From Patescibacteria group bacterium (GTDB taxonomy: Bacteria; Patescibacteriota; Minisyncoccia; Ryanbacterales; GWA2-47-10b): 64,000 nt of DNA. Below, one piece after another: positions 1 to 64,000 of this stretch. The stretch lies in NCBI GenBank assembly GCA_038065475.1, contig JBBTQY010000015.1, forward strand, positions 6,608-70,607, in the 5' to 3' direction. The translations under genes and the position numbers were made by a program. Positions within the stretch are counted from its first letter, which is position 1. The number at the start of each line of letters is the position of its first letter. The notes under the pieces were generated by a model. It made no database searches. It worked only from the letters and a program-made list of their open reading frames with translations, and was not told where the DNA came from.

Positions 1-584
1 GATATATTGCCGGCAACCGTCACAACCGTATTGCGCGCGACATACTGACTCTTCCAGTATTTAAGAAAGTCCGAACGCTTAATGGTACGAATATTCTCAG
101 CGGTACCAATCACGTCCCACCCGTACGCGTTGTCACCGTACACCAACTCTTCGAAGAGCGACCATACATAGCGGCGCGGGTCATCCCAATACATTTTCAT
201 CTCTTCTAGAATAACTCCTCGTTCGCGGTTAATCTCTTCTTCTTTGAGAAGCGCGTTTTGCAAAATATCAGAAACAAACAAAAGCGCCAAATCAAACTGC
301 TTGGCATCTACCTTGATCCAGTAGCCCGTCTCCTCTCGCGTAGTAAAAGCATTGTGGATTGCGCCCACCGAATCAAGTAGACGGTCGAGCTCACCGGGCT
401 TAGGATATTTTGTCGTACCCTTAAAAAACATGTGTTCCAAAAAGTGCGAAAGACCGCTGATGTTCCTCGCCTCGTAGTTTGATCCAGTGCCTACCAATAC
501 CAAAATAGTGATTGTCTGGGTTGATTCCATGGGAGCGACGATAGCGCGGAGACCATTTTTAAATTTCTTTTCGGTAAATTTCAT
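1..584 (-). CDS. Peptidase M16 (insulinase family) protein, N-terminal part. The gene continues beyond the window edge.
   Basis: The minus-strand translation reads MKFTEKKFKNGLRAIVAPMESTQTITILVLVGTGSNYEARNISGLSHFLEHMFFKGT..., which contains the inverted zinc motif HxxEH (HFLEH) of M16 peptidases. The ATG lies at 582-584. This ORF is not in the supplied track because it runs off the window. Confidence 0.6.
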   Translation of the reverse strand, partial: MKFTEKKFKNGLRAIVAPMESTQTITILVLVGTGSNYEARNISGLSHFLEHMFFKGTTKYPKPGELDRLLDSVGAIHNAFTTREETGYWIKVDAKQFDLALLFVSDILQNALLKEEEINRERGVILEEMKMYWDDPRRYVWSLFEELVYGDNAYGWDVIGTAENIRTIKRSDFLKYWKSQYVARNTVVTVAGNI

Positions 585-643
585 ACGATCATCATATCAT
601 AAAAACCCCGAAAAGAAAGCGGGTGTATATTGGCAAAAAATGC

Positions 644-1942
644 CTAGATGAGCTTTTCTCGAAATAGTGCTGCGACCTCCGAGATTACAATACGTTCTTG
701 TTTTGCTGTATCACGATCGCGAACGGTTACCGTACCGTCTTCCAGCGTCTGATAGTCAACTGTCACGCACCACGGCGTACCGATCTCGTCTTGCCTGCGG
801 TAGCGCTTGCCAATATTGCCGTTGTCGTCAAACATAACGCTGCCAAATTCTTTTTTGAGTCCGGTATAAACTTCTCGAGCTTTTGCGACGAGATCAGGCT
901 TGTTTTTAACAAGAGGAAAGACAGCTGCCTTTATGGGGGCGACCGATGGCTTGAACGCCAAGTATTCTCGTTTGTCGCCGCCTATCTCATCTTCACGATA
1001 TGCCGATACGAGGAGTGCGAGTATCGTTCTCTCAACTCCGAGCGACGGCTCGATGACATGCGGCTTAAGTCGCTCCTTGGTCTCTTCATCAAAATACTCA
1101 AGATCCTTGGAACTATATTCCATGTGTTTGGTAAGATCATAATCGGTACGATAGGCAAGACCGTATAATTCTTTTTTGCCAAACGGATACTCAAACTCAA
1201 AATCTATGGTGCGCTTTGAATAATGCGCACGATCGTCAGCAGCAATCTCAAGCTCACTGACCGACGTCATGTCAAGACCGATAGACTCGCACCAGGCGAG
1301 CATGACCATGCGCCACTCTTCGAACGCTCGCTGCCAATCATTTTCGCGAACAAAATACTCTACTTCCATTTGCTCAAATTCCCGCATGCGAAAAATAAAA
1401 TCTCGAGGCGTGATTTCATTGCGAAAGGCTTTACCAACCTGTGCGATACCAAAGGGAAGTTTAGGATGAAATACATCGACGATATTTTTAAAATTCACAA
1501 AAATACCTTGCGCCGTTTCAGGCCTTAAATACGATACGGCAGCGGAATCCTCCATGGCACCCACATGCGTTTTAAACATCATGTTGAACTGACGTGACTC
1601 ACCAAGCACCCCCCCGCATTCAGGACACTTGGCACCATCAACATGATCAGCGCGAAAGCGTTTTTTGCATTTCTTACATTCTACGAGCGGATCAGAAAAA
1701 CCAGCGACATGGCCTGAAGCTTCCCATACGCGGGCGTTCATCAAGAGTGCTGTATCAACTCCATACATATCCTCGCGGTCGGTTACAAACTTTTGCCACC
1801 ACAAATTTTTGATATTGTTTTTAAGCGCGACTCCTAACGGGCCATAATCCCACGTACCGGCAAGTCCGCCATAAATATCAGACCCGGGGAATATAAATCC
1901 CCTGCGTTTGGCAAGCGATACGATTGTTTCAAGTGAAGTCAT
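644..1942 (-). CDS. glyQS: Glycine--tRNA ligase (class II, single-chain GlyQS type)
   Basis: A 432-aa ORF with an N-terminus typical of GlyRS (GSDIYGGLAGTWDYGPLG...) and class-II synthetase motifs. Confidence 0.9.
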   Translation of the reverse strand: MTSLETIVSLAKRRGFIFPGSDIYGGLAGTWDYGPLGVALKNNIKNLWWQKFVTDREDMYGVDTALLMNARVWEASGHVAGFSDPLVECKKCKKRFRADHVDGAKCPECGGVLGESRQFNMMFKTHVGAMEDSAAVSYLRPETAQGIFVNFKNIVDVFHPKLPFGIAQVGKAFRNEITPRDFIFRMREFEQMEVEYFVRENDWQRAFEEWRMVMLAWCESIGLDMTSVSELEIAADDRAHYSKRTIDFEFEYPFGKKELYGLAYRTDYDLTKHMEYSSKDLEYFDEETKERLKPHVIEPSLGVERTILALLVSAYREDEIGGDKREYLAFKPSVAPIKAAVFPLVKNKPDLVAKAREVYTGLKKEFGSVMFDDNGNIGKRYRRQDEIGTPWCVTVDYQTLEDGTVTVRDRDTAKQERIVISEVAALFREKLI

Positions 1943-1979
1943 AGAAAAAACCTAGCACGGGTAAGACGTTATGCCAACG

Positions 1980-3875
1980 CTACTCCTCTACCGATCCCCC
2001 CTCGCGTGACGCGCGCGGATCATCGCGCAAAGAGGTAGTCGTCCGATCCGATATCTGAGTAATAGTGATATCGGCAAACGAATCACGCCCTTCAAACTTT
2101 GCGGCCGAGACAAGCTCCACCGCTTGACCTACTTGAGGCAGAGAAGGTGTCAATGCTATTTGAAACGCCACCTCACGCGCACGATTGGTAGTACCGGTGC
2201 CCGCAGGGATATTGCCAGGAATCCATGACACTTCGCGCGTGGCCTCGTTGAAGGTAATGGGGGCGCCCGACGGCGGATCGACAACGCCTCGCCATTTTAC
2301 ATATGAAGGAAGCGTCGCATGTACAACAGCGTCGGTAAGATCGTTGGTCGCATTAGTCACCGACCATACGATAAGATACGTCGTCTCTTGACCAACGCGC
2401 GGGGGTAGAGGTCCCGAATTGGTAATACGAGAATCATAGTAATAACCTTTTTGAGAAAAAGTAGCGCGTGTAGCAAGTTTATAGGTCACCACCTCTTCAC
2501 CCGAGATATCAACGCCCTCATATCCTGACGGTGATTCACGTGTTTGCATAATAGATTTAAACACGAGTGCGGGATTGCGTACGCTAATTATTTTCTTGGT
2601 TGCGATAGTAAATTCAAACGTCCCCGTCTCGCCCGGGTCTACCACCAAAAGTTCGGGGATGCGCCCCGGCACCCAGCGCAAAGCATTGCGACTCTGATCA
2701 AATTCTCCGCGGCTACTTGAGAGCGTTTTGATATCAAACGCCTCGCCTTCAAAAACTACCTCAACGGTAGCGTTTGATACTGCCACAGGAAGATTGTTTT
2801 GCCACTGGAGGATGCCTTTGACCGAAGTACCGGCAAGTAACACTCCTATATCGAGATCATCGGCAGAATCAATGACAAGTTTCGTGACCAAGAGTGGCGG
2901 CGTGATGGCAAATGTTTTTTCTGATGAGGTAAGGGTATCGAACTCATTTTTTGTGCGGTCATAAATACCCACCTTGGCCTTCATTGATTGGGGTGCGATT
3001 GAATCTTTGATGCGCCCCTTGATAGAAAGCTTGAAGGTCTCCCCCTTACCAAGATCGCCGATCGTCCAAATAGTATTGCCGCGTGTTGGCTTGATATCTG
3101 ATGAGATAAATTCAAATGCATCAGGATACATCATCTCAACTGAAATACCGCGAAAAGGCGTCTCGGCGCTCGATACCAGCGACAATTGGGCATCAATCTG
3201 CTGCCCCGCTTTAAGCTCCTTGGGTAATATCAACTCGAGGCCCAACAGCGACCCTTTAACGGGAGACTGATAAGAAGTTTCTTTAGCAAGAAGTACTGAC
3301 GAATCGCGCGGGCGATATTCGATCTTGGCCTGTCCTTTAAGAATCTCATCTTGTGCGCCAAATACGATTGCAGAAAAAAGTTCTTCTTTTTTATCACCAG
3401 GATTGATAGTACCAAGCTCACGGCGCTCCGGACGCAATCCGCCCTTCATGTAATCGCCCGCGAGCGGTTGCGTCATAGGAGGATAGGTAAAGACCAGCAC
3501 TGCCTTATCGAGTGCGATGTCATTTTTGTTTTCATACACTACGCGCCAGACGAGTTTTTTGCCAGCAATAGCTTCATCGGCTGACTCAACGGTAAGAAGT
3601 ATGTTTTTGCGTGAGTCGATGCCGAGAACAGCAAATTTCCCCGAGATGACGAAATACCCGAGTACCACGAGCGCGATCACCCCGAGACCGCCCCCGATAC
3701 CCCACCACAAAAGTTTGCGAAGAAATTTTTGCATAGAATCTTCTGCAGTTACCGGCTCTTCTTTCCAAGATACTGGCGCCTGCGCGTTATTTCGGCGAAG
3801 ACGCCAAGAATGCTCGCGGTCTTCAAACCCCTCGCCTTTTTTGAAAAGCCGCCGCCTGAGATCATCGAGCGCCAT
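1980..3875 (-). CDS. Large membrane-anchored surface protein (hypothetical). It has a short cytoplasmic N-terminus, one transmembrane helix and a long beta-rich extracytoplasmic region.
   Basis: The ORF is 649 aa. A hydrophobic segment (WWGIGGGLGVIALVVLGYFVI) is followed by about 550 aa of low-complexity beta-rich sequence. The likely start is the internal Met at 3875 (MALDDLRR...), which overlaps the recO stop by 14 nt. Confidence 0.5.
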   Translation of the reverse strand: MALDDLRRRLFKKGEGFEDREHSWRLRRNNAQAPVSWKEEPVTAEDSMQKFLRKLLWWGIGGGLGVIALVVLGYFVISGKFAVLGIDSRKNILLTVESADEAIAGKKLVWRVVYENKNDIALDKAVLVFTYPPMTQPLAGDYMKGGLRPERRELGTINPGDKKEELFSAIVFGAQDEILKGQAKIEYRPRDSSVLLAKETSYQSPVKGSLLGLELILPKELKAGQQIDAQLSLVSSAETPFRGISVEMMYPDAFEFISSDIKPTRGNTIWTIGDLGKGETFKLSIKGRIKDSIAPQSMKAKVGIYDRTKNEFDTLTSSEKTFAITPPLLVTKLVIDSADDLDIGVLLAGTSVKGILQWQNNLPVAVSNATVEVVFEGEAFDIKTLSSSRGEFDQSRNALRWVPGRIPELLVVDPGETGTFEFTIATKKIISVRNPALVFKSIMQTRESPSGYEGVDISGEEVVTYKLATRATFSQKGYYYDSRITNSGPLPPRVGQETTYLIVWSVTNATNDLTDAVVHATLPSYVKWRGVVDPPSGAPITFNEATREVSWIPGNIPAGTGTTNRAREVAFQIALTPSLPQVGQAVELVSAAKFEGRDSFADITITQISDRTTTSLRDDPRASREGGSVEE

Positions 3876-4446
3876 GAAAATAGTATAGCATGTGATTTGC
3901 GCGGAGTATCCCCTCGATACCCTCTTCAAAAGCTACCCGCTCATCGGGATCGGCAAAAAGCGTATCATCATCTTTTTCTAAGATAAAGGCTCGGGCTCTG
4001 GCGGAAAAAAATCTTGATTGCTCATGAATGTCGGGTAAGAAGCCGCTGACGTTAAGGGCTCGTATTTTGAAACGCGCCTCATCAGAAAAAGTACGTACTG
4101 CGTTGATACTCGCAACCAAATCCCACAAATCAAGATCGGGTTCTTCCCCTCCGGTGATGCGCAAGATAAAGTCAGCACATCGCTTGCGATGCGAGGTGGG
4201 GTTATCAACGGGCACAAGAGCCTCAGCATCAATAAGACGCCACGCGCTCCCGCCTCGAGTCAGCATCAAGCGTAACGGGGTAAAAAGGGTTAAGTGCCCG
4301 CGTAGCTTTGATTTGGCAAGACGTACTCCGGTGGCGATAGCATCAATCCGACCTAAATCTTTGGTAAAAAAAGTAAGATACATATCAGCCTCGCCACGCT
4401 CGCGAGACGCAAGCACGACGGCATCAGTGCCATAGTAATTGTTCAT
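3862..4446 (-). CDS. recO: DNA repair protein RecO. This is a short form with no obvious zinc-finger segment.
   Basis: The N-terminal OB-fold region (GIVLRxRDYGESD...A.GARRSK...L.PF) matches the RecO pattern. The ORF is 194 aa. Confidence 0.55.
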   Translation of the reverse strand: MNNYYGTDAVVLASRERGEADMYLTFFTKDLGRIDAIATGVRLAKSKLRGHLTLFTPLRLMLTRGGSAWRLIDAEALVPVDNPTSHRKRCADFILRITGGEEPDLDLWDLVASINAVRTFSDEARFKIRALNVSGFLPDIHEQSRFFSARARAFILEKDDDTLFADPDERVAFEEGIEGILRANHMLYYFHGAR

Positions 4447-4452
4447 ACCTCG

Positions 4453-7400
4453 CTATGCTTTTTCGACAGAGACGACGCTGGGCCCTTTGTTTGTATCGCT
4501 AACCTCAAGGTGTTTGGCGCGCGTACCCTTTTTGATAACTGCGAGCGCTGCGGGTGAAAATGAACCCGTGATCACGAGTACCACCGTATCGAGCGGCAAA
4601 AGGCCCGCTTTCTTGCGAGCGTCTTGAGCAAAACGAATGAGCTCGCGTACCTCGCCTTCTTCTTTGAGTGTTGGCGTGATAACCAAATCAAGTGCTGCGT
4701 CCTCAGTCAATTTACGATTCACGGTAATCTCTTTTACGTTGAGTTCTTCTTTTAGAATATTGAGGAGAGATGAGTCACGCAGTGTCATCCCTTTTACAAA
4801 CAACGCGCCGAGCGGCTGGCGTACCTTGATGCCATTGCGCGCGCGAAGCTCGAGGCCGCGTGCAGCAAGTGCTCGCACCTCATCCATACCGGCGACAAGC
4901 GCCTTGTTATAGGTCTGTTTTTTCGGCCAATCTTCCAAATGCACGCTCTCACGTTTGCCACCGGCAGCACGATATACTATCTCTGCGGTAAACGGGATAA
5001 AGGGAGCAGCAAGAATCGCCGTCTGTAAAAGCGTCTTACGCAAAACCTTGACTCCCTCGCCCGAACGCATTCGCTCGCGCGAGCGACGCACGTACCAGCG
5101 TGAGATGTCGTTACCTACAAAATCTTCAATGAGACGCGCCGCGCCCACCACATCGTAGGCATCCATGCGACGAGTAACCTCAGCGCTGACGAGCGCGCAC
5201 TTTGCCTCCATCCACAAATCAAGCGCATTTTTGCGCGAAGTCTTTTTTGCTACGGGCTTATACATCTCGTAGAAATTGAGTGTATTGAGAAAAAGGTCAA
5301 TAAAATTTCTTTTAGCTTTTTCGAGATCAGAGACATCAAAAAGCTTTGAATCACCCGGCTGGTTAATGGTAAAGAAAAACCAACGCACAGCATCAGCACT
5401 ATATTTTTCAAATAGATCCATGGGCTCCACCACGTTGCCGCGCGATTTTGACATTTTCTTGCCTTCCTTATCTAGAAGGTGTCCGAGCGATATGACATTT
5501 TTGTACGGAGCTTTTTTGCCAAGCAATGTGGAAACCGCAAGAAGCGTATAAAACCATCCGCGCGTTTGATCGATAGCCTCTGAGATAAAATCAGCGGGAT
5601 ATGCGATACCCTTATCAATGCGTTCTTTATTCTCAAACGGATAATGTTCGGCTGCAAACGGCATAGCGCCCGAGTCAAACCATACGTCAGCAACCTCAGG
5701 TGTGCGATCCATCTTGGTCAAACACCCGGGACACGTAACCAAAAAATCATCGATAAATGGCTTGTGCAAATCCGTCTCGCCAAGCTTATTGCGTGGCACG
5801 GCCACGGGAGCTACGCGATGCACATCGGCGTTTTTGAGATATTTTGCGGGAGAGATTTCGTCCGGTTGCTGCATGCCTCGCATAATCCCCTCCAAAAACC
5901 AAAGAGGATCGCCGTGCCCTACGACAAGAATTTTTTTCTTTTTATGCAAACTCTCGAGTCTTTGGAAAAAGCGGTGGCTGCGAATTTTAACATCGGCCCA
6001 TGACTCACCTCCCGGAAACGGATGGGTGAGAATTTCTTCGGCCGTATGTTTCTTCCACATATCCTCGACAAGCTCGCCTTCATAGTCTCCTGGATTATGT
6101 TCGCGCAAATCAGCATCAAACAGCACAGGAACGCGCAGCTCGCGCGCAAGAATTGCAGCCGTCTCGCGCGTGCGCGTCAGGTCAGAGGATACAATGAGCT
6201 GGATACCGGCTTTTTTGAGACCTGCGGCAGCTTTCTTTACTTCTGTTTTTCCGCGCGGCAAAAGCCCATATGAATCATTGAGCTTGGCAGTGGCAATACC
6301 GAGCAAATTATTTTTTGCAAAACCATGGCGCATCAGATAATAAGTATTCGAAGACTTTGGTGCGCGTTCAGTAAGCTCTGCTAAAGAGCCGATGACATCG
6401 ACGTGCCCACACTCTTTACACGTCCAGACAGGAAGCGGCGTGCCCCAGTAACGCTCGCGAGAAAACGCCCAATCTTTATCTTCACGGAGCCACTGGCCAA
6501 AACGCCCGTCGCGAAGATGCTGGGGATGCCAGTTGATAGATTTATTTGCCTCCACCATCTTGGGACGCACCGCACTCACCTTTACCCACCATGACTTACG
6601 TACGCGATAGATAAGCGGCGTGTCACATCGCCAGCAAAACGGATAATCATGCTCATACAATGCTTCTTTAAAAAGAAGGCCCTTCTGTATTAAGTCTTTT
6701 ACGATCAGCGGATCAGCTTCTTTGACAAATATTCCGCGCCACTGTGGTACCGCATCGGTAAATTGACCTGCATCGTTGACGGTTACATAGGTGGGTAAAC
6801 CTTCGCGTTTGCCTACCTTGAGGTCGTCATCACCAAATGCGGGCGCAATATGCACAATACCAGTACCTTCTTGATCGGTGATAAAGGTACCACTCACAAC
6901 CCGATATGGAATATCGGGCGCAGGATACGGCGCGTCATATTCAAGCCCCAAAAGCTTTGAGCCGGGCTCGCGCCAGAGCGGCTCGAGACCGGGAAAGAGC
7001 TTGGCCGCGAGCGACCCGAGCACGATAAGCTGCTCACCCCGATCATCAACGGTAACGTACTCGAGATCTGGATGAACGGCTGCCGCTACGTTTGCAGGCA
7101 ATGTCCATGGAGTTGTCGTCCAAACCAACAAAGACGCGCGGCGTGTCTTGAGACGAAAACGCACATAAACCGAAGGATCTTTTACTTTTTTATATCCTTG
7201 GGCGAGCTCGTGCGATGATAATGCGGTGCCACAACGCGCGCACCACGGCACCACCTTGTCATCTTGGTAGAGTAGCTTGCGTGAGGCAAACTCTTTGACA
7301 ATCCACCAGAGTGATTCGATATAAGAATTTTTGTATGTGACATAGGCATCTTTTGTGTCTAGCCAATACCCCATGCGTTCGGTAACCTTCTCCCACTGAT

Positions 7401-7812
7401 TGGTATATGACCACACCGATTCTTTACACTTGCGATTAAAAGGTTCGATACCGTATGCCTCAATGTCTTGCTTTAATTTAAAACCGAGCGCTTTCTCAAC
7501 GCCGATCTCGACAGGAAGGCCGTGAGTATCCCACCCAGCACGGCGCTCAACCAAAAACCCCTGCATAGTTTTATAACGCGCCACAACATCTTTAAATGCG
7601 CGCGCCTCCACATGATGCAGGCCCGGCATGCCATTTGCGGTAGGCGGCCCCTCAAAAAAAACAAAGCGCTTTGCTTTCCGCGCGCGCTGCCGAATACTCT
7701 TTTCAAAAATTTTTTTCTGGGTCCAAAATCCAAGGACTCCAAGCTCGTCTCGCATTTTTTTATCATAATCGAAATACCTCCCTCTTTCAATACCAAAACA
7801 AAATGCGCCCAT
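4453..7812 (-). CDS. ileS: Isoleucine--tRNA ligase carrying an embedded histidine-phosphatase-like domain
   Basis: The ORF is 1119 aa. Its N-terminus has the class-I HIGH-type region (PPTANGMPGLHH), and it contains TTPWT, WCWRC, a WTCKECG zinc knuckle, DVWFDSG and KMSKS. Residues about 485-668 (nt about 5809-6360) form an inserted domain with RHG, SSDLTRTRETA and VGHGD motifs. Confidence 0.9.
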   Translation of the reverse strand: MGAFCFGIERGRYFDYDKKMRDELGVLGFWTQKKIFEKSIRQRARKAKRFVFFEGPPTANGMPGLHHVEARAFKDVVARYKTMQGFLVERRAGWDTHGLPVEIGVEKALGFKLKQDIEAYGIEPFNRKCKESVWSYTNQWEKVTERMGYWLDTKDAYVTYKNSYIESLWWIVKEFASRKLLYQDDKVVPWCARCGTALSSHELAQGYKKVKDPSVYVRFRLKTRRASLLVWTTTPWTLPANVAAAVHPDLEYVTVDDRGEQLIVLGSLAAKLFPGLEPLWREPGSKLLGLEYDAPYPAPDIPYRVVSGTFITDQEGTGIVHIAPAFGDDDLKVGKREGLPTYVTVNDAGQFTDAVPQWRGIFVKEADPLIVKDLIQKGLLFKEALYEHDYPFCWRCDTPLIYRVRKSWWVKVSAVRPKMVEANKSINWHPQHLRDGRFGQWLREDKDWAFSRERYWGTPLPVWTCKECGHVDVIGSLAELTERAPKSSNTYYLMRHGFAKNNLLGIATAKLNDSYGLLPRGKTEVKKAAAGLKKAGIQLIVSSDLTRTRETAAILARELRVPVLFDADLREHNPGDYEGELVEDMWKKHTAEEILTHPFPGGESWADVKIRSHRFFQRLESLHKKKKILVVGHGDPLWFLEGIMRGMQQPDEISPAKYLKNADVHRVAPVAVPRNKLGETDLHKPFIDDFLVTCPGCLTKMDRTPEVADVWFDSGAMPFAAEHYPFENKERIDKGIAYPADFISEAIDQTRGWFYTLLAVSTLLGKKAPYKNVISLGHLLDKEGKKMSKSRGNVVEPMDLFEKYSADAVRWFFFTINQPGDSKLFDVSDLEKAKRNFIDLFLNTLNFYEMYKPVAKKTSRKNALDLWMEAKCALVSAEVTRRMDAYDVVGAARLIEDFVGNDISRWYVRRSRERMRSGEGVKVLRKTLLQTAILAAPFIPFTAEIVYRAAGGKRESVHLEDWPKKQTYNKALVAGMDEVRALAARGLELRARNGIKVRQPLGALFVKGMTLRDSSLLNILKEELNVKEITVNRKLTEDAALDLVITPTLKEEGEVRELIRFAQDARKKAGLLPLDTVVLVITGSFSPAALAVIKKGTRAKHLEVSDTNKGPSVVSVEKA
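5809..6360 (-). other. Histidine phosphatase (phosphoglycerate-mutase-like) domain inserted within IleS
   Basis: The segment LMRHGFAKNN ... SSDLTRTRETAAIL ... VVGHGDPLWFL matches the branch-1 histidine phosphatase signature ([LIVM]xRHG; SS.L.R...TA; .GHG). It lies between the CKECG zinc knuckle and the CPGC/DVWFDSG region. Confidence 0.6.
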
Positions 7813-7844
7813 GGGCGCATTTTGACATCGAATTTTTTACAAGA

Positions 7845-8546
7845 TTATTCGGCTATAACTACTTCGGTCATAACATCGCCCTGCGCAATTTTAAGCAAGA
7901 TATCCATTCCTTTAGTTACACGACCAAAGACGGTATGGCGACCATCGAGATGCGGCTGAGCACTTTCCGTGATGATGAAAAACTGACTGCCATTGGTGTT
8001 TGGCCCTCGATTTGCCATCGAAATAACACCTACGTCATTTTTCATCGACTTAAGCTCGTAATTGTATTTGTATCCAGCACTCTCGAGGCCTGCAATGGTT
8101 TCAGCGGGCACGTCAAGAACTTTTGGATTAATCTCATCTTCAAATTCATAGCCGGGACCACCCGTGCCATTGCCGACAGGATCGCCGCCCTGCGCCATAA
8201 AGCCTGCGATTACCCGATGAAACGTCAATCCGTTGTAAAATCCTTTTTTCGCTAATCCCACAAAGTTTGAAACAGTCTTTGGTGCGACACTAGGGTAAAG
8301 CTCGAGTTCGATATCACCTTTTTGTGTTTTGATTGTTGCTTTCACAGTTTCTCCTTGAAATTGCATAACCTCGGGCTCAGTCATTGTCTCAGAAGACGGT
8401 TGCGTTGCCTGATCGGTCAGTGAGGCAGTACCAGCATTGTCTACCGGTTTTGCGGGCGCGCTCGTACCAAGCCAAACAACTCCGCCAAATACAACGAAGA
8501 GTGCGAGAAGTCCGATAATAACATTTCGTGGTTGTTGCATATCCAT
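7845..8546 (-). CDS. ppiB: Peptidyl-prolyl cis-trans isomerase, cyclophilin type, with an N-terminal membrane anchor
   Basis: The cyclophilin core is present ([15 protein letters not shown]...GTGGPGY...QFFI). An N-terminal hydrophobic anchor is present ([19 protein letters not shown]). The start was chosen at the internal MDMQQ (8546); the longest ORF would extend to 8627. Confidence 0.85.
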
Positions 8547-8587
8547 ATGTGAAGATAGTAATTGTTTTTTGAGAGAGACGCAACTGT

Positions 8588-10216
8588 TTACATCGTTTCC
8601 GGAGTTGAGATGCCCATGAGCTGGCACTGACGACGCAACGTATCACGGAAAAGAGAAACGAGCGCTAAGCGCGCGTATTCAAGATCGGCACGTTCGCCAA
8701 TCACATGCGTCGTCTCATAAAAATGCGTAAAAGCGCGAGCGAAATCAACCGCAAAGCGCGAGAGGCGCTGGAGCGCAAAATCTTCGGCGGTCTGACTTAT
8801 CACGTCGGGCAATGCCAAAACCATCTTGATAAGCGCCCACTCAGCCTCAGTCTCGAGTACCGGCCACGCAACTTTTTTATAATTTATTTTGCGCCCTTGC
8901 TGATATCCAGCTTTTTTGAGAATGCTTGATGCGCGCGCATACGCATACTGTATATAGTAGACAGGATTGTCTTTTGATTTGGCGCGTGCCAAATCTATAT
9001 CAAAGGTCATGGCAGAGCGTGGCGCGTACTGCAGCATGAAAAACCGAAAGGCGTCTTTGCCCACGGTATCGAGTAATTCTTCGGCGGTGACAAAATTGCC
9101 CTTGCGCTTGGCCATCGAAACTACCTGACCATCTTTTTTGAGTGTTACAAGACCGTGAACCACGATCTTAAGATTTTCTTGAGGGAATCCAAAGGCATCA
9201 GCAACTGCGCGAAGTTTTGGTATATGGCCTTCATGACCATCACCCAACTCATCTACCACTAAATCTGCGCGTTTAAATTTTTCTGCATGGTACGCAATAT
9301 CGTTTGCGAAATAGACATAGGTGCCGTCACTCTTGATGACGACTGCCTCGCGCTCGCCCAAATTGTCGTCTTTAGGTGTAAACCACGTGGCACCTTCTTT
9401 TTTGGTCAACAATCCTTTTTTATCAAGCAGGGCGAGCGCGCGCTTGGTTTTCGCCTCAAGATCGCTCTCGGCAGTCACCTTATCGAACAAAATACCCATA
9501 CGCTTTGCCAAAGCCAAGTTATCTTTGAGCATGCGCGCGAGCGCGACTTTGGTAATACGTTCTTTATAAATATCAGGTTTGTTAACAATCTTGGCGCCGT
9601 ATTTTTTGTGTACGGCTTTGCCCATCTCTTGGACATACTCACCTTGATAGCCGTCTTCTGCGAGCGTTGACTCTTCTCCGCACGCGATCAAATACCAATG
9701 CCAAAGTGAGTTGGCAAAGCGACCAATCTGCGCGCCCGCATCGTTGTGAAAATATTCACGCACTACTTTGTATCCGCGATCAGCGAGAAGATTCGCCACT
9801 ACGTCGCCGATGGGTCCTGAGCGCGCATTGCCCACATGCATGGGGCCCGTAGGATTAGCTGAGACATATTCAACCGATGCCGTACCAAGCTTTGGCTTTG
9901 GCATCGGCGCGAAAGAATCGCGCAAGATCTCAGTCAGATACTGTTTATCAAAATAAAAATTTAGGAAGCCGGGTTGAGCTGCCTCGATCTTGCTGAAAAC
10001 AGGTAGGTGTTTTTCTTTGACGCGTATGGCGATATCTTCGGCGACCGCCATGGGCAAGCGCTTCTCAACTTTGGCGCGTACAAGCGCGATGTTTGACGAA
10101 TAGTCTCCCCGCCCCGCTACCTCTTGGCGCTCGACCGAAAAAGGCACGTCACTACCTATCTCGCGGCGCAAGACATCTTCTATATAGGTACGTAGATTCC
10201 GCTCCATAGGCATCAC
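8588..10216 (-). CDS. argS: Arginine--tRNA ligase
   Basis: A 542-aa ORF with a HIGH-type motif ([17 protein letters not shown]) and the ArgRS anticodon-binding C-terminus. Confidence 0.9.
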
Positions 10217-10328
10217 TCTAACGCAAAAACCATATTTGTTCTATATTTGAAGAGCGAATGCTTTCGAGCGACGGCGTCGGAGCCCTTTAGGGTTAAGCCG
10301 CGCGAATAAAGCATTTGCTCTGAAAATC

Positions 10329-10769
10329 ATGTCTACCGAAAACAAAAAAGTACACTTTGACTACGAGATACTCGAAACCTATGAGGCGGGTATCGAGCTT
10401 TTTGGCTTTGAGGTCAAATCAATACGCGCGGGCAACGCCCATCTAGAAGGTGCGCGCGTGCTCATCCGTGGGGGCGAGGCATTTTTGGTAGGCGCCAGCA
10501 TACCCCCCTACCAACAACCCAATACTCCGCCATCATATGAGCCTGACCGCACACGCAAGCTTTTACTTCATAAAAAAGAGCTTTCGTACCTCGCTGGCAA
10601 GGAGCATGAGAAGGGCTTGACATTGGTACCAATTAAGTTGTATAATAAAGCCCGTACCATCAAGCTTGAGTTTGGTGTTGCGCGCGGGAAAAAGAAAGCT
10701 GACAAACGCGAAGTCATCAAGACACGCGAGGTCAAACGATCGATTTCTCGAGAATTGAAAAAATACTAG
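10329..10769 (+). CDS. smpB: SsrA-binding protein SmpB
   Basis: A 146-aa ORF with a typical SmpB sequence (KKVHFDYEILETYEAGIEL.G.EVKSIR....L.G), followed immediately by the tmRNA gene. Confidence 0.9.
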   Translation: MSTENKKVHFDYEILETYEAGIELFGFEVKSIRAGNAHLEGARVLIRGGEAFLVGASIPPYQQPNTPPSYEPDRTRKLLLHKKELSYLAGKEHEKGLTLVPIKLYNKARTIKLEFGVARGKKKADKREVIKTREVKRSISRELKKY

Positions 10770-10885
10770 AGCAGTTTGGTACTTCCAAAAATCGCCCCCA
10801 GCATGCAAAGGGATAGGTCGCTGGTTAATATGTCTCGCCTATCGGCGAGAGCAGCGACCGCAAAAATTGCCTTGGGGCAATTTTT

Positions 10886-11240
10886 GGGAGTGACAGGCCT
10901 CGACGGGGTCTCGACTCTTTGAAAATCAGGCAAGAGCAGGTGTGGTCACCTCTTTCAAAAATGCCACACGCCAATAAGTGCAAACTTATTTAACCGCCAG
11001 CCGGCGATGGCTTTTGCCTAAGCCGCAGGCGTTTCTCTAGCCACTACGTGCTAGAGCATCGGTCCGCAACCGCTAGGTGCGTGGAATGCCGGTGTTATAA
11101 TCCCTAGCTAGTGCGCACTATGCTCGATACCCGCGCGCGAAACTAATCGAGCAAACTCTCTTGCTTCGTGCTTGAGTACGCCTGTATAAATTTTTATTGA
11201 GAAGAACTTTCGGACGGCGGTTCGATTCCGCCCACTTCCA
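10886..11240 (+). ncRNA. ssrA: tmRNA (SsrA), standard one-piece form
   Basis: The 5' end GGGAGTGACAGGCCTCGACGGGG resembles the E. coli tmRNA 5' end. The 3' end ...GGACGGCGGTTCGATTCCGCCCACTTCCA forms a tRNA-like T-arm and a 7-bp acceptor stem with the 5' strand (GGGAGTG/CACTTCC, one G-U pair). The resume context TAAGT-GCA-AAC at 10980 is followed by an in-frame 13-codon tag ORF ending TAA at 11019-11021. CCA is not encoded. Confidence 0.75.
10980..11021 (+). other. tmRNA tag-peptide reading frame, with predicted tag (A)ANLFNRQPAMAFA
   Basis: The frame GCA AAC TTA TTT AAC CGC CAG CCG GCG ATG GCT TTT GCC TAA lies downstream of a UAAGU resume context analogous to E. coli UAGUC-GCA-AAC. Confidence 0.5.
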
Positions 11241-11293
11241 CTGAAATAGTTCGTTTACAACCGACAACGCAGCTAACCTTGTAGGAGAATCAA

Positions 11294-11506
11294 ATGCTCT
11301 GCACAATTTGCAAGCAAAGAGAAGCGACACAGACTGTCTTTAGCCAGGACTGTTGCGAGGACAGCATCTGCTGCAGAGGCGCCGAGAGCAAAGCCGAATT
11401 CTTGGGGTCGCCAATCAAAAGCTATGATTACAGAGTCCCCTCGAGTGGGAATCGCTGGGTGCGCCGCAAGCCACCACTCGACCAGCTCGATGACGATTTG
11501 GACTAG
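11294..11506 (+). CDS. Small Cys-rich hypothetical protein
   Basis: A 70-aa ORF with an AGGAG ribosome-binding site (RBS) 7 nt upstream. The N-terminus carries CTICKQ...CCEDSICC. It lies inside the GC-rich island directly after ssrA. Confidence 0.25.
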   Translation: MLCTICKQREATQTVFSQDCCEDSICCRGAESKAEFLGSPIKSYDYRVPSSGNRWVRRKPPLDQLDDDLD

Positions 11507-11543
11507 CCAGCCTGACAACGAGCGGCAAAGGAGGCCGCAGCAA

Positions 11544-12566
11544 ATGCAACCAATCTATGCCGACACGCTCGGCTTCATCGGCGGCAAAATGGGGCCGCCA
11601 GAGTTCACGCCCGAGATCTTCGCGCGCTTGCGCGAGAGCGGCGTGCGACTTGTTCAGTGGGCTGGACCCCATCCGGCCCATCAGAAATGGGAAAACCTCA
11701 TCCACGAGGTGCGCGAGACTGAGGGACGATTGGAGAGTCTTCCGCACCAATTCCGAATCGTACGAAACGGCCGTGACCTCAGGGTCATCGAGCACACCGA
11801 CATCGTCTACGTGGTAATGGGAATTCAAAACCCTTGTCTCATTGAAGATCGATGGGATCGACTCGATGAGCTCAAGGAGGCTGGGGTGCGCGTCATGCAA
11901 GTCGCCTACTGGGACGAGCGTGATGCCATCTACGGGTGCGGATACCTGACCGAGAACGACACGGGACTCACCGCCCTCGGGCATGAATACCTCCGGGAGC
12001 TCGCGAAACGCGGATTCATCCTCGATCTCTCCCACACAGGAGAGCGTACTGCTCTCGAAGCACTCGAGGCGTACTCAGGTCGCGTAATGATCTCGCATAC
12101 GGGCAGCCGCCAAGCCTACAATCATCCCCGTAACGCGACAAACGACATCATCCGCCGGGTGGCGGAACGGGATGGCATCATCGGCATCTACACCATGACC
12201 TTCTTCCTCGATGCTGAAAACAATGGCATCGAGTCGTGGCTTCGGCACGTCGACTACGTCGCGCATACGGCCAACTGGCGTTGGGCAAACACCATCACCG
12301 TCGGGTCCGATGCACCAGTCACGGGCTTTACCAACATCGAGGAAGCCGAGGCAGATTTCCCACGGCTCACGGCCTCGCTCGAACGCGGACGACCCATCAA
12401 TCCTCGATGGGCACCGCGCTGGCCTGCGTTCACACCGGAGTTCAACGGGACAGACCGGTTTCGTGTGATGGAACGTGCACTTGCAGCATGGTGTGGGCTG
12501 GAGGTAGCGAGCAGAATCTGCGGCACCAACGCTCGCAACTTCTATCTCTACTCAATCAAACCTTAG
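11544..12566 (+). CDS. Membrane dipeptidase (peptidase M19, renal-dipeptidase family)
   Basis: The motifs DLSHTGERT...ISHTGSRQAYNHPRNATNDIIRRVAERDGIIGI match the M19 conserved His/Asp metal-ligand pattern. The start was chosen at MQPIYAD with an AAAGGAGG RBS 8 nt upstream. The coding sequence is GC-rich. Confidence 0.7.
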   Translation: MQPIYADTLGFIGGKMGPPEFTPEIFARLRESGVRLVQWAGPHPAHQKWENLIHEVRETEGRLESLPHQFRIVRNGRDLRVIEHTDIVYVVMGIQNPCLIEDRWDRLDELKEAGVRVMQVAYWDERDAIYGCGYLTENDTGLTALGHEYLRELAKRGFILDLSHTGERTALEALEAYSGRVMISHTGSRQAYNHPRNATNDIIRRVAERDGIIGIYTMTFFLDAENNGIESWLRHVDYVAHTANWRWANTITVGSDAPVTGFTNIEEAEADFPRLTASLERGRPINPRWAPRWPAFTPEFNGTDRFRVMERALAAWCGLEVASRICGTNARNFYLYSIKP

Positions 12567-12600
12567 CCGACCCAAAACGGGGGTCGCCGTAAACAAACCG

Positions 12601-12637
12601 TTCCGGCTCGCGCGTTCCACGTGCGAGCCGTTTTTTA
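12601..12637 (+). terminator. Rho-independent terminator after the dipeptidase gene
   Basis: The 10-bp stem ggctcgcgcg...cgtgcgagcc is followed by gTTTTTTa. A shorter hairpin cgaccc-aaaac-gggtcg precedes it. Confidence 0.5.
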
Positions 12638-12733
12638 TGATAAAAAAATTGAAAAATTATTGTTGACAACTCGGCTTTTTCTAATCTATAAGAAAAGAAG
12701 TAGATCTTCGCAAGAAGAGAACAAGGAGGCCAT

Positions 12734-13219
12734 GTGTTGTCCACGATTCTTTTGCTCGTAGCACTCGCGGCTCCCCCGACTTCCTCAACGCCCCCGCCAC
12801 AGGCGTCGCAATCCAGCTCAGTGCCAGATTGTACCGGGGAGAAGGTGAAGGACTTCGAGCCGGTACTGCACGAACACGACAGCACTATTCAAGCCGTAGG
12901 GCTCGGTCGTTCGCTCTATGAGAACTCCGGCACGGGTCGCAAGTGTCTCTTCTACTCCTCAAGTAAGGGAGGAGAAGTAATCTGGCAGACGCGAAGAGAT
13001 GACGACGGTTCTTTCACCGCATGGGTACTACAAAAAGACAAGTCGTATCGAAAGTACGAAAACGCGGCCATACGGTATGATAACGAGATTCAGCAAGATG
13101 AAGAAGGAAACGAGACTCTCGTTTTCCTGCTCGAGATAGTGCGCCCGAACAACAACATGAAGGATGTGGTGGACACCGCTTCGTTCGCCTTCGAAATAAA
13201 GCGGGGCCGGAGCGCGTAA
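12734..13219 (+). CDS. Small secreted hypothetical protein (GTG start)
   Basis: An AAGGAGG RBS lies 4 nt upstream of the GTG. The N-terminal signal-like segment is LSTILLLVALAAPPTSS. The coding sequence is GC-rich. Confidence 0.45.
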   Translation: MLSTILLLVALAAPPTSSTPPPQASQSSSVPDCTGEKVKDFEPVLHEHDSTIQAVGLGRSLYENSGTGRKCLFYSSSKGGEVIWQTRRDDDGSFTAWVLQKDKSYRKYENAAIRYDNEIQQDEEGNETLVFLLEIVRPNNNMKDVVDTASFAFEIKRGRSA

Positions 13220-13221
13220 GC

Positions 13222-13265
13222 CACGACCGAGAGCCCAACCGTTTTACACAACGGTCGGGCTTTTT
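13222..13265. terminator. Bidirectional terminator hairpin between the convergent genes
   Basis: The hairpin gcccaaccgtt-ttacaca-aacggtcgggc is followed by TTTTTTATT on the plus strand. On the minus strand it lies downstream of the 13285..13638 gene. Confidence 0.45.
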
Positions 13266-13284
13266 TATTGATAGGTCGTTTTTA

Positions 13285-13638
13285 TTATCCCTTCTTTTTG
13301 AACTTCACCGAGAATACCGGTTCGTATTGGTTTGCATGCTCATCGGTAATTTCGACAGGCTCCCCTTTCATCATGTGCGTGAGGGCGATATCACTGAGCA
13401 TTTCTTGATCGCTCTTGAGATTGTTTTTCATACTCTCAAGCTTTGCGAACTCAGCCGCTGACTCACGCTTGATCTTTTGTTCTATCGACAATTTTTTATC
13501 ACGGATTTTGTTGTATTCCTGCACAATCTCGCGATACCCATTGGTATTTTCGAGCGCGTCTTTATATGCGCCCTTCAGATCACGCTGTTCGCGCCTGATA
13601 TCTTGTATGCGGTTAAATATTTCTTGAGCACTTTTCAT
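13285..13638 (-). CDS. Hypothetical coiled-coil protein
   Basis: An AT-rich ORF of about 117 aa beginning MKSAQEIFNRIQDIRREQRDLKG..., with an AAGGTGGG RBS upstream of the internal Met. No family was recognised. Confidence 0.4.
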   Translation of the reverse strand: MKSAQEIFNRIQDIRREQRDLKGAYKDALENTNGYREIVQEYNKIRDKKLSIEQKIKRESAAEFAKLESMKNNLKSDQEMLSDIALTHMMKGEPVEITDEHANQYEPVFSVKFKKKG

Positions 13639-13787
13639 AATGCCCACCTTACAGGAAAACCCCACACTCTGTCAGCACTGGATAACTTTTTGATTTGCCT
13701 AAATCATCATGCGCAAGATACGATGCAAATAGAACCCAAGGCTAGACCCTTTGAAATCTGAAGGAGGAACATAAGGAGAGACGAAGT

Positions 13788-14915
13788 ATGCAACCGCAAA
13801 CAGCGCCCGAAGAAGACGTAGAGTACCGAGCAGCCGTAGAAGCCGTAATGAAAGCAGGATATCCGGATTGCGCCGCCATCAGCAAGGCAACGGGGGTGCA
13901 AGGAATACCGCCGGCCAAGGCACTCATCGCCCGCATGCAAAAAGACGGCTTTGTCAGTACACCGAAACGTAAGGGAGAAGAACCTCGAGTCCTCGTGAAC
14001 GCTCGTGAGTTCGCCAGATACTTTGAGATACCTCCTGAGCTTGATGGCGAGACGCGTGAACTCCTCGAATTCATCGACCTCACACTCTACGAGCGCGAGG
14101 AAATCTCCATCAACGGCATCATCACCGAGTTCAAAGATCTTGGCATCAGCCGAGAAGTCGCCGAGGAAGCCCTCGGAGAGCTTGCGCGCCTGAATAAAAT
14201 AGGCGAGATCGATGGGCGCGGTACCGCAATCGTTTTCCCCCAGAGAGAAACAGCGACCGGAGATGGAACTCAACCGCAAGTAGCAAGACTCCCGAGACCC
14301 AGACCCACGAGACCTGCGCCACCGAGCATCCGTGGCAGCATCGGCGTACGCCCACCTACTCTGCGTGGTGATGATGTATCTCCACCGCCCACGCTTGTAC
14401 CAAATGCGGCAAAACCAGCGCCTGTATCTGAACCGCTCAAGTGTGCATGGCCCGGCTGCACAGAGACCAAGTTCATGAGCGTAACTCGGAAGCTTTGCTC
14501 GCGCCACAACCAACGGCTTCTGGGACTGTGGAGACGCAATGGCGGCGGACAAGGGACAAACGTACCCATGCCATCGATCACTGAAGCCGTTGCGGACTAT
14601 GAAGCTCGCTCCAAAGGCACGTCTACCGTGCATCCCATACCACTCCCTGCCCCCCCATCAACCTCTCTCACGCTCGAGAAGTACGTGGACGACTCTGCGT
14701 CTCCATCAGTAGCGCCGACAGACGAATACTCGTGGCAGACGCAAGTCGCTGAGCTTCAGCGACGCATCAGCGAGCTTGAAGCAGCCAACCAAGAACTCGA
14801 GGCCTCAGTTCGCCACCTCGAGGAGTGTCTCGCGAGACTCAAAACGGAAAGACAAGGTCTTGCTGAAACCCTTGTCTCCAACCCATTCCTCCAAAACCTC
14901 ATCACTCTGCGATGA
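13788..14915 (+). CDS. Hypothetical protein with an N-terminal winged-helix-like region, a Pro-rich linker, a C4-type Cys/His cluster and a C-terminal coiled coil
   Basis: A strong RBS (GGAGGAACATAAGGAGAGACGAAGT) precedes the ATG. It contains C-x4-C-x13-C-x2-H (CAWPGC...CSRH) and a heptad-like C-terminus (QVAELQRRISELEAANQELEASVRHLEECLARL). It is GC-rich. The overlapping minus-strand ORF 13707..14633 is judged spurious. Confidence 0.4.
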   Translation: MQPQTAPEEDVEYRAAVEAVMKAGYPDCAAISKATGVQGIPPAKALIARMQKDGFVSTPKRKGEEPRVLVNAREFARYFEIPPELDGETRELLEFIDLTLYEREEISINGIITEFKDLGISREVAEEALGELARLNKIGEIDGRGTAIVFPQRETATGDGTQPQVARLPRPRPTRPAPPSIRGSIGVRPPTLRGDDVSPPPTLVPNAAKPAPVSEPLKCAWPGCTETKFMSVTRKLCSRHNQRLLGLWRRNGGGQGTNVPMPSITEAVADYEARSKGTSTVHPIPLPAPPSTSLTLEKYVDDSASPSVAPTDEYSWQTQVAELQRRISELEAANQELEASVRHLEECLARLKTERQGLAETLVSNPFLQNLITLR

Positions 14916-14965
14916 GTCCGTTCAGCCTTGCGCGTCACACGCCAAGGCTGTTTTTTTATATATTT

Positions 14966-16891
14966 TTATTTTTTGAAATATTCGTAATCACGCCCATCGG
15001 TAAAGTGATTCCTGCCATCAGCCGTCATACATCCCTCAAATGCTGCCTGCGAGCGCGCCTCGCCATCACGCATCGGTTGCATCGTATGCCACATGTCTCC
15101 ATACGCCTCACATGATCGCTGAAAAGGACCTTTGAGTAACGTGCTATTTGCAACCCATACAACGCAGGCACACAGGAGCGCCGCACCAAGTCCTCGCCAA
15201 AAATCTCTATCAGATACCACAAACTCGCCATCAAACGTCATGCTGCCCGTCCACCACCAAAGAAAGCCTGAGAGCATAATAATACCCGCCAATGCTGCAC
15301 CGAGCATCATCTCCAATATTTTTTCGCGCCCACTTTCAACTAGTGGCCAATTTGATTCATATGAAGCTACAGCGTCATATACTCCGTCGCGCTGTGCCGT
15401 CACATCAAAACGCCACGCACCTGCGGGAGTAATCACCTCTTTGGGCACTGCATACCCGCCGTCAAAACGCTTCTCGATGGGCGCTACAATCGGGCCGATG
15501 TTATACGCGCTATTAGTCAATGTCACTATAGTATTGCGCACGGGCATCTCACTCTCTACCTCGACGATGAGCGTGCCGGGTTCTGCAAGACGCTCTTCGA
15601 GCGTAAGTGTGGCGCCATTGCTTTCCACCTGGTGAAGTATCATCTCGGGCGCGCCAAGTGGTGGCGTCGTGATGATGATGAATGCCGTCGCAAAAAGCGC
15701 CAACACGCCCGCAAACATTTCGAACACCAATAGTAAAGAAAGATATTTTTGTAGTGCAGGTCGCATGCGGAGCGCGTACCATCCAGCAATGCGTGCCGCA
15801 AACAACATGCCACCAAACAAAGAAAGGATGACAAACATCCTACCCCACGAGGTACCGAGTACGTTGCCGAATCCCTTAAGATGCAGCCATACAATGTACA
15901 CGCCCGTGATACCCGCCACAAGCAAACAAATAATCGTCAGGCGCGCGAGTTTTTTGAGAAATATATTTACCTGCGTACGATCCTTGAGTGGTAATATCGC
16001 CTCAACCGCTATGATGAGCGCCCCGATCCATAGGTCTTTAAAAAAGAGATGTACCGTGTTGATTACCACTGAAAGCTCAGGCATCACTTTTGAGGCAGCT
16101 GCGTGACTGATGAGTGAACGTAAAAACACCATGCCGATTACTGCAAGCCATGCGAGTACTCGTACGCGCTGCCACGTAAAAAGTACTACGAGCGCAAGCC
16201 CTGCGCGCGCTGCGGCAGCCATACCTGCGTTGGTAGACATAAACGGCATAAACGCATCGGTGAGACTCGCGCCACGTACACCCGCAAGCTGATTTGTTTT
16301 GAGTCCTATGAAAGCAACAGCACCAATCACTACAAGCCACGCACCAAATATCACGAGACGCCACATGCGCCGCTTCTCACCCCACGCAAACATCACGAGT
16401 GCCGCAAGGAGTATCGCCTGCCCAATCAACTCTATCCAAAGTGTTACAGCCTCGGGTACTGCCGAGCTATGCGAAACCTCAAAACGCTCGGCGCCTGCGG
16501 CTGCGGCCACCCCTATGCCAAACGCGTAGGCACCTTTGGTAAAATGCCCATCATCAGATGACACTACCTGCCACGAAACAGTATATGAACCTTGTGCCAA
16601 TGCACCAAGCTCGACTAAAAAACGATGAGCATCGACCGGATCAACGCGCGCGGGCCCTTGCTCGACATGAGATCCGTCTGCCGCAAAAACTACAATACTC
16701 GACGCGCGCTCTTCTATGCGCTCACTAAAAACAATCGTAATACGCTCGGGCGCCGCCTCAAGGCGCGCACCTGAGTCAGGCTCATAGATAGTGGGTGTCG
16801 CATGCGCCCATGCGCGCCCAGGTATGAGCGCGCAGAGAGCCAATGCGACGATAACTTTTTTAGACAACTTTTTTGGCCTTAGAGAGAGCAA
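14966..16891 (-). CDS. Copper resistance protein, a CopC-CopD fusion (YcnJ-like) with an extra C-terminal periplasmic domain
   Basis: After the signal peptide there is a canonical CopC domain (HATPTIYEPDSGARLEAAPERITIVFSERIE...GSYTVSWQVVSSDDGHFTKGAYAFGIGV). It is followed by about 8 transmembrane helices typical of CopD. The ORF is 641 aa. Confidence 0.75.
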   Translation of the reverse strand: MLSLRPKKLSKKVIVALALCALIPGRAWAHATPTIYEPDSGARLEAAPERITIVFSERIEERASSIVVFAADGSHVEQGPARVDPVDAHRFLVELGALAQGSYTVSWQVVSSDDGHFTKGAYAFGIGVAAAAGAERFEVSHSSAVPEAVTLWIELIGQAILLAALVMFAWGEKRRMWRLVIFGAWLVVIGAVAFIGLKTNQLAGVRGASLTDAFMPFMSTNAGMAAAARAGLALVVLFTWQRVRVLAWLAVIGMVFLRSLISHAAASKVMPELSVVINTVHLFFKDLWIGALIIAVEAILPLKDRTQVNIFLKKLARLTIICLLVAGITGVYIVWLHLKGFGNVLGTSWGRMFVILSLFGGMLFAARIAGWYALRMRPALQKYLSLLLVFEMFAGVLALFATAFIIITTPPLGAPEMILHQVESNGATLTLEERLAEPGTLIVEVESEMPVRNTIVTLTNSAYNIGPIVAPIEKRFDGGYAVPKEVITPAGAWRFDVTAQRDGVYDAVASYESNWPLVESGREKILEMMLGAALAGIIMLSGFLWWWTGSMTFDGEFVVSDRDFWRGLGAALLCACVVWVANSTLLKGPFQRSCEAYGDMWHTMQPMRDGEARSQAAFEGCMTADGRNHFTDGRDYEYFKK

Positions 16892-17582
16892 ATCCAGCGA
16901 TACCTACGCCAATCAAACCAATCAATATACCAACAGCGCCGACAGTCTTGGCTTTGCCAGCATATTGTTCGGCTCTATCAATACGCGCACCGATGCCGAC
17001 GACATCGGCAGACGGTTCAGGAAACCCAAGATCAGCTTTGGCCATAGGGCAGCCGAACGCGCCACCCTTTGACATACGCGCGACAGCATCAGTCATCTTG
17101 ATCATGGTATTGTCATCTTCTGCGCGTGGGTGACCTGCGGGATTACAGGTAAACGAAAGATCCACCGCTACCCCATCAATGGTGCCCTTGAAACGGTATG
17201 TGTAGGTCGTCATCACGGTTGGAACAAAAACCGCACGATACGCACCTGGATCATTGTACGCGGGTGTGAGTGCGAGCTCTTTTGATTTACCGCCCGCGGT
17301 AAGCTCAACCTTGAGTGTCTGCTCAAGCCCAGTGACCGGAGCACCCTCCTCATCATGGCCAGCTGCAGCTCCATGGTCATCTTCGTGCGCGGGTGCAGCA
17401 CCGAGCTTTTTGACACGCAATTCCACCCCCGTCTTGTCATCTACTGCGATAGGTTCGGCAAGCGATCCTACCGTAAACTCATAAAGATTATTGCCAATTT
17501 TATAGACATGATGCTCATGTGCAAACGCGAGCGCAGGTGATAGAAACAAACCTGCCATCGCCAATACTGCAATTTTTTTCAT
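16860..17582 (-). CDS. Putative periplasmic metal (copper)-binding protein with a C-terminal membrane anchor (YcnI-like context)
   Basis: It has a signal peptide (MKKIAVLAMAGLFLSPALAFA). The mature N-terminus begins HEHH, and there is a His/Asp/Glu-rich loop (HEDDHGAAAGHDEEG). The C-terminus is a transmembrane anchor (VGILIGLIGVGIAGFALS). It lies directly downstream of copCD. Confidence 0.4.
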   Translation of the reverse strand: MKKIAVLAMAGLFLSPALAFAHEHHVYKIGNNLYEFTVGSLAEPIAVDDKTGVELRVKKLGAAPAHEDDHGAAAGHDEEGAPVTGLEQTLKVELTAGGKSKELALTPAYNDPGAYRAVFVPTVMTTYTYRFKGTIDGVAVDLSFTCNPAGHPRAEDDNTMIKMTDAVARMSKGGAFGCPMAKADLGFPEPSADVVGIGARIDRAEQYAGKAKTVGAVGILIGLIGVGIAGFALSKAKKVV

Positions 17583-17623
17583 AAGGAATAAAGATTAGTC
17601 TGATAAAAACTTAAAAAAGGTTT

Positions 17624-17950
17624 TTACCAGACTTTGGTGTGGAGAATGCCTCGCTGAAAAAATATCAAAAGATCATGCCGTGCGACCCGCACCAAGACAA
17701 CAAAACAATTTATCGAGTGTCGCAAAAAATAGAGAGAAAGAGTCATGCGTGCCCTGGTAGTCTGTACCAGCATAAAAAGACCGCAGAGCAGGGCGATCAA
17801 TAACATCTTGCGATTGTCACCGTGCAGTGGAGAGGCTGGCTCACCGCCAAAAAGTGTATGCGGGTGATCATGTTCTGCGTGTGCATCGTGCGCTAAAAAT
17901 GTCATCACCAAAAAAAGCGCGAGAAATGGGATAAGGAAAATCCTCAACAT
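17624..17950 (-). CDS. Small membrane protein with a His-rich loop (hypothetical)
   Basis: Two hydrophobic segments flank AHDAHAEHDHPH. It is adjacent to the copper cluster, and the 3' part of the ORF may be non-coding. Confidence 0.3.
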   Translation of the reverse strand: MLRIFLIPFLALFLVMTFLAHDAHAEHDHPHTLFGGEPASPLHGDNRKMLLIALLCGLFMLVQTTRARMTLSLYFLRHSINCFVVLVRVARHDLLIFFQRGILHTKVW

Positions 17951-17971
17951 ACGTCCAGTATATCAAAAACT

Positions 17972-18129
17972 TAGCACTGTGGGCACGATACCGTAGCCAT
18001 TGCTACTGAATCTATCTCACTATCGATCTCGAGAATCGTGTACTGGATGTATCCCCAGAGCCCGAACCCGACGATAACGATGAGTGAAATGGCCCAGAAA
18101 AACCATCTATCGCGGATCATACCTTCCAT
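17972..18129 (-). CDS. Small (52 aa) membrane protein ending in CPQC (hypothetical)
   Basis: The ORF MEGMIRDRWFFWAISLIVIVGFGLWGYIQYTILEIDSEIDSVAMATVSCPQC was read directly from the sequence. It is not in the supplied track (shorter than 60 aa). Confidence 0.2.
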
Positions 18130-18200
18130 ATTTTCATACTATAAAAGACTGACAGCGCAAGGCAAAATGATTCTTGTTGATAGCCATGTTGGTTGGTCTT

Positions 18201-18235
18201 GACAAAAAAAGTATTTTTTATCATAATCTTTCGAG
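18201..18235 (+). promoter_or_regulatory. Candidate sigma70-like promoter upstream of the small GC-rich ORF / infC operon
   Basis: TTGACA (18201-18206), a 17-nt spacer, then CATAAT. Confidence 0.3.
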
Positions 18236-18274
18236 AGCGGGCGAGTCTTTTTCGCCGACAACAAGGGAGGAAGC

Positions 18275-18619
18275 GTGCGAAGACATGAACGAGTCATCTG
18301 CCTCTGGTTTACGGGGCGCCCTATCACCGAAGAGATCGCTGAAGTTCTCTTCAATACCGCTCGCGAGATGCACCGCGAGTCCCGTACGGAGCAGCGCATC
18401 CGACGCCCCAACATGGAAGGCGTCGTGACCTCGACGGGCGCCGTCTACTCGATCGGCGGCATGGGAGGACCCGTATTCAACGTTGAGCTCGAGACAGATG
18501 CCGGCACCCTCAAGGTACGGTACCTCGCACGCACGCGAGACCTCGAGAGCGACGACGAGATCTCGTGGGACGTCTACTACCCTCCGACACACCCGAGCAT
18601 GAACGCCCACCACAACTGA
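18275..18619 (+). CDS. Small GC-rich hypothetical protein (GTG start)
   Basis: An AGGGAGGA RBS lies 4 nt upstream of the GTG. The ORF is 114 aa and sits immediately upstream of, and overlapping, the infC leader region. Its GC composition is atypical for the surrounding sequence. Confidence 0.3.
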   Translation: MRRHERVICLWFTGRPITEEIAEVLFNTAREMHRESRTEQRIRRPNMEGVVTSTGAVYSIGGMGGPVFNVELETDAGTLKVRYLARTRDLESDDEISWDVYYPPTHPSMNAHHN

Positions 18620-18705
18620 AGGACCGCGGTCCATCTTGGCGACCATCGCCGGGGTGGGCCCTTTTTATACCTACTCTTGACTTTAGAGCAGAATATCACT
18701 ACACT

Positions 18706-19317
18706 ATAGAAACGTTGGTACCAAAAACACGCATCAATCAAGCGATTAGCGCACCTGAACTCCGAGTCATCGGGGCTACGGGTGATAATATTGGTATCAA
18801 ATCACGAGACGAGGCCCTCGCACTTGCACTAGATGCCGGCCTCGATCTTATCGAGATTTCGCCTACGGCTAAGCCCCCCGTAGTTCGCATCATGGACTGG
18901 GGAAAGTACCAGTACCAACTCGAGAAAGATGCTCGAAAGGCAAAAAAGAAGTCGCACGAGATTGAGATAAAAGGCATTCGCGTACGCCTCGGTACCGGCT
19001 CACATGACCTCGTCATGAAAGCCAAGCAAGCAGAAAAGTTCTTGAAAGCGGGTCACCGCCTCCAGATTCAGCTCACCTTGCGCGGCCGAGAAAAATATAT
19101 TGATAAAAACTTTGTTCACGACAGGCTCACCAAACTTCTTGAGGCGATTACCGTCCCTCACAAGATTGCGGAAAAGCCCAAGAAAGGTCCCCGTGGACTC
19201 CTTATGACCATAGAACCCGAACATCATGGCAAAAACAAACAAAGCAGTCCTGCGCCGAGTCCGAGTAACCAAAAACGGGAAAGTACTCAAGCGCCGGCCG
19301 CATCAAAACCACTTTAG
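18706..19317 (+). CDS. infC: Translation initiation factor IF-3
   Basis: The core IF-3 sequence is present (INQAISAPELRVIGATGDNIGIKSRDEALALA...HEIEIKGIRVRLGTGSHDL). No in-frame ATG lies near the N-terminus. A non-AUG start (ATA 18706 or TTG 18715) is likely, as in many bacteria where infC uses AUU. The 5' boundary is uncertain. Confidence 0.75.
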   Translation: METLVPKTRINQAISAPELRVIGATGDNIGIKSRDEALALALDAGLDLIEISPTAKPPVVRIMDWGKYQYQLEKDARKAKKKSHEIEIKGIRVRLGTGSHDLVMKAKQAEKFLKAGHRLQIQLTLRGREKYIDKNFVHDRLTKLLEAITVPHKIAEKPKKGPRGLLMTIEPEHHGKNKQSSPAPSPSNQKRESTQAPAASKPL

Positions 19318-19411
19318 CGCAAAAAAAAGCCGTTCACGCCAAATGGCGAACAACAAAACCAAAGAATTTTCTTTTGGTAAAATTATCAAAGACCGTTATC
19401 TCCCCAACTAA
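19226..19411 (+). CDS. rpmI: 50S ribosomal protein L35
   Basis: The 61-aa ORF MAKTNKAVLRRVRVTKNGKVLKRRPHQNH... is Lys/Arg-rich as expected for L35. It overlaps the infC 3' end by 92 nt in another frame. Confidence 0.8.
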   Translation: MAKTNKAVLRRVRVTKNGKVLKRRPHQNHFSAKKSRSRQMANNKTKEFSFGKIIKDRYLPN

Positions 19412-19420
19412 CACACTTTC

Positions 19421-19765
19421 ATGACACGCGTAAAACGAGGTGTCGGCGCGCTCAAACGTCGCCGATCCGTCCTCAAACAAACCAAGGGATTTCGCTGGCA
19501 GCGCAGCAAAAAAGAGCGCGCCGCTAAAGAAGCCCTGCTCCACGCCTATACCCACTCATTCCAAGACCGCAGAAAGAAAAAGCGCGTTATGCGCAAGACC
19601 TGGAATGTAAAGATTAGTGCAGCAGCAAAGGGCTCGGGTACCTCCTACAGCAAGCTGATGGGAGCGCTCAAAAAAGCAGATATCAAGATTGATCGCAAGA
19701 TCCTCTCGACACTTGCCGAACATCACCCAAAGGCATTCGACGCAGTCCTCGCCCAGGTAAAATAG
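19421..19765 (+). CDS. rplT: 50S ribosomal protein L20
   Basis: MTRVKRGVGALKRRRSVLKQTKGFRWQRSK... is the canonical L20 N-terminus. Confidence 0.85.
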   Translation: MTRVKRGVGALKRRRSVLKQTKGFRWQRSKKERAAKEALLHAYTHSFQDRRKKKRVMRKTWNVKISAAAKGSGTSYSKLMGALKKADIKIDRKILSTLAEHHPKAFDAVLAQVK

Positions 19766-19768
19766 AGC

Positions 19769-19812
19769 TCAAACAAAAAATCCCCGTACGGGGATTTTTT
19801 GTTTGGTTTAAC
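19769..19812. terminator. Bidirectional terminator (rplT / zupT)
   Basis: aaaaaatccccgtacggggatttttt is a perfect hairpin flanked by A and T runs. Confidence 0.6.
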
Positions 19813-19820
19813 TCTATCTC

Positions 19821-20555
19821 CTATTCGTGGACAAATATGCCTACGGTCATGACGAGAAATACACCCGCTAAAATAAGCGCAATTTGCATGATTGACGAGC
19901 GTGAACCGTGCTTGTGATGCAGCTCGGGGATGAGATCTGCTGCCGCTACATACAGGAAATTACCCGCAACAAGCGCTAAGAGCACGCCTATATAGCCGAC
20001 TGAAACAGTCAGATAATACCCAATGATGGCACCCACCACTGTCGTGACTGATACCACGGTATTCCAAAACAAAGCTCGCTTGCGGCTAAACCCGCCGTGC
20101 AGCATGACCGCAAAGTCACTTGCCTCCTGGGGAATCTCGTGCAGAATAACCGCGATTGCCGCAAGAATGCCCGTAGGAAATCCTGCGCTAAAGGCAAACG
20201 CGATAAATATGCCGTCAATAAAGTTATGAATGGCATCACCAATGAGCACTAGATACGCAGACGCATGCGTCTCGCACACGCCGTCATGGCAATGGTACCA
20301 GAAAAGGAGCTTTTCGAGCACAAAGAAGGCAAGAAACCCACCGAGTACCCATGGCAATGCCGCCTCGGGCGCTAAAAACTCAAAAGTTTCGGGCAAAATA
20401 TCAAAAAAGACCGTACCGAGCATCACACCCACGGCAAAGCTGATAACCCAGTGCACCACACGCATCATACGCTTTTCGTTGAGAATAACGGCAACCCCGG
20501 CTAGAAACGATACGAGAGCCTCGGCGATACTCGCCAAAAGAATAGATAGAAACAT
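19821..20555 (-). CDS. zupT: ZIP family metal transporter
   Basis: About 8 transmembrane helices carrying HNFIDG and HEIPQE motifs. Confidence 0.8.
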   Translation of the reverse strand: MFLSILLASIAEALVSFLAGVAVILNEKRMMRVVHWVISFAVGVMLGTVFFDILPETFEFLAPEAALPWVLGGFLAFFVLEKLLFWYHCHDGVCETHASAYLVLIGDAIHNFIDGIFIAFAFSAGFPTGILAAIAVILHEIPQEASDFAVMLHGGFSRKRALFWNTVVSVTTVVGAIIGYYLTVSVGYIGVLLALVAGNFLYVAAADLIPELHHKHGSRSSIMQIALILAGVFLVMTVGIFVHE

Positions 20556-20559
20556 GATT

Positions 20560-21036
20560 TTATGATACCAAAGGCGGCTTCTTTTCGCCCATGCGCATTA
20601 TTTTAAGGTTTGCTTTCTTCAAAAGCTCTCGGCTATTTTTGTGTTTGATAATTTTCATTGCCTTTTCATAGGGCGCCCAAACAAAATTCTTGTGTTCTTC
20701 CGATATTTTGATAGTGCGTCCAAAAACTTCACCTAAATAAAAGGTGATAAATTTAAGTCGTTGCTCAGCCCCTTCAGTTTTCGGTGGCCATTGATAGCGG
20801 AAATGAATCGTTTCTTTGTATCCGGGGATAAATTTCACACGCGAGATACCCGTCTCTTCCTCGATCTCACGACGAGCCGCATCAATAGGTCGCTCGCCTT
20901 CCTCAAGCCGTCCGCGTGGAAACGTCCAGTGATTGCGCGTCGCATACTGAAGAAGCACGTACCAGACGCGCCCACCCTGCCGCCGGAACAAGATCGCTCC
21001 CGCGGATCGCTCAACTTTCACATCTTTATCTGTCAT
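20560..21036 (-). CDS. NUDIX hydrolase
   Basis: The Nudix box GRLEEGERPIDAARREIEEETG is present. Confidence 0.8.
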   Translation of the reverse strand: MTDKDVKVERSAGAILFRRQGGRVWYVLLQYATRNHWTFPRGRLEEGERPIDAARREIEEETGISRVKFIPGYKETIHFRYQWPPKTEGAEQRLKFITFYLGEVFGRTIKISEEHKNFVWAPYEKAMKIIKHKNSRELLKKANLKIMRMGEKKPPLVS

Positions 21037-22757
21037 AAGAGATGACGCTTTTGTTTTGGAGTCGCCAAAAACTTCTGTAACGCCGGCAATGCAAGCGTGT
21101 TAAGAACACGGTTTTTGGGAAGCCCTGCGCGTCGCGCTTGTCCTATACCATACTCCAAATACGAGAGTTCTGCAAGCGAATGAGCATCGGTATCAATACT
21201 AAACATCGCACCCGCATCTACTCCGCGCCTTATATGATCATCTTTCAAATCAAGTCGCCATGGATGCGCGTCGATCTCTAAAACCGTGTGAGTTGAAATT
21301 GCATATGTGATGATACGATCAATATCAACTGCATACGGGTCTCTTTTTTTAAGAACGCGTCCAGTCGGATGAAATAAAATATCAACGTGTGGATTCGACA
21401 TTACGCGCATGATGCGTTCTGTCTGTTCTGACTCTGATAAATTAAAATGCGAATGAACCGCGGCACCTACGATATCAAGTTCGGCGAGCACCTCATCAGA
21501 AATATCGAGCGAGCCATCTTTCATAATATTTACTTCCGCACCCTTCAAGATCGTGATGCCGGATATTTTTTTATTGAGCAAATCAATCTCGCGCATTTGA
21601 CGACACAATTTTTTTTCATCTGATCCGCCCGTCATCGCCAAGCTACGCGTATGATCAGTGATCGCAATATACTCATGGCCCAAGCGCTTGGCTTCACGCA
21701 CCATCGCCTCGAGTGAGTCTGTGCCATCCGTCCAATCTGTTTGTGTTTGAAAATCCCCCCGCAAGTCGTTAAAGCTAATTAAGTTTTTCGGCGGAGGTAT
21801 AATTTTGTCGCCTTCGCGTAACTCGGGCGGCGGCATTACGATACCGAGCGCATCGTATACTTCTTCCTCTGTTGCACCCGCAATCATACGCGTACCACGA
21901 TACAATCCGTATTCATTGAGTTTTAATTTTTTCTTGAGTGCGAGTGACCGCAAAACCACATTGTGTTCTTTCGAACCGGTAAAATAAATGAGTGCGGCCC
22001 CAAAAGATTTTTTGGGCAACACACGTACATCGACATCGATACCGTCTTTCAGATGCACCGAGCTCTTGGTCTCGCCGTGCGCGATGATATGTGCCACATC
22101 TTCGCGCACAACAAACGCGCTCATCACACTATCTGCATTTGTAGCTTCTACTAAAATATCAATGTCGCCCGATGTCTCGCGCCACCGTCTAATCGACCCC
22201 GCAATCTCTACGCGTGAGACACCCTTGATGTTTCGTAAATCGTCGGTAATGCGTCGTGCAATCGGCAATGCCTCCCCCAACAAAAATCTTCCGCGTGAGG
22301 ATTCAAAAAATTCGATACCTTTTAAAATCTTCTCCTCTGATTTCAAACCAAATTTTTCAAGCTTGCGAATTTTGCCCGCGAGCGCTGCTCGCTTGAGACT
22401 TGCTACATCTTTTACTTTTAATTTTTCATAAAGTGTTTTTATCGCTTTAGGACCAATACCCTCGATGCTTCGCAACTCCTGCATATTGACCGGCATTTTT
22501 TTTCGCATAGCATCTAACTCGCGCACGCGACCAGTCTTCAAAAATTCTTCGATTGTTTGAGCAATACCTTTGCCAATACCAGAAATTTCTTCGAGAGCTT
22601 TTGTGCCGCCATTTTTATAAATCCCTCGCACATCGCCATCGAAGCTTGAGAGTGTCTCAGCTACTTTTTCGTACGCACGCGCTTTAAACGGTTCATTGAA
22701 TACCGTAAAATACTCGGCTATCGCAAACAGTATATCTAAAATATCCTTATTCTTCAT
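21033..22757 (-). CDS. polX: DNA polymerase X family protein with a C-terminal PHP domain
   Basis: The N-terminus has HhH / Pol-beta-like motifs (GIGKGIAQTIEEFLKTG; GIGPKAIK) with a GDIDILV nucleotidyltransferase motif, followed by a PHP histidinol-phosphatase-like domain. Confidence 0.8.
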   Translation of the reverse strand: MKNKDILDILFAIAEYFTVFNEPFKARAYEKVAETLSSFDGDVRGIYKNGGTKALEEISGIGKGIAQTIEEFLKTGRVRELDAMRKKMPVNMQELRSIEGIGPKAIKTLYEKLKVKDVASLKRAALAGKIRKLEKFGLKSEEKILKGIEFFESSRGRFLLGEALPIARRITDDLRNIKGVSRVEIAGSIRRWRETSGDIDILVEATNADSVMSAFVVREDVAHIIAHGETKSSVHLKDGIDVDVRVLPKKSFGAALIYFTGSKEHNVVLRSLALKKKLKLNEYGLYRGTRMIAGATEEEVYDALGIVMPPPELREGDKIIPPPKNLISFNDLRGDFQTQTDWTDGTDSLEAMVREAKRLGHEYIAITDHTRSLAMTGGSDEKKLCRQMREIDLLNKKISGITILKGAEVNIMKDGSLDISDEVLAELDIVGAAVHSHFNLSESEQTERIMRVMSNPHVDILFHPTGRVLKKRDPYAVDIDRIITYAISTHTVLEIDAHPWRLDLKDDHIRRGVDAGAMFSIDTDAHSLAELSYLEYGIGQARRAGLPKNRVLNTLALPALQKFLATPKQKRHLL

Positions 22758-23019
22758 AGCGTATATGTATAGTATAGCGCGCGTAAAAGTTTTCCACAGT
22801 GAGACGTATCATAAAAAAATTTTACGCCTTATACTTATACCAGATCCTAAGAGCATCGAAATTCAGAGAAGAGCGAGGCCAGCGTAATGGTCACCACCGA
22901 CATTGACACTCACGTGTCACCACCACACCTCTCCCTTCCTTGCAGTTTTCCTGCTCCACGCAACTTGCACAATTTTCTCTTCGCACATGGCCCGTCCTCA
23001 CAGACGGGCCCGAATGCTT

Positions 23020-24027
23020 TTATACCAAATTTTTATTTATAAAATTTTCAATCCTTCCTTTAAGTTTCTGAGTGTTACCATGGCTTATCATTCCTAAATA
23101 TGACTGTATTGTTTCTCTTTTATGGTGACTCGCATTGATACCACGAAATATTCTCTTTTTTGTAGTCGTTCTCAATACTCGGTAATCGGGGAAATGCGTC
23201 CAGCCGAGGAAATCGACACCCGATGCAAAAGTAGTTATTGATACCTTATCAGGATGTAATTGGAGTTTCAATCGCTCCTGTAAAAAATTGCTAATATGAT
23301 TCAAAATATTTTCAAGCCATTCTTTATTTTGCGATAGGATAACAAAATCATCAGCATATCGGATATAATATTCAGCTTTTAGTTTATGTTTCATAAACTG
23401 ATCAAACTCGTTCATATAAATATTTACGAGAAGCTGACTCGTGAGATTACCGAGCGGCAAACCAACGCCTATTCGTGTTGAGTGAAAGCTGGACACAACA
23501 TGCGAGACGAGCCGAACAACGTCTTTGTCAAAAATATACCCATCGACGATTTCCAAAAGTATTTTTTGATCTATCGAGGCAAAAAACTTTCGGATATCGC
23601 ATTTAAGAACCCAGACTGTTTTGGTATGATTTTTTGATACTCTTCCGGCAAAAGCGCGAAACCCGTTCATCGCCCTATGCGTTCCTTTGCCTTTCCTACA
23701 TGAATATGAATCAGCGACAAATGTTTTATCAAAAAATGGATAGAGCGCCCTATATAAAACGTGATGCAACAGTCTGTCTCGAACACATGCCTTGTGAATA
23801 TTGCGAGGTTTTGGATCGGAAATATTAAACGCGTGGTACCCTCCATGCCTGTATGTTTTGTTTTTCAAATCGTCGTGGAGAGATTGTATGTTATCCGATA
23901 ATCTATACCGAAACGCCTGAACATCTTTTCTGTTCCTTTTGCCCTTCAAAAACTCCCGCCAAGCCGCAAGCAAATTTTCTTTGGAAATGATATCATCGTA
24001 CGTATGAATAAATTGCTTGCGACCCAT
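23020..24027 (-). CDS. Diversity-generating retroelement (DGR) reverse transcriptase
   Basis: The ORF is 335 aa. It has RT motifs, including YADDFVIL, and a motif-4 variant LPLGNLTSQLLVNIY ([I/L]GxxxSQ), which is characteristic of DGR RTs rather than group II intron or retron RTs. It has no maturase/X domain. A TR/VR pair lies 0.4-1 kb away. Confidence 0.8.
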   Translation of the reverse strand: MGRKQFIHTYDDIISKENLLAAWREFLKGKRNRKDVQAFRYRLSDNIQSLHDDLKNKTYRHGGYHAFNISDPKPRNIHKACVRDRLLHHVLYRALYPFFDKTFVADSYSCRKGKGTHRAMNGFRAFAGRVSKNHTKTVWVLKCDIRKFFASIDQKILLEIVDGYIFDKDVVRLVSHVVSSFHSTRIGVGLPLGNLTSQLLVNIYMNEFDQFMKHKLKAEYYIRYADDFVILSQNKEWLENILNHISNFLQERLKLQLHPDKVSITTFASGVDFLGWTHFPDYRVLRTTTKKRIFRGINASHHKRETIQSYLGMISHGNTQKLKGRIENFINKNLV

Positions 24028-24424
24028 ACTCCTGAAAGTACCCCCCCCCCGCCCAACTTCGCAACCAAAACTGATCCCGGTTGTCTTAAAACTAAAAGAC
24101 GCCTACGGACTTTGGCAAAAATATCTTGCTGACTTTCCCAAACAAAATCGCTACACACTCGGCTCTAAAATAGATGATTTATTTCTTACGTCCATTGAGT
24201 ATTGTTTTTTAGCGAGCTACGCATCAAAAGATACAAAGATTGGACTTCTTGATCGAGCTATCTCTCGAGTAGATCTTCTAAAGCTTCTTTTGCAACTGGC
24301 ATGGGAAGTACGCGCACTCGATAGCAAAAAATATGTACATCTTGGTGAACGTCTTGTAGAAGTTGGGAGAATGTTGGGCGGTTGGAGAAAGGGCTTACTA
24401 TCAAAAACTCCCACCTCGAAGTAA
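24017..24424 (+). CDS. avd: DGR accessory variability determinant (Avd-like four-helix-bundle protein), encoded on the strand opposite to the RT, TR and target gene
   Basis: The segment ...LKDAYGLWQKYLADFPKQNRYTLGSKIDDL...LGERLVEVGRMLGGWRK matches the Avd / 23S-IVS four-helix-bundle pattern (cf. Bordetella phage Avd ...IAEVGRILGSWIA). Only a TTG start (24017) is in frame. A C10 tract at 24041-24050 lies inside its 5' end. Confidence 0.6.
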   Translation: MRPILLKVPPPRPTSQPKLIPVVLKLKDAYGLWQKYLADFPKQNRYTLGSKIDDLFLTSIEYCFLASYASKDTKIGLLDRAISRVDLLKLLLQLAWEVRALDSKKYVHLGERLVEVGRMLGGWRKGLLSKTPTSK

Positions 24425-24438
24425 GGCGGGAGAAACGC

Positions 24439-24556
24439 GGGAGTTGCTTGAGAAAACACGATTGCCGGCATTCCAGCGATTGTCGTTCTGCGGGTTGGCG
24501 TTCACGTTCCACTTCTCGTCGTCGGAGTTCCAGTTGACGTTGACCGTGAAGATCTC
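24439..24556 (-). repeat. DGR template repeat (TR)
   Basis: An approximately 117-nt segment is near-identical to the VR at 24948-25064. All of the roughly 22-25 mismatches have T on the plus strand (= A on the minus strand) in the TR, against various bases in the VR. A 2-nt indel sits near the 5' end. Confidence 0.8.
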
Positions 24557-24914
24557 GGTTGTAATGTGGCCACCATCATCTTTACCACCGCCCATCGAAT
24601 ACTCTCCGGGTTGTATCAAACATGGGACATCGAAGTCCGCCAATGGTAGCCACCAACTGCTGTTGTTTTTTAAGAATACGCTAAACATACTCTCGCAAAA
24701 GCCGTAGCCTTGACAATCCTGATGCTTAGTATATTAAAGCCCTCTGCCCAAGCCGTAACCGGAGCAATACAAAAACTTCATTATCTAGATTAGCAAAAAT
24801 TATAAAAACAGAGAATAAATCAGTATAACAAAAACGGTCCCCTGAACCCTTCGGCATGCGCCAAAGAGTCCAAGGGACCGAGAGCCCAAGTGCGCAAGGG
24901 CTCTGTTGCGAGGA

Positions 24915-25565
24915 TCAGCCCGCCTGCGCTGAAGCTTCGGCGGGCAAGCAGTTGCTGGAGAAAACACGATAGCCGGCAACCCAGCGACGGTCGAGCCGCG
25001 GGTAGGCGCGCACGCACCACTCCCCGCCGTCGGAGTTCCAGCGGACGCTGACCGCGAAGACCTCGGCGTTGACCCCACGAACATAGAAGATGTTCGCGTA
25101 ACCGTTTGCGAGGAGCGCGCCTGCGCGACCTTTCGGCTGGCGCAAAATCATGCCTGCGAGGTAGGCCGAGAATGCGAAGGCGTTCTCGAAGACGTGATGC
25201 TCGGGAAGCTCTCTCCTGATCTCCGCGTCGTTTGCGGGCTTTGCGAGATCGAACGAGATGGCCTTTATCGCAGGAAGCGACTCGACTGGCCTTGCGGCCG
25301 GGAGAATCCGGTCTCGAAAACCGTCCCACACGTAAAGACTTTCGCGCGTCTTGTAGAATGCGGCCGGGTCGAAGGCATCGGGACGGGCGGGGAGGGTGAT
25401 CTCACCCACGCGCGCCAACCTCTTGACCATGTTGACCACCCACTCCCCTGCATTGACGCGGCGAACCGCCTCGTTGGGATCGGTGATGCCCATCTGCGCC
25501 ATGAGGTTCTTGACGAGCGCGTTAAGTCTCCCAGGCAGGACGTCACTGATTGCGAAGTCTGACAT
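24915..25565 (-). CDS. DGR target protein. Its C-terminal region is likely a C-type-lectin / FGE-like fold carrying the VR. No signal peptide is evident.
   Basis: The ORF is 216 aa with an AAGGAG RBS 8 nt upstream. Its last 49 codons hold the VR. It is GC-rich (unlike the RT and avd). The final 9 codons form a GC hairpin. Confidence 0.7.
   Translation of the reverse strand: MSDFAISDVLPGRLNALVKNLMAQMGITDPNEAVRRVNAGEWVVNMVKRLARVGEITLPARPDAFDPAAFYKTRESLYVWDGFRDRILPAARPVESLPAIKAISFDLAKPANDAEIRRELPEHHVFENAFAFSAYLAGMILRQPKGRAGALLANGYANIFYVRGVNAEVFAVSVRWNSDGGEWCVRAYPRLDRRWVAGYRVFSSNCLPAEASAQAG
24918..24945 (-). other. GC-rich hairpin immediately 3' of the VR (candidate DGR homing hairpin/cruciform)
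   Basis: GCCCGCC-(14 nt, containing the palindrome GAAGCTTC)-GGCGGGC. It overlaps the last 9 codons and abuts the stop codon. Confidence 0.4.
24948..25064 (-). repeat. DGR variable repeat (VR) at the 3' end of the target gene
   Basis: The VR encodes EVFAVSVRWNSDGGEWCVRAYPRLDRRWVAGYRVFSSNC. The TR-encoded counterpart is EIFTVNVNWNSDDEKWNVNANPQNDNRWNAGNRVFSSNS. The TR AAY (Asn) codons fall at the variable positions. Confidence 0.8.
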
Positions 25566-25633
25566 GATAGGTCTCCTTAGGCTTAGTTGCCCTTTCTCTC
25601 GACACCTCTCATCCGAGGCAGGAGCGTGACCGG

Positions 25634-25687
25634 CATAGTCACAGCCATAAAATACCGGGCATCCAGAATCTTATGGCTGTGACTATG
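25634..25687. promoter_or_regulatory. 17-bp perfect inverted repeat with a 20-nt loop, between udg and the DGR target gene
   Basis: catagtcacagccataa ... ttatggctgtgactatg. It is not followed by a U-run on either strand, so it looks like an operator or 5'-UTR structure rather than a terminator. Confidence 0.3.
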
Positions 25688-25803
25688 ATTTCAAGCAAAT
25701 ACTGCAAGTTAAAAAAGGAACTGCTTGCCTAGTGTACTATATTTGTCTGTATTTGTCAATACCCCGCTCCGCCTTATTTCTATCGTCTTTTCTTTACTAC
25801 TCA

Positions 25804-26430
25804 TCAAAAGAGCGAGACTTGCGGTGATTCTTCTTCGGAAGATTTTTTTGTTTCTGTAATTTCTGGTTTAATCACCTCAACTTCTCCCGAAACAACAGCT
25901 GGCAGTTTTTGAAACGTTTCTTTGAATTGATTGAGCACGGTCGTGCCGCGCAGCGCTGCTGCTGGATGAAACATCGGCATGATTTTATATTTTCCAACCG
26001 TAAAAGTTTTTCCTTGGTCACGAGAAATTTTCGCATCAGGCAAAAAATAATTCATAGCAAACCTTCCCAGTGGCACGATGATACGCGGGCTGATGATTTC
26101 GATCTGACGCGCAAGATATGGTTTATATGCCTCAATCTCTTCGGGTAATGGATCGCGGTTGTCGGGGGGTCTCCGCTTCACAATGTTCGTAATATATACT
26201 TGCTCTCTCTGCCAACCAATACTTTTAATACACTCAGTGAGTAACTCTCCTCCTCTCCCTACAAACGGACGCCCCAATCGATCTTCATGAAAACCTGGCG
26301 CTTCACCAATAAACAATACTTCTGCATCTTCGTTACCTTCGCCAAATACCAGACGAGATTCTTGTAGCGGCAACAAAGCATCCTCAATCATTTCTCGCTG
26401 GAGATCTGCGAGTAATTCTTTTTTGTTCAT
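25804..26430 (-). CDS. udg: Uracil-DNA glycosylase, family 4
   Basis: The family-4 UDG signature is present (GEAPGFHEDRLGRPFVGRGGELL...HPAAAL). Confidence 0.8.
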   Translation of the reverse strand: MNKKELLADLQREMIEDALLPLQESRLVFGEGNEDAEVLFIGEAPGFHEDRLGRPFVGRGGELLTECIKSIGWQREQVYITNIVKRRPPDNRDPLPEEIEAYKPYLARQIEIISPRIIVPLGRFAMNYFLPDAKISRDQGKTFTVGKYKIMPMFHPAAALRGTTVLNQFKETFQKLPAVVSGEVEVIKPEITETKKSSEEESPQVSLF

Positions 26431-27524
26431 AGAAATCCGGAAACGCGTATCAACTCAAAAGCAGCACCAACAATGAGTGCCGCAGCAATACCACCGGCAA
26501 CAAGTATCTGTGTACCGAGTACGCGACGTGCAAGCAAGGCAATAATTGTTCCCTCAATACCGACACCAACCGCACCGATAATATCGATAAGTAAAATAAA
26601 GCTACGCACCCCTGCAAGATAAATCACGAGCGGCACAAATGCTGTGAGCATCCACGCAATACGCGACGAACGACCAAGATCGTACTCAAATGTGTAACGC
26701 AACTCCAGCCCGAGCGCAATATACGAAGTAATCACCGCAAGAAGTCCGAGCAGCGTTCCTATGATAAATGCTCGCTCGCCAATACTTGAGGCGAGCACCG
26801 AGAGCGAATCGTGCGGAGGCAGTCCGTTTGCCAATCCAATGATCGTGATACTAAATGCGGCATAGATAAGTATCGCAATAACACCAGATACAACAATAAC
26901 GGGAAATATTTTTTTATGTGCAGATGCACCAAGAGTGTCGATGACCTCAGGGATCACTGATGCACCTGAAAGAGCAAAAAGAAAAATGCCGTACGGCAAA
27001 AACCAATCACCATTTCCACCAAACGGCACTGCAGAAAAATCAAACTGAGGCCACCATATAAAAAAGAAAATAATTGGCAAAAAAACTTCTGGCAGTGTGA
27101 GTATAAAATTGATTGAGCCAATGCGTGAAAGGCGAAAAAGAATGAGTGGTGAGATAATAACAAAAAAAGAAATGGCGAGCGCCATCTCTGAGAACGGTAA
27201 GATATGTGCAAGAAAATCACCGATGATAATGCCGTAGGCGAGCAGAAAACCCCAATAGGCAAGCAAGCGTGAAATGAGTGTTATCCAAAAACCACCCTCA
27301 CCCAAATATTGGCGCGCATATCCCGGAAGACGCGCATGTCGCTTGTCTTTTAAAATAACACCTGCGTAGAGAGCATGTGTGAGAGTAACAAGAATTAAAA
27401 CGATAACTGTATGAAAGAGTGACCATCCAATACCGGCCTTCACAATCGTATAGGGCAGGGCAAACATACCGGCACCAATAATCATGCCTGCCAAAAGCCC
27501 GACCGCCTTGAGCGTACGGAACAT
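26427..27524 (-). CDS. Amino acid permease-like membrane transporter (APC/aromatic amino acid permease superfamily)
   Basis: About 11 transmembrane helices with an N-terminal GxGxFxLP-type segment (IIGAGMFALPY). Confidence 0.55.
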   Translation of the reverse strand: MFRTLKAVGLLAGMIIGAGMFALPYTIVKAGIGWSLFHTVIVLILVTLTHALYAGVILKDKRHARLPGYARQYLGEGGFWITLISRLLAYWGFLLAYGIIIGDFLAHILPFSEMALAISFFVIISPLILFRLSRIGSINFILTLPEVFLPIIFFFIWWPQFDFSAVPFGGNGDWFLPYGIFLFALSGASVIPEVIDTLGASAHKKIFPVIVVSGVIAILIYAAFSITIIGLANGLPPHDSLSVLASSIGERAFIIGTLLGLLAVITSYIALGLELRYTFEYDLGRSSRIAWMLTAFVPLVIYLAGVRSFILLIDIIGAVGVGIEGTIIALLARRVLGTQILVAGGIAAALIVGAAFELIRVSGFL

Positions 27525-27533
27525 AGAAGATTT

Positions 27534-28115
27534 TTAAACCTCGTCTACTTTTTCTCGCTCAAGAATCGCTACAAGTTTTGCAATCAATTCTTTTGGATCG
27601 TCGGAAAAAACAACAAAAGGATTGTCTTTTGCTCGATGTGACTCTTTGATTACTTGTTCAATCATATCTGTCGTACCGCCAGTATTGGTCAGTACCCCGA
27701 TAGGCTTTTTATCTTCGAAGGCAACGGTAAACTCATTGAGTGTGCCAATACGGCCGCAGCCTACAATAACGGCATCGGTCGAGCGTGTCAGTAATAGATT
27801 GCGCCCTGACATGCCGGCTCCGGTATAGATAATGACATCAAGATAGTCGAGAGGGAGGTTGAAAAAATCGCGATGCTCTTTTTCGGTAGCTGCAGGCGAG
27901 ATGCCGATAGTCATTCCTCCTGCTTCTTTAGCACCAATCGCCGCCCAATACGGAAAACCGGTAGTGGCACCATTAACGAGTGTCGCGCCCATGGTTGCTA
28001 TCTCGCGGCCAAGAGCCTTTGCCTTATCGAGTGCATCTGTCGAACAATGACCTGTCTCTGCCGCCCCCGATACGCAAAACTTGAGTCTCAGATGATTGTG
28101 TGCGGGTTTATTCAT
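27534..28115 (-). CDS. LOG-family / TIGR00725-like Rossmann-fold protein (lysine-decarboxylase-like)
   Basis: The pattern GxGxxG...PGGxGTxxE is present (GISPAATEKEH...GCGRIGTLNEF). Confidence 0.55.
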   Translation of the reverse strand: MNKPAHNHLRLKFCVSGAAETGHCSTDALDKAKALGREIATMGATLVNGATTGFPYWAAIGAKEAGGMTIGISPAATEKEHRDFFNLPLDYLDVIIYTGAGMSGRNLLLTRSTDAVIVGCGRIGTLNEFTVAFEDKKPIGVLTNTGGTTDMIEQVIKESHRAKDNPFVVFSDDPKELIAKLVAILEREKVDEV

Positions 28116-28127
28116 AACTCAAGAATA

Positions 28128-29477
28128 TCAGAACTTGTGAGTCTCTCCAAGACGCGGAGCGCTAGCAGGTATCCCAAGATAATCTCGTATACGTTGCGAG
28201 AGAAAGAGCGCGGCTGACGGCTCACCCTGGACAACAAAAACTTTCTCGAGTGTATCAACGCTTTGCTGCACAAATTCAAGCAACATATTGGTGTCTGCGT
28301 GCGCCGAATATCCGTGAATTGAACGTACCTCGGCGTTAACAAAAACCTTATCACCCATAATATTGACCTGATGCTCGCCGTCCATAATGCGTCGCCCGAT
28401 AGAGCCCGCGCCCTGATACCCGATAAAAAGAATGATGCTATTTTTATCGTGCAAATAACGGCGCGCATGATGCAAGATACGGCCGCCCGTCATCATACCC
28501 GCACCCGCCAAAATCACTTTGGGTCCGCGTACATTATTTATTGCTCTTGATTCATCCGATGTCAGGGTACGATGCAAACCGGGAAAATCAAAAAGATCAT
28601 CCCCTCCTTTAATAATTGCTTTGGCATCAGGGCTAAAGTAACTCATGTGCTTGCGATACACGTCAGTAGCACGGATAGATAGAGGACTATCGAGATACAC
28701 CGGAATGCGTGGTACGCGCCCATGTTCCATAAGTTCGTTAAATTCATAAAGAAGCTCTTGAGTACGTTCGAGTGCAAACGCAGGGATCATCAGCGTGCCA
28801 CCGCGTTTTGCTACATCTTCAATCGCACGCTCAAGTTTTACTTTGCGCTCGCCCGTATCTTCGTGAACACGATCACCATAGGCAGACTCGATAATCATGA
28901 TATTCACCCCCACGATTGATTCGGGAGGATTGAGAAGGGGCATCGGCGTATTACCCAGGTCGCCTGTAAATAAAACTTTCTTGTCGCCAATCTCAAAGAG
29001 CATCATGGCGGAACCCAAAATATGCCCCGCCTCATACAGCGTCACGGCAACGTCGCCAACGGTAAAGCGTTGATGGTAGGGCACGCCCTCCCAAAGCTTG
29101 AGTGCACCTTCGACATCTTCCATCGCATAAAACGCCTCCTCTCCATTGCGAGACGCTTCTTTTTCTAGTACACCCAAACTATCCTCAAGCATCAGTTTAC
29201 CAAAATCTTTTGTCGGAATTGTAGAAAAAATCTTGCCGCGGAATCCATATTTAAAAAGCTTTGGGATACGCCCTGTATGATCAATATGTGCATGCGTAAC
29301 AAAAAGAGCATCGATCGTCGACGGATCATACGGAAACTCATCTACGTTACGCGCAGCACAAAAACGCGGACATTGAAACATACCGCAATCAACAAGTATG
29401 CGCGCCTTTTCTGTCTCAATAAGATAGTTGGCACCCGTCACCTCTTGGGCACCGCCACAAAAAGTAATTTTAAACAT
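28128..29477 (-). CDS. MBL-fold metallo-hydrolase with a beta-CASP domain (RNA-processing nuclease family)
   Basis: HxHxDH (VTHAHIDHTG) and beta-CASP motifs are present, including YSAHAD near the C-terminus. Confidence 0.75.
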   Translation of the reverse strand: MFKITFCGGAQEVTGANYLIETEKARILVDCGMFQCPRFCAARNVDEFPYDPSTIDALFVTHAHIDHTGRIPKLFKYGFRGKIFSTIPTKDFGKLMLEDSLGVLEKEASRNGEEAFYAMEDVEGALKLWEGVPYHQRFTVGDVAVTLYEAGHILGSAMMLFEIGDKKVLFTGDLGNTPMPLLNPPESIVGVNIMIIESAYGDRVHEDTGERKVKLERAIEDVAKRGGTLMIPAFALERTQELLYEFNELMEHGRVPRIPVYLDSPLSIRATDVYRKHMSYFSPDAKAIIKGGDDLFDFPGLHRTLTSDESRAINNVRGPKVILAGAGMMTGGRILHHARRYLHDKNSIILFIGYQGAGSIGRRIMDGEHQVNIMGDKVFVNAEVRSIHGYSAHADTNMLLEFVQQSVDTLEKVFVVQGEPSAALFLSQRIRDYLGIPASAPRLGETHKF

Positions 29478-29865
29478 TATGTTTAGTATACCGGCTCGCG
29501 AGCACGGCGACTATAGTCGCAGCGGTAACCGCAAGCGCTATATCGATAATGGTATCTAAAATCCACAACGAGTCAGCAAAACTCGCCTCCCCTACACCAA
29601 AAAATGGCACGTTGTACTGATATTCCAAAATCTCCCAGCAGAGAGCGACGATGGTTGCAAAAAAGATAACGGCAAGCGGATTTGTATAACGCACAAATAC
29701 TAAAAAAAGACAGGCGACCCATGCTCCACCCGCAAAATGCAAAACCAAATCAAGCCACCAGAAGCTATTATACCAATCACGCTCAGGAGAAATGCTCGCC
29801 ACATGCATACCTAAAATCGCTACAAGCGAGATGAGGAAAAGGGCGATGCGGAGCGCCATCGCCAT
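29470..29865 (-). CDS. Hypothetical membrane protein
   Basis: A 131-aa ORF with 3-4 hydrophobic helices. Confidence 0.4.
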   Translation of the reverse strand: MAMALRIALFLISLVAILGMHVASISPERDWYNSFWWLDLVLHFAGGAWVACLFLVFVRYTNPLAVIFFATIVALCWEILEYQYNVPFFGVGEASFADSLWILDTIIDIALAVTAATIVAVLASRYTKHNV

Positions 29866-29868
29866 ACT

Positions 29869-30459
29869 CTAGAAAGTAAGATCTTCTTCGGCGCGCCGAT
29901 ATCCATGGATTTCCTCAGGCGCAAACCAGAGAGCTATTTCGTGTGCCGCCTCTTCAGGCGTCTCTGATGCATGTACCAAGTTGTGTACTGAGCGTTTTTC
30001 GCGATTTGCAGATGCTGGAGAATCCACTGAAAAATCACCACGAATGGTGCCCATCTCAGCGTTGGACGGCATGGTATTGCCGGCGATTTTGCGTACCATA
30101 TCGATAGCATGCACGCCCTCTACGATCATTTTGACGACAGGACCTGATGACATAAAATCGAGCAACCATCCGCGTACCATAGGACCAATCTCCTCAGGCT
30201 TCTCGGTACCAAGTTCCTTGATAGGATCGTAGCCGTATTTTTTATACGTGTTGAGTGTCTTCTCGCCGATACGATTTACCCACGTTGGATCTTTGGGATA
30301 ATGCTGGTCAAATTTATCACGACCGGGCAGAACCATCTGGAGCGCAATGACTTTTAAATTACGCTGCTCAAGGCGACGGATAACCTCACCAATAAGGCCG
30401 CGCTTGACGCCATCGGGTTTTACTAAAAGAAATGTGCGCTCTTCTTTTGGATGATTCAT
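29869..30459 (-). CDS. ndk: Nucleoside diphosphate kinase (with an insertion of about 45 aa)
   Basis: It begins ERTFLLVKPDGVKRGLIGEVIRRLE...NLVHASE. At 196 aa it is longer than the usual 140-150 aa. Confidence 0.85.
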   Translation of the reverse strand: MNHPKEERTFLLVKPDGVKRGLIGEVIRRLEQRNLKVIALQMVLPGRDKFDQHYPKDPTWVNRIGEKTLNTYKKYGYDPIKELGTEKPEEIGPMVRGWLLDFMSSGPVVKMIVEGVHAIDMVRKIAGNTMPSNAEMGTIRGDFSVDSPASANREKRSVHNLVHASETPEEAAHEIALWFAPEEIHGYRRAEEDLTF

Positions 30460-30513
30460 GGGTTTAAATACACTATGGTATTAGTATCAAGCGTAGCACA
30501 CAGGGAAGGATTT

Positions 30514-31365
30514 TCAAGAACACTGCTGCCACCCCCTTCCATCACTGATAAAACAAAGACGGCCATCTCTATCCGTACGAAACAGCTCTGCACCAACCTT
30601 CAAAATGCGATCGAGCGCCTCCTTGTGCGGGTGACCATATCGATTACTCTCCCCCGCCGACACAACAGCAACCTTGGGGTTCACGCGCTCCAAAAATAAA
30701 TCTGTCGAAGAATTTTTTGACCCGTGATGTGCCACTTTCAAAATATCACTTTGTAGATTTATACCAGAAAGTGCCAAACGAACCTCGTCATCACGCTCGA
30801 TATCTCCGGCCAGAAGTATTTCGTCCTCGCCGTACACTAAACGTGAGACGATCATAACGTCGTTTGCTTTTGATTGAGGTTGATCGCGCTCGCCGCTAGC
30901 GGGCCCCAGAATGTCAATAAAAGCACCGCCGCCCAATATCAATCGATCTCCCGCAGTGGCTACGTGTCGCCCAGCTTCCTCATCAGCTATCAATGCACGT
31001 AGCTCGCGCCATATCGCTGTGTCAGCAACTATGCCATTTTCTATTACCGTACCGACATCATATCTGCGCAACACTTCAGTAAGTCCGCCGATATGATCAG
31101 CATCGGTATGTGTCGCCATTACCATGTCAATCTGCCGATCGTAGAGTGGCATGACTGCAGCAAGCTCGCCGAGTACACGCGCGCCTGCACCACCATCGAT
31201 AAGTACCTGCGCGCCAGAAGGAGTCTCGATAAATATTGCATCGCCCTGGCCAACATTTAAAAACACGACTTTTAGCTTATGCTCCGACTCTGCAAAAACA
31301 ACATACCACGCAAACACTGCGACAGTGACTAAGATAATTAAAATAAAACCTTTCTGACGCTCCAT
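30514..31365 (-). CDS. comEC: ComEC/Rec2 C-terminal MBL-fold (beta-lactamase-like) domain protein. It is either a separate ORF or the frameshifted 3' part of comEC.
   Basis: It contains VVFLNVGQGDAIFIETPSGAQVLIDGG...THTDADHIGGL...KVAHHGSKNSS. The start was chosen at MERQKG (31365), 4 nt downstream of the stop codon of the upstream comEC membrane domain and in a different frame. Confidence 0.6.
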   Translation of the reverse strand: MERQKGFILIILVTVAVFAWYVVFAESEHKLKVVFLNVGQGDAIFIETPSGAQVLIDGGAGARVLGELAAVMPLYDRQIDMVMATHTDADHIGGLTEVLRRYDVGTVIENGIVADTAIWRELRALIADEEAGRHVATAGDRLILGGGAFIDILGPASGERDQPQSKANDVMIVSRLVYGEDEILLAGDIERDDEVRLALSGINLQSDILKVAHHGSKNSSTDLFLERVNPKVAVVSAGESNRYGHPHKEALDRILKVGAELFRTDRDGRLCFISDGRGWQQCS

Positions 31366-31369
31366 ACTA

Positions 31370-32443
31370 TCAGTATAACCGAGCAAACCACTCGACAATA
31401 AAAAGTTGATACCAAAGAATAAGCATGGCGGGAAGACTAACAAACGTTGATACACTACTAGCAAATATACCGACTGCCCCCGCGACAAACGCGCACGCCA
31501 TCGCAATTGGCATGGTTACAATAATCAAAATATTCGCTGGTATGGAAACGATGGACGGCAACCCAAAATAAAAAACGATAAATGGCAACGTGGCAATTTG
31601 TGCCGATAACGTAGTCGAGAGCGCCTCACGTATACCAAAACGCTTTGGTATAAATAGAAATATTCTATCAAAGCGTGGCACCAAAAATATAATACCAGCA
31701 GTAGCCGCAACAGAGAGCTGAAACCCTATATCACCGAAAAGAATACTCGGCTCCCAAAAAAGCATAGCAACCACCGCATACAAAAGCGCACGCCCCGCCA
31801 TATAGTGATGCCCGGCACGACGCACAACCAATACTAAAACACCCATAAGTGCAGCCCGTACCAGCGAGCTTGCAGCTCCCGTAGCAATAACAAAAAAGGC
31901 AATACCAAGTGCTGGCAGGGCGATGCCACGCGAAAGCGATCCAAGATATTCGGCAATGACCGTCACGTTGTACCCTGAGAGTGCTGTCAGGTGTGATGTG
32001 CCCGTCCTACGAAACGCTTGGCGTAATTCGTATGACATACCTTGGCGATCACCCAGCAAAATACCTTTTGCATATGATGCCTCGGGCTCCCGGAGCGCCG
32101 TATCAAGGCCGCCAGCAAAAAGATTGCGCACATATTCGAGTGGCGGCGCTATATGCCTAAAGAAAGAAAACGTTAATGCTTCCCCATCTGCTCGTACAAT
32201 GCCAAAAAGAAAAAATCCCAACACCAACGCTACAACAAATATTTTGCGCGAGAAAAATGCGCCCGCAATACACACACCAAGACCGATGCTGAGCGCTATA
32301 AAAAAGACGCTCGATATGAACGTCCCGAGATCCAAAGCCATACCTGCGATAAACGCAAACGCACTCCACAGCACGACATCGCGCCTCGCAAGATACTCAC
32401 CGAGAGAAATATTTGTATTATTTGTGAGATCTTTGGAGTACAT
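31370..32443 (-). CDS. comEC: ComEC/Rec2 competence protein, membrane (competence) domain
   Basis: A polytopic membrane protein carrying the ComEC competence-domain segment (...TGTSHLTALSGYNVTVIAEYL...AALMGVLVLVVRRAG...). Confidence 0.6.
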   Translation of the reverse strand: MYSKDLTNNTNISLGEYLARRDVVLWSAFAFIAGMALDLGTFISSVFFIALSIGLGVCIAGAFFSRKIFVVALVLGFFLFGIVRADGEALTFSFFRHIAPPLEYVRNLFAGGLDTALREPEASYAKGILLGDRQGMSYELRQAFRRTGTSHLTALSGYNVTVIAEYLGSLSRGIALPALGIAFFVIATGAASSLVRAALMGVLVLVVRRAGHHYMAGRALLYAVVAMLFWEPSILFGDIGFQLSVAATAGIIFLVPRFDRIFLFIPKRFGIREALSTTLSAQIATLPFIVFYFGLPSIVSIPANILIIVTMPIAMACAFVAGAVGIFASSVSTFVSLPAMLILWYQLFIVEWFARLY

Positions 32444-32509
32444 CTGTATATTTCAAATCAGTTCTCCAACCAATCTCATCAAATAGTACGGATATTTCTT
32501 TGTAAGATT

Positions 32510-32950
32510 TTATAGTAGGGATTTTTGTGTACCTCGATCAAGTGCCTCGTTGACCATGCGGTCAGCATCTTTGTTTCTCTCGCGCGGCACGTGTACAAAT
32601 GATACTTCGCCAAAATCAATCATCAAATTCCATACCTTCAAAAAAAGAGGTACGATATTTTCATTTTCTACTTTATATTCGTGATTGAGTTGGCGACATG
32701 CAAGTTCTGAATCCATGCGTATCTCCATCTGCATAGTTTTTGTTTTATCCTTTCCAAAAAGCTGTTTTGCCTTTTTGAGTGCATAGATAATCGCCTCATA
32801 TTCAGCTTCATTGTTTGTTCGCACACCAAGCGGCTCGCCATATTGTTTGGTCACATGACCTTTCTCATCGACAAATGCAACCCCAAGTGCCGCGGGTCCC
32901 GGATTGCCCCGCGATCCCCCATCGGTATAGGCGATAATTTTTTGATTCAT
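32510..32950 (-). CDS. rnhA: Ribonuclease HI
   Basis: The N-terminus IAYTDGGSRGNPGPAALGV and the TNNEAEYEA and DADRMVNEALD motifs (DEDD catalytic residues) are present. Confidence 0.85.
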   Translation of the reverse strand: MNQKIIAYTDGGSRGNPGPAALGVAFVDEKGHVTKQYGEPLGVRTNNEAEYEAIIYALKKAKQLFGKDKTKTMQMEIRMDSELACRQLNHEYKVENENIVPLFLKVWNLMIDFGEVSFVHVPRERNKDADRMVNEALDRGTQKSLL

Positions 32951-32951
32951 T

Positions 32952-33797
32952 TTATTTTACTATTTGAGAACAATCAAAATTCGAGTTATCACCATTTAAC
33001 GAGATCTCTTGCGAATGACCAAGATGATCGACACACCAGTTTTTATCAACAGGCATATATCCTCTAATCATCCATTGACTACCATCTAGAGAAGAGGTGT
33101 GAATATATTGGCCTTTTGCAAGTTTTGTCTCTTCAAAACAAGGATGATTGGGTAATTTAATCAAATGATCTTTTTCTTTACTCAATTCTTTACTCAGTTC
33201 TTGCCAGCGCTCTATTACGCCAGTGCTACTAATTTTGGGATACATCCCAAATGAATCATGATAAAGCTCCATGTACGAACGGAAACCAGACATGTTAGCT
33301 TTAATTGAACTAGACACAGACTTTGACCTCCCAGTATTAACTGCGAATGAAACAAAGATACCGGCAGTTATTGTAGCTAAAATATAAACCAGAATAAGAT
33401 ATATCACGCGTGTATAAATGTCGCGCTCCTGTTTGTCGGCCTTCGATCGATGGACAATACTCACTATTAAAATAAGCATTGGAATAAATAGGATAAAAAA
33501 ACCAACACCTTGTTCGATATAAGGCCATGCTTTAGTTATTCCGTCTACCGAAAGTAAATCTGGCGGACAGACAAACGGCGCAGGTTTATAGAAATTATTT
33601 GCGGTAACTGAGAAAAGTATCGCAATTAATACAACAACAAAAGGAAACAAAGCGGTAAATATAAAAAATCTTTTCGCTTGCTTATCGGCACTTTCCTTAT
33701 AAAAAGCTTTTTTGGGCACATCAAATACAAGCGATGTATACCACGCCAAAAGACTCACCTCTATTACGATGAAAAGCGCGAGAAAGAAAAGTGCCAT
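32952..33797 (-). CDS. Hypothetical membrane protein
   Basis: About 5 transmembrane helices followed by a C-terminal soluble domain. The start was chosen at MALFFLALFIV, immediately after the upstream stop codon. Confidence 0.35.
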   Translation of the reverse strand: MALFFLALFIVIEVSLLAWYTSLVFDVPKKAFYKESADKQAKRFFIFTALFPFVVVLIAILFSVTANNFYKPAPFVCPPDLLSVDGITKAWPYIEQGVGFFILFIPMLILIVSIVHRSKADKQERDIYTRVIYLILVYILATITAGIFVSFAVNTGRSKSVSSSIKANMSGFRSYMELYHDSFGMYPKISSTGVIERWQELSKELSKEKDHLIKLPNHPCFEETKLAKGQYIHTSSLDGSQWMIRGYMPVDKNWCVDHLGHSQEISLNGDNSNFDCSQIVK

Positions 33798-33799
33798 TT

Positions 33800-34585
33800 T
33801 TAGCTTAAATACCCCACCTGCCGCAACCAATAATTATTCTCCCACTCCCAAAGGGTTTTGGCAGCGTTAAATGCTTTCATGTCATTGAAATAGTACGGAA
33901 ACTCGCGCATCTCGACGACGCCCTCTACCTTACCCCAATCATGCTGGTCTTCCTGGCACGTCTTTTTGCCATTGGGGCGGATTTTTGCGCGACCGCCTTT
34001 CTCGCGCAACTTTGATCCACACAGCGTACATACTTTATGCTGATCAATACGCAAGATCCACCGCGTCTCGATCTGACGTGGGAGTTTGAGTGCCAACTTC
34101 ACCTCATACTCTTGAAGCGCCTGTACATAGGCTGCTGTCTGCAAATTGTATTCAGGATAAAAACCAGTAGACGTTTTGATATCGAGTACACCAAACTTGC
34201 CATCTACCTCGGCGAGCGCATCTACCGTACCCGCATAGCGCTGACGGCCTGACCAAACTTGTTGCTCGATATATTCAGGATGAAAAAATATTTTGCGCTC
34301 GTCGTTGAACTCACAAAAAGCTTCGACTGCGGGTGCGATTTCCGCAGGTATATCTGTTTTTTCGCCTATGGCAATCTTTTGCACAGTCTCGTGTACGAGT
34401 GTCCCCTCGAGAGCTGACTTTTCTTTGACAGCTTCAGCTGCCTCAAAACTACCCATCTCACGGAAAAAGTTTTGGAGCGCTGGTTTTGATTTAACCTCGA
34501 GTATTTTTGTCACACGCGGATACCACCGCCCCCCTATCTCGTAGCCGTTTTTTTCTTTAAAATCGTTGCCATCAATATGCCGCAT
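33800..34585 (-). CDS. PD-(D/E)XK nuclease family protein (RecB/Cas4-like motifs plus 4 Cys)
   Basis: Motif II GTVDAL, motif III VLDIKTS (D/E-x-K) and QTAAY (QxxxY) are present. The cysteines are arranged FCEF ... C-x2-C ... C. There is no CRISPR context. Confidence 0.5.
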   Translation of the reverse strand: MRHIDGNDFKEKNGYEIGGRWYPRVTKILEVKSKPALQNFFREMGSFEAAEAVKEKSALEGTLVHETVQKIAIGEKTDIPAEIAPAVEAFCEFNDERKIFFHPEYIEQQVWSGRQRYAGTVDALAEVDGKFGVLDIKTSTGFYPEYNLQTAAYVQALQEYEVKLALKLPRQIETRWILRIDQHKVCTLCGSKLREKGGRAKIRPNGKKTCQEDQHDWGKVEGVVEMREFPYYFNDMKAFNAAKTLWEWENNYWLRQVGYLS

Positions 34586-34597
34586 TTGGACAGTATA

Positions 34598-34804
34598 TCA
34601 TTCTCGCTCCACGGTGGGAACGGAAACCGTTGCCATCGGCAACGGAGTGGCCCTTTGTTCGCTTATTGGTTGTTCAAGGTACCGCGCATCTTCTTCTATG
34701 AGATAAACTTGCGCCGCATAGTAGACAACAAGCAAAACAATGAACGCAACGAGCATAAAATAAAGAAACCAACGATTGGGATGAAGAGGTTTGAGCAAAA
34801 TCAT
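34598..34804 (-). CDS. Small hypothetical membrane protein
   Basis: A 68-aa ORF with one hydrophobic helix, sitting between pgk and the nuclease gene. Confidence 0.2.
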   Translation of the reverse strand: MILLKPLHPNRWFLYFMLVAFIVLLVVYYAAQVYLIEEDARYLEQPISEQRATPLPMATVSVPTVERE

Positions 34805-34816
34805 ATATTTAGTATT

Positions 34817-35956
34817 TCATAGGTTCTTATTTTTGCGAAGAGCATCAATGCCTGGCAAGGTACCATCAGCCAAAAAATCGAGCATAGCACCACCTCCGGT
34901 AGAAACATGAAAGAAACTCTTACCAATCTTCATCTCATCGAGCACTTCGAGCGTATCCCCACCACCAATGATCACCTTGCCTTTTGCGCGCGCAAGCAGA
35001 CGCAAAAGATCGCGCGTCCCCTGATCATGCCCGCCCTCTAAATAACCGAGTGGGCCGTTCCACAAAATAGTTTTGGCGGTACGCACAATATCACCAAGTA
35101 CCGCGATGGTCTGGGGGCCAATATCATAAATAGAGTCGCCCTTCCCTACCTCAAAAGCACTCTCGACCCTGCCCTTGTCTCCAAGTCGCACATCGAATGG
35201 CAACATAATCTTTTTTGAAAGTAAAAAATGTTTTTTGATATCGGGCAAGGCTTTTTTCTCATATAAAGATTTGCCGACCTCAAGATCATGTGCGGCAAGA
35301 AAGGTATTGGCAAGTACGCCGCCGACAAATACTGCATCAGCTCGCGGTACAAATTTTTTGAGAAGTGCAAATTTAGTTTCAAATTTTGCGCCACCAATAA
35401 TAACCAAAAATGGTTTTTGGGGATGAAGGGCGTGTGCCAGGCGTTCTACCTCGCGCCGAAAAAGTGGTCCCGCGTATGACGGCACATATCGCGTCACACC
35501 TACGATTGATGCATGATCACGATGAGAGACACTAAATGCTTCGTTGATATAGATATCACTAAATGAAGCAAGCAGCTTCGCAAAGGCTGGATTGTTTTTT
35601 TCTTCCCCTTTGTGAAAACGGATATTTTCCAGCAGTATAGTGCTCTTTGCAGCGGCACTGCGTATTCGGCTCGCATCATATGAATCATCAAACGCTAGGG
35701 GTACGCCAAGCATTTTGCCAATCACGCGAGAAAGTGGGCGAAGCGAAAGCTGACGTTTTTTTTCATTTTCAATGTGCGCTGCGAGTACAACCTGCGCACC
35801 GCGAGACCGCAATAGCTTAATCGTGGGTGCCGTATGGCGAATACGAAAACTGTCTTTGATGCGGCCGCGCATGAGCGGCTCATTGAAATCAACGCGTACA
35901 AGCACCGTCTTGCCTCGAAGGTTCTTGGGAATGTCTACGAAGTGGTACGAGCGCAT
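34817..35956 (-). CDS. pgk: Phosphoglycerate kinase
   Basis: The N-terminus VLVRVDFNEPL is canonical for PGK, and the domains span the full length. Confidence 0.9.
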   Translation of the reverse strand: MRSYHFVDIPKNLRGKTVLVRVDFNEPLMRGRIKDSFRIRHTAPTIKLLRSRGAQVVLAAHIENEKKRQLSLRPLSRVIGKMLGVPLAFDDSYDASRIRSAAAKSTILLENIRFHKGEEKNNPAFAKLLASFSDIYINEAFSVSHRDHASIVGVTRYVPSYAGPLFRREVERLAHALHPQKPFLVIIGGAKFETKFALLKKFVPRADAVFVGGVLANTFLAAHDLEVGKSLYEKKALPDIKKHFLLSKKIMLPFDVRLGDKGRVESAFEVGKGDSIYDIGPQTIAVLGDIVRTAKTILWNGPLGYLEGGHDQGTRDLLRLLARAKGKVIIGGGDTLEVLDEMKIGKSFFHVSTGGGAMLDFLADGTLPGIDALRKNKNL

Positions 35957-36687
35957 TGGACAATAGCAATAAATGACTTGGGGTTAAGACTCTCGCGACC
36001 CACCAACAATCCGGCAACATCGCGCTCGCGCAAAAAATCAGCAGCATTATCGGGAGCGGTCGAGCCGCCATAGATAACACGGAGTGATTTGGCGCGGGTG
36101 GAACCGAAACGAGCGGCGACTGTTTTTTTAATAAAGAGCGCTGCCTCTGCTGCGTCCTTGGGCGTAGCGGGTTTGTGTCCTGCGCCGATAGCCCAAAGCG
36201 GCTCGTAGGCAACGACGACGCGGCCTATTTCTGATTGTTTAACCGATGCGAGCGAATGCTCAAGCTGAGCTCGAATAACTGAAAAGAAGACTCCATCAGC
36301 GTCACGACGCTCCTCCCCCACGCATACGATAGGAGTGAGTTTGGAATCGAGTGCTCGTCGAACTTTTTTTGCGACAATCTCGTCAGTCTCGTGCATACGT
36401 CTCCGCTCCGAATGACCGACGATCACATACTCTGCGCCAAACGTTTTAAGCATTAACCCTGAGACTTCACCAGTGTAGGCTCCTTCCTTTTCCCAAAAAA
36501 TATCTTGAGCGCCAAGCGCATAGGCGCTAGAACGCGAGAAGAGTGCCAAATAGGGAAAGGGTGGCGCCACCACAACATCAGCATACTTCAATGCAGCACG
36601 CGCACGAGCGAGGGCAGCTAAAAAACGCTGTACTGATGTTTTGTCGTTTGGGTTCATCTTCCAATTGGCTACGATGAGTTTTTTCAT
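35935..36687 (-). CDS. tpiA: Triosephosphate isomerase
   Basis: ANWKMN, VVGHSERR and IAYEPLWAIG motifs are present. Confidence 0.9.
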   Translation of the reverse strand: MKKLIVANWKMNPNDKTSVQRFLAALARARAALKYADVVVAPPFPYLALFSRSSAYALGAQDIFWEKEGAYTGEVSGLMLKTFGAEYVIVGHSERRRMHETDEIVAKKVRRALDSKLTPIVCVGEERRDADGVFFSVIRAQLEHSLASVKQSEIGRVVVAYEPLWAIGAGHKPATPKDAAEAALFIKKTVAARFGSTRAKSLRVIYGGSTAPDNAADFLRERDVAGLLVGRESLNPKSFIAIVQCARTTS

Positions 36688-36688
36688 A

Positions 36689-37708
36689 TTATTGCGCTCC
36701 CCTTAAATATTCCGCCGCTGCCTCGGGCGCTACTTCAATTACGCGAATACCGGCACCGTGCTCGACACCGCCAAAGATTGAAGTCTTGGGTTCAATTTCT
36801 AAATGCCAATGGTAATAGCGATAATCTTGTTTGTCGACGGGAGCAGTATGAATAAAGAAATTGTACGGTACATTGCCAATCACTTTCTTGAGGCGACGCA
36901 GGGCAGCCGTTAACGCATCGGCAAGATATAAACGCTGCTCGGGTGTTATTTCTTCAAAATGTGATCCGTGGTCTCGCGGGAAAATACGCAACTCAAAAGA
37001 TGCGCTTGGCGCATACGGAACGACGATGACAAACTCTTTGTTGTGATAGACAAGTCGCTCCCCCGAGATTTCGTCTGCCGCAATAATTTCACAGTGCACG
37101 CACGTCGCCTTCTTTTCAAACCACGCGCGCGATCCGTTGACAGACTGGCGCACATCATGTGGTACGAATGGCAATGCTAAAATTTGCGAATGCGGGTGCC
37201 AAATCGAGGCGCCTGAGGCCGCACCATGATTATGAAACACAAGCACATAATCGAGGCAATCCTCATCTTTGTGCGCCAAGATTCTGTCTTGGTATGCACG
37301 TATGATAAGCTCTGCCTCCTCTGGTTTCATGTCTGCCAAAAAAGTATTGTGCCCTCGCGGGATTACTACCTCATGAAAACCGACTGCTGCCATCATGCGC
37401 GCCAAACCCTCACCTGGCGGCGTGGGGCAAACGCCTTTATGTTTAGTAACAAACGGATATTTATTTGGGATTACTTGGAGTGACCAAGTTTTTGCAAGTG
37501 GTCCTTTGCCGCGAGCGCCTTCTGCCGTATACCATTCAAGCGGTTCACCATTGCCTGCTTTTTGTGGATCTTCAAATGGACAATCTTTTTTGGGTGTTGC
37601 CTTGCCGATATCAATTTTGAACTGATTGGGTCTGCGTGCGCGGGCGGGTGCTACAAGAACCCAATCTCCGCTCACAGGGTTTTGTCGAAGCTCTGGTCCC
37701 TGATTCAT
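36689..37708 (-). CDS. galT: Galactose-1-phosphate uridylyltransferase-like HIT-family nucleotidyltransferase (GalT / ADP-glucose phosphorylase family)
   Basis: A tandem half-HIT architecture with the CPFC and HPHSQI (HxHxQ) motifs. Confidence 0.7.
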   Translation of the reverse strand: MNQGPELRQNPVSGDWVLVAPARARRPNQFKIDIGKATPKKDCPFEDPQKAGNGEPLEWYTAEGARGKGPLAKTWSLQVIPNKYPFVTKHKGVCPTPPGEGLARMMAAVGFHEVVIPRGHNTFLADMKPEEAELIIRAYQDRILAHKDEDCLDYVLVFHNHGAASGASIWHPHSQILALPFVPHDVRQSVNGSRAWFEKKATCVHCEIIAADEISGERLVYHNKEFVIVVPYAPSASFELRIFPRDHGSHFEEITPEQRLYLADALTAALRRLKKVIGNVPYNFFIHTAPVDKQDYRYYHWHLEIEPKTSIFGGVEHGAGIRVIEVAPEAAAEYLRGAQ

Positions 37709-37714
37709 AAATAT

Positions 37715-38449
37715 TTATTTTTCGTACTGACGCGTGATAAGCCACCAGCGCACCTTAACGGTCTCGAGCAGTACGCCGATGTAGCCCGAAAGTTTTACGT
37801 GACTCGCTGCATCATTCACCCAATAAGCGGGTACAAAAGCAATTGAAAACCCAAAGTGACGCGCGAGCGCCAATGCTTCAATATCAAAACCCCAACGGTC
37901 AATCTTGGATACGGCAAAAATCTTCTCTGCTGATTTTTTATTGAACGCTTTAAATCCGCATTGAGTGTCCCAAATGCCGTAAACCGCTACAATCTGGATA
38001 AAAAGATTTCCCATGTTGCCCATCATCCGTTTTGCAAAAGGCTGAGGTACTGCTTGGCGCGCACCAGGCGCATCTTTTTCATCACGCGAGCAGATGACGA
38101 TATCTTTACCTGCATCAAAAAGTGGCTTCATCTTGGCAAAATGACTAATATCAGTCGAATTATCTGCGTCAGTAAAAAGGCGAACTTGCCCACGAGCCGC
38201 CATCATCCCCTCACGCACGGTATACCCCTTGCCCCGATTTTCTTTGCGATCGATAACATGCACATTATCTTTGCCTGATGCAAACGCTTGGGCAACGCGA
38301 GCGGTGCCGTCTTTTGCGCCGTCGATAGCAATAACAATCTCTGAAGAAAACGTCTGTGTGCCAAGCCACTTCTCTATCGCAGCAAGCGTGGTACTAATAC
38401 GCTTTTCTTCGTTGTATGCGGGTATGATGACCGACAGATAGGGTTCCAT
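37715..38449 (-). CDS. Family 2 glycosyltransferase (dolichyl-phosphate / polyprenyl-phosphate glycosyltransferase-like)
   Basis: The N-terminus SVIIPAYNEEKRI and the DAD and DTQCGFKAF motifs are present. Confidence 0.75.
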   Translation of the reverse strand: MEPYLSVIIPAYNEEKRISTTLAAIEKWLGTQTFSSEIVIAIDGAKDGTARVAQAFASGKDNVHVIDRKENRGKGYTVREGMMAARGQVRLFTDADNSTDISHFAKMKPLFDAGKDIVICSRDEKDAPGARQAVPQPFAKRMMGNMGNLFIQIVAVYGIWDTQCGFKAFNKKSAEKIFAVSKIDRWGFDIEALALARHFGFSIAFVPAYWVNDAASHVKLSGYIGVLLETVKVRWWLITRQYEK

Positions 38450-38454
38450 GTCCC

Positions 38455-38853
38455 CTATAGTAGCATATTCTTGCGTCGCTCCAAGTAACTTTGGAGGATA
38501 ATAGCAGCGGCGGACGCATCAATAGCACCCTTGGTGCCACCCTGCCGCGTCACCTCGCTCGAAGAAAGAAATTCGTCCTCAAGTTCGACAGGAACACCGA
38601 ATGATTCAAGACTTTTTGCAAACGCGCGCACCTCTCCCGTCATGTCCGTATCGTGCATATCTCCAAGCGCACGGGGCAAGCCCACCACAATACGTGTCAC
38701 CTGTTCTTTTTTTACTAAATCGCCAATGTCATCGACAAGTCGCTTATTGTTCTCAAGAATTTTATGGGGAAATGCCATGGTGCCTGCGTCATCCGAGAGC
38801 GCAGTGCCTACACGCCTGCCACCGTAATCAATACCAAGCATGCGCATCATCAT
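38455..38853 (-). CDS. ruvX: Holliday junction resolvase-like protein YqgF/RuvX
   Basis: GIDYGGRRVGTALSD...RIVVGLP...DE..SS is present. Confidence 0.8.
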   Translation of the reverse strand: MMMRMLGIDYGGRRVGTALSDDAGTMAFPHKILENNKRLVDDIGDLVKKEQVTRIVVGLPRALGDMHDTDMTGEVRAFAKSLESFGVPVELEDEFLSSSEVTRQGGTKGAIDASAAAIILQSYLERRKNMLL

Positions 38854-38855
38854 AT

Positions 38856-39620
38856 CTACTCAACTTTCGTAATAATCTCTGATCCTCTTTTTGTAACCAA
38901 AAGCGTATGTTCAAAATGCGCAGCAGGTTTGCCATCGCGTGTTGACCAAACCCAGCCATCTTTACTCACTTTTATTTTTGGCGAGCCCAATGTCACCATC
39001 GGTTCGAGCGCTATCACCATGCCCTCGCGCAATACTTCGCGCGTTCCGCGCTCGCCCCAGTTTGGTATCTCGGGATCTTCATGTACCTTGTCGCCAACAC
39101 CGTGCCCTACGAGTTCGCGTACGACGCCGAAGCCCTCGCCTTCTACATATTCTTGAATAGCCGCGCCAATATCACCGATGTGCACGCCATCACGCACGAC
39201 GCCAATTCCAATCTCGAGTGCGCGACGTGTCACCTCAATTAGCTTCTTTTGTTCATATGAAATCTTGCCAACTGCCACAGTGATTGCTGTGTCGGTAAAA
39301 ATACCCTCATACTGCATACCAATATCAAGACCGACGATATCACCCTCGATAAGCGCGCGCTCGCCCGGGATACCATGCACTATTTCATCATTGACCGAGA
39401 CACAAAGTGTCGCAGGATATGCATGCTTGGTGCCATCAGTACGATAATCTTTAAACGACGGGCGCCCGCCAGATTTTATGATCAACTCTTCTGCGAGTGC
39501 ATCAAGCTCACGCGTAGTAACGCCCGGCGCCACACGTGCTCGCACAGCCGCAAGAACAGCAGCAAGCCGCTTGCCACCCTCACGAAGATTTTTTATTTGT
39601 TGATCGTTTTGTATGGTCAT
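38856..39620 (-). CDS. map: Methionine aminopeptidase type I
   Basis: The pita-bread fold is present with the metal-ligand context VHGIP...D...H...E. Confidence 0.9.
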   Translation of the reverse strand: MTIQNDQQIKNLREGGKRLAAVLAAVRARVAPGVTTRELDALAEELIIKSGGRPSFKDYRTDGTKHAYPATLCVSVNDEIVHGIPGERALIEGDIVGLDIGMQYEGIFTDTAITVAVGKISYEQKKLIEVTRRALEIGIGVVRDGVHIGDIGAAIQEYVEGEGFGVVRELVGHGVGDKVHEDPEIPNWGERGTREVLREGMVIALEPMVTLGSPKIKVSKDGWVWSTRDGKPAAHFEHTLLVTKRGSEIITKVE

Positions 39621-40309
39621 GAAGCGATGCTTTGTATTTTTTCGTTGACACGTTCGTGAATCTCTTCGGGAGTTCCTTCGCCTGCCACTTCGAGTACCGG
39701 TACACCAATTGCCACCGCAAACGGGACAATTTCTTTGGTATGCCGCAAATACTCAACGAGGCGTTTTTCGATAATATCTTCTTTATCGAGCACGCGGCGG
39801 ATAAGTTCGCCCCCGCATACAGGGCAAAAATCCATCGCGTCATTTTCTGGCGTCGAGATGAGCGGCTGGCCGCATTTTTTACATATGCGCCGGCGTGAAT
39901 TGCGACCGATAGAAACTTCTGGTGGCACTTCAATGTTTATGATCGCCGTCTGCCCTTCACCATAGATACTCGCGAGAAACGGTATGATAAACTCCGCCTC
40001 TTCTCGCGTGCGTGGAGACCCGGACAAGATAATACCAAGCCCTTCGTGCGCGATTTGCTTAACCCCGTCAGTGATGATCTGCATCTTGAAATGTGAACCG
40101 GTGAGATATCCTTTCTCAAAACGCTCGCGTTCAAGACGCACCTCGGGATCATTTTGACGCTTGGGATCGGCAAGTGCTTTTTCAATCGCACGACCGGTAT
40201 CAAAATGACGATACCCGCCGTGATTTTCCACAAAGAGATTTGCCTGCGTACCCTTACCCGCCCCCGGTGGGCCAATGAAAATGATAACCGCGGGGTGGGG
40301 CAACGTCAT
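39617..40309 (-). CDS. adk: Adenylate kinase (with a zinc-binding lid)
   Basis: A P-loop GPPGAGKGTQ and lid cysteines CKKCG...CPVCGG are present. The start was chosen at MTLPHPAV; the longest ORF would begin at 40330. Confidence 0.9.
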   Translation of the reverse strand: MTLPHPAVIIFIGPPGAGKGTQANLFVENHGGYRHFDTGRAIEKALADPKRQNDPEVRLERERFEKGYLTGSHFKMQIITDGVKQIAHEGLGIILSGSPRTREEAEFIIPFLASIYGEGQTAIINIEVPPEVSIGRNSRRRICKKCGQPLISTPENDAMDFCPVCGGELIRRVLDKEDIIEKRLVEYLRHTKEIVPFAVAIGVPVLEVAGEGTPEEIHERVNEKIQSIAS

Positions 40310-40359
40310 ATTTTTAGTATTGCACGCCAAACGCCATTAGGCGAGTCTTTAGAGAAAAA

Positions 40360-40623
40360 CTACTTTTTGTAGACATCGTGACTTCCGACGGCTAGAAAAA
40401 CAGCCGCGTCTTTCTTCTCGTATATAAATACGATTCTTGTCTGATAGTTAACTGAAAAACTATATCTTCCTGCAAGACGCCCTTTGAGTTTGTGTACTTT
40501 TAATTGCTTGTGATTTTTTATATTTTTGAACAGCTCAAGCTTTTCTACCACTTCTTCCTGAAGTTCTTCTTCGAGTGCATTGAATTGGCGTATAAAAGTG
40601 GGCTTGAAACTAACTTGTATCAT
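40360..40623 (-). CDS. parE: Type II toxin, RelE/ParE family
   Basis: An 87-aa ORF with ...HKLKGRLAGRYSFSVNYQTRIVF...AVFLAVGSHDVYKK. It overlaps the upstream antitoxin gene by 4 nt. Confidence 0.65.
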   Translation of the reverse strand: MIQVSFKPTFIRQFNALEEELQEEVVEKLELFKNIKNHKQLKVHKLKGRLAGRYSFSVNYQTRIVFIYEKKDAAVFLAVGSHDVYKK

Positions 40624-40829
40624 TTGAGTTTCTTGGCAAGCGCCCTCAAATCACCCCTCAAAGTGGGTTCTGTCTCCGCCTTGAGCACAGCCTCTACCGC
40701 CTCTTCTTCGGCAAGGAGTACGAGCGCGTGGCGAACAACGGCCGCTTTATTGGCTGCCTTTCCCAGTTTTACCTGCTTTTTTATAAATTCCTCAAGATGG
40801 GGGGGTACGGGTACTGATAGTGTAGTCAT
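40620..40829 (-). CDS. parD: Type II antitoxin, ParD/RHH-like
   Basis: A 69-aa ORF with ...LEEFIKKQVKLGKAANKAAVVRHALVLL..., which fits the ParD pattern (FI...V..G.Y.S.SEVVR.ALRLL). Confidence 0.6.
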   Translation of the reverse strand: MTTLSVPVPPHLEEFIKKQVKLGKAANKAAVVRHALVLLAEEEAVEAVLKAETEPTLRGDLRALAKKLK

Positions 40830-40837
40830 GATAGTTC

Positions 40838-40872
40838 TTTATGATAAAATAATATGATATTATCATATATCT
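40838..40872. promoter_or_regulatory. AT-rich palindromic region upstream of parD (candidate operator/promoter)
   Basis: ATGATAA-(12 nt)-TTATCAT lies within an AT-rich tract directly 5' of the antitoxin start. Confidence 0.3.
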
Positions 40873-40902
40873 TGCGCGCAAGATCGTCAATATTCGCCGT
40901 CT

Positions 40903-41430
40903 CTACTTCCGTTCTTCCCTTGCTCGCCTCTCAAGTCCTTCCATATACTCATCTTTAAACTTACGATAAGCGCCGTAATCATCAGGATATTTTTCGTAAA
41001 GCCCCCTTTTCAATTGAGAGTATTTACTCACCTCGTCGGGGTGCCGACGTAGGTAATCTCTGATTACCAGCATTTCCTCAACATGCGGATGACTTTCTTC
41101 AAAGACATGAACATTAAAAATACTAAAACCGTCTTCCACTTTTCGAAAAAGATAAGAATCTGGTTTTATATATTCTGGTAAAAACTCGTACCCGAGAGTT
41201 CTCATCTGGACAACATATTTTTTTGCCGACGTAAGAACTTTGACAGAAATTACAATATCAATGACCGACTTCCCATCCATACCCGGAACAGCGGAGCTTC
41301 CGATATGCTCAATGGAAAGTGCGTCTTCCCCAAAGATTTTATTCAGAACTTTCGCTTCTTCTTCAAACAGCTTTGGCCAACTTGGATTATACGCTTGTAC
41401 GCGGTATTTGCGCCCCTCGTAGGAGTTCAT
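40903..41430 (-). CDS. grpB: GrpB family (UPF0157) nucleotidyltransferase-fold protein
   Basis: A 175-aa ORF with ...IEHIGSSAVPGMDGKSVIDI...NVHVFEE...HL..RDYLR.HPD... typical of GrpB. Confidence 0.65.
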   Translation of the reverse strand: MNSYEGRKYRVQAYNPSWPKLFEEEAKVLNKIFGEDALSIEHIGSSAVPGMDGKSVIDIVISVKVLTSAKKYVVQMRTLGYEFLPEYIKPDSYLFRKVEDGFSIFNVHVFEESHPHVEEMLVIRDYLRRHPDEVSKYSQLKRGLYEKYPDDYGAYRKFKDEYMEGLERRAREERK

Positions 41431-41506
41431 AGTAAATATGATAACATGAAAAAATTCCGATCTTGTTAGCGATCAAATGGCCAAGAGATTAGTCGGGTAG
41501 TGACAT

Positions 41507-42766
41507 CTAGTCGTACTCGCGAAGAGTCATCTGCGCGCGTACTTGCTTGATAGTTTCAATAACTACCGAGACAACGATAAGGAGTGCAGTGCCGCCAAGA
41601 GCCAGCGCTTGCGTACCCGTAATCGTTTGCATGGCGAGTGGGAGGACTGCGATAGCACCCAAGAAGAGTGCGCCCACCAAGGTAATACGCGTGATAAGTT
41701 TGCGAAGATATTCAGAGGTTGAAGGGCCTGGGCGAATGCCTGGGATAAAACCGCCTTGTTTCTGCAAGTTCGAAGAGATCGCGTCAGGATCAAAGGTCAC
41801 TGACGTGTAGAAATAGGTAAAGAGAAATACAAGCAAAAAGTACATGCCGCCGTAAATCCACTGATTGTTGGAGATCGTCAAAAGCGTATTACCAACACCT
41901 GCGATGGCAGGATATCGAGATGCCGCAAACATGTTGCCAATAAGTGATGGAAAAAGCAAAATAGAAATTGCGAAAATAATCGGAATAACACCGGCTTGGT
42001 TTACACGAAGCGGAAGATAGGTCGATACTCCCCCGTACATGCGCATACCACGCACGCGCTTGGTGTATGAAATCGGGATTGGACGCTCAGCCTCCGTAAT
42101 GATCACCGTACCTGCAATGATGAGTGGAGCAGCAATCAAGAACGCAAGAATAGTTGGTAACTGGGAGGCATCATAGGCAAAGAGAGTCTGCTGAACGCTC
42201 GAGGGAACACCCGCCACGATACCAGCAAAGATCAAAAGTGAAATGCCGTTACCAATACCGTATTCGGATACTACCTCACCAATCCACATGAGAAGCAGCG
42301 CTCCACCGGTAACAACAATGAGGTTGGTGATCAAGTCAAAAGCACCGAGCTTCGGGATAATATTCTGCTGCATCAAAAGTGCTAAAAGCGCATACCCCTG
42401 CAAAAACGAAAGAGGCACGGCAAGCATGCGCGAGTACTGATTGAATTTTTTGCGGCCTGTCTGACCATCTTCCTGATACATTTCTTTGAGCGATGGGAAG
42501 ATCATAGTGAACAACTGCATGATGATCGATGCTGTGATATAGGGCCCTACGCCAAGCATCACGATGGAGACATTATCGAGTGCGCCACCCGAGAAAATAT
42601 TGAGAAGTCCCAAAAAGTTGCTGCCCAAAAAATCAGGCCGCACGCGAGGATCAAATGCGGGAATAGGAATAATGGCAAGAAAACGAAAGAGTGCCAAAAA
42701 TCCGAGCACGACGAGGATGCGTCTCCGCAAATCTCTGTCTTTAAGTGCTTGCCACATATTTGCCAT
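41507..42766 (-). CDS. secY: Preprotein translocase subunit SecY
   Basis: A 419-aa ORF with 10 transmembrane helices and a canonical SecY N-terminus. Confidence 0.9.
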   Translation of the reverse strand: MANMWQALKDRDLRRRILVVLGFLALFRFLAIIPIPAFDPRVRPDFLGSNFLGLLNIFSGGALDNVSIVMLGVGPYITASIIMQLFTMIFPSLKEMYQEDGQTGRKKFNQYSRMLAVPLSFLQGYALLALLMQQNIIPKLGAFDLITNLIVVTGGALLLMWIGEVVSEYGIGNGISLLIFAGIVAGVPSSVQQTLFAYDASQLPTILAFLIAAPLIIAGTVIITEAERPIPISYTKRVRGMRMYGGVSTYLPLRVNQAGVIPIIFAISILLFPSLIGNMFAASRYPAIAGVGNTLLTISNNQWIYGGMYFLLVFLFTYFYTSVTFDPDAISSNLQKQGGFIPGIRPGPSTSEYLRKLITRITLVGALFLGAIAVLPLAMQTITGTQALALGGTALLIVVSVVIETIKQVRAQMTLREYD

Positions 42767-42768
42767 AA

Positions 42769-43167
42769 TTATTTTTGAAGATTAGCGGAGATTTCGCAAC
42801 CTTTGATTGCAAACGCTGAAATGGTACCGGGGCCTACGATCTTAACAGCGGGAATTTTGCCACCGATACGCTTGATAAGCCCCCTCTTGTAGAGCTCTTT
42901 GGGGGTGATGACTTCGCCTTTCTGAAACTTCTTTGCGAGAGCAGAAAGTTTGATTGAGATTGAATTACGCGGAATAAAATACACGGCATGACCTCGGCGC
43001 TTTGGAATTTTCATGATAAGGTCGCGCATCTCAGGGCGAATGCGGCGACCTGCGCGTGCTTTTTGACCCTTGATACCACGGCCGGAAAAACTGCCGCGCT
43101 TGCCGCCTCTGCCAATACGTACTGCTTTTTTGCGGGGACTACCCGTTTTTACGCTGTGTAATTGCAT
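42769..43167 (-). CDS. rplO: 50S ribosomal protein L15
   Basis: MQLHSVKTGSPRKKAVRIGRGGKRGSFSGRGIKGQKARAG... The start was chosen at MQLH (43167). It overlaps the rpsE 3' end by 29 nt. No L30 gene lies between rpsE and rplO. Confidence 0.8.
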   Translation of the reverse strand: MQLHSVKTGSPRKKAVRIGRGGKRGSFSGRGIKGQKARAGRRIRPEMRDLIMKIPKRRGHAVYFIPRNSISIKLSALAKKFQKGEVITPKELYKRGLIKRIGGKIPAVKIVGPGTISAFAIKGCEISANLQK

Positions 43168-43666
43168 ATGGTCGTAATTGCTTGAGTGCCAAAATGGCTG
43201 CTCGAGCATTGTTAAGTTTATTGGTCGTACGCGACAAAAGTTTCGCACTCGCATTCTCGATACCAGCAAAATCAAGCACCGTGCGGATCGGACCACCTGC
43301 TACCAATCCTCTACCCTCGCGGGCCGGTTTCAAGAGCAAACGAGTCGAGCCGAGTTTTGCTTCAACCTCATAGGGAATTGATTTTGACTTGGTGATCGGT
43401 ACGACAATGACTGATGCACGAGCAACGCGAAGCGCCTTCTCGATTGATTTTGCGGTGTCATTGCCTTTGGCAACACCGACGCCGACGCGGCCGAGCTTGT
43501 CACCATAGACAACCGTCGCGCGAAAACTAAAGCGACGACCGCCCCTCATAACACGAGCTACACGACGAAGATCGATAAGGCGGTGATGCCCCTCTTCAGC
43601 CGGACGCTCTCTACGCGGCCTGTTTGATGGTCTTCCTCCTGACCGTTGTTGTGGTTGTGGTGCCAT
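43139..43666 (-). CDS. rpsE: 30S ribosomal protein S5
   Basis: The S5 core is present (RVARVMRGGRRFSFRATVVYGD...GVGVAKG...). Confidence 0.9.
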   Translation of the reverse strand: MAPQPQQRSGGRPSNRPRRERPAEEGHHRLIDLRRVARVMRGGRRFSFRATVVYGDKLGRVGVGVAKGNDTAKSIEKALRVARASVIVVPITKSKSIPYEVEAKLGSTRLLLKPAREGRGLVAGGPIRTVLDFAGIENASAKLLSRTTNKLNNARAAILALKQLRPYAITQRKNG

Positions 43667-43669
43667 ATA

Positions 43670-44017
43670 TTAGAATTCCAATCCTCCTTCGCGAGCCGCC
43701 TCGGCAAATGCGCGCACGCGTCCGTGATACTGATAACCTCCGCGATCAAATACGACTTTGGTGATACCTTTTTCTTTTGCCTTGTCAGCGATAAGTTTGC
43801 CAAGCGCACGTGCACGATCTTGCTTGGTGCCTTTGAGCTTCATTGCCATATCAGAAAGACCTACAATCGTGAGGCCTTTGGTGTCATCGATAACCTGCAC
43901 CTGAAGATAGCGAGAAGAACGAGAAAGTGCAAGGCGCGGACGTACATCCGAACCCGACACCTTCGCGCGTACGCGGCGGTGACGATTAGCAGTGCGTTGT
44001 TTTGCTGTCTGTTTCAT
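43670..44017 (-). CDS. rplR: 50S ribosomal protein L18
   Basis: ...RPRLALSRSSRYLQVQVIDD...GYQYHGRVRAFAEAAREGGLEF. Confidence 0.9.
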   Translation of the reverse strand: MKQTAKQRTANRHRRVRAKVSGSDVRPRLALSRSSRYLQVQVIDDTKGLTIVGLSDMAMKLKGTKQDRARALGKLIADKAKEKGITKVVFDRGGYQYHGRVRAFAEAAREGGLEF

Positions 44018-44022
44018 AGAGA

Positions 44023-44565
44023 TTATGCGCCCGATGACGCCTTCTTACCTGCCTTTCTGCGCACGACCTCGCCCGCATAGCGAATACCCTTGCCCTTGTA
44101 GGGCTCGGGTTTTTTGAGTGCGCGGATTTCTGCCGCGGCCTTTCCTACTGCGTCCTTTGAAATACCAGAAACCAAGATAGTGTTTTTCTCAACTTTGAGC
44201 TCAACACCATCGGGTGCAGGAAAAAGAACGGGGTGGGAAAACCCGAGTGCCAATTCAACATCCTTACCTTTTTGTGTGGCACGGAATCCTACGCCTTCAA
44301 TCTCAAGCTTGATATCATATCCTGCAGTCACACCCTTCACCATGTTGGCGATATGTGCGCGCATCGTTCCCCAAAGCTTGAGTGCTTCGCGCGTCTGATG
44401 CAACGGCGAGATCGTCACTATATTATTTTCTTGGGTAACACCAATATCAAAAGGAAGCGCGCGCTTGAGGGTGCCTTTCGGTCCTTTAACCTCCACAAAA
44501 CCAGCGGAGACTGCAACAGTCACGCCATCGGGAAGCACTACGGGTTGTTTACCAATACGACTCAT
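44023..44565 (-). CDS. rplF: 50S ribosomal protein L6
   Basis: MSRIGKQPVVLPDGVTV... is the canonical L6 sequence. Confidence 0.9.
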   Translation of the reverse strand: MSRIGKQPVVLPDGVTVAVSAGFVEVKGPKGTLKRALPFDIGVTQENNIVTISPLHQTREALKLWGTMRAHIANMVKGVTAGYDIKLEIEGVGFRATQKGKDVELALGFSHPVLFPAPDGVELKVEKNTILVSGISKDAVGKAAAEIRALKKPEPYKGKGIRYAGEVVRRKAGKKASSGA

Positions 44566-44571
44566 ATATAG

Positions 44572-44967
44572 TTACCAAATTTCAAATAAAACTTCGCCGC
44601 CAACGCGTGCCTTGCGCGCTTCACGATCCGTCATCAAACCCTTTGAGGTAGAGATAACTTGTACGCCGTATCCATGCTTGATGCTATGGATCTCGCTCGC
44701 TCCGCGATACACACGGCGTGAGAGCTTTGAGATACGGCGAGCACCATCGATACGTCCTTCCCCTTCTGGGTTGTAAGCGAGGGTTACCTCGATGTAACGC
44801 TTTGCGCGCTTGCCTCGGCGATCAATCTTCTTGATGTAAGAAGATTGTTCAAGAACTTTTGATACCTCCCACAAAAATTTTGAATACGGAACAAGCGTCG
44901 TCTCGCGACGAGCAGCCTGTGCGTTCTTCACGCGTACCAAAAAGTCTGAAAGTGGATCTCTTACCAT
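44572..44967 (-). CDS. rpsH: 30S ribosomal protein S8
   Basis: DPLSDFLVRVKNAQ... is the canonical S8 sequence. Confidence 0.9.
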   Translation of the reverse strand: MVRDPLSDFLVRVKNAQAARRETTLVPYSKFLWEVSKVLEQSSYIKKIDRRGKRAKRYIEVTLAYNPEGEGRIDGARRISKLSRRVYRGASEIHSIKHGYGVQVISTSKGLMTDREARKARVGGEVLFEIW

Positions 44968-45146
44968 GATGATTTTTTAATGCCCGGCAGCATACCTTCG
45001 TTGGCAAGTTCGCGGAAACAAATGCGACATAAGTCGAAATCACGCATATAGCCGCGTTTGCGGCCGCAACGAAAGCATCGGCGAACGATTCGCGTCGAGA
45101 ACTTTGGTTTGCGTGTTGCGCGTATGCGCACTGATGTTTTTGCCAT
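44961..45146 (-). CDS. rpsZ: 30S ribosomal protein S14, type Z (zinc-binding)
   Basis: MAKTSVRIRATRKPKFSTRIVRRCFRCGRKRGYMRDFDLCRICFRELANEGMLPGIKKSSW carries a C-x2-C...C-x2-C arrangement. The start was chosen at MAKTSV. Confidence 0.85.
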   Translation of the reverse strand: MAKTSVRIRATRKPKFSTRIVRRCFRCGRKRGYMRDFDLCRICFRELANEGMLPGIKKSSW

Positions 45147-45174
45147 ATAAGGTCGCTCTAGTATACTGAAAAAA

Positions 45175-45714
45175 TTACTTTTTAGCAAGCGGAAACCCGA
45201 GCAAGCGAAAGAGGGTTTCTGCTTTTTCTTTCGACCCGGCGTTGGTTACCACCGTCACCTGAATGCTATAAATACGACGCACATCCTCACCGATCATCTC
45301 GGGGAAAATAATATTTTCGCGGATACCTACATGAAGATTGCCGTGCTCGTCTACCGATGAGAGCGGAATACCGCGGAAGTCACGCATGCGAGGAATAGCT
45401 GAATTTACAAAGCGATCAAGAAAATCGTTCATACGCTTGCCACGCAAGGTGACACGATAACCGACGAGTGAACCAACGCGCGTCTTAAATGATGCGATAG
45501 CAATGCGTGCTGGACGCTTTTGAGGCTTCTGGCCCGTTACCATTTCCAAGAAGCGCGCGAGCTCTTCGCGCTCTTTATCATCTTTGAGGCGTCCGACACC
45601 AGCGTTGACAATCACTTTGAGAACGCGCGGGACGGCAAAAATATTTTTTGTCCCATGTTCTTTTTGGAATGTCGGGAGCGCTTTTTCTTTATGTATTTCT
45701 GAAATTCGTTTCAT
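45175..45714 (-). CDS. rplE: 50S ribosomal protein L5
   Basis: Canonical L5 sequence. Confidence 0.9.
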   Translation of the reverse strand: MKRISEIHKEKALPTFQKEHGTKNIFAVPRVLKVIVNAGVGRLKDDKEREELARFLEMVTGQKPQKRPARIAIASFKTRVGSLVGYRVTLRGKRMNDFLDRFVNSAIPRMRDFRGIPLSSVDEHGNLHVGIRENIIFPEMIGEDVRRIYSIQVTVVTNAGSKEKAETLFRLLGFPLAKK

Positions 45715-45723
45715 ATAATCTCC

Positions 45724-46041
45724 TTAGGAAAGACTTGCCTTACATTTCTTGCAAACGCGCGTCTTTGTACCATCATGCATCTCAAAACCCACGCGGGTTA
45801 TCTTGCTGCATGAAGGACACAAGACCTGCACATTGGCTGCCCATACTGGATGGTTTACCTTTACGCGCTGACCTTTTTCTCCCCCACGGCGTGGGCGAGT
45901 GTGGCGAGTCTTTTCATTGACACCCTCAACAACTATCTTGCCGAGGACAGGAAAGGTGCGAAGGATCTTACCCTTCTTGCCATGATCTTTTCCTTTCATA
46001 ACGACGACAGTGTCGCCTTTTTTGAGTTTAAGCGTATTCAT
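45724..46041 (-). CDS. rplX: 50S ribosomal protein L24 (with a C-terminal C4 zinc-ribbon-like extension)
   Basis: A KOW-type sequence KKGDTVVVMKGKDHGKKGKI is followed by a C-terminus ...CPSCSKITRVGFEMHDGTKTRVCKKCKASLS. Confidence 0.85.
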   Translation of the reverse strand: MNTLKLKKGDTVVVMKGKDHGKKGKILRTFPVLGKIVVEGVNEKTRHTRPRRGGEKGQRVKVNHPVWAANVQVLCPSCSKITRVGFEMHDGTKTRVCKKCKASLS

Positions 46042-46409
46042 TAGAGTACCTCCTGTGCGAGTGAAATAATCTTGGTATACCCAAGGTCGCGAAGTTCTCG
46101 CGCAATGGGGCCGAAGATACGACCGCCTCTAGGCTCGCCCTTTGCATCAATCACGACTGCTGCATTGTCATCAAAACGGATATACGAACCGTCTTTGCGG
46201 CGCAACGGTGCGCGCTGGCGCACGATAACCGCGCGGACGATTTCTTTTTTCTTGAGCGTTTTGCGGGGTTCGGCAATCTGTACTGATGCGATCACAATAT
46301 CGCCGATGCGCGCATAACGCTTGCGGGTACCACCGAGCACCTTGAACACACGGATGATGCGTGCACCCGTATTATCTGCTACTACCAATAGTGATCGTGG
46401 TTGTACCAT
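46041..46409 (-). CDS. rplN: 50S ribosomal protein L14
   Basis: Canonical L14 sequence. Confidence 0.9.
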   Translation of the reverse strand: MVQPRSLLVVADNTGARIIRVFKVLGGTRKRYARIGDIVIASVQIAEPRKTLKKKEIVRAVIVRQRAPLRRKDGSYIRFDDNAAVVIDAKGEPRGGRIFGPIARELRDLGYTKIISLAQEVL

Positions 46410-46418
46410 ATATCTCCT

Positions 46419-46664
46419 TTATTTCTGTTCCTTTACCGCTGTCCAACGCTTGTCGCGTGACATGCGCGGGATTGGCATCAAGGTGACCTTGTCCCCTTCT
46501 TTCAAAGAGTTGTCCTCGATGTGTGCTTTGTAACGCTTTGAGACACGCATAAATTTATGATACTTTGGGTGTTTTTTCAAGCGTGCAACCTCAACAACCA
46601 CGGTCTTTTGCATTTTGGCCGAGACTACCGTACCTTTTAATTTTTGGATGTGTTTGGTTGTCAT
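46419..46664 (-). CDS. rpsQ: 30S ribosomal protein S17
   Basis: Canonical S17 sequence. Confidence 0.85.
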   Translation of the reverse strand: MTTKHIQKLKGTVVSAKMQKTVVVEVARLKKHPKYHKFMRVSKRYKAHIEDNSLKEGDKVTLMPIPRMSRDKRWTAVKEQK

Positions 46665-46849
46665 GATTGTTTTTCTCCCAAAAGTGTGAGAATGCGTGCG
46701 CGCTCTCGCCTGAGTCCGCGCACCTCTTTGACATTCTTTGAACGTGCGCGAAGGTGGTGAAAGGTAGACTCTGCGATCTTTTGATTGGTTGATTTCAAAA
46801 TCTCGAGAAGTTCCGCCTCTGTTTTGGTTCGTAAATCTTTTGCTTTCAT
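46661..46849 (-). CDS. rpmC: 50S ribosomal protein L29
   Basis: A 62-aa ORF: MKAKDLRTKTEAELLEIL... Confidence 0.8.
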   Translation of the reverse strand: MKAKDLRTKTEAELLEILKSTNQKIAESTFHHLRARSKNVKEVRGLRRERARILTLLGEKQS

Positions 46850-46858
46850 ATAATCTCC

Positions 46859-47272
46859 TTACCCGCGGGCTACGAACTTGATCTTGACGGGTAATTTGGC
46901 ACCGGCCTTGCGTATCGCCTCGCGTGCTGCTTCCTCTGAGATACCATCTATCTCGAAGAGTACGCGGCCTGGTCGTACGGGAAACACATAGTGGTCAGGC
47001 GCACCCTTACCGCCACCCATCGTTACTTCGGGAGGGCGGCGCGTGATCGGCTTGTCAGGAAAGATACGAATCCAGAGCTTGCCACTCTTTTGCATAGAAC
47101 GCGTGAGCACCTTGCGAGCAGCTTCAATCTGGCGTGAGTTGATCCACGCAGTACTGTCTGCCTTGAGCGCATACTGGCCAAAAGAAACTTTCACACCACG
47201 CGTCTCAACCGTGCGCTTGCGAGAACGACCCTTTTGCCATTTGCGATATTTGACCTTTTTGGGGACTAACAT
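46859..47272 (-). CDS. rplP: 50S ribosomal protein L16
   Basis: [16 protein letters not shown]... is the canonical L16 sequence. Confidence 0.9.
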
Positions 47273-47277
47273 ATGTT

Positions 47278-47940
47278 TTATTTATCTTTGTTATGGCCTT
47301 TCTTATCTTCGGCAAAAACTTCGCCCTTATAAAGCCAGACCTTGATACCAATCGTGCCGTAGGGCAAGATTGCACGCTCGCGAGCGAACTCTACGTCTGC
47401 ACGCATGGTCTGAAGCGGGATCAATCCGTCGCGAAGCCACTCGACGCGACCCATCTCAGAACCATCAAGACGGCCCGATACCTGGATGCGAATACCCTTG
47501 GCGGCACCCGAGGTCATCACCTTTTGAATGTTGATCTTGAGGGTGCGGCGAAACGGCAAGCGCTTTTCGAGATCTTGTGCAACGAGACGCGCGACGGAGG
47601 CCGCATCACCAAACGGATTGCGAACTTCTTCGATCGTGATGCGAAGATCTTTGATAGCAAACTTTTTGTGAATGTCTTTTTTGAGACGCTCAATCCCCTC
47701 GCCACCGCGGCCAATCAAAAGACCTGGGCGAGGTGTGCGAACGATCACCTGCATGGTGTTACGTGAACGCTCAATCTCGATACCTGAGATCATTTGGGTG
47801 CGAAGTTTTTTCATCAACCACTCGCGGAGGGTGACGTCTTCTTTGAGAAACTTCGTGTATTGTTTCGTATTAAACCAGCGTGAGCGCCAGTCACGAAGGA
47901 TACCGATTCTATGTGCGTATGGATGTACTGAATGTCCCAT
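47278..47940 (-). CDS. rpsC: 30S ribosomal protein S3
   Basis: [23 protein letters not shown]... The start was chosen at MGHSV (47940), adjacent to the rplV stop codon. Confidence 0.9.
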
Positions 47941-47941
47941 A

Positions 47942-48304
47942 TTATTTTTTACCTCCTGACACTGGCTCTTGAGCCTCAAGTGTTAATGAAATATGACTCG
48001 TGCGCTTGCGGATAGGAAAAGCTCGGCCTCGCGCGCGTGGCATTGAACGCTTGAGCGTACGGCCCTCATCGACTCGAAAATCAGAGATGACAAGCGGCGT
48101 TGACTCAGCCACCTTAGCATTGTGACGGGCATTGGCAACCGCGCTGCGGATCAATTTTAAAATTGGCTCTGCACCGCGCTTAGGAAGAGTCCTGAGCTGA
48201 ACCTCGGCTGCACGCACCTCCATGCCTTTTACCATATCAGTAACCAAGCGCACCTTGCGGGGTGCGATACGAAGCGAATTGAGATATGCGTGAACTTTGG
48301 TCAT
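47942..48304 (-). CDS. rplV: 50S ribosomal protein L22
   Basis: Canonical L22 sequence. Confidence 0.9.
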   Translation of the reverse strand: MTKVHAYLNSLRIAPRKVRLVTDMVKGMEVRAAEVQLRTLPKRGAEPILKLIRSAVANARHNAKVAESTPLVISDFRVDEGRTLKRSMPRARGRAFPIRKRTSHISLTLEAQEPVSGGKK

Positions 48305-48309
48305 AAAAA

Positions 48310-48648
48310 TTATTTACCGGTACCAGCCTTGGCAGCTTTAGCAGCTTCCTGTTCTTTGACCTTTGCGGCCGCCTCGATTTCTTTCTGCATTTTACCGCCG
48401 TGACGGGTAAACTTGCGCGTGGGGCTAAACTCGCCCAAGCGGTGACCGACCATTTCTTCAGCGATTGTGACATTGATAAAATCTCTGCCGTTGTGCACGC
48501 CAAACGTATACCCGATCATCTCAGGAGAAATTTGCGAAGCACGCGACCACGTCTTGATAGCCGTCGTCTTTGCATTTGCTGGAAGCTTTTTGATTTTGAT
48601 CAAAAGCTTTGGGTCAATATAGGGTCCTTTTTTAATTGATCGTGACAT
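48310..48648 (-). CDS. rpsS: 30S ribosomal protein S19 (with a Lys/Ala-rich C-terminal tail)
   Basis: [16 protein letters not shown]... is the canonical S19 sequence. Confidence 0.9.
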
Positions 48649-48657
48649 AGTATCAGA

Positions 48658-49506
48658 TTAACCGTTTTGTTTGGTTGGGCGACGCTTAACAATAAACTGC
48701 TGCGAGTATTTTTTCTTGTTGCGAGTTTTGACACCACGCGTACCCTTACCCCACATGTTCTTGGGGCGACGTGTACCCTGTGGCTGCACACCTTCACCAC
48801 CACCGTATGGGTGATCGACAGGGTTCATAGCAGTACCACGAACAGTCGGGCGAATACCGAGCCAACGCGAGCGACCTGCCTTGCCGATAGTGACAAACAT
48901 ATGCTCTTCGTTGGAAAGCATGCCGACAGTGCCCCATGCCGCAGAATTGACCTTGCGCACTTCTTTTGAAGGCATCTTGAGAGTCGTGATGCGACCTTCT
49001 TGTGCGACAACCTCAGCTGACGAACCAGCAGAGCGGATCATGCGGCCACCGCCACCCGGTTTGAACTCAATATTGTAAACATAGGTACCTGGCACCATGC
49101 GTGAAAGCATCGTGGCATTGCCTGGTTTTACCGGAGCCTTTTCAGAGTACAAAATGACAGAATCTTTTTTCATCTCACGGCCGGCAAGCACATAGCGCTT
49201 CTCACCATCAGGATAGATAACGAGCGCGATAAATGCCGTACGGTTTGGATCGTATTCGATAGATGCAACGCGGCCTGGGATATCACGCTTGTCATACGTA
49301 AAAGAGACAAGACGATACACACGCTTGTGACCACCACCCTTGTGGCGCACCGTGATGCGACCTGCGCTGTTGCGGCCTACGTGGCGCTTACGTCCGCGGG
49401 TCAAGCTTTTTTCTGGTTTGACTCCGTGCGTCAAAACTTCCCGGTAGTTGATACCGGTCATGTGTCTGCGTGATGGAGTTGTAGGTGCGTATGATTTCAT
49501 AACCAA
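48658..49506 (-). CDS. rplB: 50S ribosomal protein L2
   Basis: Canonical L2 sequence (...HKGGGHKR...GTAMNPVDHPYGGGEG). Confidence 0.9.
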   Translation of the reverse strand: MVMKSYAPTTPSRRHMTGINYREVLTHGVKPEKSLTRGRKRHVGRNSAGRITVRHKGGGHKRVYRLVSFTYDKRDIPGRVASIEYDPNRTAFIALVIYPDGEKRYVLAGREMKKDSVILYSEKAPVKPGNATMLSRMVPGTYVYNIEFKPGGGGRMIRSAGSSAEVVAQEGRITTLKMPSKEVRKVNSAAWGTVGMLSNEEHMFVTIGKAGRSRWLGIRPTVRGTAMNPVDHPYGGGEGVQPQGTRRPKNMWGKGTRGVKTRNKKKYSQQFIVKRRPTKQNG

Positions 49507-49926
49507 TTAAAAAATATCGATGGTCTCCCCATGACGGAGAGCCACCACCGCCTTTTTATACCCTCTTTTAACACCTTCCGTCAATCCACGGCGGCGTTTT
49601 TTCTCGCGGGCAGCAACAATCTGGACATGCTCAACGTGCACTTTGTATGCGCGCTCAACTGCCTTACGAACAGCTTGTTTGTTTGCCGTCACCGCAATGC
49701 GAAATACATACTGACCAATCTCTGAGAGCTGGCGGGCGCGCTCGGTCACGTGAGGTGCGATGAGTACCGCGCGCTCTACCCCCTCAAAGCGAGTCAAGGC
49801 CTTTGACTCTTTGTGGTCATGATCGTGATCATGGTCTTTGTGATCGTGGGTAGCCGTCTTTGCTACTTTCTTGCCAGAGCGTTTTTGTTCTTTTTCTTTA
49901 TTTTTTAAAAATGGAAGAAGTGCCAT
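49507..49926 (-). CDS. rplW: 50S ribosomal protein L23, with an N-terminal extension containing an HDHDHDHDHK repeat
   Basis: The C-terminal two-thirds is L23-like. The N-terminal roughly 45 aa is Lys-rich and contains TATHDHKDHDHDHDHKESK. Confidence 0.8.
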   Translation of the reverse strand: MALLPFLKNKEKEQKRSGKKVAKTATHDHKDHDHDHDHKESKALTRFEGVERAVLIAPHVTERARQLSEIGQYVFRIAVTANKQAVRKAVERAYKVHVEHVQIVAAREKKRRRGLTEGVKRGYKKAVVALRHGETIDIF

Positions 49927-49935
49927 ATGAGTTGA

Positions 49936-50580
49936 TTAGCGAGCAATAGTTGCCACCGCGTCTTTGGTAAATACCAAATACTTTGGCAAAAGCGCTTCTT
50001 CGACGTTGATGTTGCGCGCCTCCATGATTTCTACATATGGCAAGTTGCGAAACGCACGAATGGTTTCGGGTTGCGACTTTGCCGTCAAGATAAGCGTACG
50101 ACCACCCTTTGCGCCAAATGCAGCAAAGCCAGTAGTCTTACCGAATGATTTGAGGAAAGTTGCCGCCTCTTTGGTTTTTGGTTTTTCGGTTGCAAGAGTG
50201 TCGATGAAAATAATCTCACCATCTTTGAGTTTGCGTGAGAGCGCTGCCGCAAGCGCTTTTCTGCGTGCTTTTTTGTTTATTTTGGTCGTAAAATTTTTGT
50301 CCTTTGATGGACCATGAGTCACACCACCACCAACCCAGAGGGGCGAGCGAGTTGAACCGTGTCGTGCGCGACCGGTACCCTTTTGGCGCCAAGGCTTTTT
50401 ACCACCACCGCGAACATCGCCACGATCTTTGACGTGAGCGATTGCCTTGCGGCGATTTGCCTGAATCTGAACGACAGTTTCTTGTACAAGTGTAGGGCTC
50501 CAGCGAACGGCAAAAAGAGCATCAGAGAGAGTAACTTTGCCTACCGTATCGCCTTTTTGATTGTAGAGTGGAGCTTCCAT
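49936..50580 (-). CDS. rplD: 50S ribosomal protein L4
   Basis: Canonical L4 sequence. Confidence 0.9.
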
Positions 50581-50586
50581 GATAGT

Positions 50587-51129
50587 TTATGCAGAAATTT
50601 CCAAAAGTGTGCCGCGTGCACCGGGTACTGCACCGCGTACGTACAAAAGATTCTTCTCGGCATCGACTTTGGCGACACGCAAACCCTCAACCGTAACGCG
50701 TGTACCACCCATACGGCCACCCATACGAGTACCCTTGAGTACGCGCTGAGGCCATACCGCACCGATCGAGCCTGGCTCACGATGAGCGTGCTTTACACCG
50801 TGGGTCTTGGGTGCACCTTTAAAGCCGTGGCGCTTGACCACACCCTGAAAACCGCGGCCCTTCATGGTGCCTGATACCTTAACCAGATCTCCTTCGGCAA
50901 ACACCGAAACATCGATTTTTGCACCCTTTTCAAATGAATCTTCGGTGCGAAATTCCTTACGGGTCTTGCCGAATGCGACCTGGACTGCCTCATAGCCATC
51001 CTTTTCCTTGCCCTTTACCTGTGAGACCTCGACGGGACCAGCCTGAATGACGGTCACAGGGATTACCGTGCCGTCGTCTTGAAATATTTGGCTCATTTCG
51101 AGCTTTTTGCCGAGGATGAATTTTTTCAT
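50587..51129 (-). CDS. rplC: 50S ribosomal protein L3
   Basis: Canonical L3 sequence. rpsJ is not directly upstream; a 5.4-kb insert separates them. Confidence 0.9.
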   Translation of the reverse strand: MKKFILGKKLEMSQIFQDDGTVIPVTVIQAGPVEVSQVKGKEKDGYEAVQVAFGKTRKEFRTEDSFEKGAKIDVSVFAEGDLVKVSGTMKGRGFQGVVKRHGFKGAPKTHGVKHAHREPGSIGAVWPQRVLKGTRMGGRMGGTRVTVEGLRVAKVDAEKNLLYVRGAVPGARGTLLEISA

Positions 51130-51296
51130 AGACCCCGCTTATTGGAGCTGCTCCCTTTGGGTAATAAAACACCCCGCACGGCGGGGCTAGGCCTTACCGT
51201 TACTATCTGGGGGGAAATCACCCGAGAAACATGACCCCTTTGTAGCACAACGAAAAAGAGCTGTCTAGAGGGAAGATCAAGGCACCAAAAAAAGAA

Positions 51297-51325
51297 TTGA
51301 CAATAAGCATTTACTGGTTTATTAT
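51297..51325 (+). promoter_or_regulatory. Near-consensus sigma70-type promoter for pseudo-receiver module 1
   Basis: TTGACA (51297-51302), a 17-nt spacer, then TATTAT (51320-51325). A GGAAGGAGGG RBS follows, then the ATG at 51346. Confidence 0.45.
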
Positions 51326-51345
51326 AGGCACCGGAAGGAGGGTTG

Positions 51346-51759
51346 ATGACCCAACATGAAAAGAAGGCGGTTCTCATCGTCAATGGAGACCAGGAAAGCC
51401 GGCGCCTTTTGCGCTTCCGTTTGGAGCGAGCTGGCTACCGCGCAGTCATGACAACCAAGGGCAGTATTGCGCTCGACGTGATCATGGATGGCGGTAAGCC
51501 CGACCTCATCGTCACGGAGCTCGTGCTCCCTGGACTTGACGGCTTCGGCCTGATCGAAGGCGTGCGTAGACAACACACGCTCCAAGACCTGCCGATCATC
51601 GTGCTCACCGCACAGACTCTGGGCGGTGTGCGTGAGCGGGCGCTCGCGGCGGGTGCCAACGAGTTCTTCACCATCCCACTCGAGGAGCCTCTGGCTCTCA
51701 CGGCGGCCATTCGGCGACTTCTCGAAGCCGTGCCCGCCCGGCACACCCAGCTCGGATAG
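51346..51759 (+). CDS. Stand-alone receiver-domain protein in which Glu replaces the phospho-acceptor Asp (atypical / pseudo-receiver)
   Basis: A CheY-like fold is indicated by ...AVLIVNGDQESRRLL...DLIVTELVLPGLDG...IIVLTAQ...K at about +50 aa. The canonical LLDxxMPxxDG is replaced by VTELVLPGLDG, and the acidic pair DD is replaced by NGD. The sequence is GC-rich. Confidence 0.55.
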   Translation: MTQHEKKAVLIVNGDQESRRLLRFRLERAGYRAVMTTKGSIALDVIMDGGKPDLIVTELVLPGLDGFGLIEGVRRQHTLQDLPIIVLTAQTLGGVRERALAAGANEFFTIPLEEPLALTAAIRRLLEAVPARHTQLG

Positions 51760-51785
51760 AGCCTCCGAGCAGAGAGGAGGGGGAA

Positions 51786-51983
51786 ATGCCTGGAGAAAGA
51801 GTTCTCGTCATCACAACCAATCTGAGCCCGCTCGAGAGCGTGCTCCAGGGACTGGGCATGATCCGAGAAGCCCGTGAGGAGTTCCTTGGCACGACCATCG
51901 TGGTGTACGGCGCGCTGGACGCGTCGCCACCAACGGAGTTCGTGCCGCTCCACCGTACACTCGAGAAGCTTCCCAACTCGTAA
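51786..51983 (+). CDS. Small hypothetical protein (65 aa), partner of pseudo-receiver 1
   Basis: An AGAGGAGGGGG RBS precedes the ATG. Its N-terminus MPGERVLVITT resembles that of the 52147 ORF (KTGERITVMT). Confidence 0.4.
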   Translation: MPGERVLVITTNLSPLESVLQGLGMIREAREEFLGTTIVVYGALDASPPTEFVPLHRTLEKLPNS

Positions 51984-52003
51984 CAAGCGCCCACGCGCGC
52001 AAC

Positions 52004-52037
52004 CCCGGTCACCAACATCAACGGTGACCGGTTTTTT
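52004..52037 (+). terminator. Rho-independent terminator
   Basis: ccggtcacc-aacatcaac-ggtgaccgg followed by TTTTTTTAT. Confidence 0.55.
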
Positions 52038-52039
52038 TA

Positions 52040-52068
52040 TTGACATTTTATAAGAAATAGTATATAAA
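52040..52068 (+). promoter_or_regulatory. Near-consensus sigma70-type promoter for module 2
   Basis: TTGACA (52040-52045), a 17-nt spacer, then TATAAA (52063-52068). It lies immediately after the module-1 terminator. Confidence 0.45.
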
Positions 52069-52146
52069 AAGCCTAGATTTCTTCCCTATCCCCTGCGGCT
52101 GCGGCCCAGGGCTTCCCCTTTACCAAAAGGGCTATCGGAGGACACG

Positions 52147-52524
52147 ATGCGAGTAACCTTGAAAACGGGCGAGAGAATCACGGTCATGACACCGGACGAC
52201 GACACAGAAGCCGGTCGTCTGGCCTACAATCTTCTCTTTACCCTGCTCGCCCTTCTCGCGTCAGAGACGCCGCGAGACATCAAGCTGAAGTTCCAATTCA
52301 CTGGCAAGAACTCAGCTACGATCGCTCTGTTCATCGACGACAAGCTGCGCGAGAATATTCCGTGCATCAACTTCAACCTGGGGCGCTCGGTGGGTCGCGC
52401 ACGCGCCGTCGACCTGATACGCTTCCGTCTCGGTGGGCTCGTCTGCGCGCTGACCGGCGGCAAGTTCGCACTACTCGACGACATCAACGCGGGCTCGACG
52501 ATCCACCTTGCCCGCCTTCTCTGA
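52147..52524 (+). CDS. Hypothetical protein (125 aa) whose N-terminal motif is related to the 65-aa ORF
   Basis: A GGAGGA RBS lies 4 nt upstream. It begins MRVTLKTGERITVMTPDDD..., and no family was recognised. Confidence 0.4.
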   Translation: MRVTLKTGERITVMTPDDDTEAGRLAYNLLFTLLALLASETPRDIKLKFQFTGKNSATIALFIDDKLRENIPCINFNLGRSVGRARAVDLIRFRLGGLVCALTGGKFALLDDINAGSTIHLARLL

Positions 52525-52538
52525 CGAGAGGAAATAAC

Positions 52539-52910
52539 ATGCCAAACAGCAAAACCGTACTACTCGCAGATACACGAAGCTACCGGATGGAATGGGAAGC
52601 GCTCATCGGATATCAGGTCGGGACACACTCAATTCGTTTCCATGAAGCTTGGAGTGTATTGAGCGCGGTCGCGGCCACACAGCGTGAGTGTCCAAACCTC
52701 ATCATCACCGAGCTGCTCGGTGCCGAGCATGGATGCTGGATGATCCGTGAACTGCGCCGCATCGCGCCCGACTCCCGCATCATCGTGGTGTCGGCGAACA
52801 ATACAGACAGGATCGCCGACGCAATCCATGCGGGAGCAGTCGAATACTTCACCAAGCCCCTCGACTACGACAGGTTCATCGGCACCGTGCGGCGATACCT
52901 CGAGCTCTAG
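52539..52910 (+). CDS. Second stand-alone atypical receiver-domain protein (Glu at the phospho-acceptor position)
   Basis: It contains KTVLLADTRSY...NLIITELLGAEHGCW...RIIVVSANN...K, with the same TEL substitution as the 51346 protein. A GAGAGGA RBS is present; the start was chosen at MPNSK. Confidence 0.5.
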   Translation: MPNSKTVLLADTRSYRMEWEALIGYQVGTHSIRFHEAWSVLSAVAATQRECPNLIITELLGAEHGCWMIRELRRIAPDSRIIVVSANNTDRIADAIHAGAVEYFTKPLDYDRFIGTVRRYLEL

Positions 52911-52934
52911 GCGCACACACGCCACCAACGCCAC

Positions 52935-52978
52935 GAGGCGCTTCTGGAAGCATTCCGGAAGCGCCTCTTTTCTTTTTT
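52935..52978 (+). terminator. Rho-independent terminator after module 2
   Basis: A 10-bp stem gaggcgcttc...gaagcgcctc followed by TTTTCTTTTTT. Confidence 0.55.
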
Positions 52979-53024
52979 GTACGGCTTGACCGCTAGGATA
53001 AAATGGTTTACTCTCTGGGCTAAA

Positions 53025-53099
53025 GCTGGCGGAGCGAACGCGCCGAAGTTGGGGAACTCTCCCACCCTGATAACGGACGCCCTTGTTCGCTCCGCCAGC
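53025..53099. ncRNA. Candidate structured RNA or cis-element: a 15-bp perfect inverted repeat enclosing a 45-nt loop that has internal hairpins
   Basis: gctggcggagcgaac (53025-39) and gttcgctccgccagc (53085-99). The loop contains the gggaactctccc hairpin. It lies in intergenic sequence between the module-2 terminator and a convergent gene terminator (53151-53176). Confidence 0.2.
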
Positions 53100-53193
53100 C
53101 CATCGAAGCACTTTCGACCATCCCCTGCAGCCAGAGACGGCATCACAAAAAAACCACACCATCCACGGTGTGGTTTCGTCATTTTATACAGAG

Positions 53194-53523
53194 TTAAGCG
53201 CGCGAAACTTTAATATATCGGTAAATCGAGCGCACGATACTAATAAGACCCGCGCCCAGAAGAATAGGAAGAGCAACGAGTCCCGCGGAGCATCGCCAAT
53301 CTTCTCCCTGTACACCAAAGCAAGCAGCGAAAGTTATAAAAAAGATAAATGCTGCGGGAATGCCAGCGATAAGAGCTACCTCCACAATGTGCAAAAGCAA
53401 AGAAAAAATATTCACTATTTTACGGCGAGGCAAAAAGAATATGAGTACTAACACAAGTAAAAACGCGCAGAGTATTACTATCTCTGGATAAAAGAAAAAT
53501 AATTCTGCGATATCTCGTAACAT
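53194..53523 (-). CDS. Hypothetical small membrane protein
   Basis: A 109-aa ORF with 3 hydrophobic helices. A terminator hairpin aaaccacacc...ggtgtggttt lies downstream on the minus strand. Confidence 0.4.
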   Translation of the reverse strand: MLRDIAELFFFYPEIVILCAFLLVLVLIFFLPRRKIVNIFSLLLHIVEVALIAGIPAAFIFFITFAACFGVQGEDWRCSAGLVALPILLGAGLISIVRSIYRYIKVSRA

Positions 53524-53540
53524 ATTTTTATATTAATCTC

Positions 53541-53993
53541 TTAAAAAACTTTTTTGCCGTGCGCGTTCCAGTACATCCAGAGATGTACTGCGGCAACGAT
53601 GTACAAGATAGCGGTCACCGTAAAGACAAACCCGCCCCATGCGATGCGCATTCCAATATTGTTGCCGATGATTGGTACAAGACCAAGGTTAATACCCGAC
53701 ACCACGCTGACAAAAAACATAACAGTATCACGCATATCTTTTTTACCAAACACTTTCTGCCCGCCTGTATACCAGCGCCAGCCGAGATATGCTGATGCCG
53801 CGCCCGAGACGAGCCACGAGAGTGTGAGGATGGTGCCTACCAGTCCATAAAAAACTGAAGAGCCAAGCAGCCAATAGAGTGGCGGCGTGCCGCCTAACAG
53901 TAATGCAAATGCGGCGATAACTAACCGCGCCTCTGACCAGAGAAAAGAATACTTTTCCAAATTCTCCGGCTTTGTAAATTCTTGTGTGGTCAT
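53541..53993 (-). CDS. Hypothetical membrane protein. It is the intact copy of the gene whose 5' end is repeated twice nearby.
   Basis: A 150-aa ORF with 4 transmembrane helices. Its N-terminus MTTQEFTKPENLEKYSFLWSEAR recurs in truncated form at 55024-55101 and 55838-55900. Confidence 0.5.
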   Translation of the reverse strand: MTTQEFTKPENLEKYSFLWSEARLVIAAFALLLGGTPPLYWLLGSSVFYGLVGTILTLSWLVSGAASAYLGWRWYTGGQKVFGKKDMRDTVMFFVSVVSGINLGLVPIIGNNIGMRIAWGGFVFTVTAILYIVAAVHLWMYWNAHGKKVF

Positions 53994-54112
53994 ATATGCA
54001 TGAGATTACTGATATCGTCTTTAGTATATCACCTTAAGTTACCAACAAGCATCAACCTCTATGCACAGAACAATACTAGCGCCTAAGAACCAAAACTCCT
54101 TATAATAAACTT

Positions 54113-54421
54113 ATGACTTACTGGCAAAGATTAGCGCGTAGTACTTCTGCCTTTGGTTTACTCTGGTTATTTGTGTTTCTATCAGATGTGCTAGGACAAG
54201 TAAAAAGCTTTGTGCCTCAAAAAGCTTATGTCCCGCAAGAAGCTCTTCTGAAAAACATACAAGAAACTTGGTTTGCCGGTTTAGTAGGTACCTTTCTCAC
54301 AATAATACTGTTCTCACTTTTTATTCGCTCAGAAAAAATCTATACCGCGCAATCTACAGGATCAATAATTGGTTTCCTTTTTGCGACTGTACTTGTAATA
54401 AGCTGGAAACTATTTTCCTAA
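54113..54421 (+). CDS. Hypothetical membrane protein
   Basis: A 102-aa ORF with 3 transmembrane helices. A terminator follows (aaaaccgcccaagggcggtttttgg, 54437-54462). Confidence 0.35.
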   Translation: MTYWQRLARSTSAFGLLWLFVFLSDVLGQVKSFVPQKAYVPQEALLKNIQETWFAGLVGTFLTIILFSLFIRSEKIYTAQSTGSIIGFLFATVLVISWKLFS

Positions 54422-54515
54422 GAGTATTTTCGATCAACCAAAAACCGCCCAAGGGCGGTTTTTGGTTGGACAGGATCCTTTGACTACATCTTTACTTCGA
54501 CATCAACACCGCAAA

Positions 54516-54755
54516 TTATTTTAATTGAACAACCTTGGCCTTGGAACCAAGAAAATGTTCCAGTTTACCCTTACCTTCGCGAAAAGTATCAAAGCTGAAA
54601 CCGTGAATATCGATACGTACCGGATTGCCCTTTTTATCAACATCAATAACCACGTTGCCCCTGATATCAGAATCAACGCTTTTGCCTTTACCTACGGCAA
54701 GGGAAAGTACCTCGCTGCCGCGGTCGTATGAAATTTTTCTTTGTTGTTTGCTCAT
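54516..54755 (-). CDS. DUF2283-family protein (putative antitoxin-like partner)
   Basis: A 79-aa ORF with KISYDRGSEVLSLAVGKGKSV...GNVVIDVDKKGNPVRIDIHGFS, which matches the DUF2283 pattern (ISYD.E.D.LYI.....GN.VGIEIL.AS). Confidence 0.55.
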   Translation of the reverse strand: MSKQQRKISYDRGSEVLSLAVGKGKSVDSDIRGNVVIDVDKKGNPVRIDIHGFSFDTFREGKGKLEHFLGSKAKVVQLK

Positions 54756-55000
54756 AAATATTTCTTGATTTTAGATGTTTCTATAACTGTAATAACACGC
54801 AGTGTATCTTTTACTTTTTCACCAATAACTATCAACAGTCTCGGTATATGCCGCTTTTTATACAGCTTTTTAAACATCAATCTACCTCTTGCATCATATA
54901 ATATTTTTGTTGGATTTACCAATGCTTCCTCAATGAGTGCTACGGAAATAGATCTCTCCTGCATCCGTAATTTTGCGTGAGGAGATAAAGTATATTTCAT
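54752..55000 (-). CDS. DUF4258-family protein (putative toxin-like partner)
   Basis: An 82-aa ORF with MKYTLSPHAKLRMQERSISVALIEEAL.NP.KI..D.....F...........VIGEKV.DTLRVITV, which matches DUF4258. It overlaps the DUF2283 gene by 4 nt. Confidence 0.55.
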   Translation of the reverse strand: MKYTLSPHAKLRMQERSISVALIEEALVNPTKILYDARGRLMFKKLYKKRHIPRLLIVIGEKVKDTLRVITVIETSKIKKYL

Positions 55001-55023
55001 GGATACATACTATCACAGACATA

Positions 55024-55101
55024 TTACACCCACCGCGCCTCTGACCAGAGAAAAGAATACTTTTCCAAATTCTCCAGCTTCATAAATTCATTTGTGGTCA
55101 T
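55024..55101 (-). pseudogene. Truncated duplicate (copy B) of the 5' end of gene 53541..53993
   Basis: It reads atgaccacaaatgaatttatgaagctggagaatttggaaaagtattcttttctctggtcagaggcgcggtgggtgtaa (MTTNEFMKLENLEKYSFLWSEARWV*). About 70 nt are near-identical to 53924-53993. It abuts the start of the DUF4258 gene. Confidence 0.5.
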
Positions 55102-55106
55102 AGGAT

Positions 55107-55499
55107 TTAAGAACTAAAATATTTAATAATTAAGGAAAAACCGACAAAGACTAAAACAAAAAAAATAAATATGATGTACCGAGGGAGCTCCCCTTTCTCT
55201 TGAGGACGCTTTGCCCCAACTAAATCTTTGGCCGTACCAATAGCAATTCCAGCGGGCATGCTCCCCAAACCATATGACTGTGTATCTTTACCAGTCAAAC
55301 CGGTAAGTTTTCGATATCGATACCATTTTGCATATCCAACTAATAACGTTCCTATAAAGAATGTTGGCCATAGCATTATCCAGAGATTTTCATTCATATC
55401 GGGAAATGCCGCTGTCAAAAAACCCATCGCAACAAAAGTTACAACAAATGCAAGAAGGTAGTAAGTGTAAAGCGTGAATGGTTTCCTGGGGGACTCCAT
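55107..55499 (-). CDS. Hypothetical membrane protein
   Basis: A 130-aa ORF with 4 transmembrane helices. The start was chosen at MESPRKPF; the longest ORF extends into GC-rich upstream sequence that is probably non-coding. Confidence 0.35.
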   Translation of the reverse strand: MESPRKPFTLYTYYLLAFVVTFVAMGFLTAAFPDMNENLWIMLWPTFFIGTLLVGYAKWYRYRKLTGLTGKDTQSYGLGSMPAGIAIGTAKDLVGAKRPQEKGELPRYIIFIFFVLVFVGFSLIIKYFSS

Positions 55500-55548
55500 A
55501 TTTTCAGTATACCATCCGAAATAAAAAACCGCCCGAGGGGGCGGGGTG

Positions 55549-55803
55549 TCACTTGATCGTGTAGTAGGGCACGCCCCTGACCACGTGTCTCTCAGCAGTA
55601 TGTCCGCCGATACCCAGAAGCAACCCGATGAGGGTCTCGCCATCAGCAGGTATGAGCCTGCCCGAAAAGTTGATTGACATGACCTTCTCAGGATCGGTCC
55701 GCGCTGAGGGCGGAGGACCACTACTACTGCCGGCCCTGACCCGATAGATCTTGAATGTGCGCGGGGGCTCAAACGAAATTACATCGCCACTATTCAACCT
55801 CAC
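55549..55803 (-). CDS. Small GC-rich hypothetical protein (GTG start)
   Basis: An AGGAGG RBS lies 6 nt upstream of the GTG at 55803. The GC content is atypical for the AT-rich neighbourhood. No family was recognised. Confidence 0.3.
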   Translation of the reverse strand: MRLNSGDVISFEPPRTFKIYRVRAGSSSGPPPSARTDPEKVMSINFSGRLIPADGETLIGLLLGIGGHTAERHVVRGVPYYTIK

Positions 55804-55837
55804 AAGCCACCTCCTTTCTGGCACAGGCTAGCACAAA

Positions 55838-55900
55838 CTAAAAACCTCCGCCAAGCGGAGGTTCCAAATTCTCCGGCTTTGTAAATTCTTGTGTGGTCAT
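55838..55900 (-). pseudogene. Truncated duplicate (copy C) of the 5' end of gene 53541..53993
   Basis: It reads atgaccacacaagaatttacaaagccggagaatttggaa (identical to 53955-53993), then cctccgcttggcggaggtttttag, which forms a hairpin. Confidence 0.5.
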
Positions 55901-55929
55901 AGATAAAAATTATTTTTAGCTAATAAAAA

Positions 55930-56502
55930 TTAATTTTCATAGCCTAGCGTGCGATCGTTAGCGACAAGATGATATTTGCTTCCGCCAACATCTACTAAAA
56001 GCTCTATATCGTAAGGTCCTACGGGATGAGTAACTTTTTTATATTCAAGTTTAACAATGACATCCTCGCCTTCTTTAACTAGCAATGGAACATCTTCGAG
56101 AACAATATAAAGTTTTTTTCGGAAACTAGCCCAATCAAATACTTGAACACCAAGAACAGACTTACCGAAGTCTTCGAGCTCAGATTTTAAAGCGTCGAGG
56201 GAATATTTATAAAAAGCTTTTTTGATTTCTTGAGATAATATCTCACTCCAAATATTATTATCTATGTATTTACTAGCTTTTGCGAGCACATAAATCTCGT
56301 TTAGTATTTTCTCTGCATCTTTTGTAAGAAATGCATGGCATATCCAATTTCTATAAAATCTTATTACCTTAAAATTCGATTGTCGACCTGGAACCAATTC
56401 CAAATACTTACAAATTCCCACTAAAACATAAATTATGTCTTGTTCTGAATATGATGTTTGGGTAAAAATATTTTTAGTCTTATCTAAAATTACTGATTTC
56501 AT
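55930..56502 (-). CDS. Hypothetical protein (190 aa, AT-rich), no recognisable family
   Basis: A long ORF with a terminator downstream (aaagccccgcagggcggggctttt, 56519-56542). It sits directly upstream of rpsJ. Confidence 0.45.
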   Translation of the reverse strand: MKSVILDKTKNIFTQTSYSEQDIIYVLVGICKYLELVPGRQSNFKVIRFYRNWICHAFLTKDAEKILNEIYVLAKASKYIDNNIWSEILSQEIKKAFYKYSLDALKSELEDFGKSVLGVQVFDWASFRKKLYIVLEDVPLLVKEGEDVIVKLEYKKVTHPVGPYDIELLVDVGGSKYHLVANDRTLGYEN

Positions 56503-56552
56503 AAAGCTCTCTAGAAAACAAAAGCCCCGCAGGGCGGGGCTTTTGGTCTCGT

Positions 56553-56885
56553 TTACATCTTTACCTCTACATCAACACCGGCAGGAAGGTTGAGGTTGGT
56601 GAGCGCATCGATGATCTTGGGCGTTGGGTCCTTGATATCGACAATGCGCTTGTGCACGCGCATCTCAAACTGTTCGCGAGCGTTTTTGTGCACGAATGTC
56701 GAGCGGTTTACTGTGTACTTACGGATTTCCGTAGGCAGCGGCACCGGCCCTACAATCTCGCCTCCGTACCTGCGCGCGGTCTCTACAATCTGCTTTACCG
56801 ACGCGTCGATGACCTTGTTGTCATACGCGCGGATGCGAATGCGGAGCTTGGTCGCGGTTGGAGTTTTGTCTGCTGCTCGTGCCAT
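56553..56885 (-). CDS. rpsJ: 30S ribosomal protein S10
   Basis: ...[40 protein letters not shown]... is the canonical S10 sequence. Confidence 0.9.
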
Positions 56886-56909
56886 GTGATGTGTTAGTAA
56901 GGGTTAGAA

Positions 56910-58106
56910 TTATTTGCTGATTTTAGTTACAACACCAGCACCTACCGTCTTACCACCCTCGCGGATAGCAAAGCGCTGTTTTTCTTCGAGTGCTACGGCC
57001 TGTACGAGTTTTACTTGGAACTTCATCGTATCACCTGGCATAACCATCTCGGTGCCCTGTGGAAGGGTTACCTCGCCTGTTACGTCAGTGGTGCGGATGT
57101 AAAACTGTGGCTTGTAGCCAGCGAAAAATGGCGTGTGGCGTCCACCTTCATCTTTGGTGAGGATATATACCTCAGCTTCAAACTCGGTGTGAGGGGTGAC
57201 TGATCCTGGCTTTGCCAAAACCTGACCGCGCTCAACATCTTCTTTTTTGAGACCACGAAGCAAGAGACCAGCGTTGTCACCTGCCTGACCCTCGTCAAGA
57301 GATTTATTGAACATTTCGATACCGGTCACCACAGTCTTTTGTGTGTCGCGGATACCAATGATTTCAATTTCCTCGCCTACTTTTACCTGACCGCGCTCGA
57401 TCTTACCGGTAACCACGGTGCCACGTCCTTCAATCGAGAAGACGTCTTCTACTGGCATCAAGAATGGCTTTTGGAGATCGCGAACTGGCTCAGGGATATA
57501 GGTATCGAGCTGATGGGTAAGCTCAAGCACTGCCTTGACCGCTGGGTCTTCGGCTGACTTGCCTTCCAATGCCTTGAGAGCTGAGCCGCGGATGATTGGG
57601 GTCTTGTCACCTGGGTATTCGTACTTGGTGAGAAGGTCACGAATTTCCTGCTCGACAAGGTCGATAAGCTCTGGATCGTCTACTGCATCGCACTTGTTGA
57701 GAAATACGATGATTGAGGGTACACCTACCTGCTTTGCAAGCAAGATGTGCTCGCGCGTCTGAGGCATAGGGCCATCAGTTGCGGCTACCACGAGCACTGC
57801 GCCATCCATCTGGGCGGCACCCGTGATCATGTTTTTGATATAGTCGGCGTGTCCCGGCGCATCGATGTGCGCATAGTGGCGAACTGCCGACTCATATTCT
57901 GAGTGGTGGAGTGCAATAGTAATACCACGCGCCCGCTCCTCGGGTGCGTTGTCAATCTGGCTCACATCCTCAACACGCACCTTGTTTCCGGCGAGTGCCA
58001 AGCTATGGAGAATTGCCGCCGTCAAAGTAGTCTTACCGTGGTCGACGTGACCAATGGTGCCTACGTTGAGGTGCGGTTTTGAACGGTCAAATTTTTCCGC
58101 TGCCAT
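56910..58106 (-). CDS. tuf: Elongation factor Tu
   Basis: A 398-aa ORF with [18 protein letters not shown] and NKCD motifs. Confidence 0.95.
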
Positions 58107-58175
58107 AGTGAAAAAGCGATTAAAACTAGTAATTATTAGATAACGCCAATGATAGTGAAAATACCCTCCCCTGTC

Positions 58176-58275
58176 AATCCCGTTACATTTTTACTAGGCA
58201 TGATTTATAGAAAGTGCCTGTTTAATATCTAATAATCCCAATGCCACAAAAGAAAACCCAAAAAAATGTAACGGG
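58176..58275. repeat. 14-bp perfect inverted repeat pair flanking about 72 nt, upstream of tuf
   Basis: cccgttacattttt (58176-58189) and aaaaatgtaacggg (58262-58275). Confidence 0.3.
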
Positions 58276-58464
58276 ATCAAATCAGGGCTTTGGGACTTCC
58301 CTCACAATGGAAGGTCGTCGGCCGTCGCATCAGTGCGCTCGAGGTCTTCGGTAGCCAGTTCTTCGGCAAAAGAGAAGTCACCGTCTACCTCGCGCTCATC
58401 AAAACCTTGGGGCTCGTGTGCCATATACAAAGCATAGCTTAGAAAAAATCAATATAAAAGAAGA

Positions 58465-58490
58465 ACAGCGGAGCCCGTGGGGGCTCCGCT
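58465..58490 (-). terminator. Rho-independent terminator of the GC-rich secreted-protein gene
   Basis: cagcggagccc-gtgg-gggctccgctg, followed on the minus strand by a U-rich tract (the plus strand reads aaaaaatcaatataaaagaagaa upstream). Confidence 0.5.
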
Positions 58491-58555
58491 GTGGTGCGGG
58501 GTGTTCGCGGGGGTGCGAACGAGAGAACGGGGGAACGGGGGAACGAGAAGCTTCG

Positions 58556-59164
58556 TCAGCTGGTCGTGCGCGCCTGCGGGTCGTTCGAGCTGTGGCCCGG
58601 AACCCTGGCGAGTGCGCCGATGTCGTGCGGGCTGCCGCGCGAGCCGTCGTCGATGCCGGCGAAGGTGATGCTGCCGACGAGGATGCCGGCCGCGGTGGTG
58701 CTGATGGCGCCGCTGGCACCCGTGTCGTCGTAGAACGCCGTGCAGATCATCGTCTCGCAGACGCCGAGGCCAGCCTGGGCCATGGTCGTCGCGGTGGTGA
58801 GGTCGGCCTTCTTGCCGCCCTGCATGAACTGGTACACGCCGGACTCGGTCTTGGTCAGCTCGATGGCCGCGCCGGTCTGGTTGGTGTCGATCGTGCCGCT
58901 GCTCTGGGTCACGGTGGGCTCGGTCCAGTCGAAGGCGATCAGATCGCCTGCCATGAGCTCCACGCGCGGGACGAGCGCGATGTCGCGCTGGATGTTGTCG
59001 TCCGGGCCGGTGTCGATCATGCGGCCGATGTACGTCGAACCGGTGTTCGTCTGCTCCGTGCCCACGCCGAGCGGGACGAGCAGGCCGAGGGCCACGATCA
59101 TCGCCACAGCGATGGTCCACGGAGCGTAGGTGCCGATGCGGAACCGCTTGATGCTCTGGGTCAT
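58556..59164 (-). CDS. GC-rich hypothetical secreted or membrane-anchored protein, Thr/Gly-rich
   Basis: A GGAGGA RBS lies 6 nt upstream of the ATG at 59164. An N-terminal signal/anchor is present (MTQSIKRFRIGTYAPWTIAVAMIVALGLLVPLGVG). The overlapping long ORFs in other frames are compositional artefacts. Confidence 0.45.
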   Translation of the reverse strand: MTQSIKRFRIGTYAPWTIAVAMIVALGLLVPLGVGTEQTNTGSTYIGRMIDTGPDDNIQRDIALVPRVELMAGDLIAFDWTEPTVTQSSGTIDTNQTGAAIELTKTESGVYQFMQGGKKADLTTATTMAQAGLGVCETMICTAFYDDTGASGAISTTAAGILVGSITFAGIDDGSRGSPHDIGALARVPGHSSNDPQARTTS

Positions 59165-59330
59165 CTTCTTTCCTCCGTCGTTGTCGAGGAGCTCCCCTGG
59201 TAAGGGGGCTCGGTGGTGGTACTTCCCCCTCACTATACCCAAGCTCGATATTTTCGTCAATATTCCTGTGCAAAAATCAAAAAGCGCCCCTCCGCATACG
59301 CTCCGGACGCTTTTTGGTCAAAATACGTTT

Positions 59331-61442
59331 TTATTTCCTGCCTGCTACGATCTCGGCGGCAACGTTTTTTGGTACTTCTTCGTATGAAGAGAACTCCATA
59401 GTGTATGATCCGCGTCCTTCAGTGCGCGATCTAAGGTTGGTCACATAGCCAAACATCTCTGAGAGCGGTACCTTCGCGTCGATAACCTTGAGATTGAGAC
59501 GGTCTTCCATGCGCTCAATGCGTCCACGCTTACTGTTGATGTCACCGGTCACCTCACCCATGAAGTCTGCGGGCACAATAACCTCCACTTTCATGATTGG
59601 CTCGAGCAATACCGGATCGGCACGCTTGGCAGCTTCCTGGAAGCCCATGGAACCTGCGATCTTAAATGCAGCTTCGTTTGAGTCTACATCATGGTATGAG
59701 CCGTCATAGAGAGTTGCCTTGACGTCAACGATGGGGAAGCCCGCAACCACACCCCTGTCGAGTGATTCACGAATACCTTTTTGTACCGCGGGGATAAATT
59801 CTTGAGGAATCGCGCCGCCCTTGATCTCGTTGATAAATTCAAAGCCTTTACCTGTCTCGTTTGGTTCAACACGCAAGCGCACGTGGCCGTACTGACCGCG
59901 ACCGCCTGACTGTTTGATGTATTTGCCTTCTGCCTCGGCTTTTTTGCGGATAGTTTCTTTGTAAGCTACCTGCGGCTTGCCTACATTTGCCTCGACATTA
60001 AACTCACGCTTCATGCGATCGACAAGAATTTCGAGGTGCAACTCACCCATACCTGAGATAATCGTCTCACCAGTCTCGCCGTTGCTACTGATACGAAATG
60101 TCGGATCTTCTTCAGAAAGACGCTTGAGCGCAAAACCCATACGCTCTTGGTCTGCCTTGGTTTTTGGCTCAATTTTGAGATCTACAACAGGCTCAGGGAA
60201 TATAATTTTTTCTAAAATCACCGGATGCTCAGGATCGGTCAGCGTATCACCAGTAGTAGTTGACTTGAGACCTACAATGGCACCGATCTCACCTGCGTGC
60301 ATTTCTTTTACTTCTTCGCGATGGTTTGCGTGCATACGCAAGATACGGCCTACACGTTCTTTTTGATCTTTAGTTGCATTGTAGATGTACGAACCCGCCT
60401 CGACAACGCCCGAATACACCCGGAAATAAGTAAGCTGACCTACAAAAGGATCAGTCTGCAATTTGAACGCAAGCGCGGAAAATGGAGCCTCATCAGATGT
60501 CTCGCGGATGATATCGGCGTCAGTATTTGGATCTTTACCTGTGACTGGCGGCCTGTCCAAAGGACTTGGCAAGTAGTCTACGACACCATCAAGCATCAAC
60601 TGCACGCCTTTATTTTTGAGTGCTGACCCGCAAAATACCGGCACAATCTTGTATCCGATAGTGGCAGCGCGCAAAGCTTTTTGTAATTTATCAAAAGAAA
60701 TTTCTTTGCCTTCCAAATATTGTTCCGTGAGTGCATCATCAGTCTCGACAATCTTTTCGAGCAAAATATGGCGAAACTTATCTGCTTCAGCTTTGAAATC
60801 TGCAGGGATTTCTTCTATCACAATCTTCTCGCCATGATCACCATGAAAACGAAAGGCCTTCATGCGCAAAAGATCAATCACACCTGCAAAATCTGATTCG
60901 AGACCAATTGGGAGCTGCACCGCAACTGCGTTTGGAGTTAAACGTTCAATGATCGAGTTAAAACTGCGCTCAAATGATGCGCCCGTGCGATCAAGCTTGT
61001 TGATGAAACACATGCGCGGCACTTTGTACTTGTCTGCCTGACGCCATACCGTTTCTGACTGAGGCTCTACGCCTGCCACACCGTCAAATACCACCACGCC
61101 ACCGTCGAGCACGCGAAGTGAGCGCTCTACCTCTACGGTGAAGTCTACGTGGCCAGGGGTATCGATGATGTTGATGCGATATTCGTGATCTTTATTTTTA
61201 TGTGCGTCAGGAAGGTACGTCGGGCGCCAAAAACAAGTGGTAGCAGCTGACGTGATCGTGATACCACGCTCACGCTCTTGTTCCATCCAGTCCATAACTG
61301 CTTCACCTTCGTGTACCTCGCCGATTTTGTGCGATACACCGGTGTAAAACAAAACACGCTCGGAGACCGTGGTCTTGCCAGCATCGATATGAGCAATAAT
61401 GCCAATATCACGGATACGCTCGAGAGGATAGTCGCGTGCCAT
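59331..61442 (-). CDS. fusA: Elongation factor G
   Basis: A 703-aa ORF with [17 protein letters not shown] and the canonical domains IV and V. Confidence 0.95.
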
Positions 61443-61454
61443 ATAGTCAGTAGC

Positions 61455-61925
61455 TTACCACGCGAAGTGGGCGAAGGCCTTGTTGGCTTCCGCCATGCGG
61501 TGAGTATCGAGTTTTTTCTTGATAGCGGTGCCTTCGTTTTTTGATGCAAGCATAAATTCATCAGCAAGACGCTTTGATATCGGCTTGCCTTTCTTGGCGC
61601 GGGAAGCAGCGATGATCCAGCGCATCGCAAGAGTCATACGGCGATCGCCACGTACTTCACGAGGTACCTGATAGTTTGCGCCACCCACGCGGCGAGATTT
61701 TACCTCAACCTGCGGACCTACATTTTCAAGCGCTGCTTTAAAAACCACCATAGGATCTTCGATCTTTTGGATTTTCTTGATCTCGTCGAGCGCATCGTAC
61801 ATGCTGGTACGCGCCGTTGATTTTTTGCCACCGATCATGAGGTGGTTGATAAACTTTGCCAGGGTCTCATCGCCAAACTTTGGATCTGGCATGATATCTC
61901 GTTTGTAATTTCGTTTTCTACGCAT
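61455..61925 (-). CDS. rpsG: 30S ribosomal protein S7
   Basis: Canonical S7 sequence. Confidence 0.9.
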   Translation of the reverse strand: MRRKRNYKRDIMPDPKFGDETLAKFINHLMIGGKKSTARTSMYDALDEIKKIQKIEDPMVVFKAALENVGPQVEVKSRRVGGANYQVPREVRGDRRMTLAMRWIIAASRAKKGKPISKRLADEFMLASKNEGTAIKKKLDTHRMAEANKAFAHFAW

Positions 61926-61944
61926 AAGAAATATTCAGTAGTAA

Positions 61945-62364
61945 TTATGCCTTTGCCTTCGGGCGCTTTGAGCCGTACTTTGAGCGAGCCTGACGGCGAG
62001 TCTCAACACCTGACGCATCGAGTACACCACGAACAATGTGGTAGCGAACACCTGGCAAGTCCTTTACGCGACCACCGCGGATCATGACCACTGAGTGCTC
62101 TTGCAAGTTGTGACCGATACCTGGGATGTACGCGGTTACTTCGGTACCGTTTGAAAGACGTACACGCGCAACTTTACGGATAGCAGAGTTAGGCTTTTTA
62201 GGAGTCTGGGTGGTGACCTTCACACATACGCCACGCTTGAATGGCGAGCTGTGCCATACGCGCTTGTTGTGGATGGTATTAAAACTAAACCGCAAAGCAG
62301 GCGCCTTTGCCTTTTTGGGCACGCGCTTCCTGCCGTGACGAATCAATTGCTGAATAGTTGGCAT
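61945..62364 (-). CDS. rpsL: 30S ribosomal protein S12
   Basis: [14 protein letters not shown]... The start was chosen at MPTIQQ (62364). Confidence 0.9.
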
Positions 62365-62398
62365 ATAAAAATGTACCCTCGAGAATAACAAAAAGATG

Positions 62399-62428
62399 AT
62401 GCGGTGTCAAGAAAAATGCCCCCTCCCG
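62399..62428 (-). promoter_or_regulatory. Candidate sigma70-type promoter of the rpsL-rpsG-fusA operon
   Basis: On the minus strand: TTGACA (62428-62423), an 18-nt spacer, then TATTCT (62404-62399). The -35 element overlaps the U-tract of the upstream gene's terminator. Confidence 0.4.
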
Positions 62429-62460
62429 ACGGTTCGGGTAGGGGGCATGGCCTCATGGCT
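62427..62460 (-). terminator. Terminator hairpin of the Cys-rich secreted-protein gene
   Basis: atgccccctcccg ... cgggtagggggcat, followed on the minus strand by TTTTTCTTG. Confidence 0.45.
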
Positions 62461-62485
62461 TCGTCTCGCAGAGATCAGGGCTTGG

Positions 62486-63178
62486 TCAGCCGCAGGCGCA
62501 GGGTACGCCCGAGGTGCTGGGTTTGCACGAGAGCCCGGTGGTGCAGTCGCCACCGCACTGGTTGGTACCGGGGATGAGCCCGCACGGTTGCGAGATCTGC
62601 GGCACACAGCGGCAGATGTCCGCGGCATCGGGCCGACAGACGTCGGTCGTGTCGGGGCAGGTACCACCGCACTGGTGAGGCGCGGTCGGTCCGCAGTCGG
62701 GATTCGGCGGCGTGGTCGTCTTGTAGGCCGGCACGAGAAGTTCACGCGTGGTCGCCTTGCGGTCGATCTGCGCGATTCCCCGTACGAACTGGTCCGAAAC
62801 GCCCTGCGCGAAGTTCGCCTGCGACGGACACCGCATCTTGTAGACGAAGTAGTCCGACTTGAGGTCGACACCCACGGGTGCCTGCCGCGGCACCTTGTCG
62901 ACGGGGATGCAGAGCTTGATGGGTCGCGGCGCCTTGAGCGGCAGCAGCCTGCAGCCGTCCTCGACCGCGAACGGCGGGACCTGGAAGGGGCGCAAGACGA
63001 GCGGGTCGAAGGCGTGCCCCGAGACCTGCAGCTCACCCTTCTTGAAGCCGATCTTGTAGCACTTGAGGTGGTCGAAGAGCGGCCCCGCCTGCGCGAACGC
63101 GCTGGCGGGCAGGATCATGGCCAGGACGGCCATCGTGACGGCCAGCGCCATCGTGGTCAACATTCGCTTCGTTGTCAT
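62486..63178 (-). CDS. GC-rich, Cys-rich secreted hypothetical protein (paralog 1)
   Basis: An AAAGAGGA RBS is present. The signal peptide is MTTKRMLTTMALAVTMAVLAMILPASAFA. Its C-terminus holds more than 14 Cys within Gly/Pro/Thr-rich repeats. It shares the motifs L.CY...GE...C.L...CIP.D with the 63389..63862 protein. Confidence 0.5.
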   Translation of the reverse strand: MTTKRMLTTMALAVTMAVLAMILPASAFAQAGPLFDHLKCYKIGFKKGELQVSGHAFDPLVLRPFQVPPFAVEDGCRLLPLKAPRPIKLCIPVDKVPRQAPVGVDLKSDYFVYKMRCPSQANFAQGVSDQFVRGIAQIDRKATTRELLVPAYKTTTPPNPDCGPTAPHQCGGTCPDTTDVCRPDAADICRCVPQISQPCGLIPGTNQCGGDCTTGLSCKPSTSGVPCACG

Positions 63179-63339
63179 GTATCCTCTTTCTCTCTGTGCC
63201 GTGTTTTTGAAGCACGGCGGGTTCGAAGTTCCGCACCAAACAAAAAAAGGCCTTTCTGCGAGACGAATTTGGAAGGTGCGATACAGCCGCCAATACTACA
63301 GTATTATTAAAAAATGTCAATACAACAACATAAAAAGAA

Positions 63340-63368
63340 CCCCCTCCCAGACGACCCGGGAGGGGGTA
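63340..63368 (-). terminator. Terminator hairpin of paralog 2
   Basis: ccccctccc-(9 nt)-gggaggggg, followed on the minus strand by TTCTTTTTA. Confidence 0.45.
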
Positions 63369-63388
63369 TGCGCGTGAGCGCGTGCGCC

Positions 63389-63862
63389 TTACGGCGAGAA
63401 GATGGTGGCGGGGACCACCACCATGGTGGGCCCGGGCTTGCCGTTGGCCGTTACAAGACCATCACCGAGACGCGAGTCGAGCGCCTCGGTGAAGTCGAGA
63501 CCAGTCTTGCCGCACGCGACCAGGTAAAGCAGGTATGCTGGTGCGTCGAGCGGAGTGCCGTAGGGGCCTTCGTCGGCGGACTGGATGTCGGCCGGGATGC
63601 AGACCATGAAGGGTTTGTGCCTCTTCAGATCGCACTCCTCGTACCCCATTCCGAACCCGGCGGGCTGGACGTAGATCTTGGGTCCCGCGTCGGTCGTGAA
63701 CGTCTCGCCTCTGGTCTTCGCCCGGTAACAGGCCAGACCATCGAAGATGGGGGAATCGGCGTGGGCGAAGGACGCCGCCAGATTGAGAATGCAGACGAGC
63801 GCCGCGATGGCCAGAAAAAGGAGCAGCACGAACCGGAAAGCCACCCAGATTCTTCGGAGCAT
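63389..63862 (-). CDS. GC-rich secreted hypothetical protein (paralog 2)
   Basis: An N-terminal hydrophobic signal is present (VAFRFVLLLFLAIAALVCILNLAASFAHA). LACYRAKTRGE...EECDLKRHKPFMVCIPAD is homologous to paralog 1 (LKCYKIGFKKGE...EDGCRLLPLKAPRPIKLCIPVD). Confidence 0.45.
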   Translation of the reverse strand: MLRRIWVAFRFVLLLFLAIAALVCILNLAASFAHADSPIFDGLACYRAKTRGETFTTDAGPKIYVQPAGFGMGYEECDLKRHKPFMVCIPADIQSADEGPYGTPLDAPAYLLYLVACGKTGLDFTEALDSRLGDGLVTANGKPGPTMVVVPATIFSP

Positions 63863-64000
63863 AACTCGAACCTGCCTTTCTATAGGCTGTGGCTATGCTT
63901 TCGCATAGCGAGTTTGAGGGACTAAACTTTGCACTATTATATCAATAAAATACGTATTTGTCAATAACACCCGAGCATAGCAAAAAAGCGAAAAAACACT

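Follow-up and report, generated by a model that had tools for sequence, protein, structure and literature searches.

The rpsJ and rplC genes are separated by 5,423 nt (positions 51130-56552) in a groundwater Patescibacteria genome, and this interval is mosaic in structure, with resident genes and at least three cassette blocks stacked in it. The interval is probably (at a probability of roughly 60%) a long-lived recombination hotspot, in which toxin-antitoxin (TA), membrane and signalling cassettes and truncated scars have piled up, and not a single insertion. Repeated homology-facilitated illegitimate recombination at a tuf-rpsJ anchor seems to be the best explanation of the array. All positions are those of the window, which is the whole 64,000-nt stretch of DNA analysed. 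The earlier note, which was made from the sequence alone, described the split as one 5.4-kb accessory insertion. The split and its coordinates are reproduced here, but the interval is not one insertion, because it consists of the stacked blocks and the resident genes. Its GC content is heterogeneous and atypical (33-65%, as compared with 49% for the whole window). The features that border the interval are as follows.

56910-58106, tuf; tuf and rpsJ make up the conserved left flank, which is also the proposed anchor of homology
56553-56885, minus strand, rpsJ (S10), ORF with the PF00338/Ribosomal_S10 label
56519-56545, minus strand, H_A, terminator-like hairpin directly 3' of rpsJ
51130-51267, minus strand, rplC promoter-like site and leader, with TAGACA-17-TACAAA at 51239-51267
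50587-51129, minus strand, rplC (L3), with the Ribosomal_L3 label, which opens the conserved right flank rplC-rplD-rplW-rplB

The near-universal adjacency of rpsJ and rplC, which the earlier note had assumed, fails in Patescibacteria. The gap between these genes ranges from about 1 to 3,538 nt among 73 Patescibacteria loci, with a median of 211 nt, and exceeds 700 nt in 15 of them; the junction is permissive across the phylum and often split. A terminator-like hairpin is located just 3' of rpsJ in 32 of 79 Patescibacteria loci, as compared with 0 of 69 after rplC. Terminators and promoters were called as sequence pattern matches. In the interval, terminator-like hairpins are located after rpsJ, scar 1, GC91, TM109 and RR2, and just upstream of rplC (the genes and scars are listed below). 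They flank the individual pieces, and all of those listed previously are recovered. The number of hairpins over the scanned region is not above the shuffled expectation (13 vs 9.6), yet they are positioned exactly at gene ends. A promoter-like site and a leader appear upstream of rplC, for which an own promoter had been suggested, and both are nearly invariant in three lineages. The leader contains a terminator-like hairpin (51171-51187), and a similarity of this hairpin (at 51167-51188) to the rpsJ terminator (19/22) had been missed. These patterns suggest that the tuf-rpsJ transcript would end at the terminator-like hairpin, as is common in the phylum, and that rplC of this clade would be transcribed from its own promoter-like site. 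The DNA between rpsJ and rplC need not disturb ribosomal-protein expression, because rpsJ is followed by a hairpin and rplC has its own promoter-like site. The S10 operon of E. coli has a leader attenuator under L4 control. As in E. coli, a terminator-like hairpin is present in a conserved leader immediately 5' of the first gene of the unit. However, the leader in the window precedes rplC, not rpsJ, and rpsJ travels with tuf. In addition, none of the Rfam covariance models matches the region 50400-59500 at E < 0.1, and covariation support for the leader is weak.

The part of the interval that adjoins rplC contains the following resident features.

53541-53993, minus strand, M150, resident 150-aa membrane protein with four hydrophobic segments
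52147-52967, plus strand, Module 2, consisting of p125 (52147-52524), RR2 (52539-52910) and a terminator (52935-52967)
51297-52035, plus strand, Module 1, consisting of a promoter-like site (51297-51325, 11/12 matches), RR1 (51343-51759) and p65 (51786-51983)

Three close lineages have in common M150, a divergent receiver-gene slot and the near-invariant rplC promoter and leader. M150 is kept at the same position in four lineages, and its homology to the relatives begins and ends exactly at its start and stop codons. Thus, the residents of the clade are M150 and the rplC-adjoining divergent slot, which carries GC-rich single-domain receiver genes. These two features and the leader of rplC are ancestral in the clade, because close relatives carry them between rpsJ and rplC. 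The possibility, raised by the earlier note, that relatives have the same arrangement as an ancestral one therefore holds for these three features and not for the rest of the interval, which is variable between lineages. The two receiver-gene modules are located as previously described, with promoter-like sites and terminator-like hairpins. Module 1 has a GC content of 62% and a hairpin with a T-run at about 52003-52035; its RR1 contains a receiver domain (PF00072, E = 3.8e-16) and is accompanied by the 65-aa ORF p65. Module 2 has a GC content of 57-60% and a TTGACA-17-TATAAA site at 52039-52067; its RR2 contains a receiver domain (E = 1.7e-9) and is accompanied by the 125-aa ORF p125. No family is assigned to p65 or p125.

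The stretch between the rpsJ terminator and the M150 start codon varies from lineage to lineage. It is occupied by AbiU in lineage L087, by the DUF4258/DUF2283 pair alone in lineage L089 and by three stacked blocks in the window. The occupants, together with TM109, are as follows.

55930-56502, minus strand, p190, 190-aa protein of an uncharacterised family (block B), GC 33%
55862-55900, minus strand, scar 1, first 39 nt of M150, 39/39 identical to the resident M150 and fused to a hairpin
55841-55865, minus strand, H_C, terminator-like hairpin at the start of block C, 3' of scar 1
55549-55803, minus strand, GC91, GC-rich small ORF (55549-55824), which gives 84 aa when read from a GTG start that is preceded by a GGAGG site
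55529-55544, minus strand, terminator-like hairpin after GC91
55107-55499, minus strand, TM131, 130-aa membrane protein of block C with three hydrophobic segments
55032-55101, minus strand, scar 2, 70-nt 5' end of an M150 allele (65/70 matches with the resident copy)
54752-55000, minus strand, DUF4258 toxin-like gene of the RelE/ParE superfamily (PF14076, E = 6.9e-9, above the gathering score)
54516-54755, minus strand, DUF2283 gene, putative antitoxin (PF10049, E = 2.6e-7, above the gathering score)
54485-54511, minus strand, scar 3, 27-nt 3' end of an rpsJ allele (GVDVEVKM and the stop codon), 25/27 identical to the window's own rpsJ
54435-54468, both strands, H_B', perfect 16-bp bidirectional terminator-like hairpin 3' of scar 3
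54113-54421, plus strand, TM102, 102-aa membrane protein encoded on the opposite strand
53194-53523, minus strand, TM109, 109-aa membrane protein specific to the window's lineage, with a terminator-like hairpin (53150-53177) after it

The GC-rich small ORF, the 190-aa ORF and the DUF4258/DUF2283 pair of the earlier note are all present, and its small membrane protein genes amount to four (109, 150, 102 and 130 aa, with 3-4 hydrophobic segments each). The proposed profile and structure searches give Pfam matches for the receiver, DUF4258 and DUF2283 proteins and leave p190, a member of a family with about 80 representatives, without a match in Pfam, PADLOC, PHROG, PDB or BFVD despite a predicted structure with an AF2 pLDDT of 92. 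This protein sits in the slot that is filled in L087 by AbiU (PADLOC, E = 2e-69; Pfam AIPR, E = 7e-48). The DUF4258 and DUF2283 genes overlap by 4 nt, and their products show 83% and 89% amino acid identity to the L089 counterparts, respectively. DUF4258 is listed among the BECR-fold TA toxin families in PMC11980606, where its activity is entered as unknown. The two families and the adjacent, overlapping arrangement of the genes suggest a putative type II toxin-antitoxin-like pair. GC91 is about 97% identical in DNA and 96% identical in amino acids to its counterpart in contig L110, and homologues of TM131 are also located between rpsJ and rplC in lineage L104.

Each of the three cassette blocks terminates in a scar, and the scars are all on the same strand and all at the rpsJ-distal end of their own block. 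Their junctions vary (M150 nt 39, M150 nt 70 and rpsJ -27). Three copies of the 5' end of one gene, reported previously, are represented by the full M150 gene and the 70-nt and 39-nt copies; matches of these lengths cannot have arisen by chance in 6.5 kb. Scar 2 has the MTTNEFMK signature in common with L110, an 886-nt contig from another sample that carries GC91, a hairpin, a TM131 homologue and an intact M150 continuing beyond nt 70; the alignment between the window and L110 ends exactly where scar 2 ends. Scar 3 is 27/27 identical to rpsJ of L087, and scar 3 and H_B' together match the rpsJ end and hairpin of L089 with 88% identity along 77 nt. Scar 3 and its own hairpin are absent from the earlier note.

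The scars and the alleles of the relatives are consistent with the following history. The DNA that brought in each block would have come from a related allele at this locus and would probably have been acquired by natural transformation, as suggested by the ComEC domains (PF03772 and a metallo-beta-lactamase domain) encoded at 30514-32443. The new DNA would have recombined homologously in tuf-rpsJ and illegitimately at its far end, in such a way that older occupants were kept but shifted away from rpsJ, and each event left one scar. The TA block would have entered first, leaving the 27-nt rpsJ 3' remnant. The GC91-TM131 block would have entered second, leaving the 70-nt M150 5' piece, and the p190 block last, leaving the 39-nt M150 5' piece. 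A one-sided anchor is found: DNA identity in tuf-rpsJ is 93% to L087 and 90% to L089, and the homology with L087 stops at 56507, just beyond the rpsJ terminator. The identity in rplC-rplD is 85%, and the variable parts of the interval give no DNA-level alignment with the relatives. The rpsJ-distal, same-strand placement of the scars is the geometry that a left anchor would predict. Unstacked parental alleles are found in L110 (GC91-TM131-intact M150), in L089 (rpsJ, hairpin, DUF4258, DUF2283, hairpin and M150) and in L087 (rpsJ, the same rpsJ terminator, AbiU and M150); none for the p190 block is found among the relatives' loci. Overlaps of GGAA/AA and GCGGT at the joins may represent the microhomology of a few nt that illegitimate recombination would predict.

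Campbell-type additive integration, in which circularised allele fragments enter by a single RecA-dependent crossover in the M150 5' region or in the rpsJ 3' region with its hairpin, is a minor possibility, and the one that survives best among the alternatives. It would leave direct repeats of the shared segment around each inserted block, and the blocks are indeed bracketed in this way, by the M150 5' copies (3, 2 and 1) and by the 3' end of rpsJ and the remnant of it. The DUF4258/DUF2283 pair of L089 is flanked by a 28-nt hairpin repeat with 100% identity. The identity of scar 1 to the resident M150 likewise fits a Campbell-type event, or an intragenomic duplication. However, the homology available for crossover is only 27-70 nt, and no circular form has been observed. 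Moreover, several differently permuted circles are required, because the repeats are cut at different points and interleaved (rpsJ3'...M5'...M5'...rpsJ3'...M5').

Site-specific integration of cassettes, either integron-like or att-type, by a recombinase encoded elsewhere, with either the GC-rich hairpins or the 3' end of rpsJ as its attachment sites, is improbable. A hairpin ends every cassette, and att-type integration typically duplicates the 3' end of its target, as in scar 3. This direct repeat is 27 nt long in the window and about 48 nt long in the L104 lineage, in which the rpsJ remnant again follows a DUF4258/DUF2283-like pair. The rpsJ remnants start 2-4 nt past the DUF2283 stop codon in both remnant-bearing lineages, and L089 and L104 have the same distance of 555 nt between the repeats that flank the pair; this constancy counts against the favoured history, since it hints at a more specific mechanism or one ancient event. 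However, the Pfam records for ±10 kb show no integrase or transposase family, and 20 larger ORFs from other parts of the window yielded none either. The junctions are at three unrelated sequences and positions with remnants of different lengths, and the cassettes occupy both strands. The hairpins resemble intrinsic terminators, being perfect GC palindromes bordered by runs of A and T, and the AAC/GTT ends that an attC core should have are missing from H_A. When the attC core (RYYYAAC...GTTRRRY) was searched by eye, only H_B' came close (GTCCAAC...GTTGATC, one mismatch).

An assembly chimera, in which alleles of co-existing strains are concatenated at repeats, is still less probable. Alternative alleles do exist in nature, the repeats are 39-70 nt long, and the coverage of the contig is 11x. 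However, the gene order is identical in three to five contigs from separate assemblies, and the Logan unitigs (k=31) match the window with 100% identity; one of them runs across three junctions (scar 2/TA, TA/scar 3 and TM102/M150). The scar 1/hairpin join has about 4 nt in common with any allele, and the exact runs at scar 3 are 12 nt or shorter; neither can be created by a graph with k≥21, because the shared runs are too short. Misassembly at the repeats, a concern of the earlier note, is thus unlikely. A single recent accessory island of 5.4 kb, inserted between rpsJ and rplC genes that had been adjacent, is the least tenable reading, since M150, the receiver-gene slot and the leader of rplC occupy the same position in the relatives and the internal scars indicate several events, despite the atypical GC content and the absence of insert-gene homologues near rpsJ in 80 other Patescibacteria genomes.

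Repeated homology-facilitated illegitimate recombination at the tuf-rpsJ anchor has a precedent in the T6SS orphan immunity arrays of Vibrio cholerae, for which the same layering logic, sequential displacement by this type of recombination, has been proposed (PMC5361080, in which Rhs/CDI orphan arrays are also cited). In both cases, new modules would enter beside a conserved upstream anchor, older occupants would move away from the anchor but persist, remnants of displaced genes would mark the events, no dedicated recombinase would be involved, and the organism is presumed to be competent. In contrast to the V. cholerae arrays, which have a secretion-system gene as their anchor, the interval is anchored by the tuf-rpsJ ribosomal cluster. 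Its cargo is mixed (a TA pair, small membrane proteins and unassigned ORFs) instead of effector-immunity pairs, and the host, in which this mechanism would operate, is an uncultivated member of Patescibacteria. Like an integron array, the interval contains short, hairpin-ended cassettes stacked at a fixed site, and the most recent arrivals are probably the closest to that site. Unlike an integron array, it has no detected IntI, terminator-like hairpins that are not attC, irregular junctions, and genes on both strands, several with their own promoter-like sites. PADLOC finds no defence system in the variable slot of the window; its sole match is weak (PD-T4-6, E = 6.2e-5) and corresponds to the RR1 receiver domain. 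Hotspots flanked by core genes have been described in Pseudomonas aeruginosa (core defense hotspots, PMC10250203) and in E. coli (defence hotspots, PMC10121019). The interval differs from them in that it lies within the S10 ribosomal-protein cluster and is very small, with cassettes of 0.5-2 kb. It resembles them in that its position between core genes is fixed, its content varies among close relatives, and one lineage, L087, has the recognised defence gene AbiU in the slot.

The ribosomal genes of the window are all located on the minus strand in the order fusA, tuf, rpsJ, rplC, rplD, rplW and rplB, according to ORF calls and Pfam labels. As reported in the earlier note, rpsJ and rplC are split by an insert, and the gap between them is 5,423 nt long (51130-56552).

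Ribosomal genes and receiver-domain genes at the gap
59331-61442, minus strand, fusA
56910-58106, minus strand, tuf
56553-56885, minus strand, rpsJ (Pfam)
52539-52910, plus strand, RR2, a receiver-domain gene; its partner is p125, an unknown ORF
51343-51759, plus strand, RR1, a receiver-domain gene; its partner is p65, an unknown ORF
50587-51129, minus strand, rplC (Pfam)

The gap also contains four genes for small membrane proteins (TM109, M150, TM102 and TM131), an overlapping DUF4258/DUF2283 pair, a GC-rich small ORF (GC91) and a 190-aa ORF (p190). The GC content of its segments ranges from 33% to 65%, compared with 49% for the whole window. The 5' end of M150 is present in three copies, as noticed earlier: the full gene from 53993, a 70-nt copy at 55032-55101 (65 of 70 positions identical to the full gene) and a 39-nt copy at 55862-55900 (exact). 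Terminator-like hairpins at gene ends are likewise confirmed. Features not mentioned before are a 27-nt stretch at 54485-54511 that repeats the 3' end of rpsJ and is followed by a hairpin of its own, and the resemblance of the rpsJ terminator to a hairpin just upstream of rplC. The gap is a hotspot, in which resident genes are combined with a legible record of stacked recombination events, and its arrangement is real.

Misassembly at the repeats, which had been considered as a possible source of this structure, is unlikely. The contig that contains the window is 304 kb long, has 11x coverage and was assembled from the 0.1 µm filter fraction of Hainich groundwater (a metagenome); NCBI annotates it as Patescibacteria group bacterium. 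When five gap proteins are looked up, each is found in 3-7 contigs from separate assemblies, with the same neighbours in most of them. Three Logan unitigs (k=31) of run ERR3858120, which cover 56981-55872, 53965-55061 and 52552-47091, match the window at 100% identity, and their breaks fall within repeats, as expected. The second of these crosses three junctions: TM102/M150, DUF2283/rpsJ remnant, and the junction between DUF4258 and the 70-nt M150 copy. The longest exact run common to rpsJ and its remnant is at most 12 nt, and the join between the 39-nt M150 copy and the adjacent hairpin has about 4 nt in common with any allele. These runs are so short that a de Bruijn graph is unable to invent either junction.

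In model bacteria, rpsJ and rplC are adjacent almost universally. The earlier note took this as a general rule, which fails in this phylum. When 80 Patescibacteria genomes are fetched via rpsJ, rpsJ and rplC are both placed in 73 of them, with a median gap of 211 nt (quartiles 87 and 480 nt, maximum 3,538 nt). The gap exceeds 300 nt at 24 of the 73 loci and 700 nt at 15. The gap contents elsewhere are unrelated to one another and to those of the window, and the insert genes of the window are not found near rpsJ in these 80 other genomes. Examples, labelled by eye and not by HMM, are a pair resembling DUF4258/DUF2283 in L066, a pair resembling HicAB together with a pilin-like gene in L045, and a gene resembling PemK in L069. 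A stringent terminator-like hairpin is present within 120 nt after rpsJ at 32 of 79 loci, and after rplC at none of 69. Across much of the phylum, tuf-rpsJ and the genes from rplC onwards resemble two separate units. The operon junction is habitually open in the phylum, and the region has more structure than the earlier account gave it. Routine breakage of the S10 operon between rpsJ and rplC in Patescibacteria affects operon-based annotation, as well as the extraction of phylogenomic markers and binning checks that assume synteny.

The gap was compared with those of relatives carrying M150. This membrane protein family is well conserved in Patescibacteria (222 matches, many at 50-60% identity).

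Loci of relatives, with identities to the window
L087, L088, L098 and L100 (rplC 97%, M150 93%): rpsJ, the same terminator-like hairpin H_A, AbiU, M150, two opposite-strand receiver genes, rplC
L089 and L099 (rplC 94%, M150 84%): rpsJ, hairpin H_B, DUF4258, DUF2283, H_B, 103-aa ORF, M150, one receiver gene, rplC
L090-L093 (rplC 78%, M150 71%): DUF2283, DUF4258, DUF2283, 241-aa ORF, 112-aa ORF, M150, rplC
L094 (M150 58%): M150 homologue outside the ribosomal cluster

At the DNA level, the window and L087 align in three stretches only: tuf-rpsJ to 56507 (93% identity), M150 with its start and stop codons as the exact limits (89%), and a region that begins at 51342, immediately ahead of the RR1 start codon, and runs through rplC-rplD (85%). 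This result indicates that M150 and the rplC-proximal intergenic region are resident; the rest of the gap turns over. The single-domain receiver genes beside rplC (window 51343-52910, L088 2704-3496, L089 10539-10913) have a GC content of 0.57-0.63 in all three close lineages, compared with 0.49-0.50 for the loci. Their mutual identity is only 20-39%, while that of the neighbouring rplC is 94-97%, and DNA homology ends at the receiver start codon. These fast-turning genes are candidates for follow-up.

The view of the gap as one insertion is replaced by three stacked blocks with scars, set among resident genes common to relatives.

Blocks of the gap, minus strand, read from rpsJ
Block B: hairpin H_A, p190, scar 1 (M150 nt 1-39)
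Block C: hairpin H_C, GC91, hairpin, TM131, scar 2 (M150 nt 1-70)
Block D: DUF4258, DUF2283, scar 3 (last 27 nt of an rpsJ), hairpin H_B'
Past block D: TM102 on the opposite strand, then intact M150

Scar 3 is identical to the rpsJ of L087 at 27 of 27 positions and to that of the window itself at 25 of 27. Together with H_B', it is 88% identical over 77 nt to the rpsJ end and H_B of L089, and the DUF4258/DUF2283 block of the window is 81% identical to that of L089. The MTTNEFMK signature of scar 2 is found elsewhere only in L110, an 886-nt contig from a different sample, which contains GC91 (96% aa identity), a hairpin, a TM131 homologue (72% aa identity) and an M150 whose 51 codons up to the edge of the contig are intact. 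The 802-nt alignment of the window with L110 stops exactly where scar 2 ends. L110 is the predicted parental allele for block C, as judged from these matches. Block C is mosaic relative to it, with GC91 96-100% and TM131 62-86% identical. The same stacking logic is seen in a second lineage, L104-L109 (rpsJ 83%, rplC 72%), in which rpsJ is followed by a pair resembling DUF4258/DUF2283 and then by a remnant of rpsJ, ~48 nt long (LVGFNLPAGVDIEVKM*), with a terminator; next come a 209-aa ORF rich in GC, an ORF of 90 aa, a TM131 homologue and rplC. When 95 loci are scanned, rpsJ C-terminal remnants are detected in these two lineages alone; every one lies downstream, on the strand of rpsJ, and none is upstream or antisense.

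Each scar lies at the rpsJ-distal end of its block, the junction positions are irregular, and recombinase families are absent from the records for 10 kb on either side and from 20 other window ORFs. These results agree with recombination by homology within tuf-rpsJ and by an illegitimate join at the opposite end. We infer that a new block would be acquired by a homologous crossover in tuf-rpsJ and an illegitimate join at its far end, namely by homology-facilitated illegitimate recombination (HFIR), that the DUF4258/DUF2283 block would have entered first, followed by the GC91-TM131 block and then the p190 block, and that the DNA would have arrived by transformation. HFIR is known from naturally transformable bacteria (PMC3240628), and has been suggested as the origin of sequential-displacement arrays in the T6SS clusters of V. 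cholerae (PMC5361080). A serious rival to HFIR is the integration of circularised fragments by a Campbell-type single crossover, from which the same final structure is expected. Site-specific integration is less likely. Two features hint at a more specific mechanism or at a single ancient event: the rpsJ remnant starts 2-4 nt past the DUF2283 stop codon in both remnant-bearing lineages, and the repeats flanking the pair are 555 nt apart in L089 and L104 alike. The component lengths differ between these loci, and the equal spacing is possibly coincidental. Phage origin is rejected, as IMG/VR contains no relatives of p190 (searched by profile), GC91, p125 or M150 and PHROG gives no matches.

The scars and surviving parental alleles point to homologous anchoring in ultra-conserved ribosomal genes, and the locus provides unusually legible sequence evidence of how accessory genes are gained and stacked in the tiny, integrase-poor genomes of uncultivated symbionts. 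No description of such a stacked rpsJ-rplC locus was found in the literature searched; the underlying kinds, core-flanked hotspots and sequential displacement arrays, are already known.

The BECR-fold toxin families in the RelE/ParE superfamily, which occur in type II toxin-antitoxin modules, include DUF4258, whose activity is given as unknown (PMC11980606). AbiU of the L087 group is detected by PADLOC (E 2e-69) and matches Pfam AIPR. A word-indexed search with p190 (55930-56502) returns only itself, and exhaustive HMMER returns about 80 representatives (50% clustering) of similar length with the conserved motif FYRNWxCH. The AF2 model built with the family alignment is confident (pLDDT 92) and consists of eight helices and a four-stranded C-terminal sheet; neither PDB nor BFVD, a set of viral folds, gives a significant match to it. 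A defence role of p190 is at most suggested by its sharing the slot of AbiU, and the family is a candidate for follow-up.

Terminator-like hairpins follow rpsJ, scar 1, GC91, TM109 and RR2, and a bidirectional hairpin lies between DUF2283 and TM102. Promoter-like sites are present before RR1 (strong) and before p125 (near-consensus). The transcription layout would follow from these elements. The spacer between two convergent terminators at 52975-53150 has a perfect inverted repeat with arms of 15 nt (53025-53039 and 53085-53099) and folds far better than shuffled sequences (-73.8 kcal/mol, z -3.35); it has no Rfam match and no second copy among the sequences fetched.

Upstream of rplC, a stretch of ~140 nt is near-invariant in three lineages, with conservation above that of coding DNA. 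It contains the promoter-like site TAGACA-17-TACAAA and a leader with two hairpins, the second of which is terminator-like and lies ~40 nt ahead of the start codon.

Promoter-like site and leader of rplC
Window, 51130-51267
L087, 11402-11540
L089, 11001-11138
L090, 3061-3172
L104, 3299-3415

These elements are also recognisable in L090 and L104, where a few changes are compensatory. The single-sequence fold is like that of shuffled sequence (z -0.47), and no Rfam match with E < 0.1 is obtained in 50400-59500. The leader is plausibly a putative ribosomal-protein attenuator, and it is a further candidate for follow-up.

A bolder reading, which is rather improbable as a whole, is that the site just downstream of the rpsJ terminator is an integrase-free cassette capture platform in a Patescibacteria clade, that p190 is a new defence or toxin gene and that the rplC leader is a new ribosomal-protein attenuator. 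On this reading, tuf-rpsJ would serve as a universal homology arm, because its DNA is near-invariant between species. Defence, toxin-antitoxin and membrane cassettes could be brought in by transformed DNA and placed beside a transcription unit that is among the strongest in the cell, the most recent cassette being closest to this unit, and the locus would be a functional analogue of an integron.

The ribosomal cluster has a second break, a 774-nt cassette of 65-68% GC between fusA and tuf (58490-59263), which is absent from L087 and L089. On the minus strand, it contains a promoter-like site, an ORF (probably 58556-59164) for a signal-anchored T/G/S-rich protein, and a terminator. Two public gene calls in GC-rich DNA are probably spurious: 52629-53162 (minus strand, 177 aa) overlaps the opposite-strand RR2, which has Pfam support, and 58418-59203 (plus strand, 261 aa) overlaps the opposite-strand ORF 58556-59164, which has no family match and is supported by its promoter-like site, terminator-like hairpin and hydrophobic segment. 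Just upstream of rpsL, two GC-rich ORFs without Pfam match are located at 62396-63925. This position is occupied by other genes in relatives (214 aa in L087, 229 aa in L089), so that it looks like another variable site beside the ribosomal cluster. The GC-rich islands 58400-59320 and 62350-63950 are not considered to be related, as their tblastx matches are weak and probably compositional.

A diversity-generating retroelement is present at 23020-25565, with a reverse transcriptase gene at 23020-24027 (minus strand, RVT_1 E 6.5e-27) and a 117-nt repeat pair (template 24442-24558, variable 24950-25066). Wherever the two repeats differ, the first copy has T on the plus strand and hence A on the reverse transcriptase strand. 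The variable copy lies at the 3' end of a GC-rich ORF (24915-25565, minus strand). No connection to the divergent receiver genes is seen, because the element is 27 kb away and has its own template/variable pair. ComEC-type DNA uptake domains are encoded at 30514-32443, about 20 kb from the gap: one ORF has a Competence domain (PF03772, E 6.9e-40), and an ORF overlapping it has a metallo-beta-lactamase domain. The 1,119-aa class I aminoacyl-tRNA synthetase ORF at 4453-7812 has a histidine phosphatase domain (His_Phos_1, residues 492-644, E 1.7e-30) inside the synthetase core. A tmRNA gene at 10886-11241, with the tag peptide ANLFNRQPAMAFA, is the sole tRNA-like gene of the window.

Follow-up and report, generated by a model that had tools for sequence, protein, structure and literature searches.

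A probable promoter-anchored, variable locus of stand-alone receivers with glutamate at the acceptor position beside rplC in Ca. Ryanbacteria-like Patescibacteria

Genes and signals between rpsJ and rplC

The window, the whole stretch of 64,000 nucleotides that was analysed, carries at positions 51297-52978 four open reading frames (ORFs) on the plus strand together with two strong terminators and two promoter-like sites, and all four ORFs were confirmed where the initial annotation had drawn them. The features are collected in Table 1. Both receivers and both small ORFs are placed between rpsJ and rplC, in agreement with the earlier view that the segment sits among ribosomal genes, and the approximately 780 nt separating rec1 from rec2 are strain-specific DNA containing orf65, a terminator, a promoter-like site and orf125. 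Coding-type GC periodicity is present in rec1, orf65, orf125 and rec2 alike. The GC-rich composition that had been described was also found here and is atypical for the genome, with GC3 of 0.69-0.75 in the four ORFs versus 0.43-0.53 in ribosomal genes and a GC content of 57-62% in the region versus approximately 49% in the genome.

Table 1. Features of the rplC-proximal segment, in window coordinates.
Feature	Position	Strand	Basis or remark
rplC (ribosomal protein L3)	50587-51129	-	Pfam Ribosomal_L3; conserved left flank, divergent from the receivers
Ultraconserved non-coding element	51160-51270	.	between rplC and the receiver promoter
Sigma-70-like promoter TTGACA-17-TATTAT of the first receiver	51297-51325	+	scan, 11/12 matches
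rec1 Shine-Dalgarno GGAAGGAGGG and start codon	51331-51345	+	nucleotide homology with relatives ends exactly at this site
rec1, stand-alone receiver	51346-51759 (start 51343/51346)	+	Pfam and alignments
orf65, receiver fragment (beta3-alpha3-beta4), strain-specific	51786-51983	+	HMM, hhalign
Intrinsic terminator 3' of orf65	52005-52037	+	9-bp GC-rich stem, then T7
Second promoter-like site TTGACA-17-TATAAA	52040-52068	+	read from sequence
orf125, strain-specific orphan	52147-52524	+	GGAGG Shine-Dalgarno, coding-type GC periodicity
rec2, stand-alone receiver	52539-52910	+	Pfam and alignments
Intrinsic terminator 3' of rec2	52935-52977	+	scan
m109, small hydrophobic protein, strain-specific	53194-53523	-	within the variable segment
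m150, conserved membrane-protein gene	53541-53993	-	right flank of the variable segment

The terminators proposed to close each half of the segment are strong hairpins with U-runs behind them, of -17.3 kcal/mol (z -3.94) after orf65 and -28 kcal/mol (z -5.06) after rec2. The promoters stood only in part. Both TTGACA-17 sites exist, but the second is absent from the promoter scan, failing the required T at the last -10 position, and has no counterpart in relatives, being unique to this genome; promoter-like sites are moreover not enriched over shuffles (1 found versus 3.1 expected). An Rfam search of 50900-57000 gave nothing relevant, m109 had tblastn matches in the same genome only and no family match, and an exact-sequence look-up of S10 likewise matched the same genome only.

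Glutamate in place of the acceptor aspartate

Both rec1 and rec2 belong to Pfam Response_reg (PF00072), scoring 59.7 and 38.3 bits against a gathering cut-off of 30.2 bits, and both match numerous receivers in PDB; full-length alignment to these solved receivers predicts a (beta/alpha)5 fold for each. NCBIfam and PADLOC returned generic receiver matches only, below their cut-offs. The position equivalent to CheY D57 is occupied by Glu in rec1 (DLIVTELVLPGLDG) and in rec2 (NLIITELLGAEHG), as placed by HMMER alignments to PleD and Spo0F and by MAFFT with CheY and the closest homologues, and the same alignments set the Glu of rec1, of rec2 and of five receivers at this locus in related genomes opposite CheY D57, PleD D53 and Spo0F D54. 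Profile and alignments thus agree with the initial annotation, which had read Glu for the phospho-acceptor Asp in both proteins, and the residue supports rec1 and rec2 as candidates for the phosphomimetic or pseudo-receiver state proposed there.

The remainder of the active site differs between the two proteins. The DD of the acidic pocket is replaced by N and G in rec1, and K109 by Ile, while rec2 keeps one acidic pocket residue and K109 and has Ser at T87. Neither has the phosphorylatable Asp with an acidic Mg2+ pocket that marks a canonical response regulator. Since aspartate-less receivers most often carry Glu as the substitute (26%) (PMC4395418), rec1 and rec2, both REC matches with the acceptor Asp replaced, are placed by their alignments as further members of this known aspartate-less or pseudo-receiver class. 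Glu is able to mimic the phosphorylated state through contacts with T and K (PMC4395418; PMC12632262), and the change from D to E leaves some receivers, e.g. CheY and PhoB, unactivated (PMC4395418). As rec1 has neither the acidic pocket nor K109, the idea of a Glu-T-K phosphomimetic may not fit this protein.

The closest homologues of rec1 are CheY-like proteins with 43% identity, encoded beside CheA in an organism of 71% GC, and because these nearest database relatives bear Asp the Glu of rec1 may be convergent. The best relative of rec2 at the locus is the receiver of L005, with 33% identity, and rec1 and rec2 give 33 bits when compared with one another, no closer mutually than to unrelated receivers. 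A jackhmmer search with an EnvZ seed detected no histidine kinase among ORFs of at least 120 aa in the window, and the gene calls contain none either.

The same position in related genomes

One or two stand-alone receivers, divergent from rplC, were found at the rplC position in five Ca. Ryanbacteria-like genomes, the window and the four designated L085, L086, L005 and L004, to which the sample is limited. The hosts are related groundwater ultra-small bacteria, each with a very different version of these proteins. Nucleotide identity of the flank is 84-93% across rplC and the intergenic region, the rplC product is 92-97% identical to that of the relatives, and m150 has 84-93% amino acid identity in L085, L005 and L086; between genomes, S10, L3 and m150 are altogether 84-99% identical versus only 25-50% for the receivers. 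The same disparity is seen when the window is compared with L085, where the flanking genes show dN of 0.004-0.04 and dS of 0.14-0.5 and the receivers dN of 0.8-0.96 and pS of 0.61-0.67. In BLASTN, homology breaks off on the left at the receiver start codon (51342/51343 of the window) and on the right at the m150 stop codon (53541-53542 versus L085 and L005, 53532 versus L086).

What lies upstream of the left breakpoint is retained in all five genomes. Every one of them has TTGAC as its -35 and, without a shift in position, a -10 of the form TAnnnT; the ribosome binding site (RBS) core AAGG and the ATG are unchanged in each, with a fuller GAAGGAG in 4/5. It is the coding cassette that differs from genome to genome. 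That this genome simply acquired the segment horizontally, as first suggested, does not agree with a promoter, RBS, start codon and Glu-bearing receivers (E-receivers) that are common to the clade, and by these comparisons the locus is not a recent one-off insertion. The element between rplC and the promoter is 109 nt long and shows 100% identity with L085 and 91-97% with L086, L005 and L004, against 79-89% for the flanking coding DNA; it was found only in the five receiver-bearing genomes. It holds a minus-strand hairpin with a T-run (51187-51171), has no Rfam match and folds no more stably than shuffles (z -0.54).

Glu occupies the acceptor position in all seven receivers of the five genomes. 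T or S is found at T87 in 7/7 and K109 in 6/7, both together being present in 6/7. High GC3 was also recorded for the receivers of L004 and L005, the two relatives measured, and L085 is likewise GC-rich in its receiver region. Clusters at 90% identity built around each receiver hold 1-2 sequences only among 15 billion proteins. Kinship of rec1 and rec2 with the group of L085B, L005, L086 and L004 is weak because the two are very divergent, and for rec1 the higher scores come from CheY-like proteins that bear Asp.

Conserved flanks, exact breakpoints and receivers of such low identity argue for a promoter-anchored hypervariable pseudo-receiver locus, and a promoter-anchored, variable Glu-receiver locus of a small Ca. 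Ryanbacteria-like clade of Patescibacteria is probably the best explanation overall. Positions 51343-53540 of the window would then be the variable coding segment of a locus common to this clade, in which a conserved promoter, RBS and ATG, located upstream of rplC and pointing away from it, would drive one or two stand-alone Glu-receivers. We infer that these receivers act independently of phosphorylation, not being phosphorylatable in the normal way, and that Glu with the retained Thr/Ser and Lys could hold them in an active-like, kinase-independent conformation; it is conservation that points to their having a function. By protein-protein contacts they may serve as single-domain adaptors whose control lies in the amount made and not in a kinase. 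Recombination within the conserved flanks would exchange alleles, with orf65 as a by-product of such rearrangement, not a dedicated partner.

A further, tentative reading takes the region upstream of rplC as a cassette site at which receivers of differing ancestry have been swapped in or kept as ancient alleles, each selected for Glu, so as to form a diversifying, kinase-free signalling or recognition module. The gap would otherwise collect defence and toxin-antitoxin cargo, and the receiver-fragment micro-ORFs would be by-products of recombination. The adjacent 109-nt element might tie such a site to ribosomal-operon expression.

It is unlikely that the segment is decaying foreign DNA, in which the receivers would survive, without function, from a captured two-component or chemotaxis set, the small ORFs would be debris, and Glu and the other substitutions would reflect relaxed constraint. 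The nearest relatives of rec1 beside CheA in a GC-rich organism, its lack of DD, D57 and K109, a gene fragment (orf65) next to an orphan (orf125) and no kinase in the window are all compatible with decay, but drift would be expected to mix residues at the acceptor position, where Glu is invariant, and the receiver ORFs are intact in every genome of the five. Decay also agrees poorly with the conserved promoter, RBS and ATG and with the T/S and K kept in six of the seven proteins. The raised dN/dS can be assessed in L086 and L004, the one closely related and alignable allele pair, where it is about 10 times the S10 and L3 values but, at 0.35, below 1.

Few gene junctions in bacteria are normally as stable as that of rpsJ and rplC, and in one ultra-small lineage this junction is a site of variable cargo. 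Near-identical flanks around a middle segment diverged far beyond the genome background are known from the staphylococcal agr and Bacillus comQXP loci, and by analogy the near-identical flanks and hyperdiverged segment found here suggest that old alleles have been retained, or exchanged, through recombination. What varies in agr and comQXP is the signal, the processing enzyme and the sensor kinase, with a conserved response regulator, whereas at the rplC locus it is the receiver itself that varies.

With ChxR of Chlamydia trachomatis and other aspartate-less receivers the locus proteins share the Pfam REC match and the replacement of the acceptor Asp by Glu; most of them keep the first acidic residue and the pocket Lys, as is typical of the class, and phosphorylation-independent activity would be expected of them. 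ChxR and most characterised members, however, carry a DNA-binding or other output domain, while the locus proteins consist of the receiver only (123-138 aa), and their setting, in which a conserved promoter beside rplC anchors proteins that are hypervariable between close relatives, is unlike that of any described member found. The one-domain architecture is that of CheY, DivK, Spo0F and CpdR, which act by protein-protein contacts, and the CheY-like relatives of rec1 add to this likeness; in those proteins, unlike the locus receivers, an Asp is phosphorylated by a cognate kinase or phosphorelay. Glu for the acceptor Asp also occurs in the plant PRR/TOC1 and fungal Rim15p pseudo-receivers (PMC12632262). 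These are eukaryotic multidomain proteins with a CCT or kinase domain, whereas rec1 and rec2 are single-domain proteins with a REC match only and no CCT fusion, so the likeness is limited to the substitution, with no evolutionary link beyond the generic REC fold. Pseudo-receivers are common, but little is known of how they act in bacteria (PMC12632262). Divergent stand-alone receivers under one conserved promoter, all with Glu and Thr/Ser and nearly all with Lys, make a compact test set that could show whether Glu is a built-in phosphomimetic.

Small open reading frames and soundness of the assembly

For the product of orf65, an HMM of the E-receivers gave 15.4 bits and a generic receiver HMM 9.3 bits, neither score being reached by any of 1000 shuffles, and hhalign against receivers gave P = 4.8e-5. 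The match covers beta3-alpha3-beta4 of the domain only and Pfam gave none, and orf65 is accordingly a fragment of a third receiver, not a complete domain. The GER motif reported for both small ORFs does exist as an 8-mer, GERVLVIT in orf65 and GERITVMT in orf125 (BLOSUM62 score 28), but in orf65 it corresponds to the beta3 signature of a receiver. Self-matches only were obtained for orf65 and orf125 among 5.8 billion (5.8e9) proteins, no homologue among 1.8e9 representatives or at any related locus, and no tblastn match in approximately 170 related loci. Good Shine-Dalgarno sequences and coding-type GC3 periodicity are present in both, which may thus have a strain-specific function.

The initial annotation had combined these parts into two duplicated modules, each pairing a Glu-receiver with a GER partner, as a horizontally acquired, kinase-independent regulator or adaptor, and had expected the pairing to recur in other genomes. 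A promoter, two ORFs and a terminator do follow one another twice, a Shine-Dalgarno sequence precedes all four ORFs (GC3 approximately 0.72), and the 8-mer is rarer than chance, its score being matched by 32/5000 shuffles and by 0/5000 if both copies are near the N-terminus. The model is nevertheless very unlikely and already contradicted by the missing recurrence: no association of GER ORFs with Glu-receivers was found elsewhere, the small ORFs lack homologues in both protein collections, in viral contigs and at related loci, and neither occurs in the four relatives whose E-receivers sit at this spot, L085 having its two receivers directly adjacent, approximately 10 nt apart. Duplication with swapped gene order fares no better, since orf65 is itself a receiver fragment with nothing resembling orf125 beyond the 8-mer in BLASTP, and rec1 and rec2 are not mutual closest relatives.

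For orf125, no match was found in Pfam, PDB, NCBIfam or PADLOC and nothing in the scan of viral contigs. HMM tests gave no receiver signal, the phmmer matches were limited to weak, additive ones in cadherin-repeat giants, which were rejected as repeat artefacts, and an AF2 model made without alignment (pLDDT 35) was unusable. By eye, a helix resembling an N-box (RLAYNLLFTLLA), DD at the expected G1 box and a C-terminal GGKFALLDDINAGSTIHL resembling the G2 or last-strand region recall GHKL/HATPase_c proteins, so that orf125 could be a degenerate RsbW/SpoIIAB-like pseudo-kinase partner of rec2 and the second module a degenerate kinase-receiver pair. This we consider most improbable. The hhalign placement of the last 19 residues on the G2 or last-strand region (P = 0.064) and the order helix, strand, strand of the low-confidence AF2 model agree with it, but a small HATPase HMM of five sequences gave 0.5 bits, reached by 40/1000 shuffles, Pfam HATPase_c gave no match at E <= 10 and PDB none, orf125 would lack the glycines of G1 as well as the catalytic Asn, and there are no homologues for building a profile; no significant profile similarity spanning the N, G1 and G2 boxes was obtained.

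An assembly or binning artefact, in which GC-rich foreign reads were joined to the contig of the ribosomal operon, would account for the shift in GC content but has a negligible probability and is refuted, as the junction of L3 and rec1 reads the same in the ENA assembly and in two Logan assemblies built from different runs, three independent assemblies in all, and is hence not a chimera; GC-rich E-receivers also occupy this position in four further genomes sampled elsewhere, Lake Baikal and JGI samples among them.

A 20-nt imperfect inverted repeat (51277-51296 and 52970-52989, 75% complementary) flanks the four ORFs and was judged to be due to chance; its left arm sits within the flank common to relatives. 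For annotation, orf65 and orf125 are unfit to be propagated as a family of "partner" proteins. The gene calls of ENA and Logan overlooked rec2 in favour of an antisense ORF of 177 aa, whereas NCBI names it a response regulator.

Glu-substituted receivers beside rplC

The window, from a Patescibacteria MAG of Hainich groundwater, carries the str/S10/spc ribosomal cluster on the minus strand (S12, S7, EF-G, EF-Tu, S10, L3, L4, L23, L2 onwards). S10 and L3 are usually adjacent; here they are 5.4 kb apart, and the receiver region is the GC-rich, L3-proximal part of this gap, on the strand opposite to the ribosomal genes. The L3/rec1 junction is common to three independent assemblies. The receivers rec1 and rec2 and the small orf65 and orf125 are present as initially annotated, each with a Shine-Dalgarno-like sequence 5-9 nt upstream and an in-frame GC periodicity of the coding type, and their GC3 of 0.69-0.75 exceeds that of the ribosomal genes (0.43-0.53). 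A promoter scan recovered the first promoter-like site; the second is there in the sequence but missing from the scan list (final base A). Both terminators are strong hairpins followed by a U-run.

Features of the window and corresponding features at related loci
Feature	Locus	Position	Strand
tmRNA gene	window	10886-11241	
L3 (rplC)	window	50587-51129	-
~109-nt element	window	51160-51270	
~109-nt element	L085	7862-7970	
~109-nt element	L086	7861-7971	
~109-nt element	L005	2739-2858	
~109-nt element	L004	2169-2280	
rplC-upstream hairpin	window	51167-51188	
rec1	window	51346-51759	+
orf65	window	51786-51983	+
orf125	window	52147-52524	+
rec2	window	52539-52910	+
177-aa ORF antisense to rec2	window	52629-53162	-
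m150	window	53541-53993	-
Copies of m150 5′ end	window	53924-53994, 55032-55102, 55831-55901	
DUF4258/DUF2283 pair	window	54516-55000	-
DUF4258/DUF2283 pair	L086	5974-6458	
AbiU gene	L085	4792-6444	
Hairpin after rpsJ	window	56520-56541	
S10	window	56553-56885	-
fusA-tuf insertion	window	58490-59263	
234-aa ORF	window	58556-59260	-
rpsL-adjacent ORFs	window	62486-63178, 63389-63862	-

Pfam Response_reg (gathering score 30.2) matched rec1 with 59.7 bits and rec2 with 38.3 bits. Glu at the phospho-acceptor position was confirmed in both by HMMER against PleD and Spo0F and by MAFFT alignment with CheY and the top homologues from the databases. In rec1 both acidic pocket residues are replaced (N, G) and the pocket Lys is Ile; rec2 retains one acidic residue and the Lys, and has Ser at T87. 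A class of receivers without the acceptor Asp has been described, the ALR or pseudo-receivers, in which Glu is the commonest substitution (26%) and can be phosphomimetic through its contacts to two conserved residues, Thr and Lys (PMC4395418; PMC12632262). The two defining characters of the class, a REC match and the absence of the Asp, are found in rec1 and rec2, which therefore belong to it; the Glu receivers were correctly recognised, but the phenomenon is already known. What is unusual is the setting, namely receiver-only proteins with a conserved promoter by rplC, hypervariable among close relatives, in a cargo-collecting gap, and a literature search found no paper on such a receiver locus. 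The receivers would act independently of a kinase, as dosage-controlled single-domain adaptors.

The Glu in rec1 may be convergent, since rec1 scores higher with Asp-bearing CheY-like proteins (43% identity) than with the other receivers at the locus. The genes of these relatives adjoin CheA in an organism of 71% GC. Where rec2 sits, ENA and Logan gene calls give the antisense ORF; the Pfam match and correct GC3 phase favour rec2, which is called by NCBI as MEK7650174.1.

Variation of the receiver locus among relatives

Searching genome and metagenome collections with L3 gave four further genomes with L3 92-97% identical, L004, L005, L086 and L085 (whose sequence recurs as L084), the named relatives among them being Ca. 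Ryanbacteria MAGs. In all four, stand-alone receivers adjoin rplC on its upstream side in divergent orientation, two adjacent (~10 nt apart) in L085 and one in each of the others. Glu occupies every acceptor position (PDIMVVEIVA in L004, PDLMITEIVF in L005, PDIMVIEIVA in L086, VDLVITELPF and PPVVITEIVF in L085); Thr/Ser is retained in 7/7 locus receivers and the pocket Lys in all except rec1. Among more distant relatives, with L3 76-79% identical, the S10-L3 gap is 300-500 nt and there is no receiver, nor was one found adjoining L3 at any other locus in the ~2 Mb examined.

BLASTN of the window against the related loci showed 84-93% identity across the ribosomal genes and the entire rplC-receiver intergenic region, stopping exactly at the receiver start codon (51342/3) and restarting exactly with the stop codon of the conserved membrane-protein gene m150. 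The five genomes agree without exception in the -35 TTGAC, the RBS core AAGG and the ATG, and four of them share the fuller RBS GAAGGAG. A ~109-nt non-coding element lies in the interval from rplC to the receiver promoter. Its identity is 100% with L085 and 91-97% with the three other genomes, and the L085 value makes it more conserved than the surrounding coding DNA (79-89%). On the rplC strand a GC hairpin and U-run form its end, ~40 nt ahead of the L3 start codon; Rfam gave no match, and the fold of the element is not unusually stable. The element could serve as a leader or attenuator of rplC, or else as a site of regulation or recombination.

Between the window and L085, S10, L3 and m150 have dN of 0.004-0.04 and dS of 0.14-0.5, and the receivers dN of 0.8-0.96 and pS of 0.61-0.67, which is near saturation. 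With receiver values so far above the flanking genes, the cassettes must be much older than the divergence of the genomes, and we infer that, rather than having drifted in place, they represent old alleles or else unrelated receivers that recombination in the conserved flanks has exchanged. The sole alignable receiver pair, L086-L004, has a dN/dS of 0.35, which is purifying selection about 10x looser than on S10 and L3. Among 15 billion proteins, the 90%-identity cluster of each receiver holds one or two sequences only. A simple horizontal acquisition had been proposed, but GC3 of the L004 and L005 receiver genes is also ~0.7 and the L085 receiver region is likewise GC-rich; the odd composition therefore tracks the locus and is no evidence of a single recent transfer here. 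The GC-richness might stem from frequent uptake of DNA from GC-rich donors or, at a recombination hotspot, from GC-biased gene conversion.

The small ORFs orf65 and orf125

The small ORFs had been read as partners of the receivers in two modules, duplicated with swapped order. The GERVLVIT/GERITVMT 8-mer is indeed common to both and rarer than chance (score reached in 32/5000 shuffles), and BLASTP found no similarity between them. Both gave self-matches only among 5.8 billion clustered proteins, no Pfam, PDB, NCBIfam or PADLOC match even at lenient thresholds, and no match in viral contigs. No sequence like either was found at the four related loci.

HMM scores of orf65 were 15.4 bits for the locus receivers and 9.3 bits for a generic receiver, neither equalled in 1000 shuffles, and hhalign gave P = 4.8e-5. 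Because residues 3-43 align to receiver beta3-alpha3-beta4, with GERVLVITT falling on the family beta3 signature (E)RPDLxITE, orf65 is a receiver fragment; its acceptor position is Asn in both alignments. No receiver signal was found in orf125, which remains an orphan. Run without filters on 1.84 billion representatives, phmmer matched it only to cadherin-repeat giants through summed weak matches, which we take as artefacts, similarity to a degenerate HATPase_c, a by-eye lead, fell short of significance, and an AF2 model of orf125 alone was unusable (pLDDT 35). The receiver-partner module is not supported, given related Glu-receiver loci without either small ORF and orf65 itself being a piece of a receiver, and neither is its duplication. 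The locus is best read as a clade-conserved, variable pseudo-receiver site to which this strain adds the receiver fragment orf65 and the orphan orf125.

Cargo of the S10-L3 gap and other features

The S10-L3 gap is a variable cargo site. The window and L086 share a toxin-antitoxin-like DUF4258/DUF2283 pair (83-89% amino acid identity), and in L085, the closest relative, the gap holds an abortive-infection gene, AbiU (550 aa; PADLOC 233 bits), instead of the window's cargo. The first ~70 nt of m150, including the start codon, occur in three copies (65-100% identical), the two extra ones directly preceding the DUF4258/DUF2283 pair and a 221-aa ORF, as though cargo genes had repeatedly been inserted immediately behind a duplicated 5′ end of m150. 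The rplC-upstream hairpin and the terminator hairpin that follows rpsJ show 86% identity across 22 nt, sharing AAA(C/A)(A/G)CCCCGCA(C/G)GGCGGGGCT, consistent with one ancestral S10-L3 spacer hairpin duplicated as the gap opened.

Between fusA and tuf lies a ~775-nt insertion of 65% GC, not in L085 or L086, whose 234-aa ORF (GC3 0.92, no Pfam match) looks like a signal-anchored secreted protein; public gene calls give an antisense 261-aa ORF instead. Two ORFs adjoining rpsL (GC3 0.80-0.88, no Pfam match) encode secreted proteins with a common N-terminal motif L(K/A)CY(K/R), the product of 62486-63178 being Cys-rich, and gene calls prefer ORFs on the opposite strand (304 and 185 aa). The tag peptide of the tmRNA gene is ANLFNRQPAMAFA.

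Follow-up and report, generated by a model that had tools for sequence, protein, structure and literature searches.

Defence islands are integration hotspots between core genes in which defence and toxin-antitoxin genes reside. Arrays of orphan modules built by sequential displacement have been described for the T6SS effector-immunity genes of Vibrio cholerae (Kirchberger et al. 2017, PMC5361080) and for Rhs and CDI toxin-immunity systems (Koskiniemi 2014 and Poole 2011, as cited in PMC5361080). Homology-facilitated illegitimate recombination (HFIR), without an integrase, has been proposed as the origin of the T6SS and Rhs arrays (PMC5361080). HFIR in natural transformation was characterized by de Vries & Wackernagel 2002, Prudhomme et al. 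2002 and Meier & Wackernagel 2003 (all via PMC5361080). We analysed a 64-kb stretch of DNA (the window) from a groundwater contig of a Ryanbacteria-like (CPR) bacterium. It contains a locus with several features of such HFIR arrays: a conserved anchor lies beside a variable region, relics of the flanking genes stand between the modules, and simpler precursors occur elsewhere.

The variable region lies between rpsJ, which encodes ribosomal protein S10 (56553..56885; features of the window are on the minus strand unless indicated otherwise), and an intact gene for a 150-aa membrane protein (53541..53993). This interval is a hypervariable slot of the Ryanbacteria-like clade which holds another small cassette in each genome. 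rpsJ is highly conserved, with 90–96% identity between lineages across the tuf/rpsJ region, and is the proposed homology anchor. Terminator T1 (56514..56550), directly 3′ of rpsJ, forms the left boundary of the slot: its hairpin is identical in the window and in relatives L003 and L021, homology ends right after the T-run, and each of the three genomes then has an unrelated cassette. In L003, T1 is followed by an AIPR/AbiU gene and then the membrane-protein gene, and in L021 by a 139-aa ORF and the gene. L002 has a terminator, a 73-aa ORF and the gene after S10, while L004 has a terminator, a DUF4258/DUF2283 pair, a second terminator, a 119-aa ORF and the gene. The 150-aa protein has 222 homologues, mostly in Parcubacteria, and no Pfam family. 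Its orthologues occupy the same rpsJ-rplC interval in L002, L003, L004 and L006 (71–93% identity), whereas family members at 57–61% identity have unrelated gene neighbourhoods. Linkage to S10 is thus a peculiarity of this clade.

The start of the membrane-protein gene occurs three times, as an earlier note on this DNA had claimed. A repeat search of the window returned a three-copy family, all on the minus strand, with copy A at 53924-53994, copy B at 55032-55102 and copy C spanning 55831-55901. Copy B is the same as copy A at 66/71 nt (93%); the resemblance seen earlier stands, and the figure of about 90% given for it does not. Copy C matches only over 55862/3-55901, where 39/39 nt agree with copy A. 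Exact and near-exact searches found a 37-nt core (53957-53993 versus 55864-55900) and a 42-nt distal part (53926-53967 versus 55034-55075), each with 0 mismatches, and shuffled sequence gave 0 matches to the repeat. The further copies for which a genome search had been suggested did not appear within the 64-kb window, where exact and near-exact searches and tblastn yielded no fourth gene start. When the three copies are aligned, similarity starts at the ATG. The sequences upstream had been called unrelated, and this holds except that the region upstream of copy C weakly resembles that upstream of the native gene in L002, although it is AT-rich.

Copy A comprises the first 70 nt of the intact gene (53924-53993), and the other two copies are truncated at different points. 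Copy B (55024..55102) extends from nt 1 to approximately nt 72 and forms a 25-aa ORF (55024..55101), MTTNEFMKLENLEKYSFLWSEARWV, whose stop lies 23 nt ahead of the DUF4258 ATG at 55000. Copy C (55862..55900) contains nt 1–39, 100% identical to copy A, and then enters a terminator-like hairpin (55865-55841), with no ORF beyond 13 codons. The stop codon of copy B and the hairpin after copy C are both as originally described. The repeat forms no significant hairpin of its own (copy A: z = −1.1 on one strand and −1.3 on the other), and no Rfam match in the repeat or the intergenic modules reached half of any family's gathering score.

The earlier view that the repeats delimit separately acquired cassettes, in an array grown by serial additions, is supported. 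The window appears to contain three alternative slot versions joined head to tail. Allele alpha comprises S10, T1, g190 (55930..56502) and, at its end, copy C; g190 is an orphan 190-aa gene with no homologue other than itself among 5.8 billion proteins. Allele beta starts with the terminator-like hairpin (55841..55865), fused to nt 39 of copy C at junction J1 (55862/55861), and continues with orf91 (55549..55824), a 57% GC ORF with AGGAGG ahead of it. It then includes terminator T3 with an extended −10-like TGGTATACT (55506..55546) located 6 nt before the ATG of mem131, mem131 itself, which encodes a 130-aa membrane protein (55107..55499), and copy B. Allele gamma is composed of a DUF4258 toxin-like gene (54752..55000), a DUF2283 antitoxin-like gene (54516..54755), a 27–29 nt relic of the S10 3′ end, terminator T2, g102 and the full membrane-protein gene. 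The g102 cassette, a 102-aa membrane ORF on the opposite (plus) strand (54113..54421), adjoins the intact gene. DUF4258 (PF14076, 6.9e-09, 36.3 bits with a cut-off of 25) and DUF2283 (PF10049, 2.6e-07, 31.1 bits with a cut-off of 23) overlap by 4 nt and have the sequence features of a putative type II toxin-antitoxin pair; our literature search found no paper on the combination. Pfam and PADLOC gave no match for g190, orf91, mem131, g102 or the 150-aa protein.

Simpler forms of several of these segments exist in relatives. L020 is colinear with window positions 55834-55033 (85.8% over 802 nt), including orf91 (96–100% nucleotide identity) and a mem131 homologue (72%), and then continues directly into an intact 150-aa gene at the point where the window breaks off. 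The toxin-antitoxin pair lies directly after S10 in L004, with 83% (DUF4258) and 89% (DUF2283) aa identity, and L003 and L021 carry T1 plus one cassette. The module of T3 and the −10-like box also occurs in L004, both ahead of DUF4258 and ahead of the 119-aa ORF, and another mem131 homologue (52%) lies within the S10-L3 gap of another CPR genome. No precursor of alpha, in which S10-T1-g190 is followed by an intact gene, was found because g190 is an orphan; only the same array was recovered, together with L012, a short-read contig (S10-T1-g190) that breaks 30 nt into copy C.

Copy B resembles the gene starts found elsewhere (95.7% for L004, 94.3% for L003 and ~96% for L020) more than it does copy A in its own genome (93%), and it shares residues N4 and M7 with the starts in L003, L004 and L020. 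No recombinase or transposase Pfam family was detected among the called genes within 10 kb either side, and the ORF list likewise contains no integrase gene within or beside the element. The intact gene after beta in L020 shows that copy B is what remains of an orthologue and did not arise by target-site duplication. Copy B is therefore a piece of an imported gene as opposed to a duplicated resident target. The earlier note had favored serial insertion into a single target site, with a partial duplication left behind each time. This explanation is not supported by these observations or by the unequal end-points of the stumps (nt 39 in copy C and nt ~72 in copy B). Copies B and C read as stumps of the membrane-protein gene that would have been brought in at the distal end of imported versions. 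For copy C, which agrees with copy A at codon 4 where L003, L004, L020 and copy B differ, the 100% identity would be explained by an exchange within the genome or by subsequent gene conversion no less well than by import.

The opposite flank of the slot is also duplicated (54485-54513 plus 54435-54468, versus 56554-56580 plus 56514-56550). The earlier note had overlooked this second repeat, which consists of the last 27–29 nt of rpsJ and a terminator. The relic (54485..54513; GVDVEVKM and a stop) lies 3 nt past the DUF2283 stop at junction J3 (54513/54514) and is the stump of the opposite flank, a counterpart to copies B and C. It agrees at 27/27 positions with the functional S10 ends in L002 and L003, and differs from the live S10 end of the window only at synonymous sites and in the stop codon. 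The adjoining terminator T2 (54435..54468, strand not assigned) has 16-nt perfect arms, is of a type found after S10 in L002 and L004, and probably terminates in both directions, serving the convergent g102 as well. Together, the relic and T2 (54435-54513) match the L004/L002 type, with 88% identity over 77 nt; the live S10 end with T1 matches that of L003, with 95% over 110 nt. An S10-end relic following a DUF2283-family gene is also present in two other lineages (L006, ~1269-1300; L014, 1188-1235), and the L014 relic differs from the S10 end of the same genome by 8 synonymous and 0 non-synonymous changes. Differences restricted to synonymous sites indicate that both S10 ends diverged as working genes in separate lineages before they were joined. 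The relics begin at similar positions, about −29 to −42 nt, and the adjoining toxin-antitoxin proteins are only 32–46% identical across lineages; recurrence of the relic could therefore reflect a site-specific process and not chance joins.

The 5′ end of the 150-aa gene is mosaic. Compared with L004, the gene that contains copy A shows 0/22 synonymous changes in codons 1–23 and 39/104 in the remainder (binomial, about 3e-5), with an abrupt break in identity at codon 23/24, the exact end of copy B. As the alternative to insertion, the earlier note had offered a leader prone to recombination and common to the members of a small gene family. The first half of this idea holds, as the first 69 nt behave as a recombination anchor. 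The second half was rejected: tblastn of the window returned one full gene and two stumps without paralogues, and neither stump begins a gene of that family.

Additive, homology-anchored illegitimate recombination, by which successive slot versions would have been stacked, is in our judgment the best explanation and probably the correct one. DNA of a related cell would pair through the highly conserved tuf/rpsJ sequence, and the non-homologous tail of the incoming DNA would be joined illegitimately at or near the recipient rpsJ end (HFIR), so that a new version is added in front of the old one and does not replace it. Two-sided homologous replacement, with crossovers in rpsJ and the first ~70 nt of the membrane-protein gene, would also operate at the slot. 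We infer that transformation and HFIR were the process, and that rpsJ, not the membrane-protein gene, served as the anchor. With rpsJ in this role, the recipient-side junctions all lie between about −42 and +30 nt relative to the S10 stop, which is the border of homology and the place where joins are expected. A mirror-image model, in which the membrane-protein gene is the anchor and the break occurs at nt 39 or 72, would account for J1 and J2 just as well. At best, the junctions show a short and ambiguous microhomology, the candidate being GCGGT at J2 (about 55030), with GGCGCGGT on the side of the gene and GGGCGGT on that of the L004-type terminator. Flank phylogeny was uninformative as to the direction of stacking: the window is roughly equidistant (85–90%) from L003, L004 and L002 along tuf-fus and rplC-rplD, and is nearer L003 only at the 3′ half of S10.

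A bolder proposal, which we regard as doubtful, is that the duplicated S10 3′ end and terminator, along with the initial ~70 nt of the membrane-protein gene, are not just passive scars but act as portable homology arms. If this were true, a toxin-antitoxin or defence cassette with rpsJ sequence on either side could enter the rpsJ 3′ end of any related, or even distant, CPR bacterium that takes up the DNA, by plain homologous recombination. Cassettes would then move selfishly without an integrase, and the relic would be refreshed from the recipient's live S10 end at each transfer. Such arms would explain the synonymous-only S10 relics after DUF2283 genes in three lineages, as well as the near-identical first 23 codons among lineages that are ~20% apart elsewhere.

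Recombinase-driven elements that target the 5′ end of the gene or the 3′ end of rpsJ, each bringing a copy of the target, would account for cassettes bordered by direct repeats of that target and for the very precise slot boundaries (the T-run of T1 and the ATG). They would also fit the S10 relics after DUF2283 in three lineages, with their starts at about −29 to −42 nt. Such integration is nonetheless quite unlikely here, given the unequal stump ends, the absence of integrase, transposase or IntI families among genes within 10 kb either side, and a repeat with neither a significant hairpin (z = −1.1 for copy A) nor an attC-like core. In addition, copy B is of another lineage's type and is joined to an intact gene in L020, and the cassettes, one of which is inverted, are equipped with terminators and −10 boxes of their own. 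A related integron/attC reading was tried and discarded on the basis of weak repeat folding, ordinary terminators at the cassette boundaries and the lack of a nearby recombinase. We also consider it unlikely that the array arose within one genome, by unequal or illegitimate exchange between sister chromosomes that duplicated the interval from the S10 end to the gene start, with the slots later refilled by homologous replacement. This route predicts duplication of both flanks, as observed, and it agrees with the perfect match of copy C to copy A over 39 nt, including the codon at which L003, L004, L020 and copy B differ. However, no fusion of a gene stump to an S10 end is present; the toxin-antitoxin pair separates copy B from the relic, and copy C runs into a foreign hairpin. 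The lineage type of the relic is not that of the live S10 end, and more steps are needed than for direct stacking.

The array and its junctions were read from assemblies, and an assembly artefact is an unlikely source of the copies. In one version, three co-occurring strain haplotypes of the slot would have been chained into one contig. Related strains with other slot versions do live in the same aquifer (L004 is from Hainich well H51), segments match alternative haplotypes exactly, and a k=31 contig breaks within copy C. This scenario is very improbable all the same, since J1, J2 and J3 have no common repeat at which a graph path could switch, and g190, mem131 and the 150-aa gene each occur with the same neighbours on three contigs, the longest of 535 kb (ENA, NCBI); the gene set as such is present on 3–4 contigs of the collection. 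Analogous S10 relics have, moreover, been assembled repeatedly from different samples in unrelated assemblies (L006-L009 and L014-L019). We give hardly any credence to the view that the stumps are retained for a function, whether by encoding leader peptides, by serving as upstream ORFs, or by providing direct repeats for programmed loss and regain of cassettes (phase variation). The intact 25-aa ORF of copy B, ending 23 nt before the toxin gene, and the possible deletion of intervening blocks by way of the 39-nt and 70-nt direct repeats could be cited in its favor; yet copy C has no ORF past 13 codons and enters a terminator, relatives with the same cassettes (L004 and L020) have no stumps, and neither inverted repeats nor alternative arrangements were seen.

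If the stacking model is correct, the locus is a very readable record of accessory-gene accumulation in a tiny, integrase-poor CPR genome. The slot gained toxin-antitoxin genes in the window and an abortive-infection gene in one relative, and each join between the stacked versions can still be recognized by the stumps of the two conserved flanks. The rpsJ-rplC junction, usually deemed invariant and used as a phylogenetic marker block, is a hotspot of gene exchange in this clade. The array also carries a warning for genome-resolved metagenomics: short exact repeats break short-read assemblies, as in L012, which ends inside copy C, and can pass for misassemblies or target-site duplications.

Comparison with known systems places the array among several of them. 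In common with tRNA- or protein-gene att islands and integron arrays, repeated gene ends delimit the cassettes, and toxin-antitoxin and defence genes are enriched. Unlike those systems, the window has no integrase nearby, no fixed crossover point and no attC. No attC cores (RYYYAAC / GTTRRRY) were seen in the sequence, and no IntI recombinase is present among the called genes within 10 kb either side. The promoterless, one-way cassettes typical of integrons are absent, as the window's cassettes have their own terminator and −10-like box and g102 is inverted; also absent is the common repeat end-point of tandem islands, the gene start being cut off at nt 39 in copy C and at nt ~72 in copy B. 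As in defence-island hotspots, unrelated accessory genes (AbiU/AIPR, a toxin-antitoxin pair) occupy one position between core genes of relatives; here, in contrast, the slot is very small (0.3–3 kb) and interrupts the S10 ribosomal-protein operon between rpsJ and rplC, which are normally contiguous. With HFIR the locus shares one-sided homology, a join at the border of homology, and gain of foreign DNA with little loss by the recipient. HFIR was defined by experiment, whereas its action in the window is deduced from scars in which microhomology is indistinct. T6SS, Rhs and CDI arrays similarly have a conserved upstream anchor, a new module that pushes the resident one downstream, fragments of conserved genes between modules, simpler intermediates in other strains, and no integrase. 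The window differs from them in that its anchor is a ribosomal-protein gene, its cassettes are unrelated accessory genes where theirs are variants of a single toxin-immunity system, both flanks have left relics (a 5′ stump of the downstream gene and a 3′ stump of rpsJ), and the host is an uncultivated CPR bacterium. The array is a tidy example of accessory-gene pile-up, of a kind that is already known in principle and not fundamentally new.

The locus lies within the str/S10 block of ribosomal-protein genes on the minus strand, where fus, tuf and rpsJ (56553..56885) are followed by 5.4 kb of extra genes and then rplC (50587..51129). A 304-kb contig from a Hainich groundwater metagenome (ERZ1292624) matches the window, and the named genome most closely related to it is a Candidatus Ryanbacteria MAG, from the candidate phyla radiation. 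The repeated gene start belongs to a 150-aa membrane protein that matches no Pfam family and has 222 homologues, for the most part in Parcubacteria. Orthologues with at least 71% identity are located in the rpsJ-rplC interval, as in the window, and homologues of about 60% identity lie outside it.

A repeat search of the window recovered the gene start as one three-copy family, confirming the triplication described in the earlier note, and a search for additional copies found none in the 64 kb window. All copies are on the minus strand, and their likeness starts at the ATG. Copy A (53924-53994) begins the intact ORF (53541..53993). Copy B (55032-55102), identical to A at 66 of 71 nt, forms a 25-aa ORF (55024..55101) with its stop 23 nt ahead of the DUF4258 gene ATG, while copy C matches A only at 55862/3-55901 and past nt 39 runs into a terminator-like hairpin (55865-55841). 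Pattern searches placed a 37-nt proximal core at 53957-53993 and 55864-55900 and a 42-nt distal part at 53926-53967 and 55034-55075, each with 0 mismatches; shuffled sequence gave 0 matches to either pattern. Just upstream of copy C, the sequence shows a weak likeness to the native upstream region of L002, one of the relatives compared with the window.

We found that window 55834-55033 aligns colinearly with another relative, L020 (85.8% over 802 nt), through the cassette ORF orf91, terminator T3, the TGGTATACT box, a second cassette ORF (mem131), a spacer of 8 nt and nt 1-69 of the membrane gene. Beyond nt 69 the L020 gene runs on intact (MTTNEFMKPESLEKYSFLWSEARLIIAALALLLGG...); at the same point in the window, homology to L020 stops and the DUF4258 upstream region starts. 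Copy B has N4 and M7 in common with L020, and its identity to A (92.9%) is lower than its identity to the gene starts of L004 (95.7%) and L003 (94.3%). Given the colinearity and the greater likeness to other genomes' gene starts, copy B is the stump of an orthologue that came with the orf91-mem131 block; it does not duplicate the resident target. On the same reasoning, copy C closes a block of S10, terminator T1 and the cassette ORF g190. From the identities of the stumps, therefore, we read the window as three head-to-tail versions of one slot: alpha (S10, T1, g190, gene nt 1-39), beta (hairpin, orf91, T3, mem131, gene nt 1 to about 72) and gamma (DUF4258/DUF2283, an S10-end relic, terminator T2, the cassette ORF g102, the full gene). 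Of the serial insertions at one target site put forward in the earlier note, the serial growth of an array stands; the copies, however, are stumps of imported orthologues and not target-site duplications at one site.

The relic in gamma repeats the last 27–29 nt of rpsJ (GVDVEVKM plus stop) at 54485-54513, 3 nt past the DUF2283 stop codon, and is followed by a terminator (54435-54468). Apart from synonymous sites and the stop codon, it matches the live rpsJ end (GTC GAA .. TAG in the relic, GTA GAG .. TAA in the live end). The relic is identical at 27 of 27 positions to the live rpsJ ends of L002 and L003, and with spacer and terminator included it shares 88% identity over 77 nt with the region downstream of L004 rpsJ; the live end with T1 shares 95% identity over 110 nt with L003, and L003 and L021 both carry an identical T1. 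Judged from these alignments, relic and live end belong to different lineage types. S10-end relics also follow DUF2283-family genes in L006 (about 1269-1300) and in L014 (1188-1235), a member of another CPR lineage, where 13 codons of the relic show 8 synonymous and 0 non-synonymous differences from that genome's own rpsJ end. Such synonymous-only differences indicate that both S10 ends diverged as functional genes in separate lineages before being joined. In all three lineages (window 54435-54513, L006, L014), S10 3′ relic and terminator stand directly 3′ of a DUF2283-family antitoxin gene; the toxin-antitoxin proteins are only 32–46% identical.

The slot, defined as the interval from the rpsJ terminator to the membrane-gene ATG, holds a 73-aa ORF in L002, a DUF4258/DUF2283 pair and a 119-aa ORF in L004, a 139-aa ORF in L021, and at least five genes, two toxin-antitoxin-type cassettes among them, in L006. 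In L003, the closest relative, it is occupied by a 550-aa AIPR/AbiU abortive-infection gene (L003:6331-7983; Pfam 7e-48, PADLOC AbiU 2e-69), because of which we regard it as a small defence and toxin-antitoxin hotspot. In genomes of the T1 type, homology ends just past the terminator T-run and is back at the ATG. L004 is in a gamma-like state, in which rpsJ is followed directly by the toxin-antitoxin pair and the pair by a second copy of spacer and terminator. The 139-aa cassette ORF of L021 is in frame with the membrane gene, with no stop, and the two are called as one 289-aa fusion protein (L021:134-1003). In the other CPR lineage (L014-L019), rpsJ and rplC are separated by five small genes, one of them a 52% mem131 homologue, and the 150-aa gene is missing; from this content, the junction is a hotspot beyond the Ryanbacteria-like clade. 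Content 3′ of the membrane gene (51300-53530) differs among relatives too, with a 109-aa membrane ORF, a GC-rich 177-aa ORF and opposite-strand response-regulator receiver genes in the window, and one or two receiver genes plus other small ORFs in relatives.

Between A and L004, synonymous changes number 0 of 22 in codons 1-23 as against 39 of 104 in the remaining gene (binomial, about 3e-5), and identity drops sharply at codon 23/24, the end point of copy B. A recombination-prone gene start, the other possibility raised earlier, is thereby borne out, but not its role as a functional leader or as the leader of a small gene family, which is not supported; no Rfam family matches the region. Codons 24-50 in L004 (8070-8150) have 48% nucleotide identity to the window, with 15 of 27 amino acids different, and the 69-nt stretch just ahead is 97% identical. 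When window 55549-55824 is compared with L020:11-283, orf91 is 96–100% identical and the adjoining mem131 64–92%, a contrast from which beta is itself mosaic; orf91 looks to have spread recently. This ORF has 57% GC against 32–42% in its neighbours, and is absent from the source pipeline gene calls. Flanking core genes are about equally distant (85–90%) from L003, L004 and L002, with the window locally nearer L003 in the 3′ half of rpsJ. The tuf-fus spacer (58150-59300) measures 1225 nt vs about 490–550 nt in L003 and L004; its extra part, with 57% GC, long overlapping ORFs on both strands and a 261-aa plus-strand gene called by the source pipeline (no Pfam hit), has the look of a further insertion within the str operon. 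At cassette starts, a terminator hairpin precedes an extended -10-like box, TGGTATACT or TGGTACAAT, that stops a mere 6 nt or so short of the start codon (window 55506-55514; L004:7090-7110 and 7655-7680; L006:~757-765), suggesting leaderless or near-leaderless transcripts and a common inter-cassette module.

The pattern fits additive, one-sided homologous recombination. Donor DNA would pair through highly conserved tuf/rpsJ sequence, its non-homologous tail would be joined illegitimately near the recipient rpsJ end, and the incoming version would be placed ahead of the resident one. With rpsJ as anchor, all recipient-side junctions fall within about -42 to +30 nt of its stop, and donor-side ends vary freely (nt 39, nt ~72, DUF2283 stop +3). 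If the membrane gene were the anchor instead, the mirror image of this model would explain block junctions J1 (55862/55861) and J2 (~55030) equally well and J3 (54513/54514) less naturally, so that stacking in the other direction is also plausible. It seems to us improbable that rpsJ-flanked toxin-antitoxin cassettes spread by means of the duplicated rpsJ end, used as a portable homology arm.

Intragenomic duplication followed by allele replacement is possible, and would best account for the identity of C to A. Site-specific integration or an integron is disfavoured by the lack of any recombinase family within 10 kb on either side and by stump end points that are not the same; moreover, the repeat folds weakly and has no attC cores, and the cassettes, one of them inverted, carry their own terminators and -10 boxes. 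Although one k=31 contig breaks within copy C, as an assembly chimera might produce, the junctions have no common repeat and each of the three cassette genes is found beside the same neighbours on three contigs, making such an artefact unlikely. The array is a clear and well-documented recombination scar of a known kind, in an unusual place and organism: the process we propose has been put forward for T6SS, Rhs and CDI loci with their arrays of orphan immunity and toxin genes (PMC5361080).
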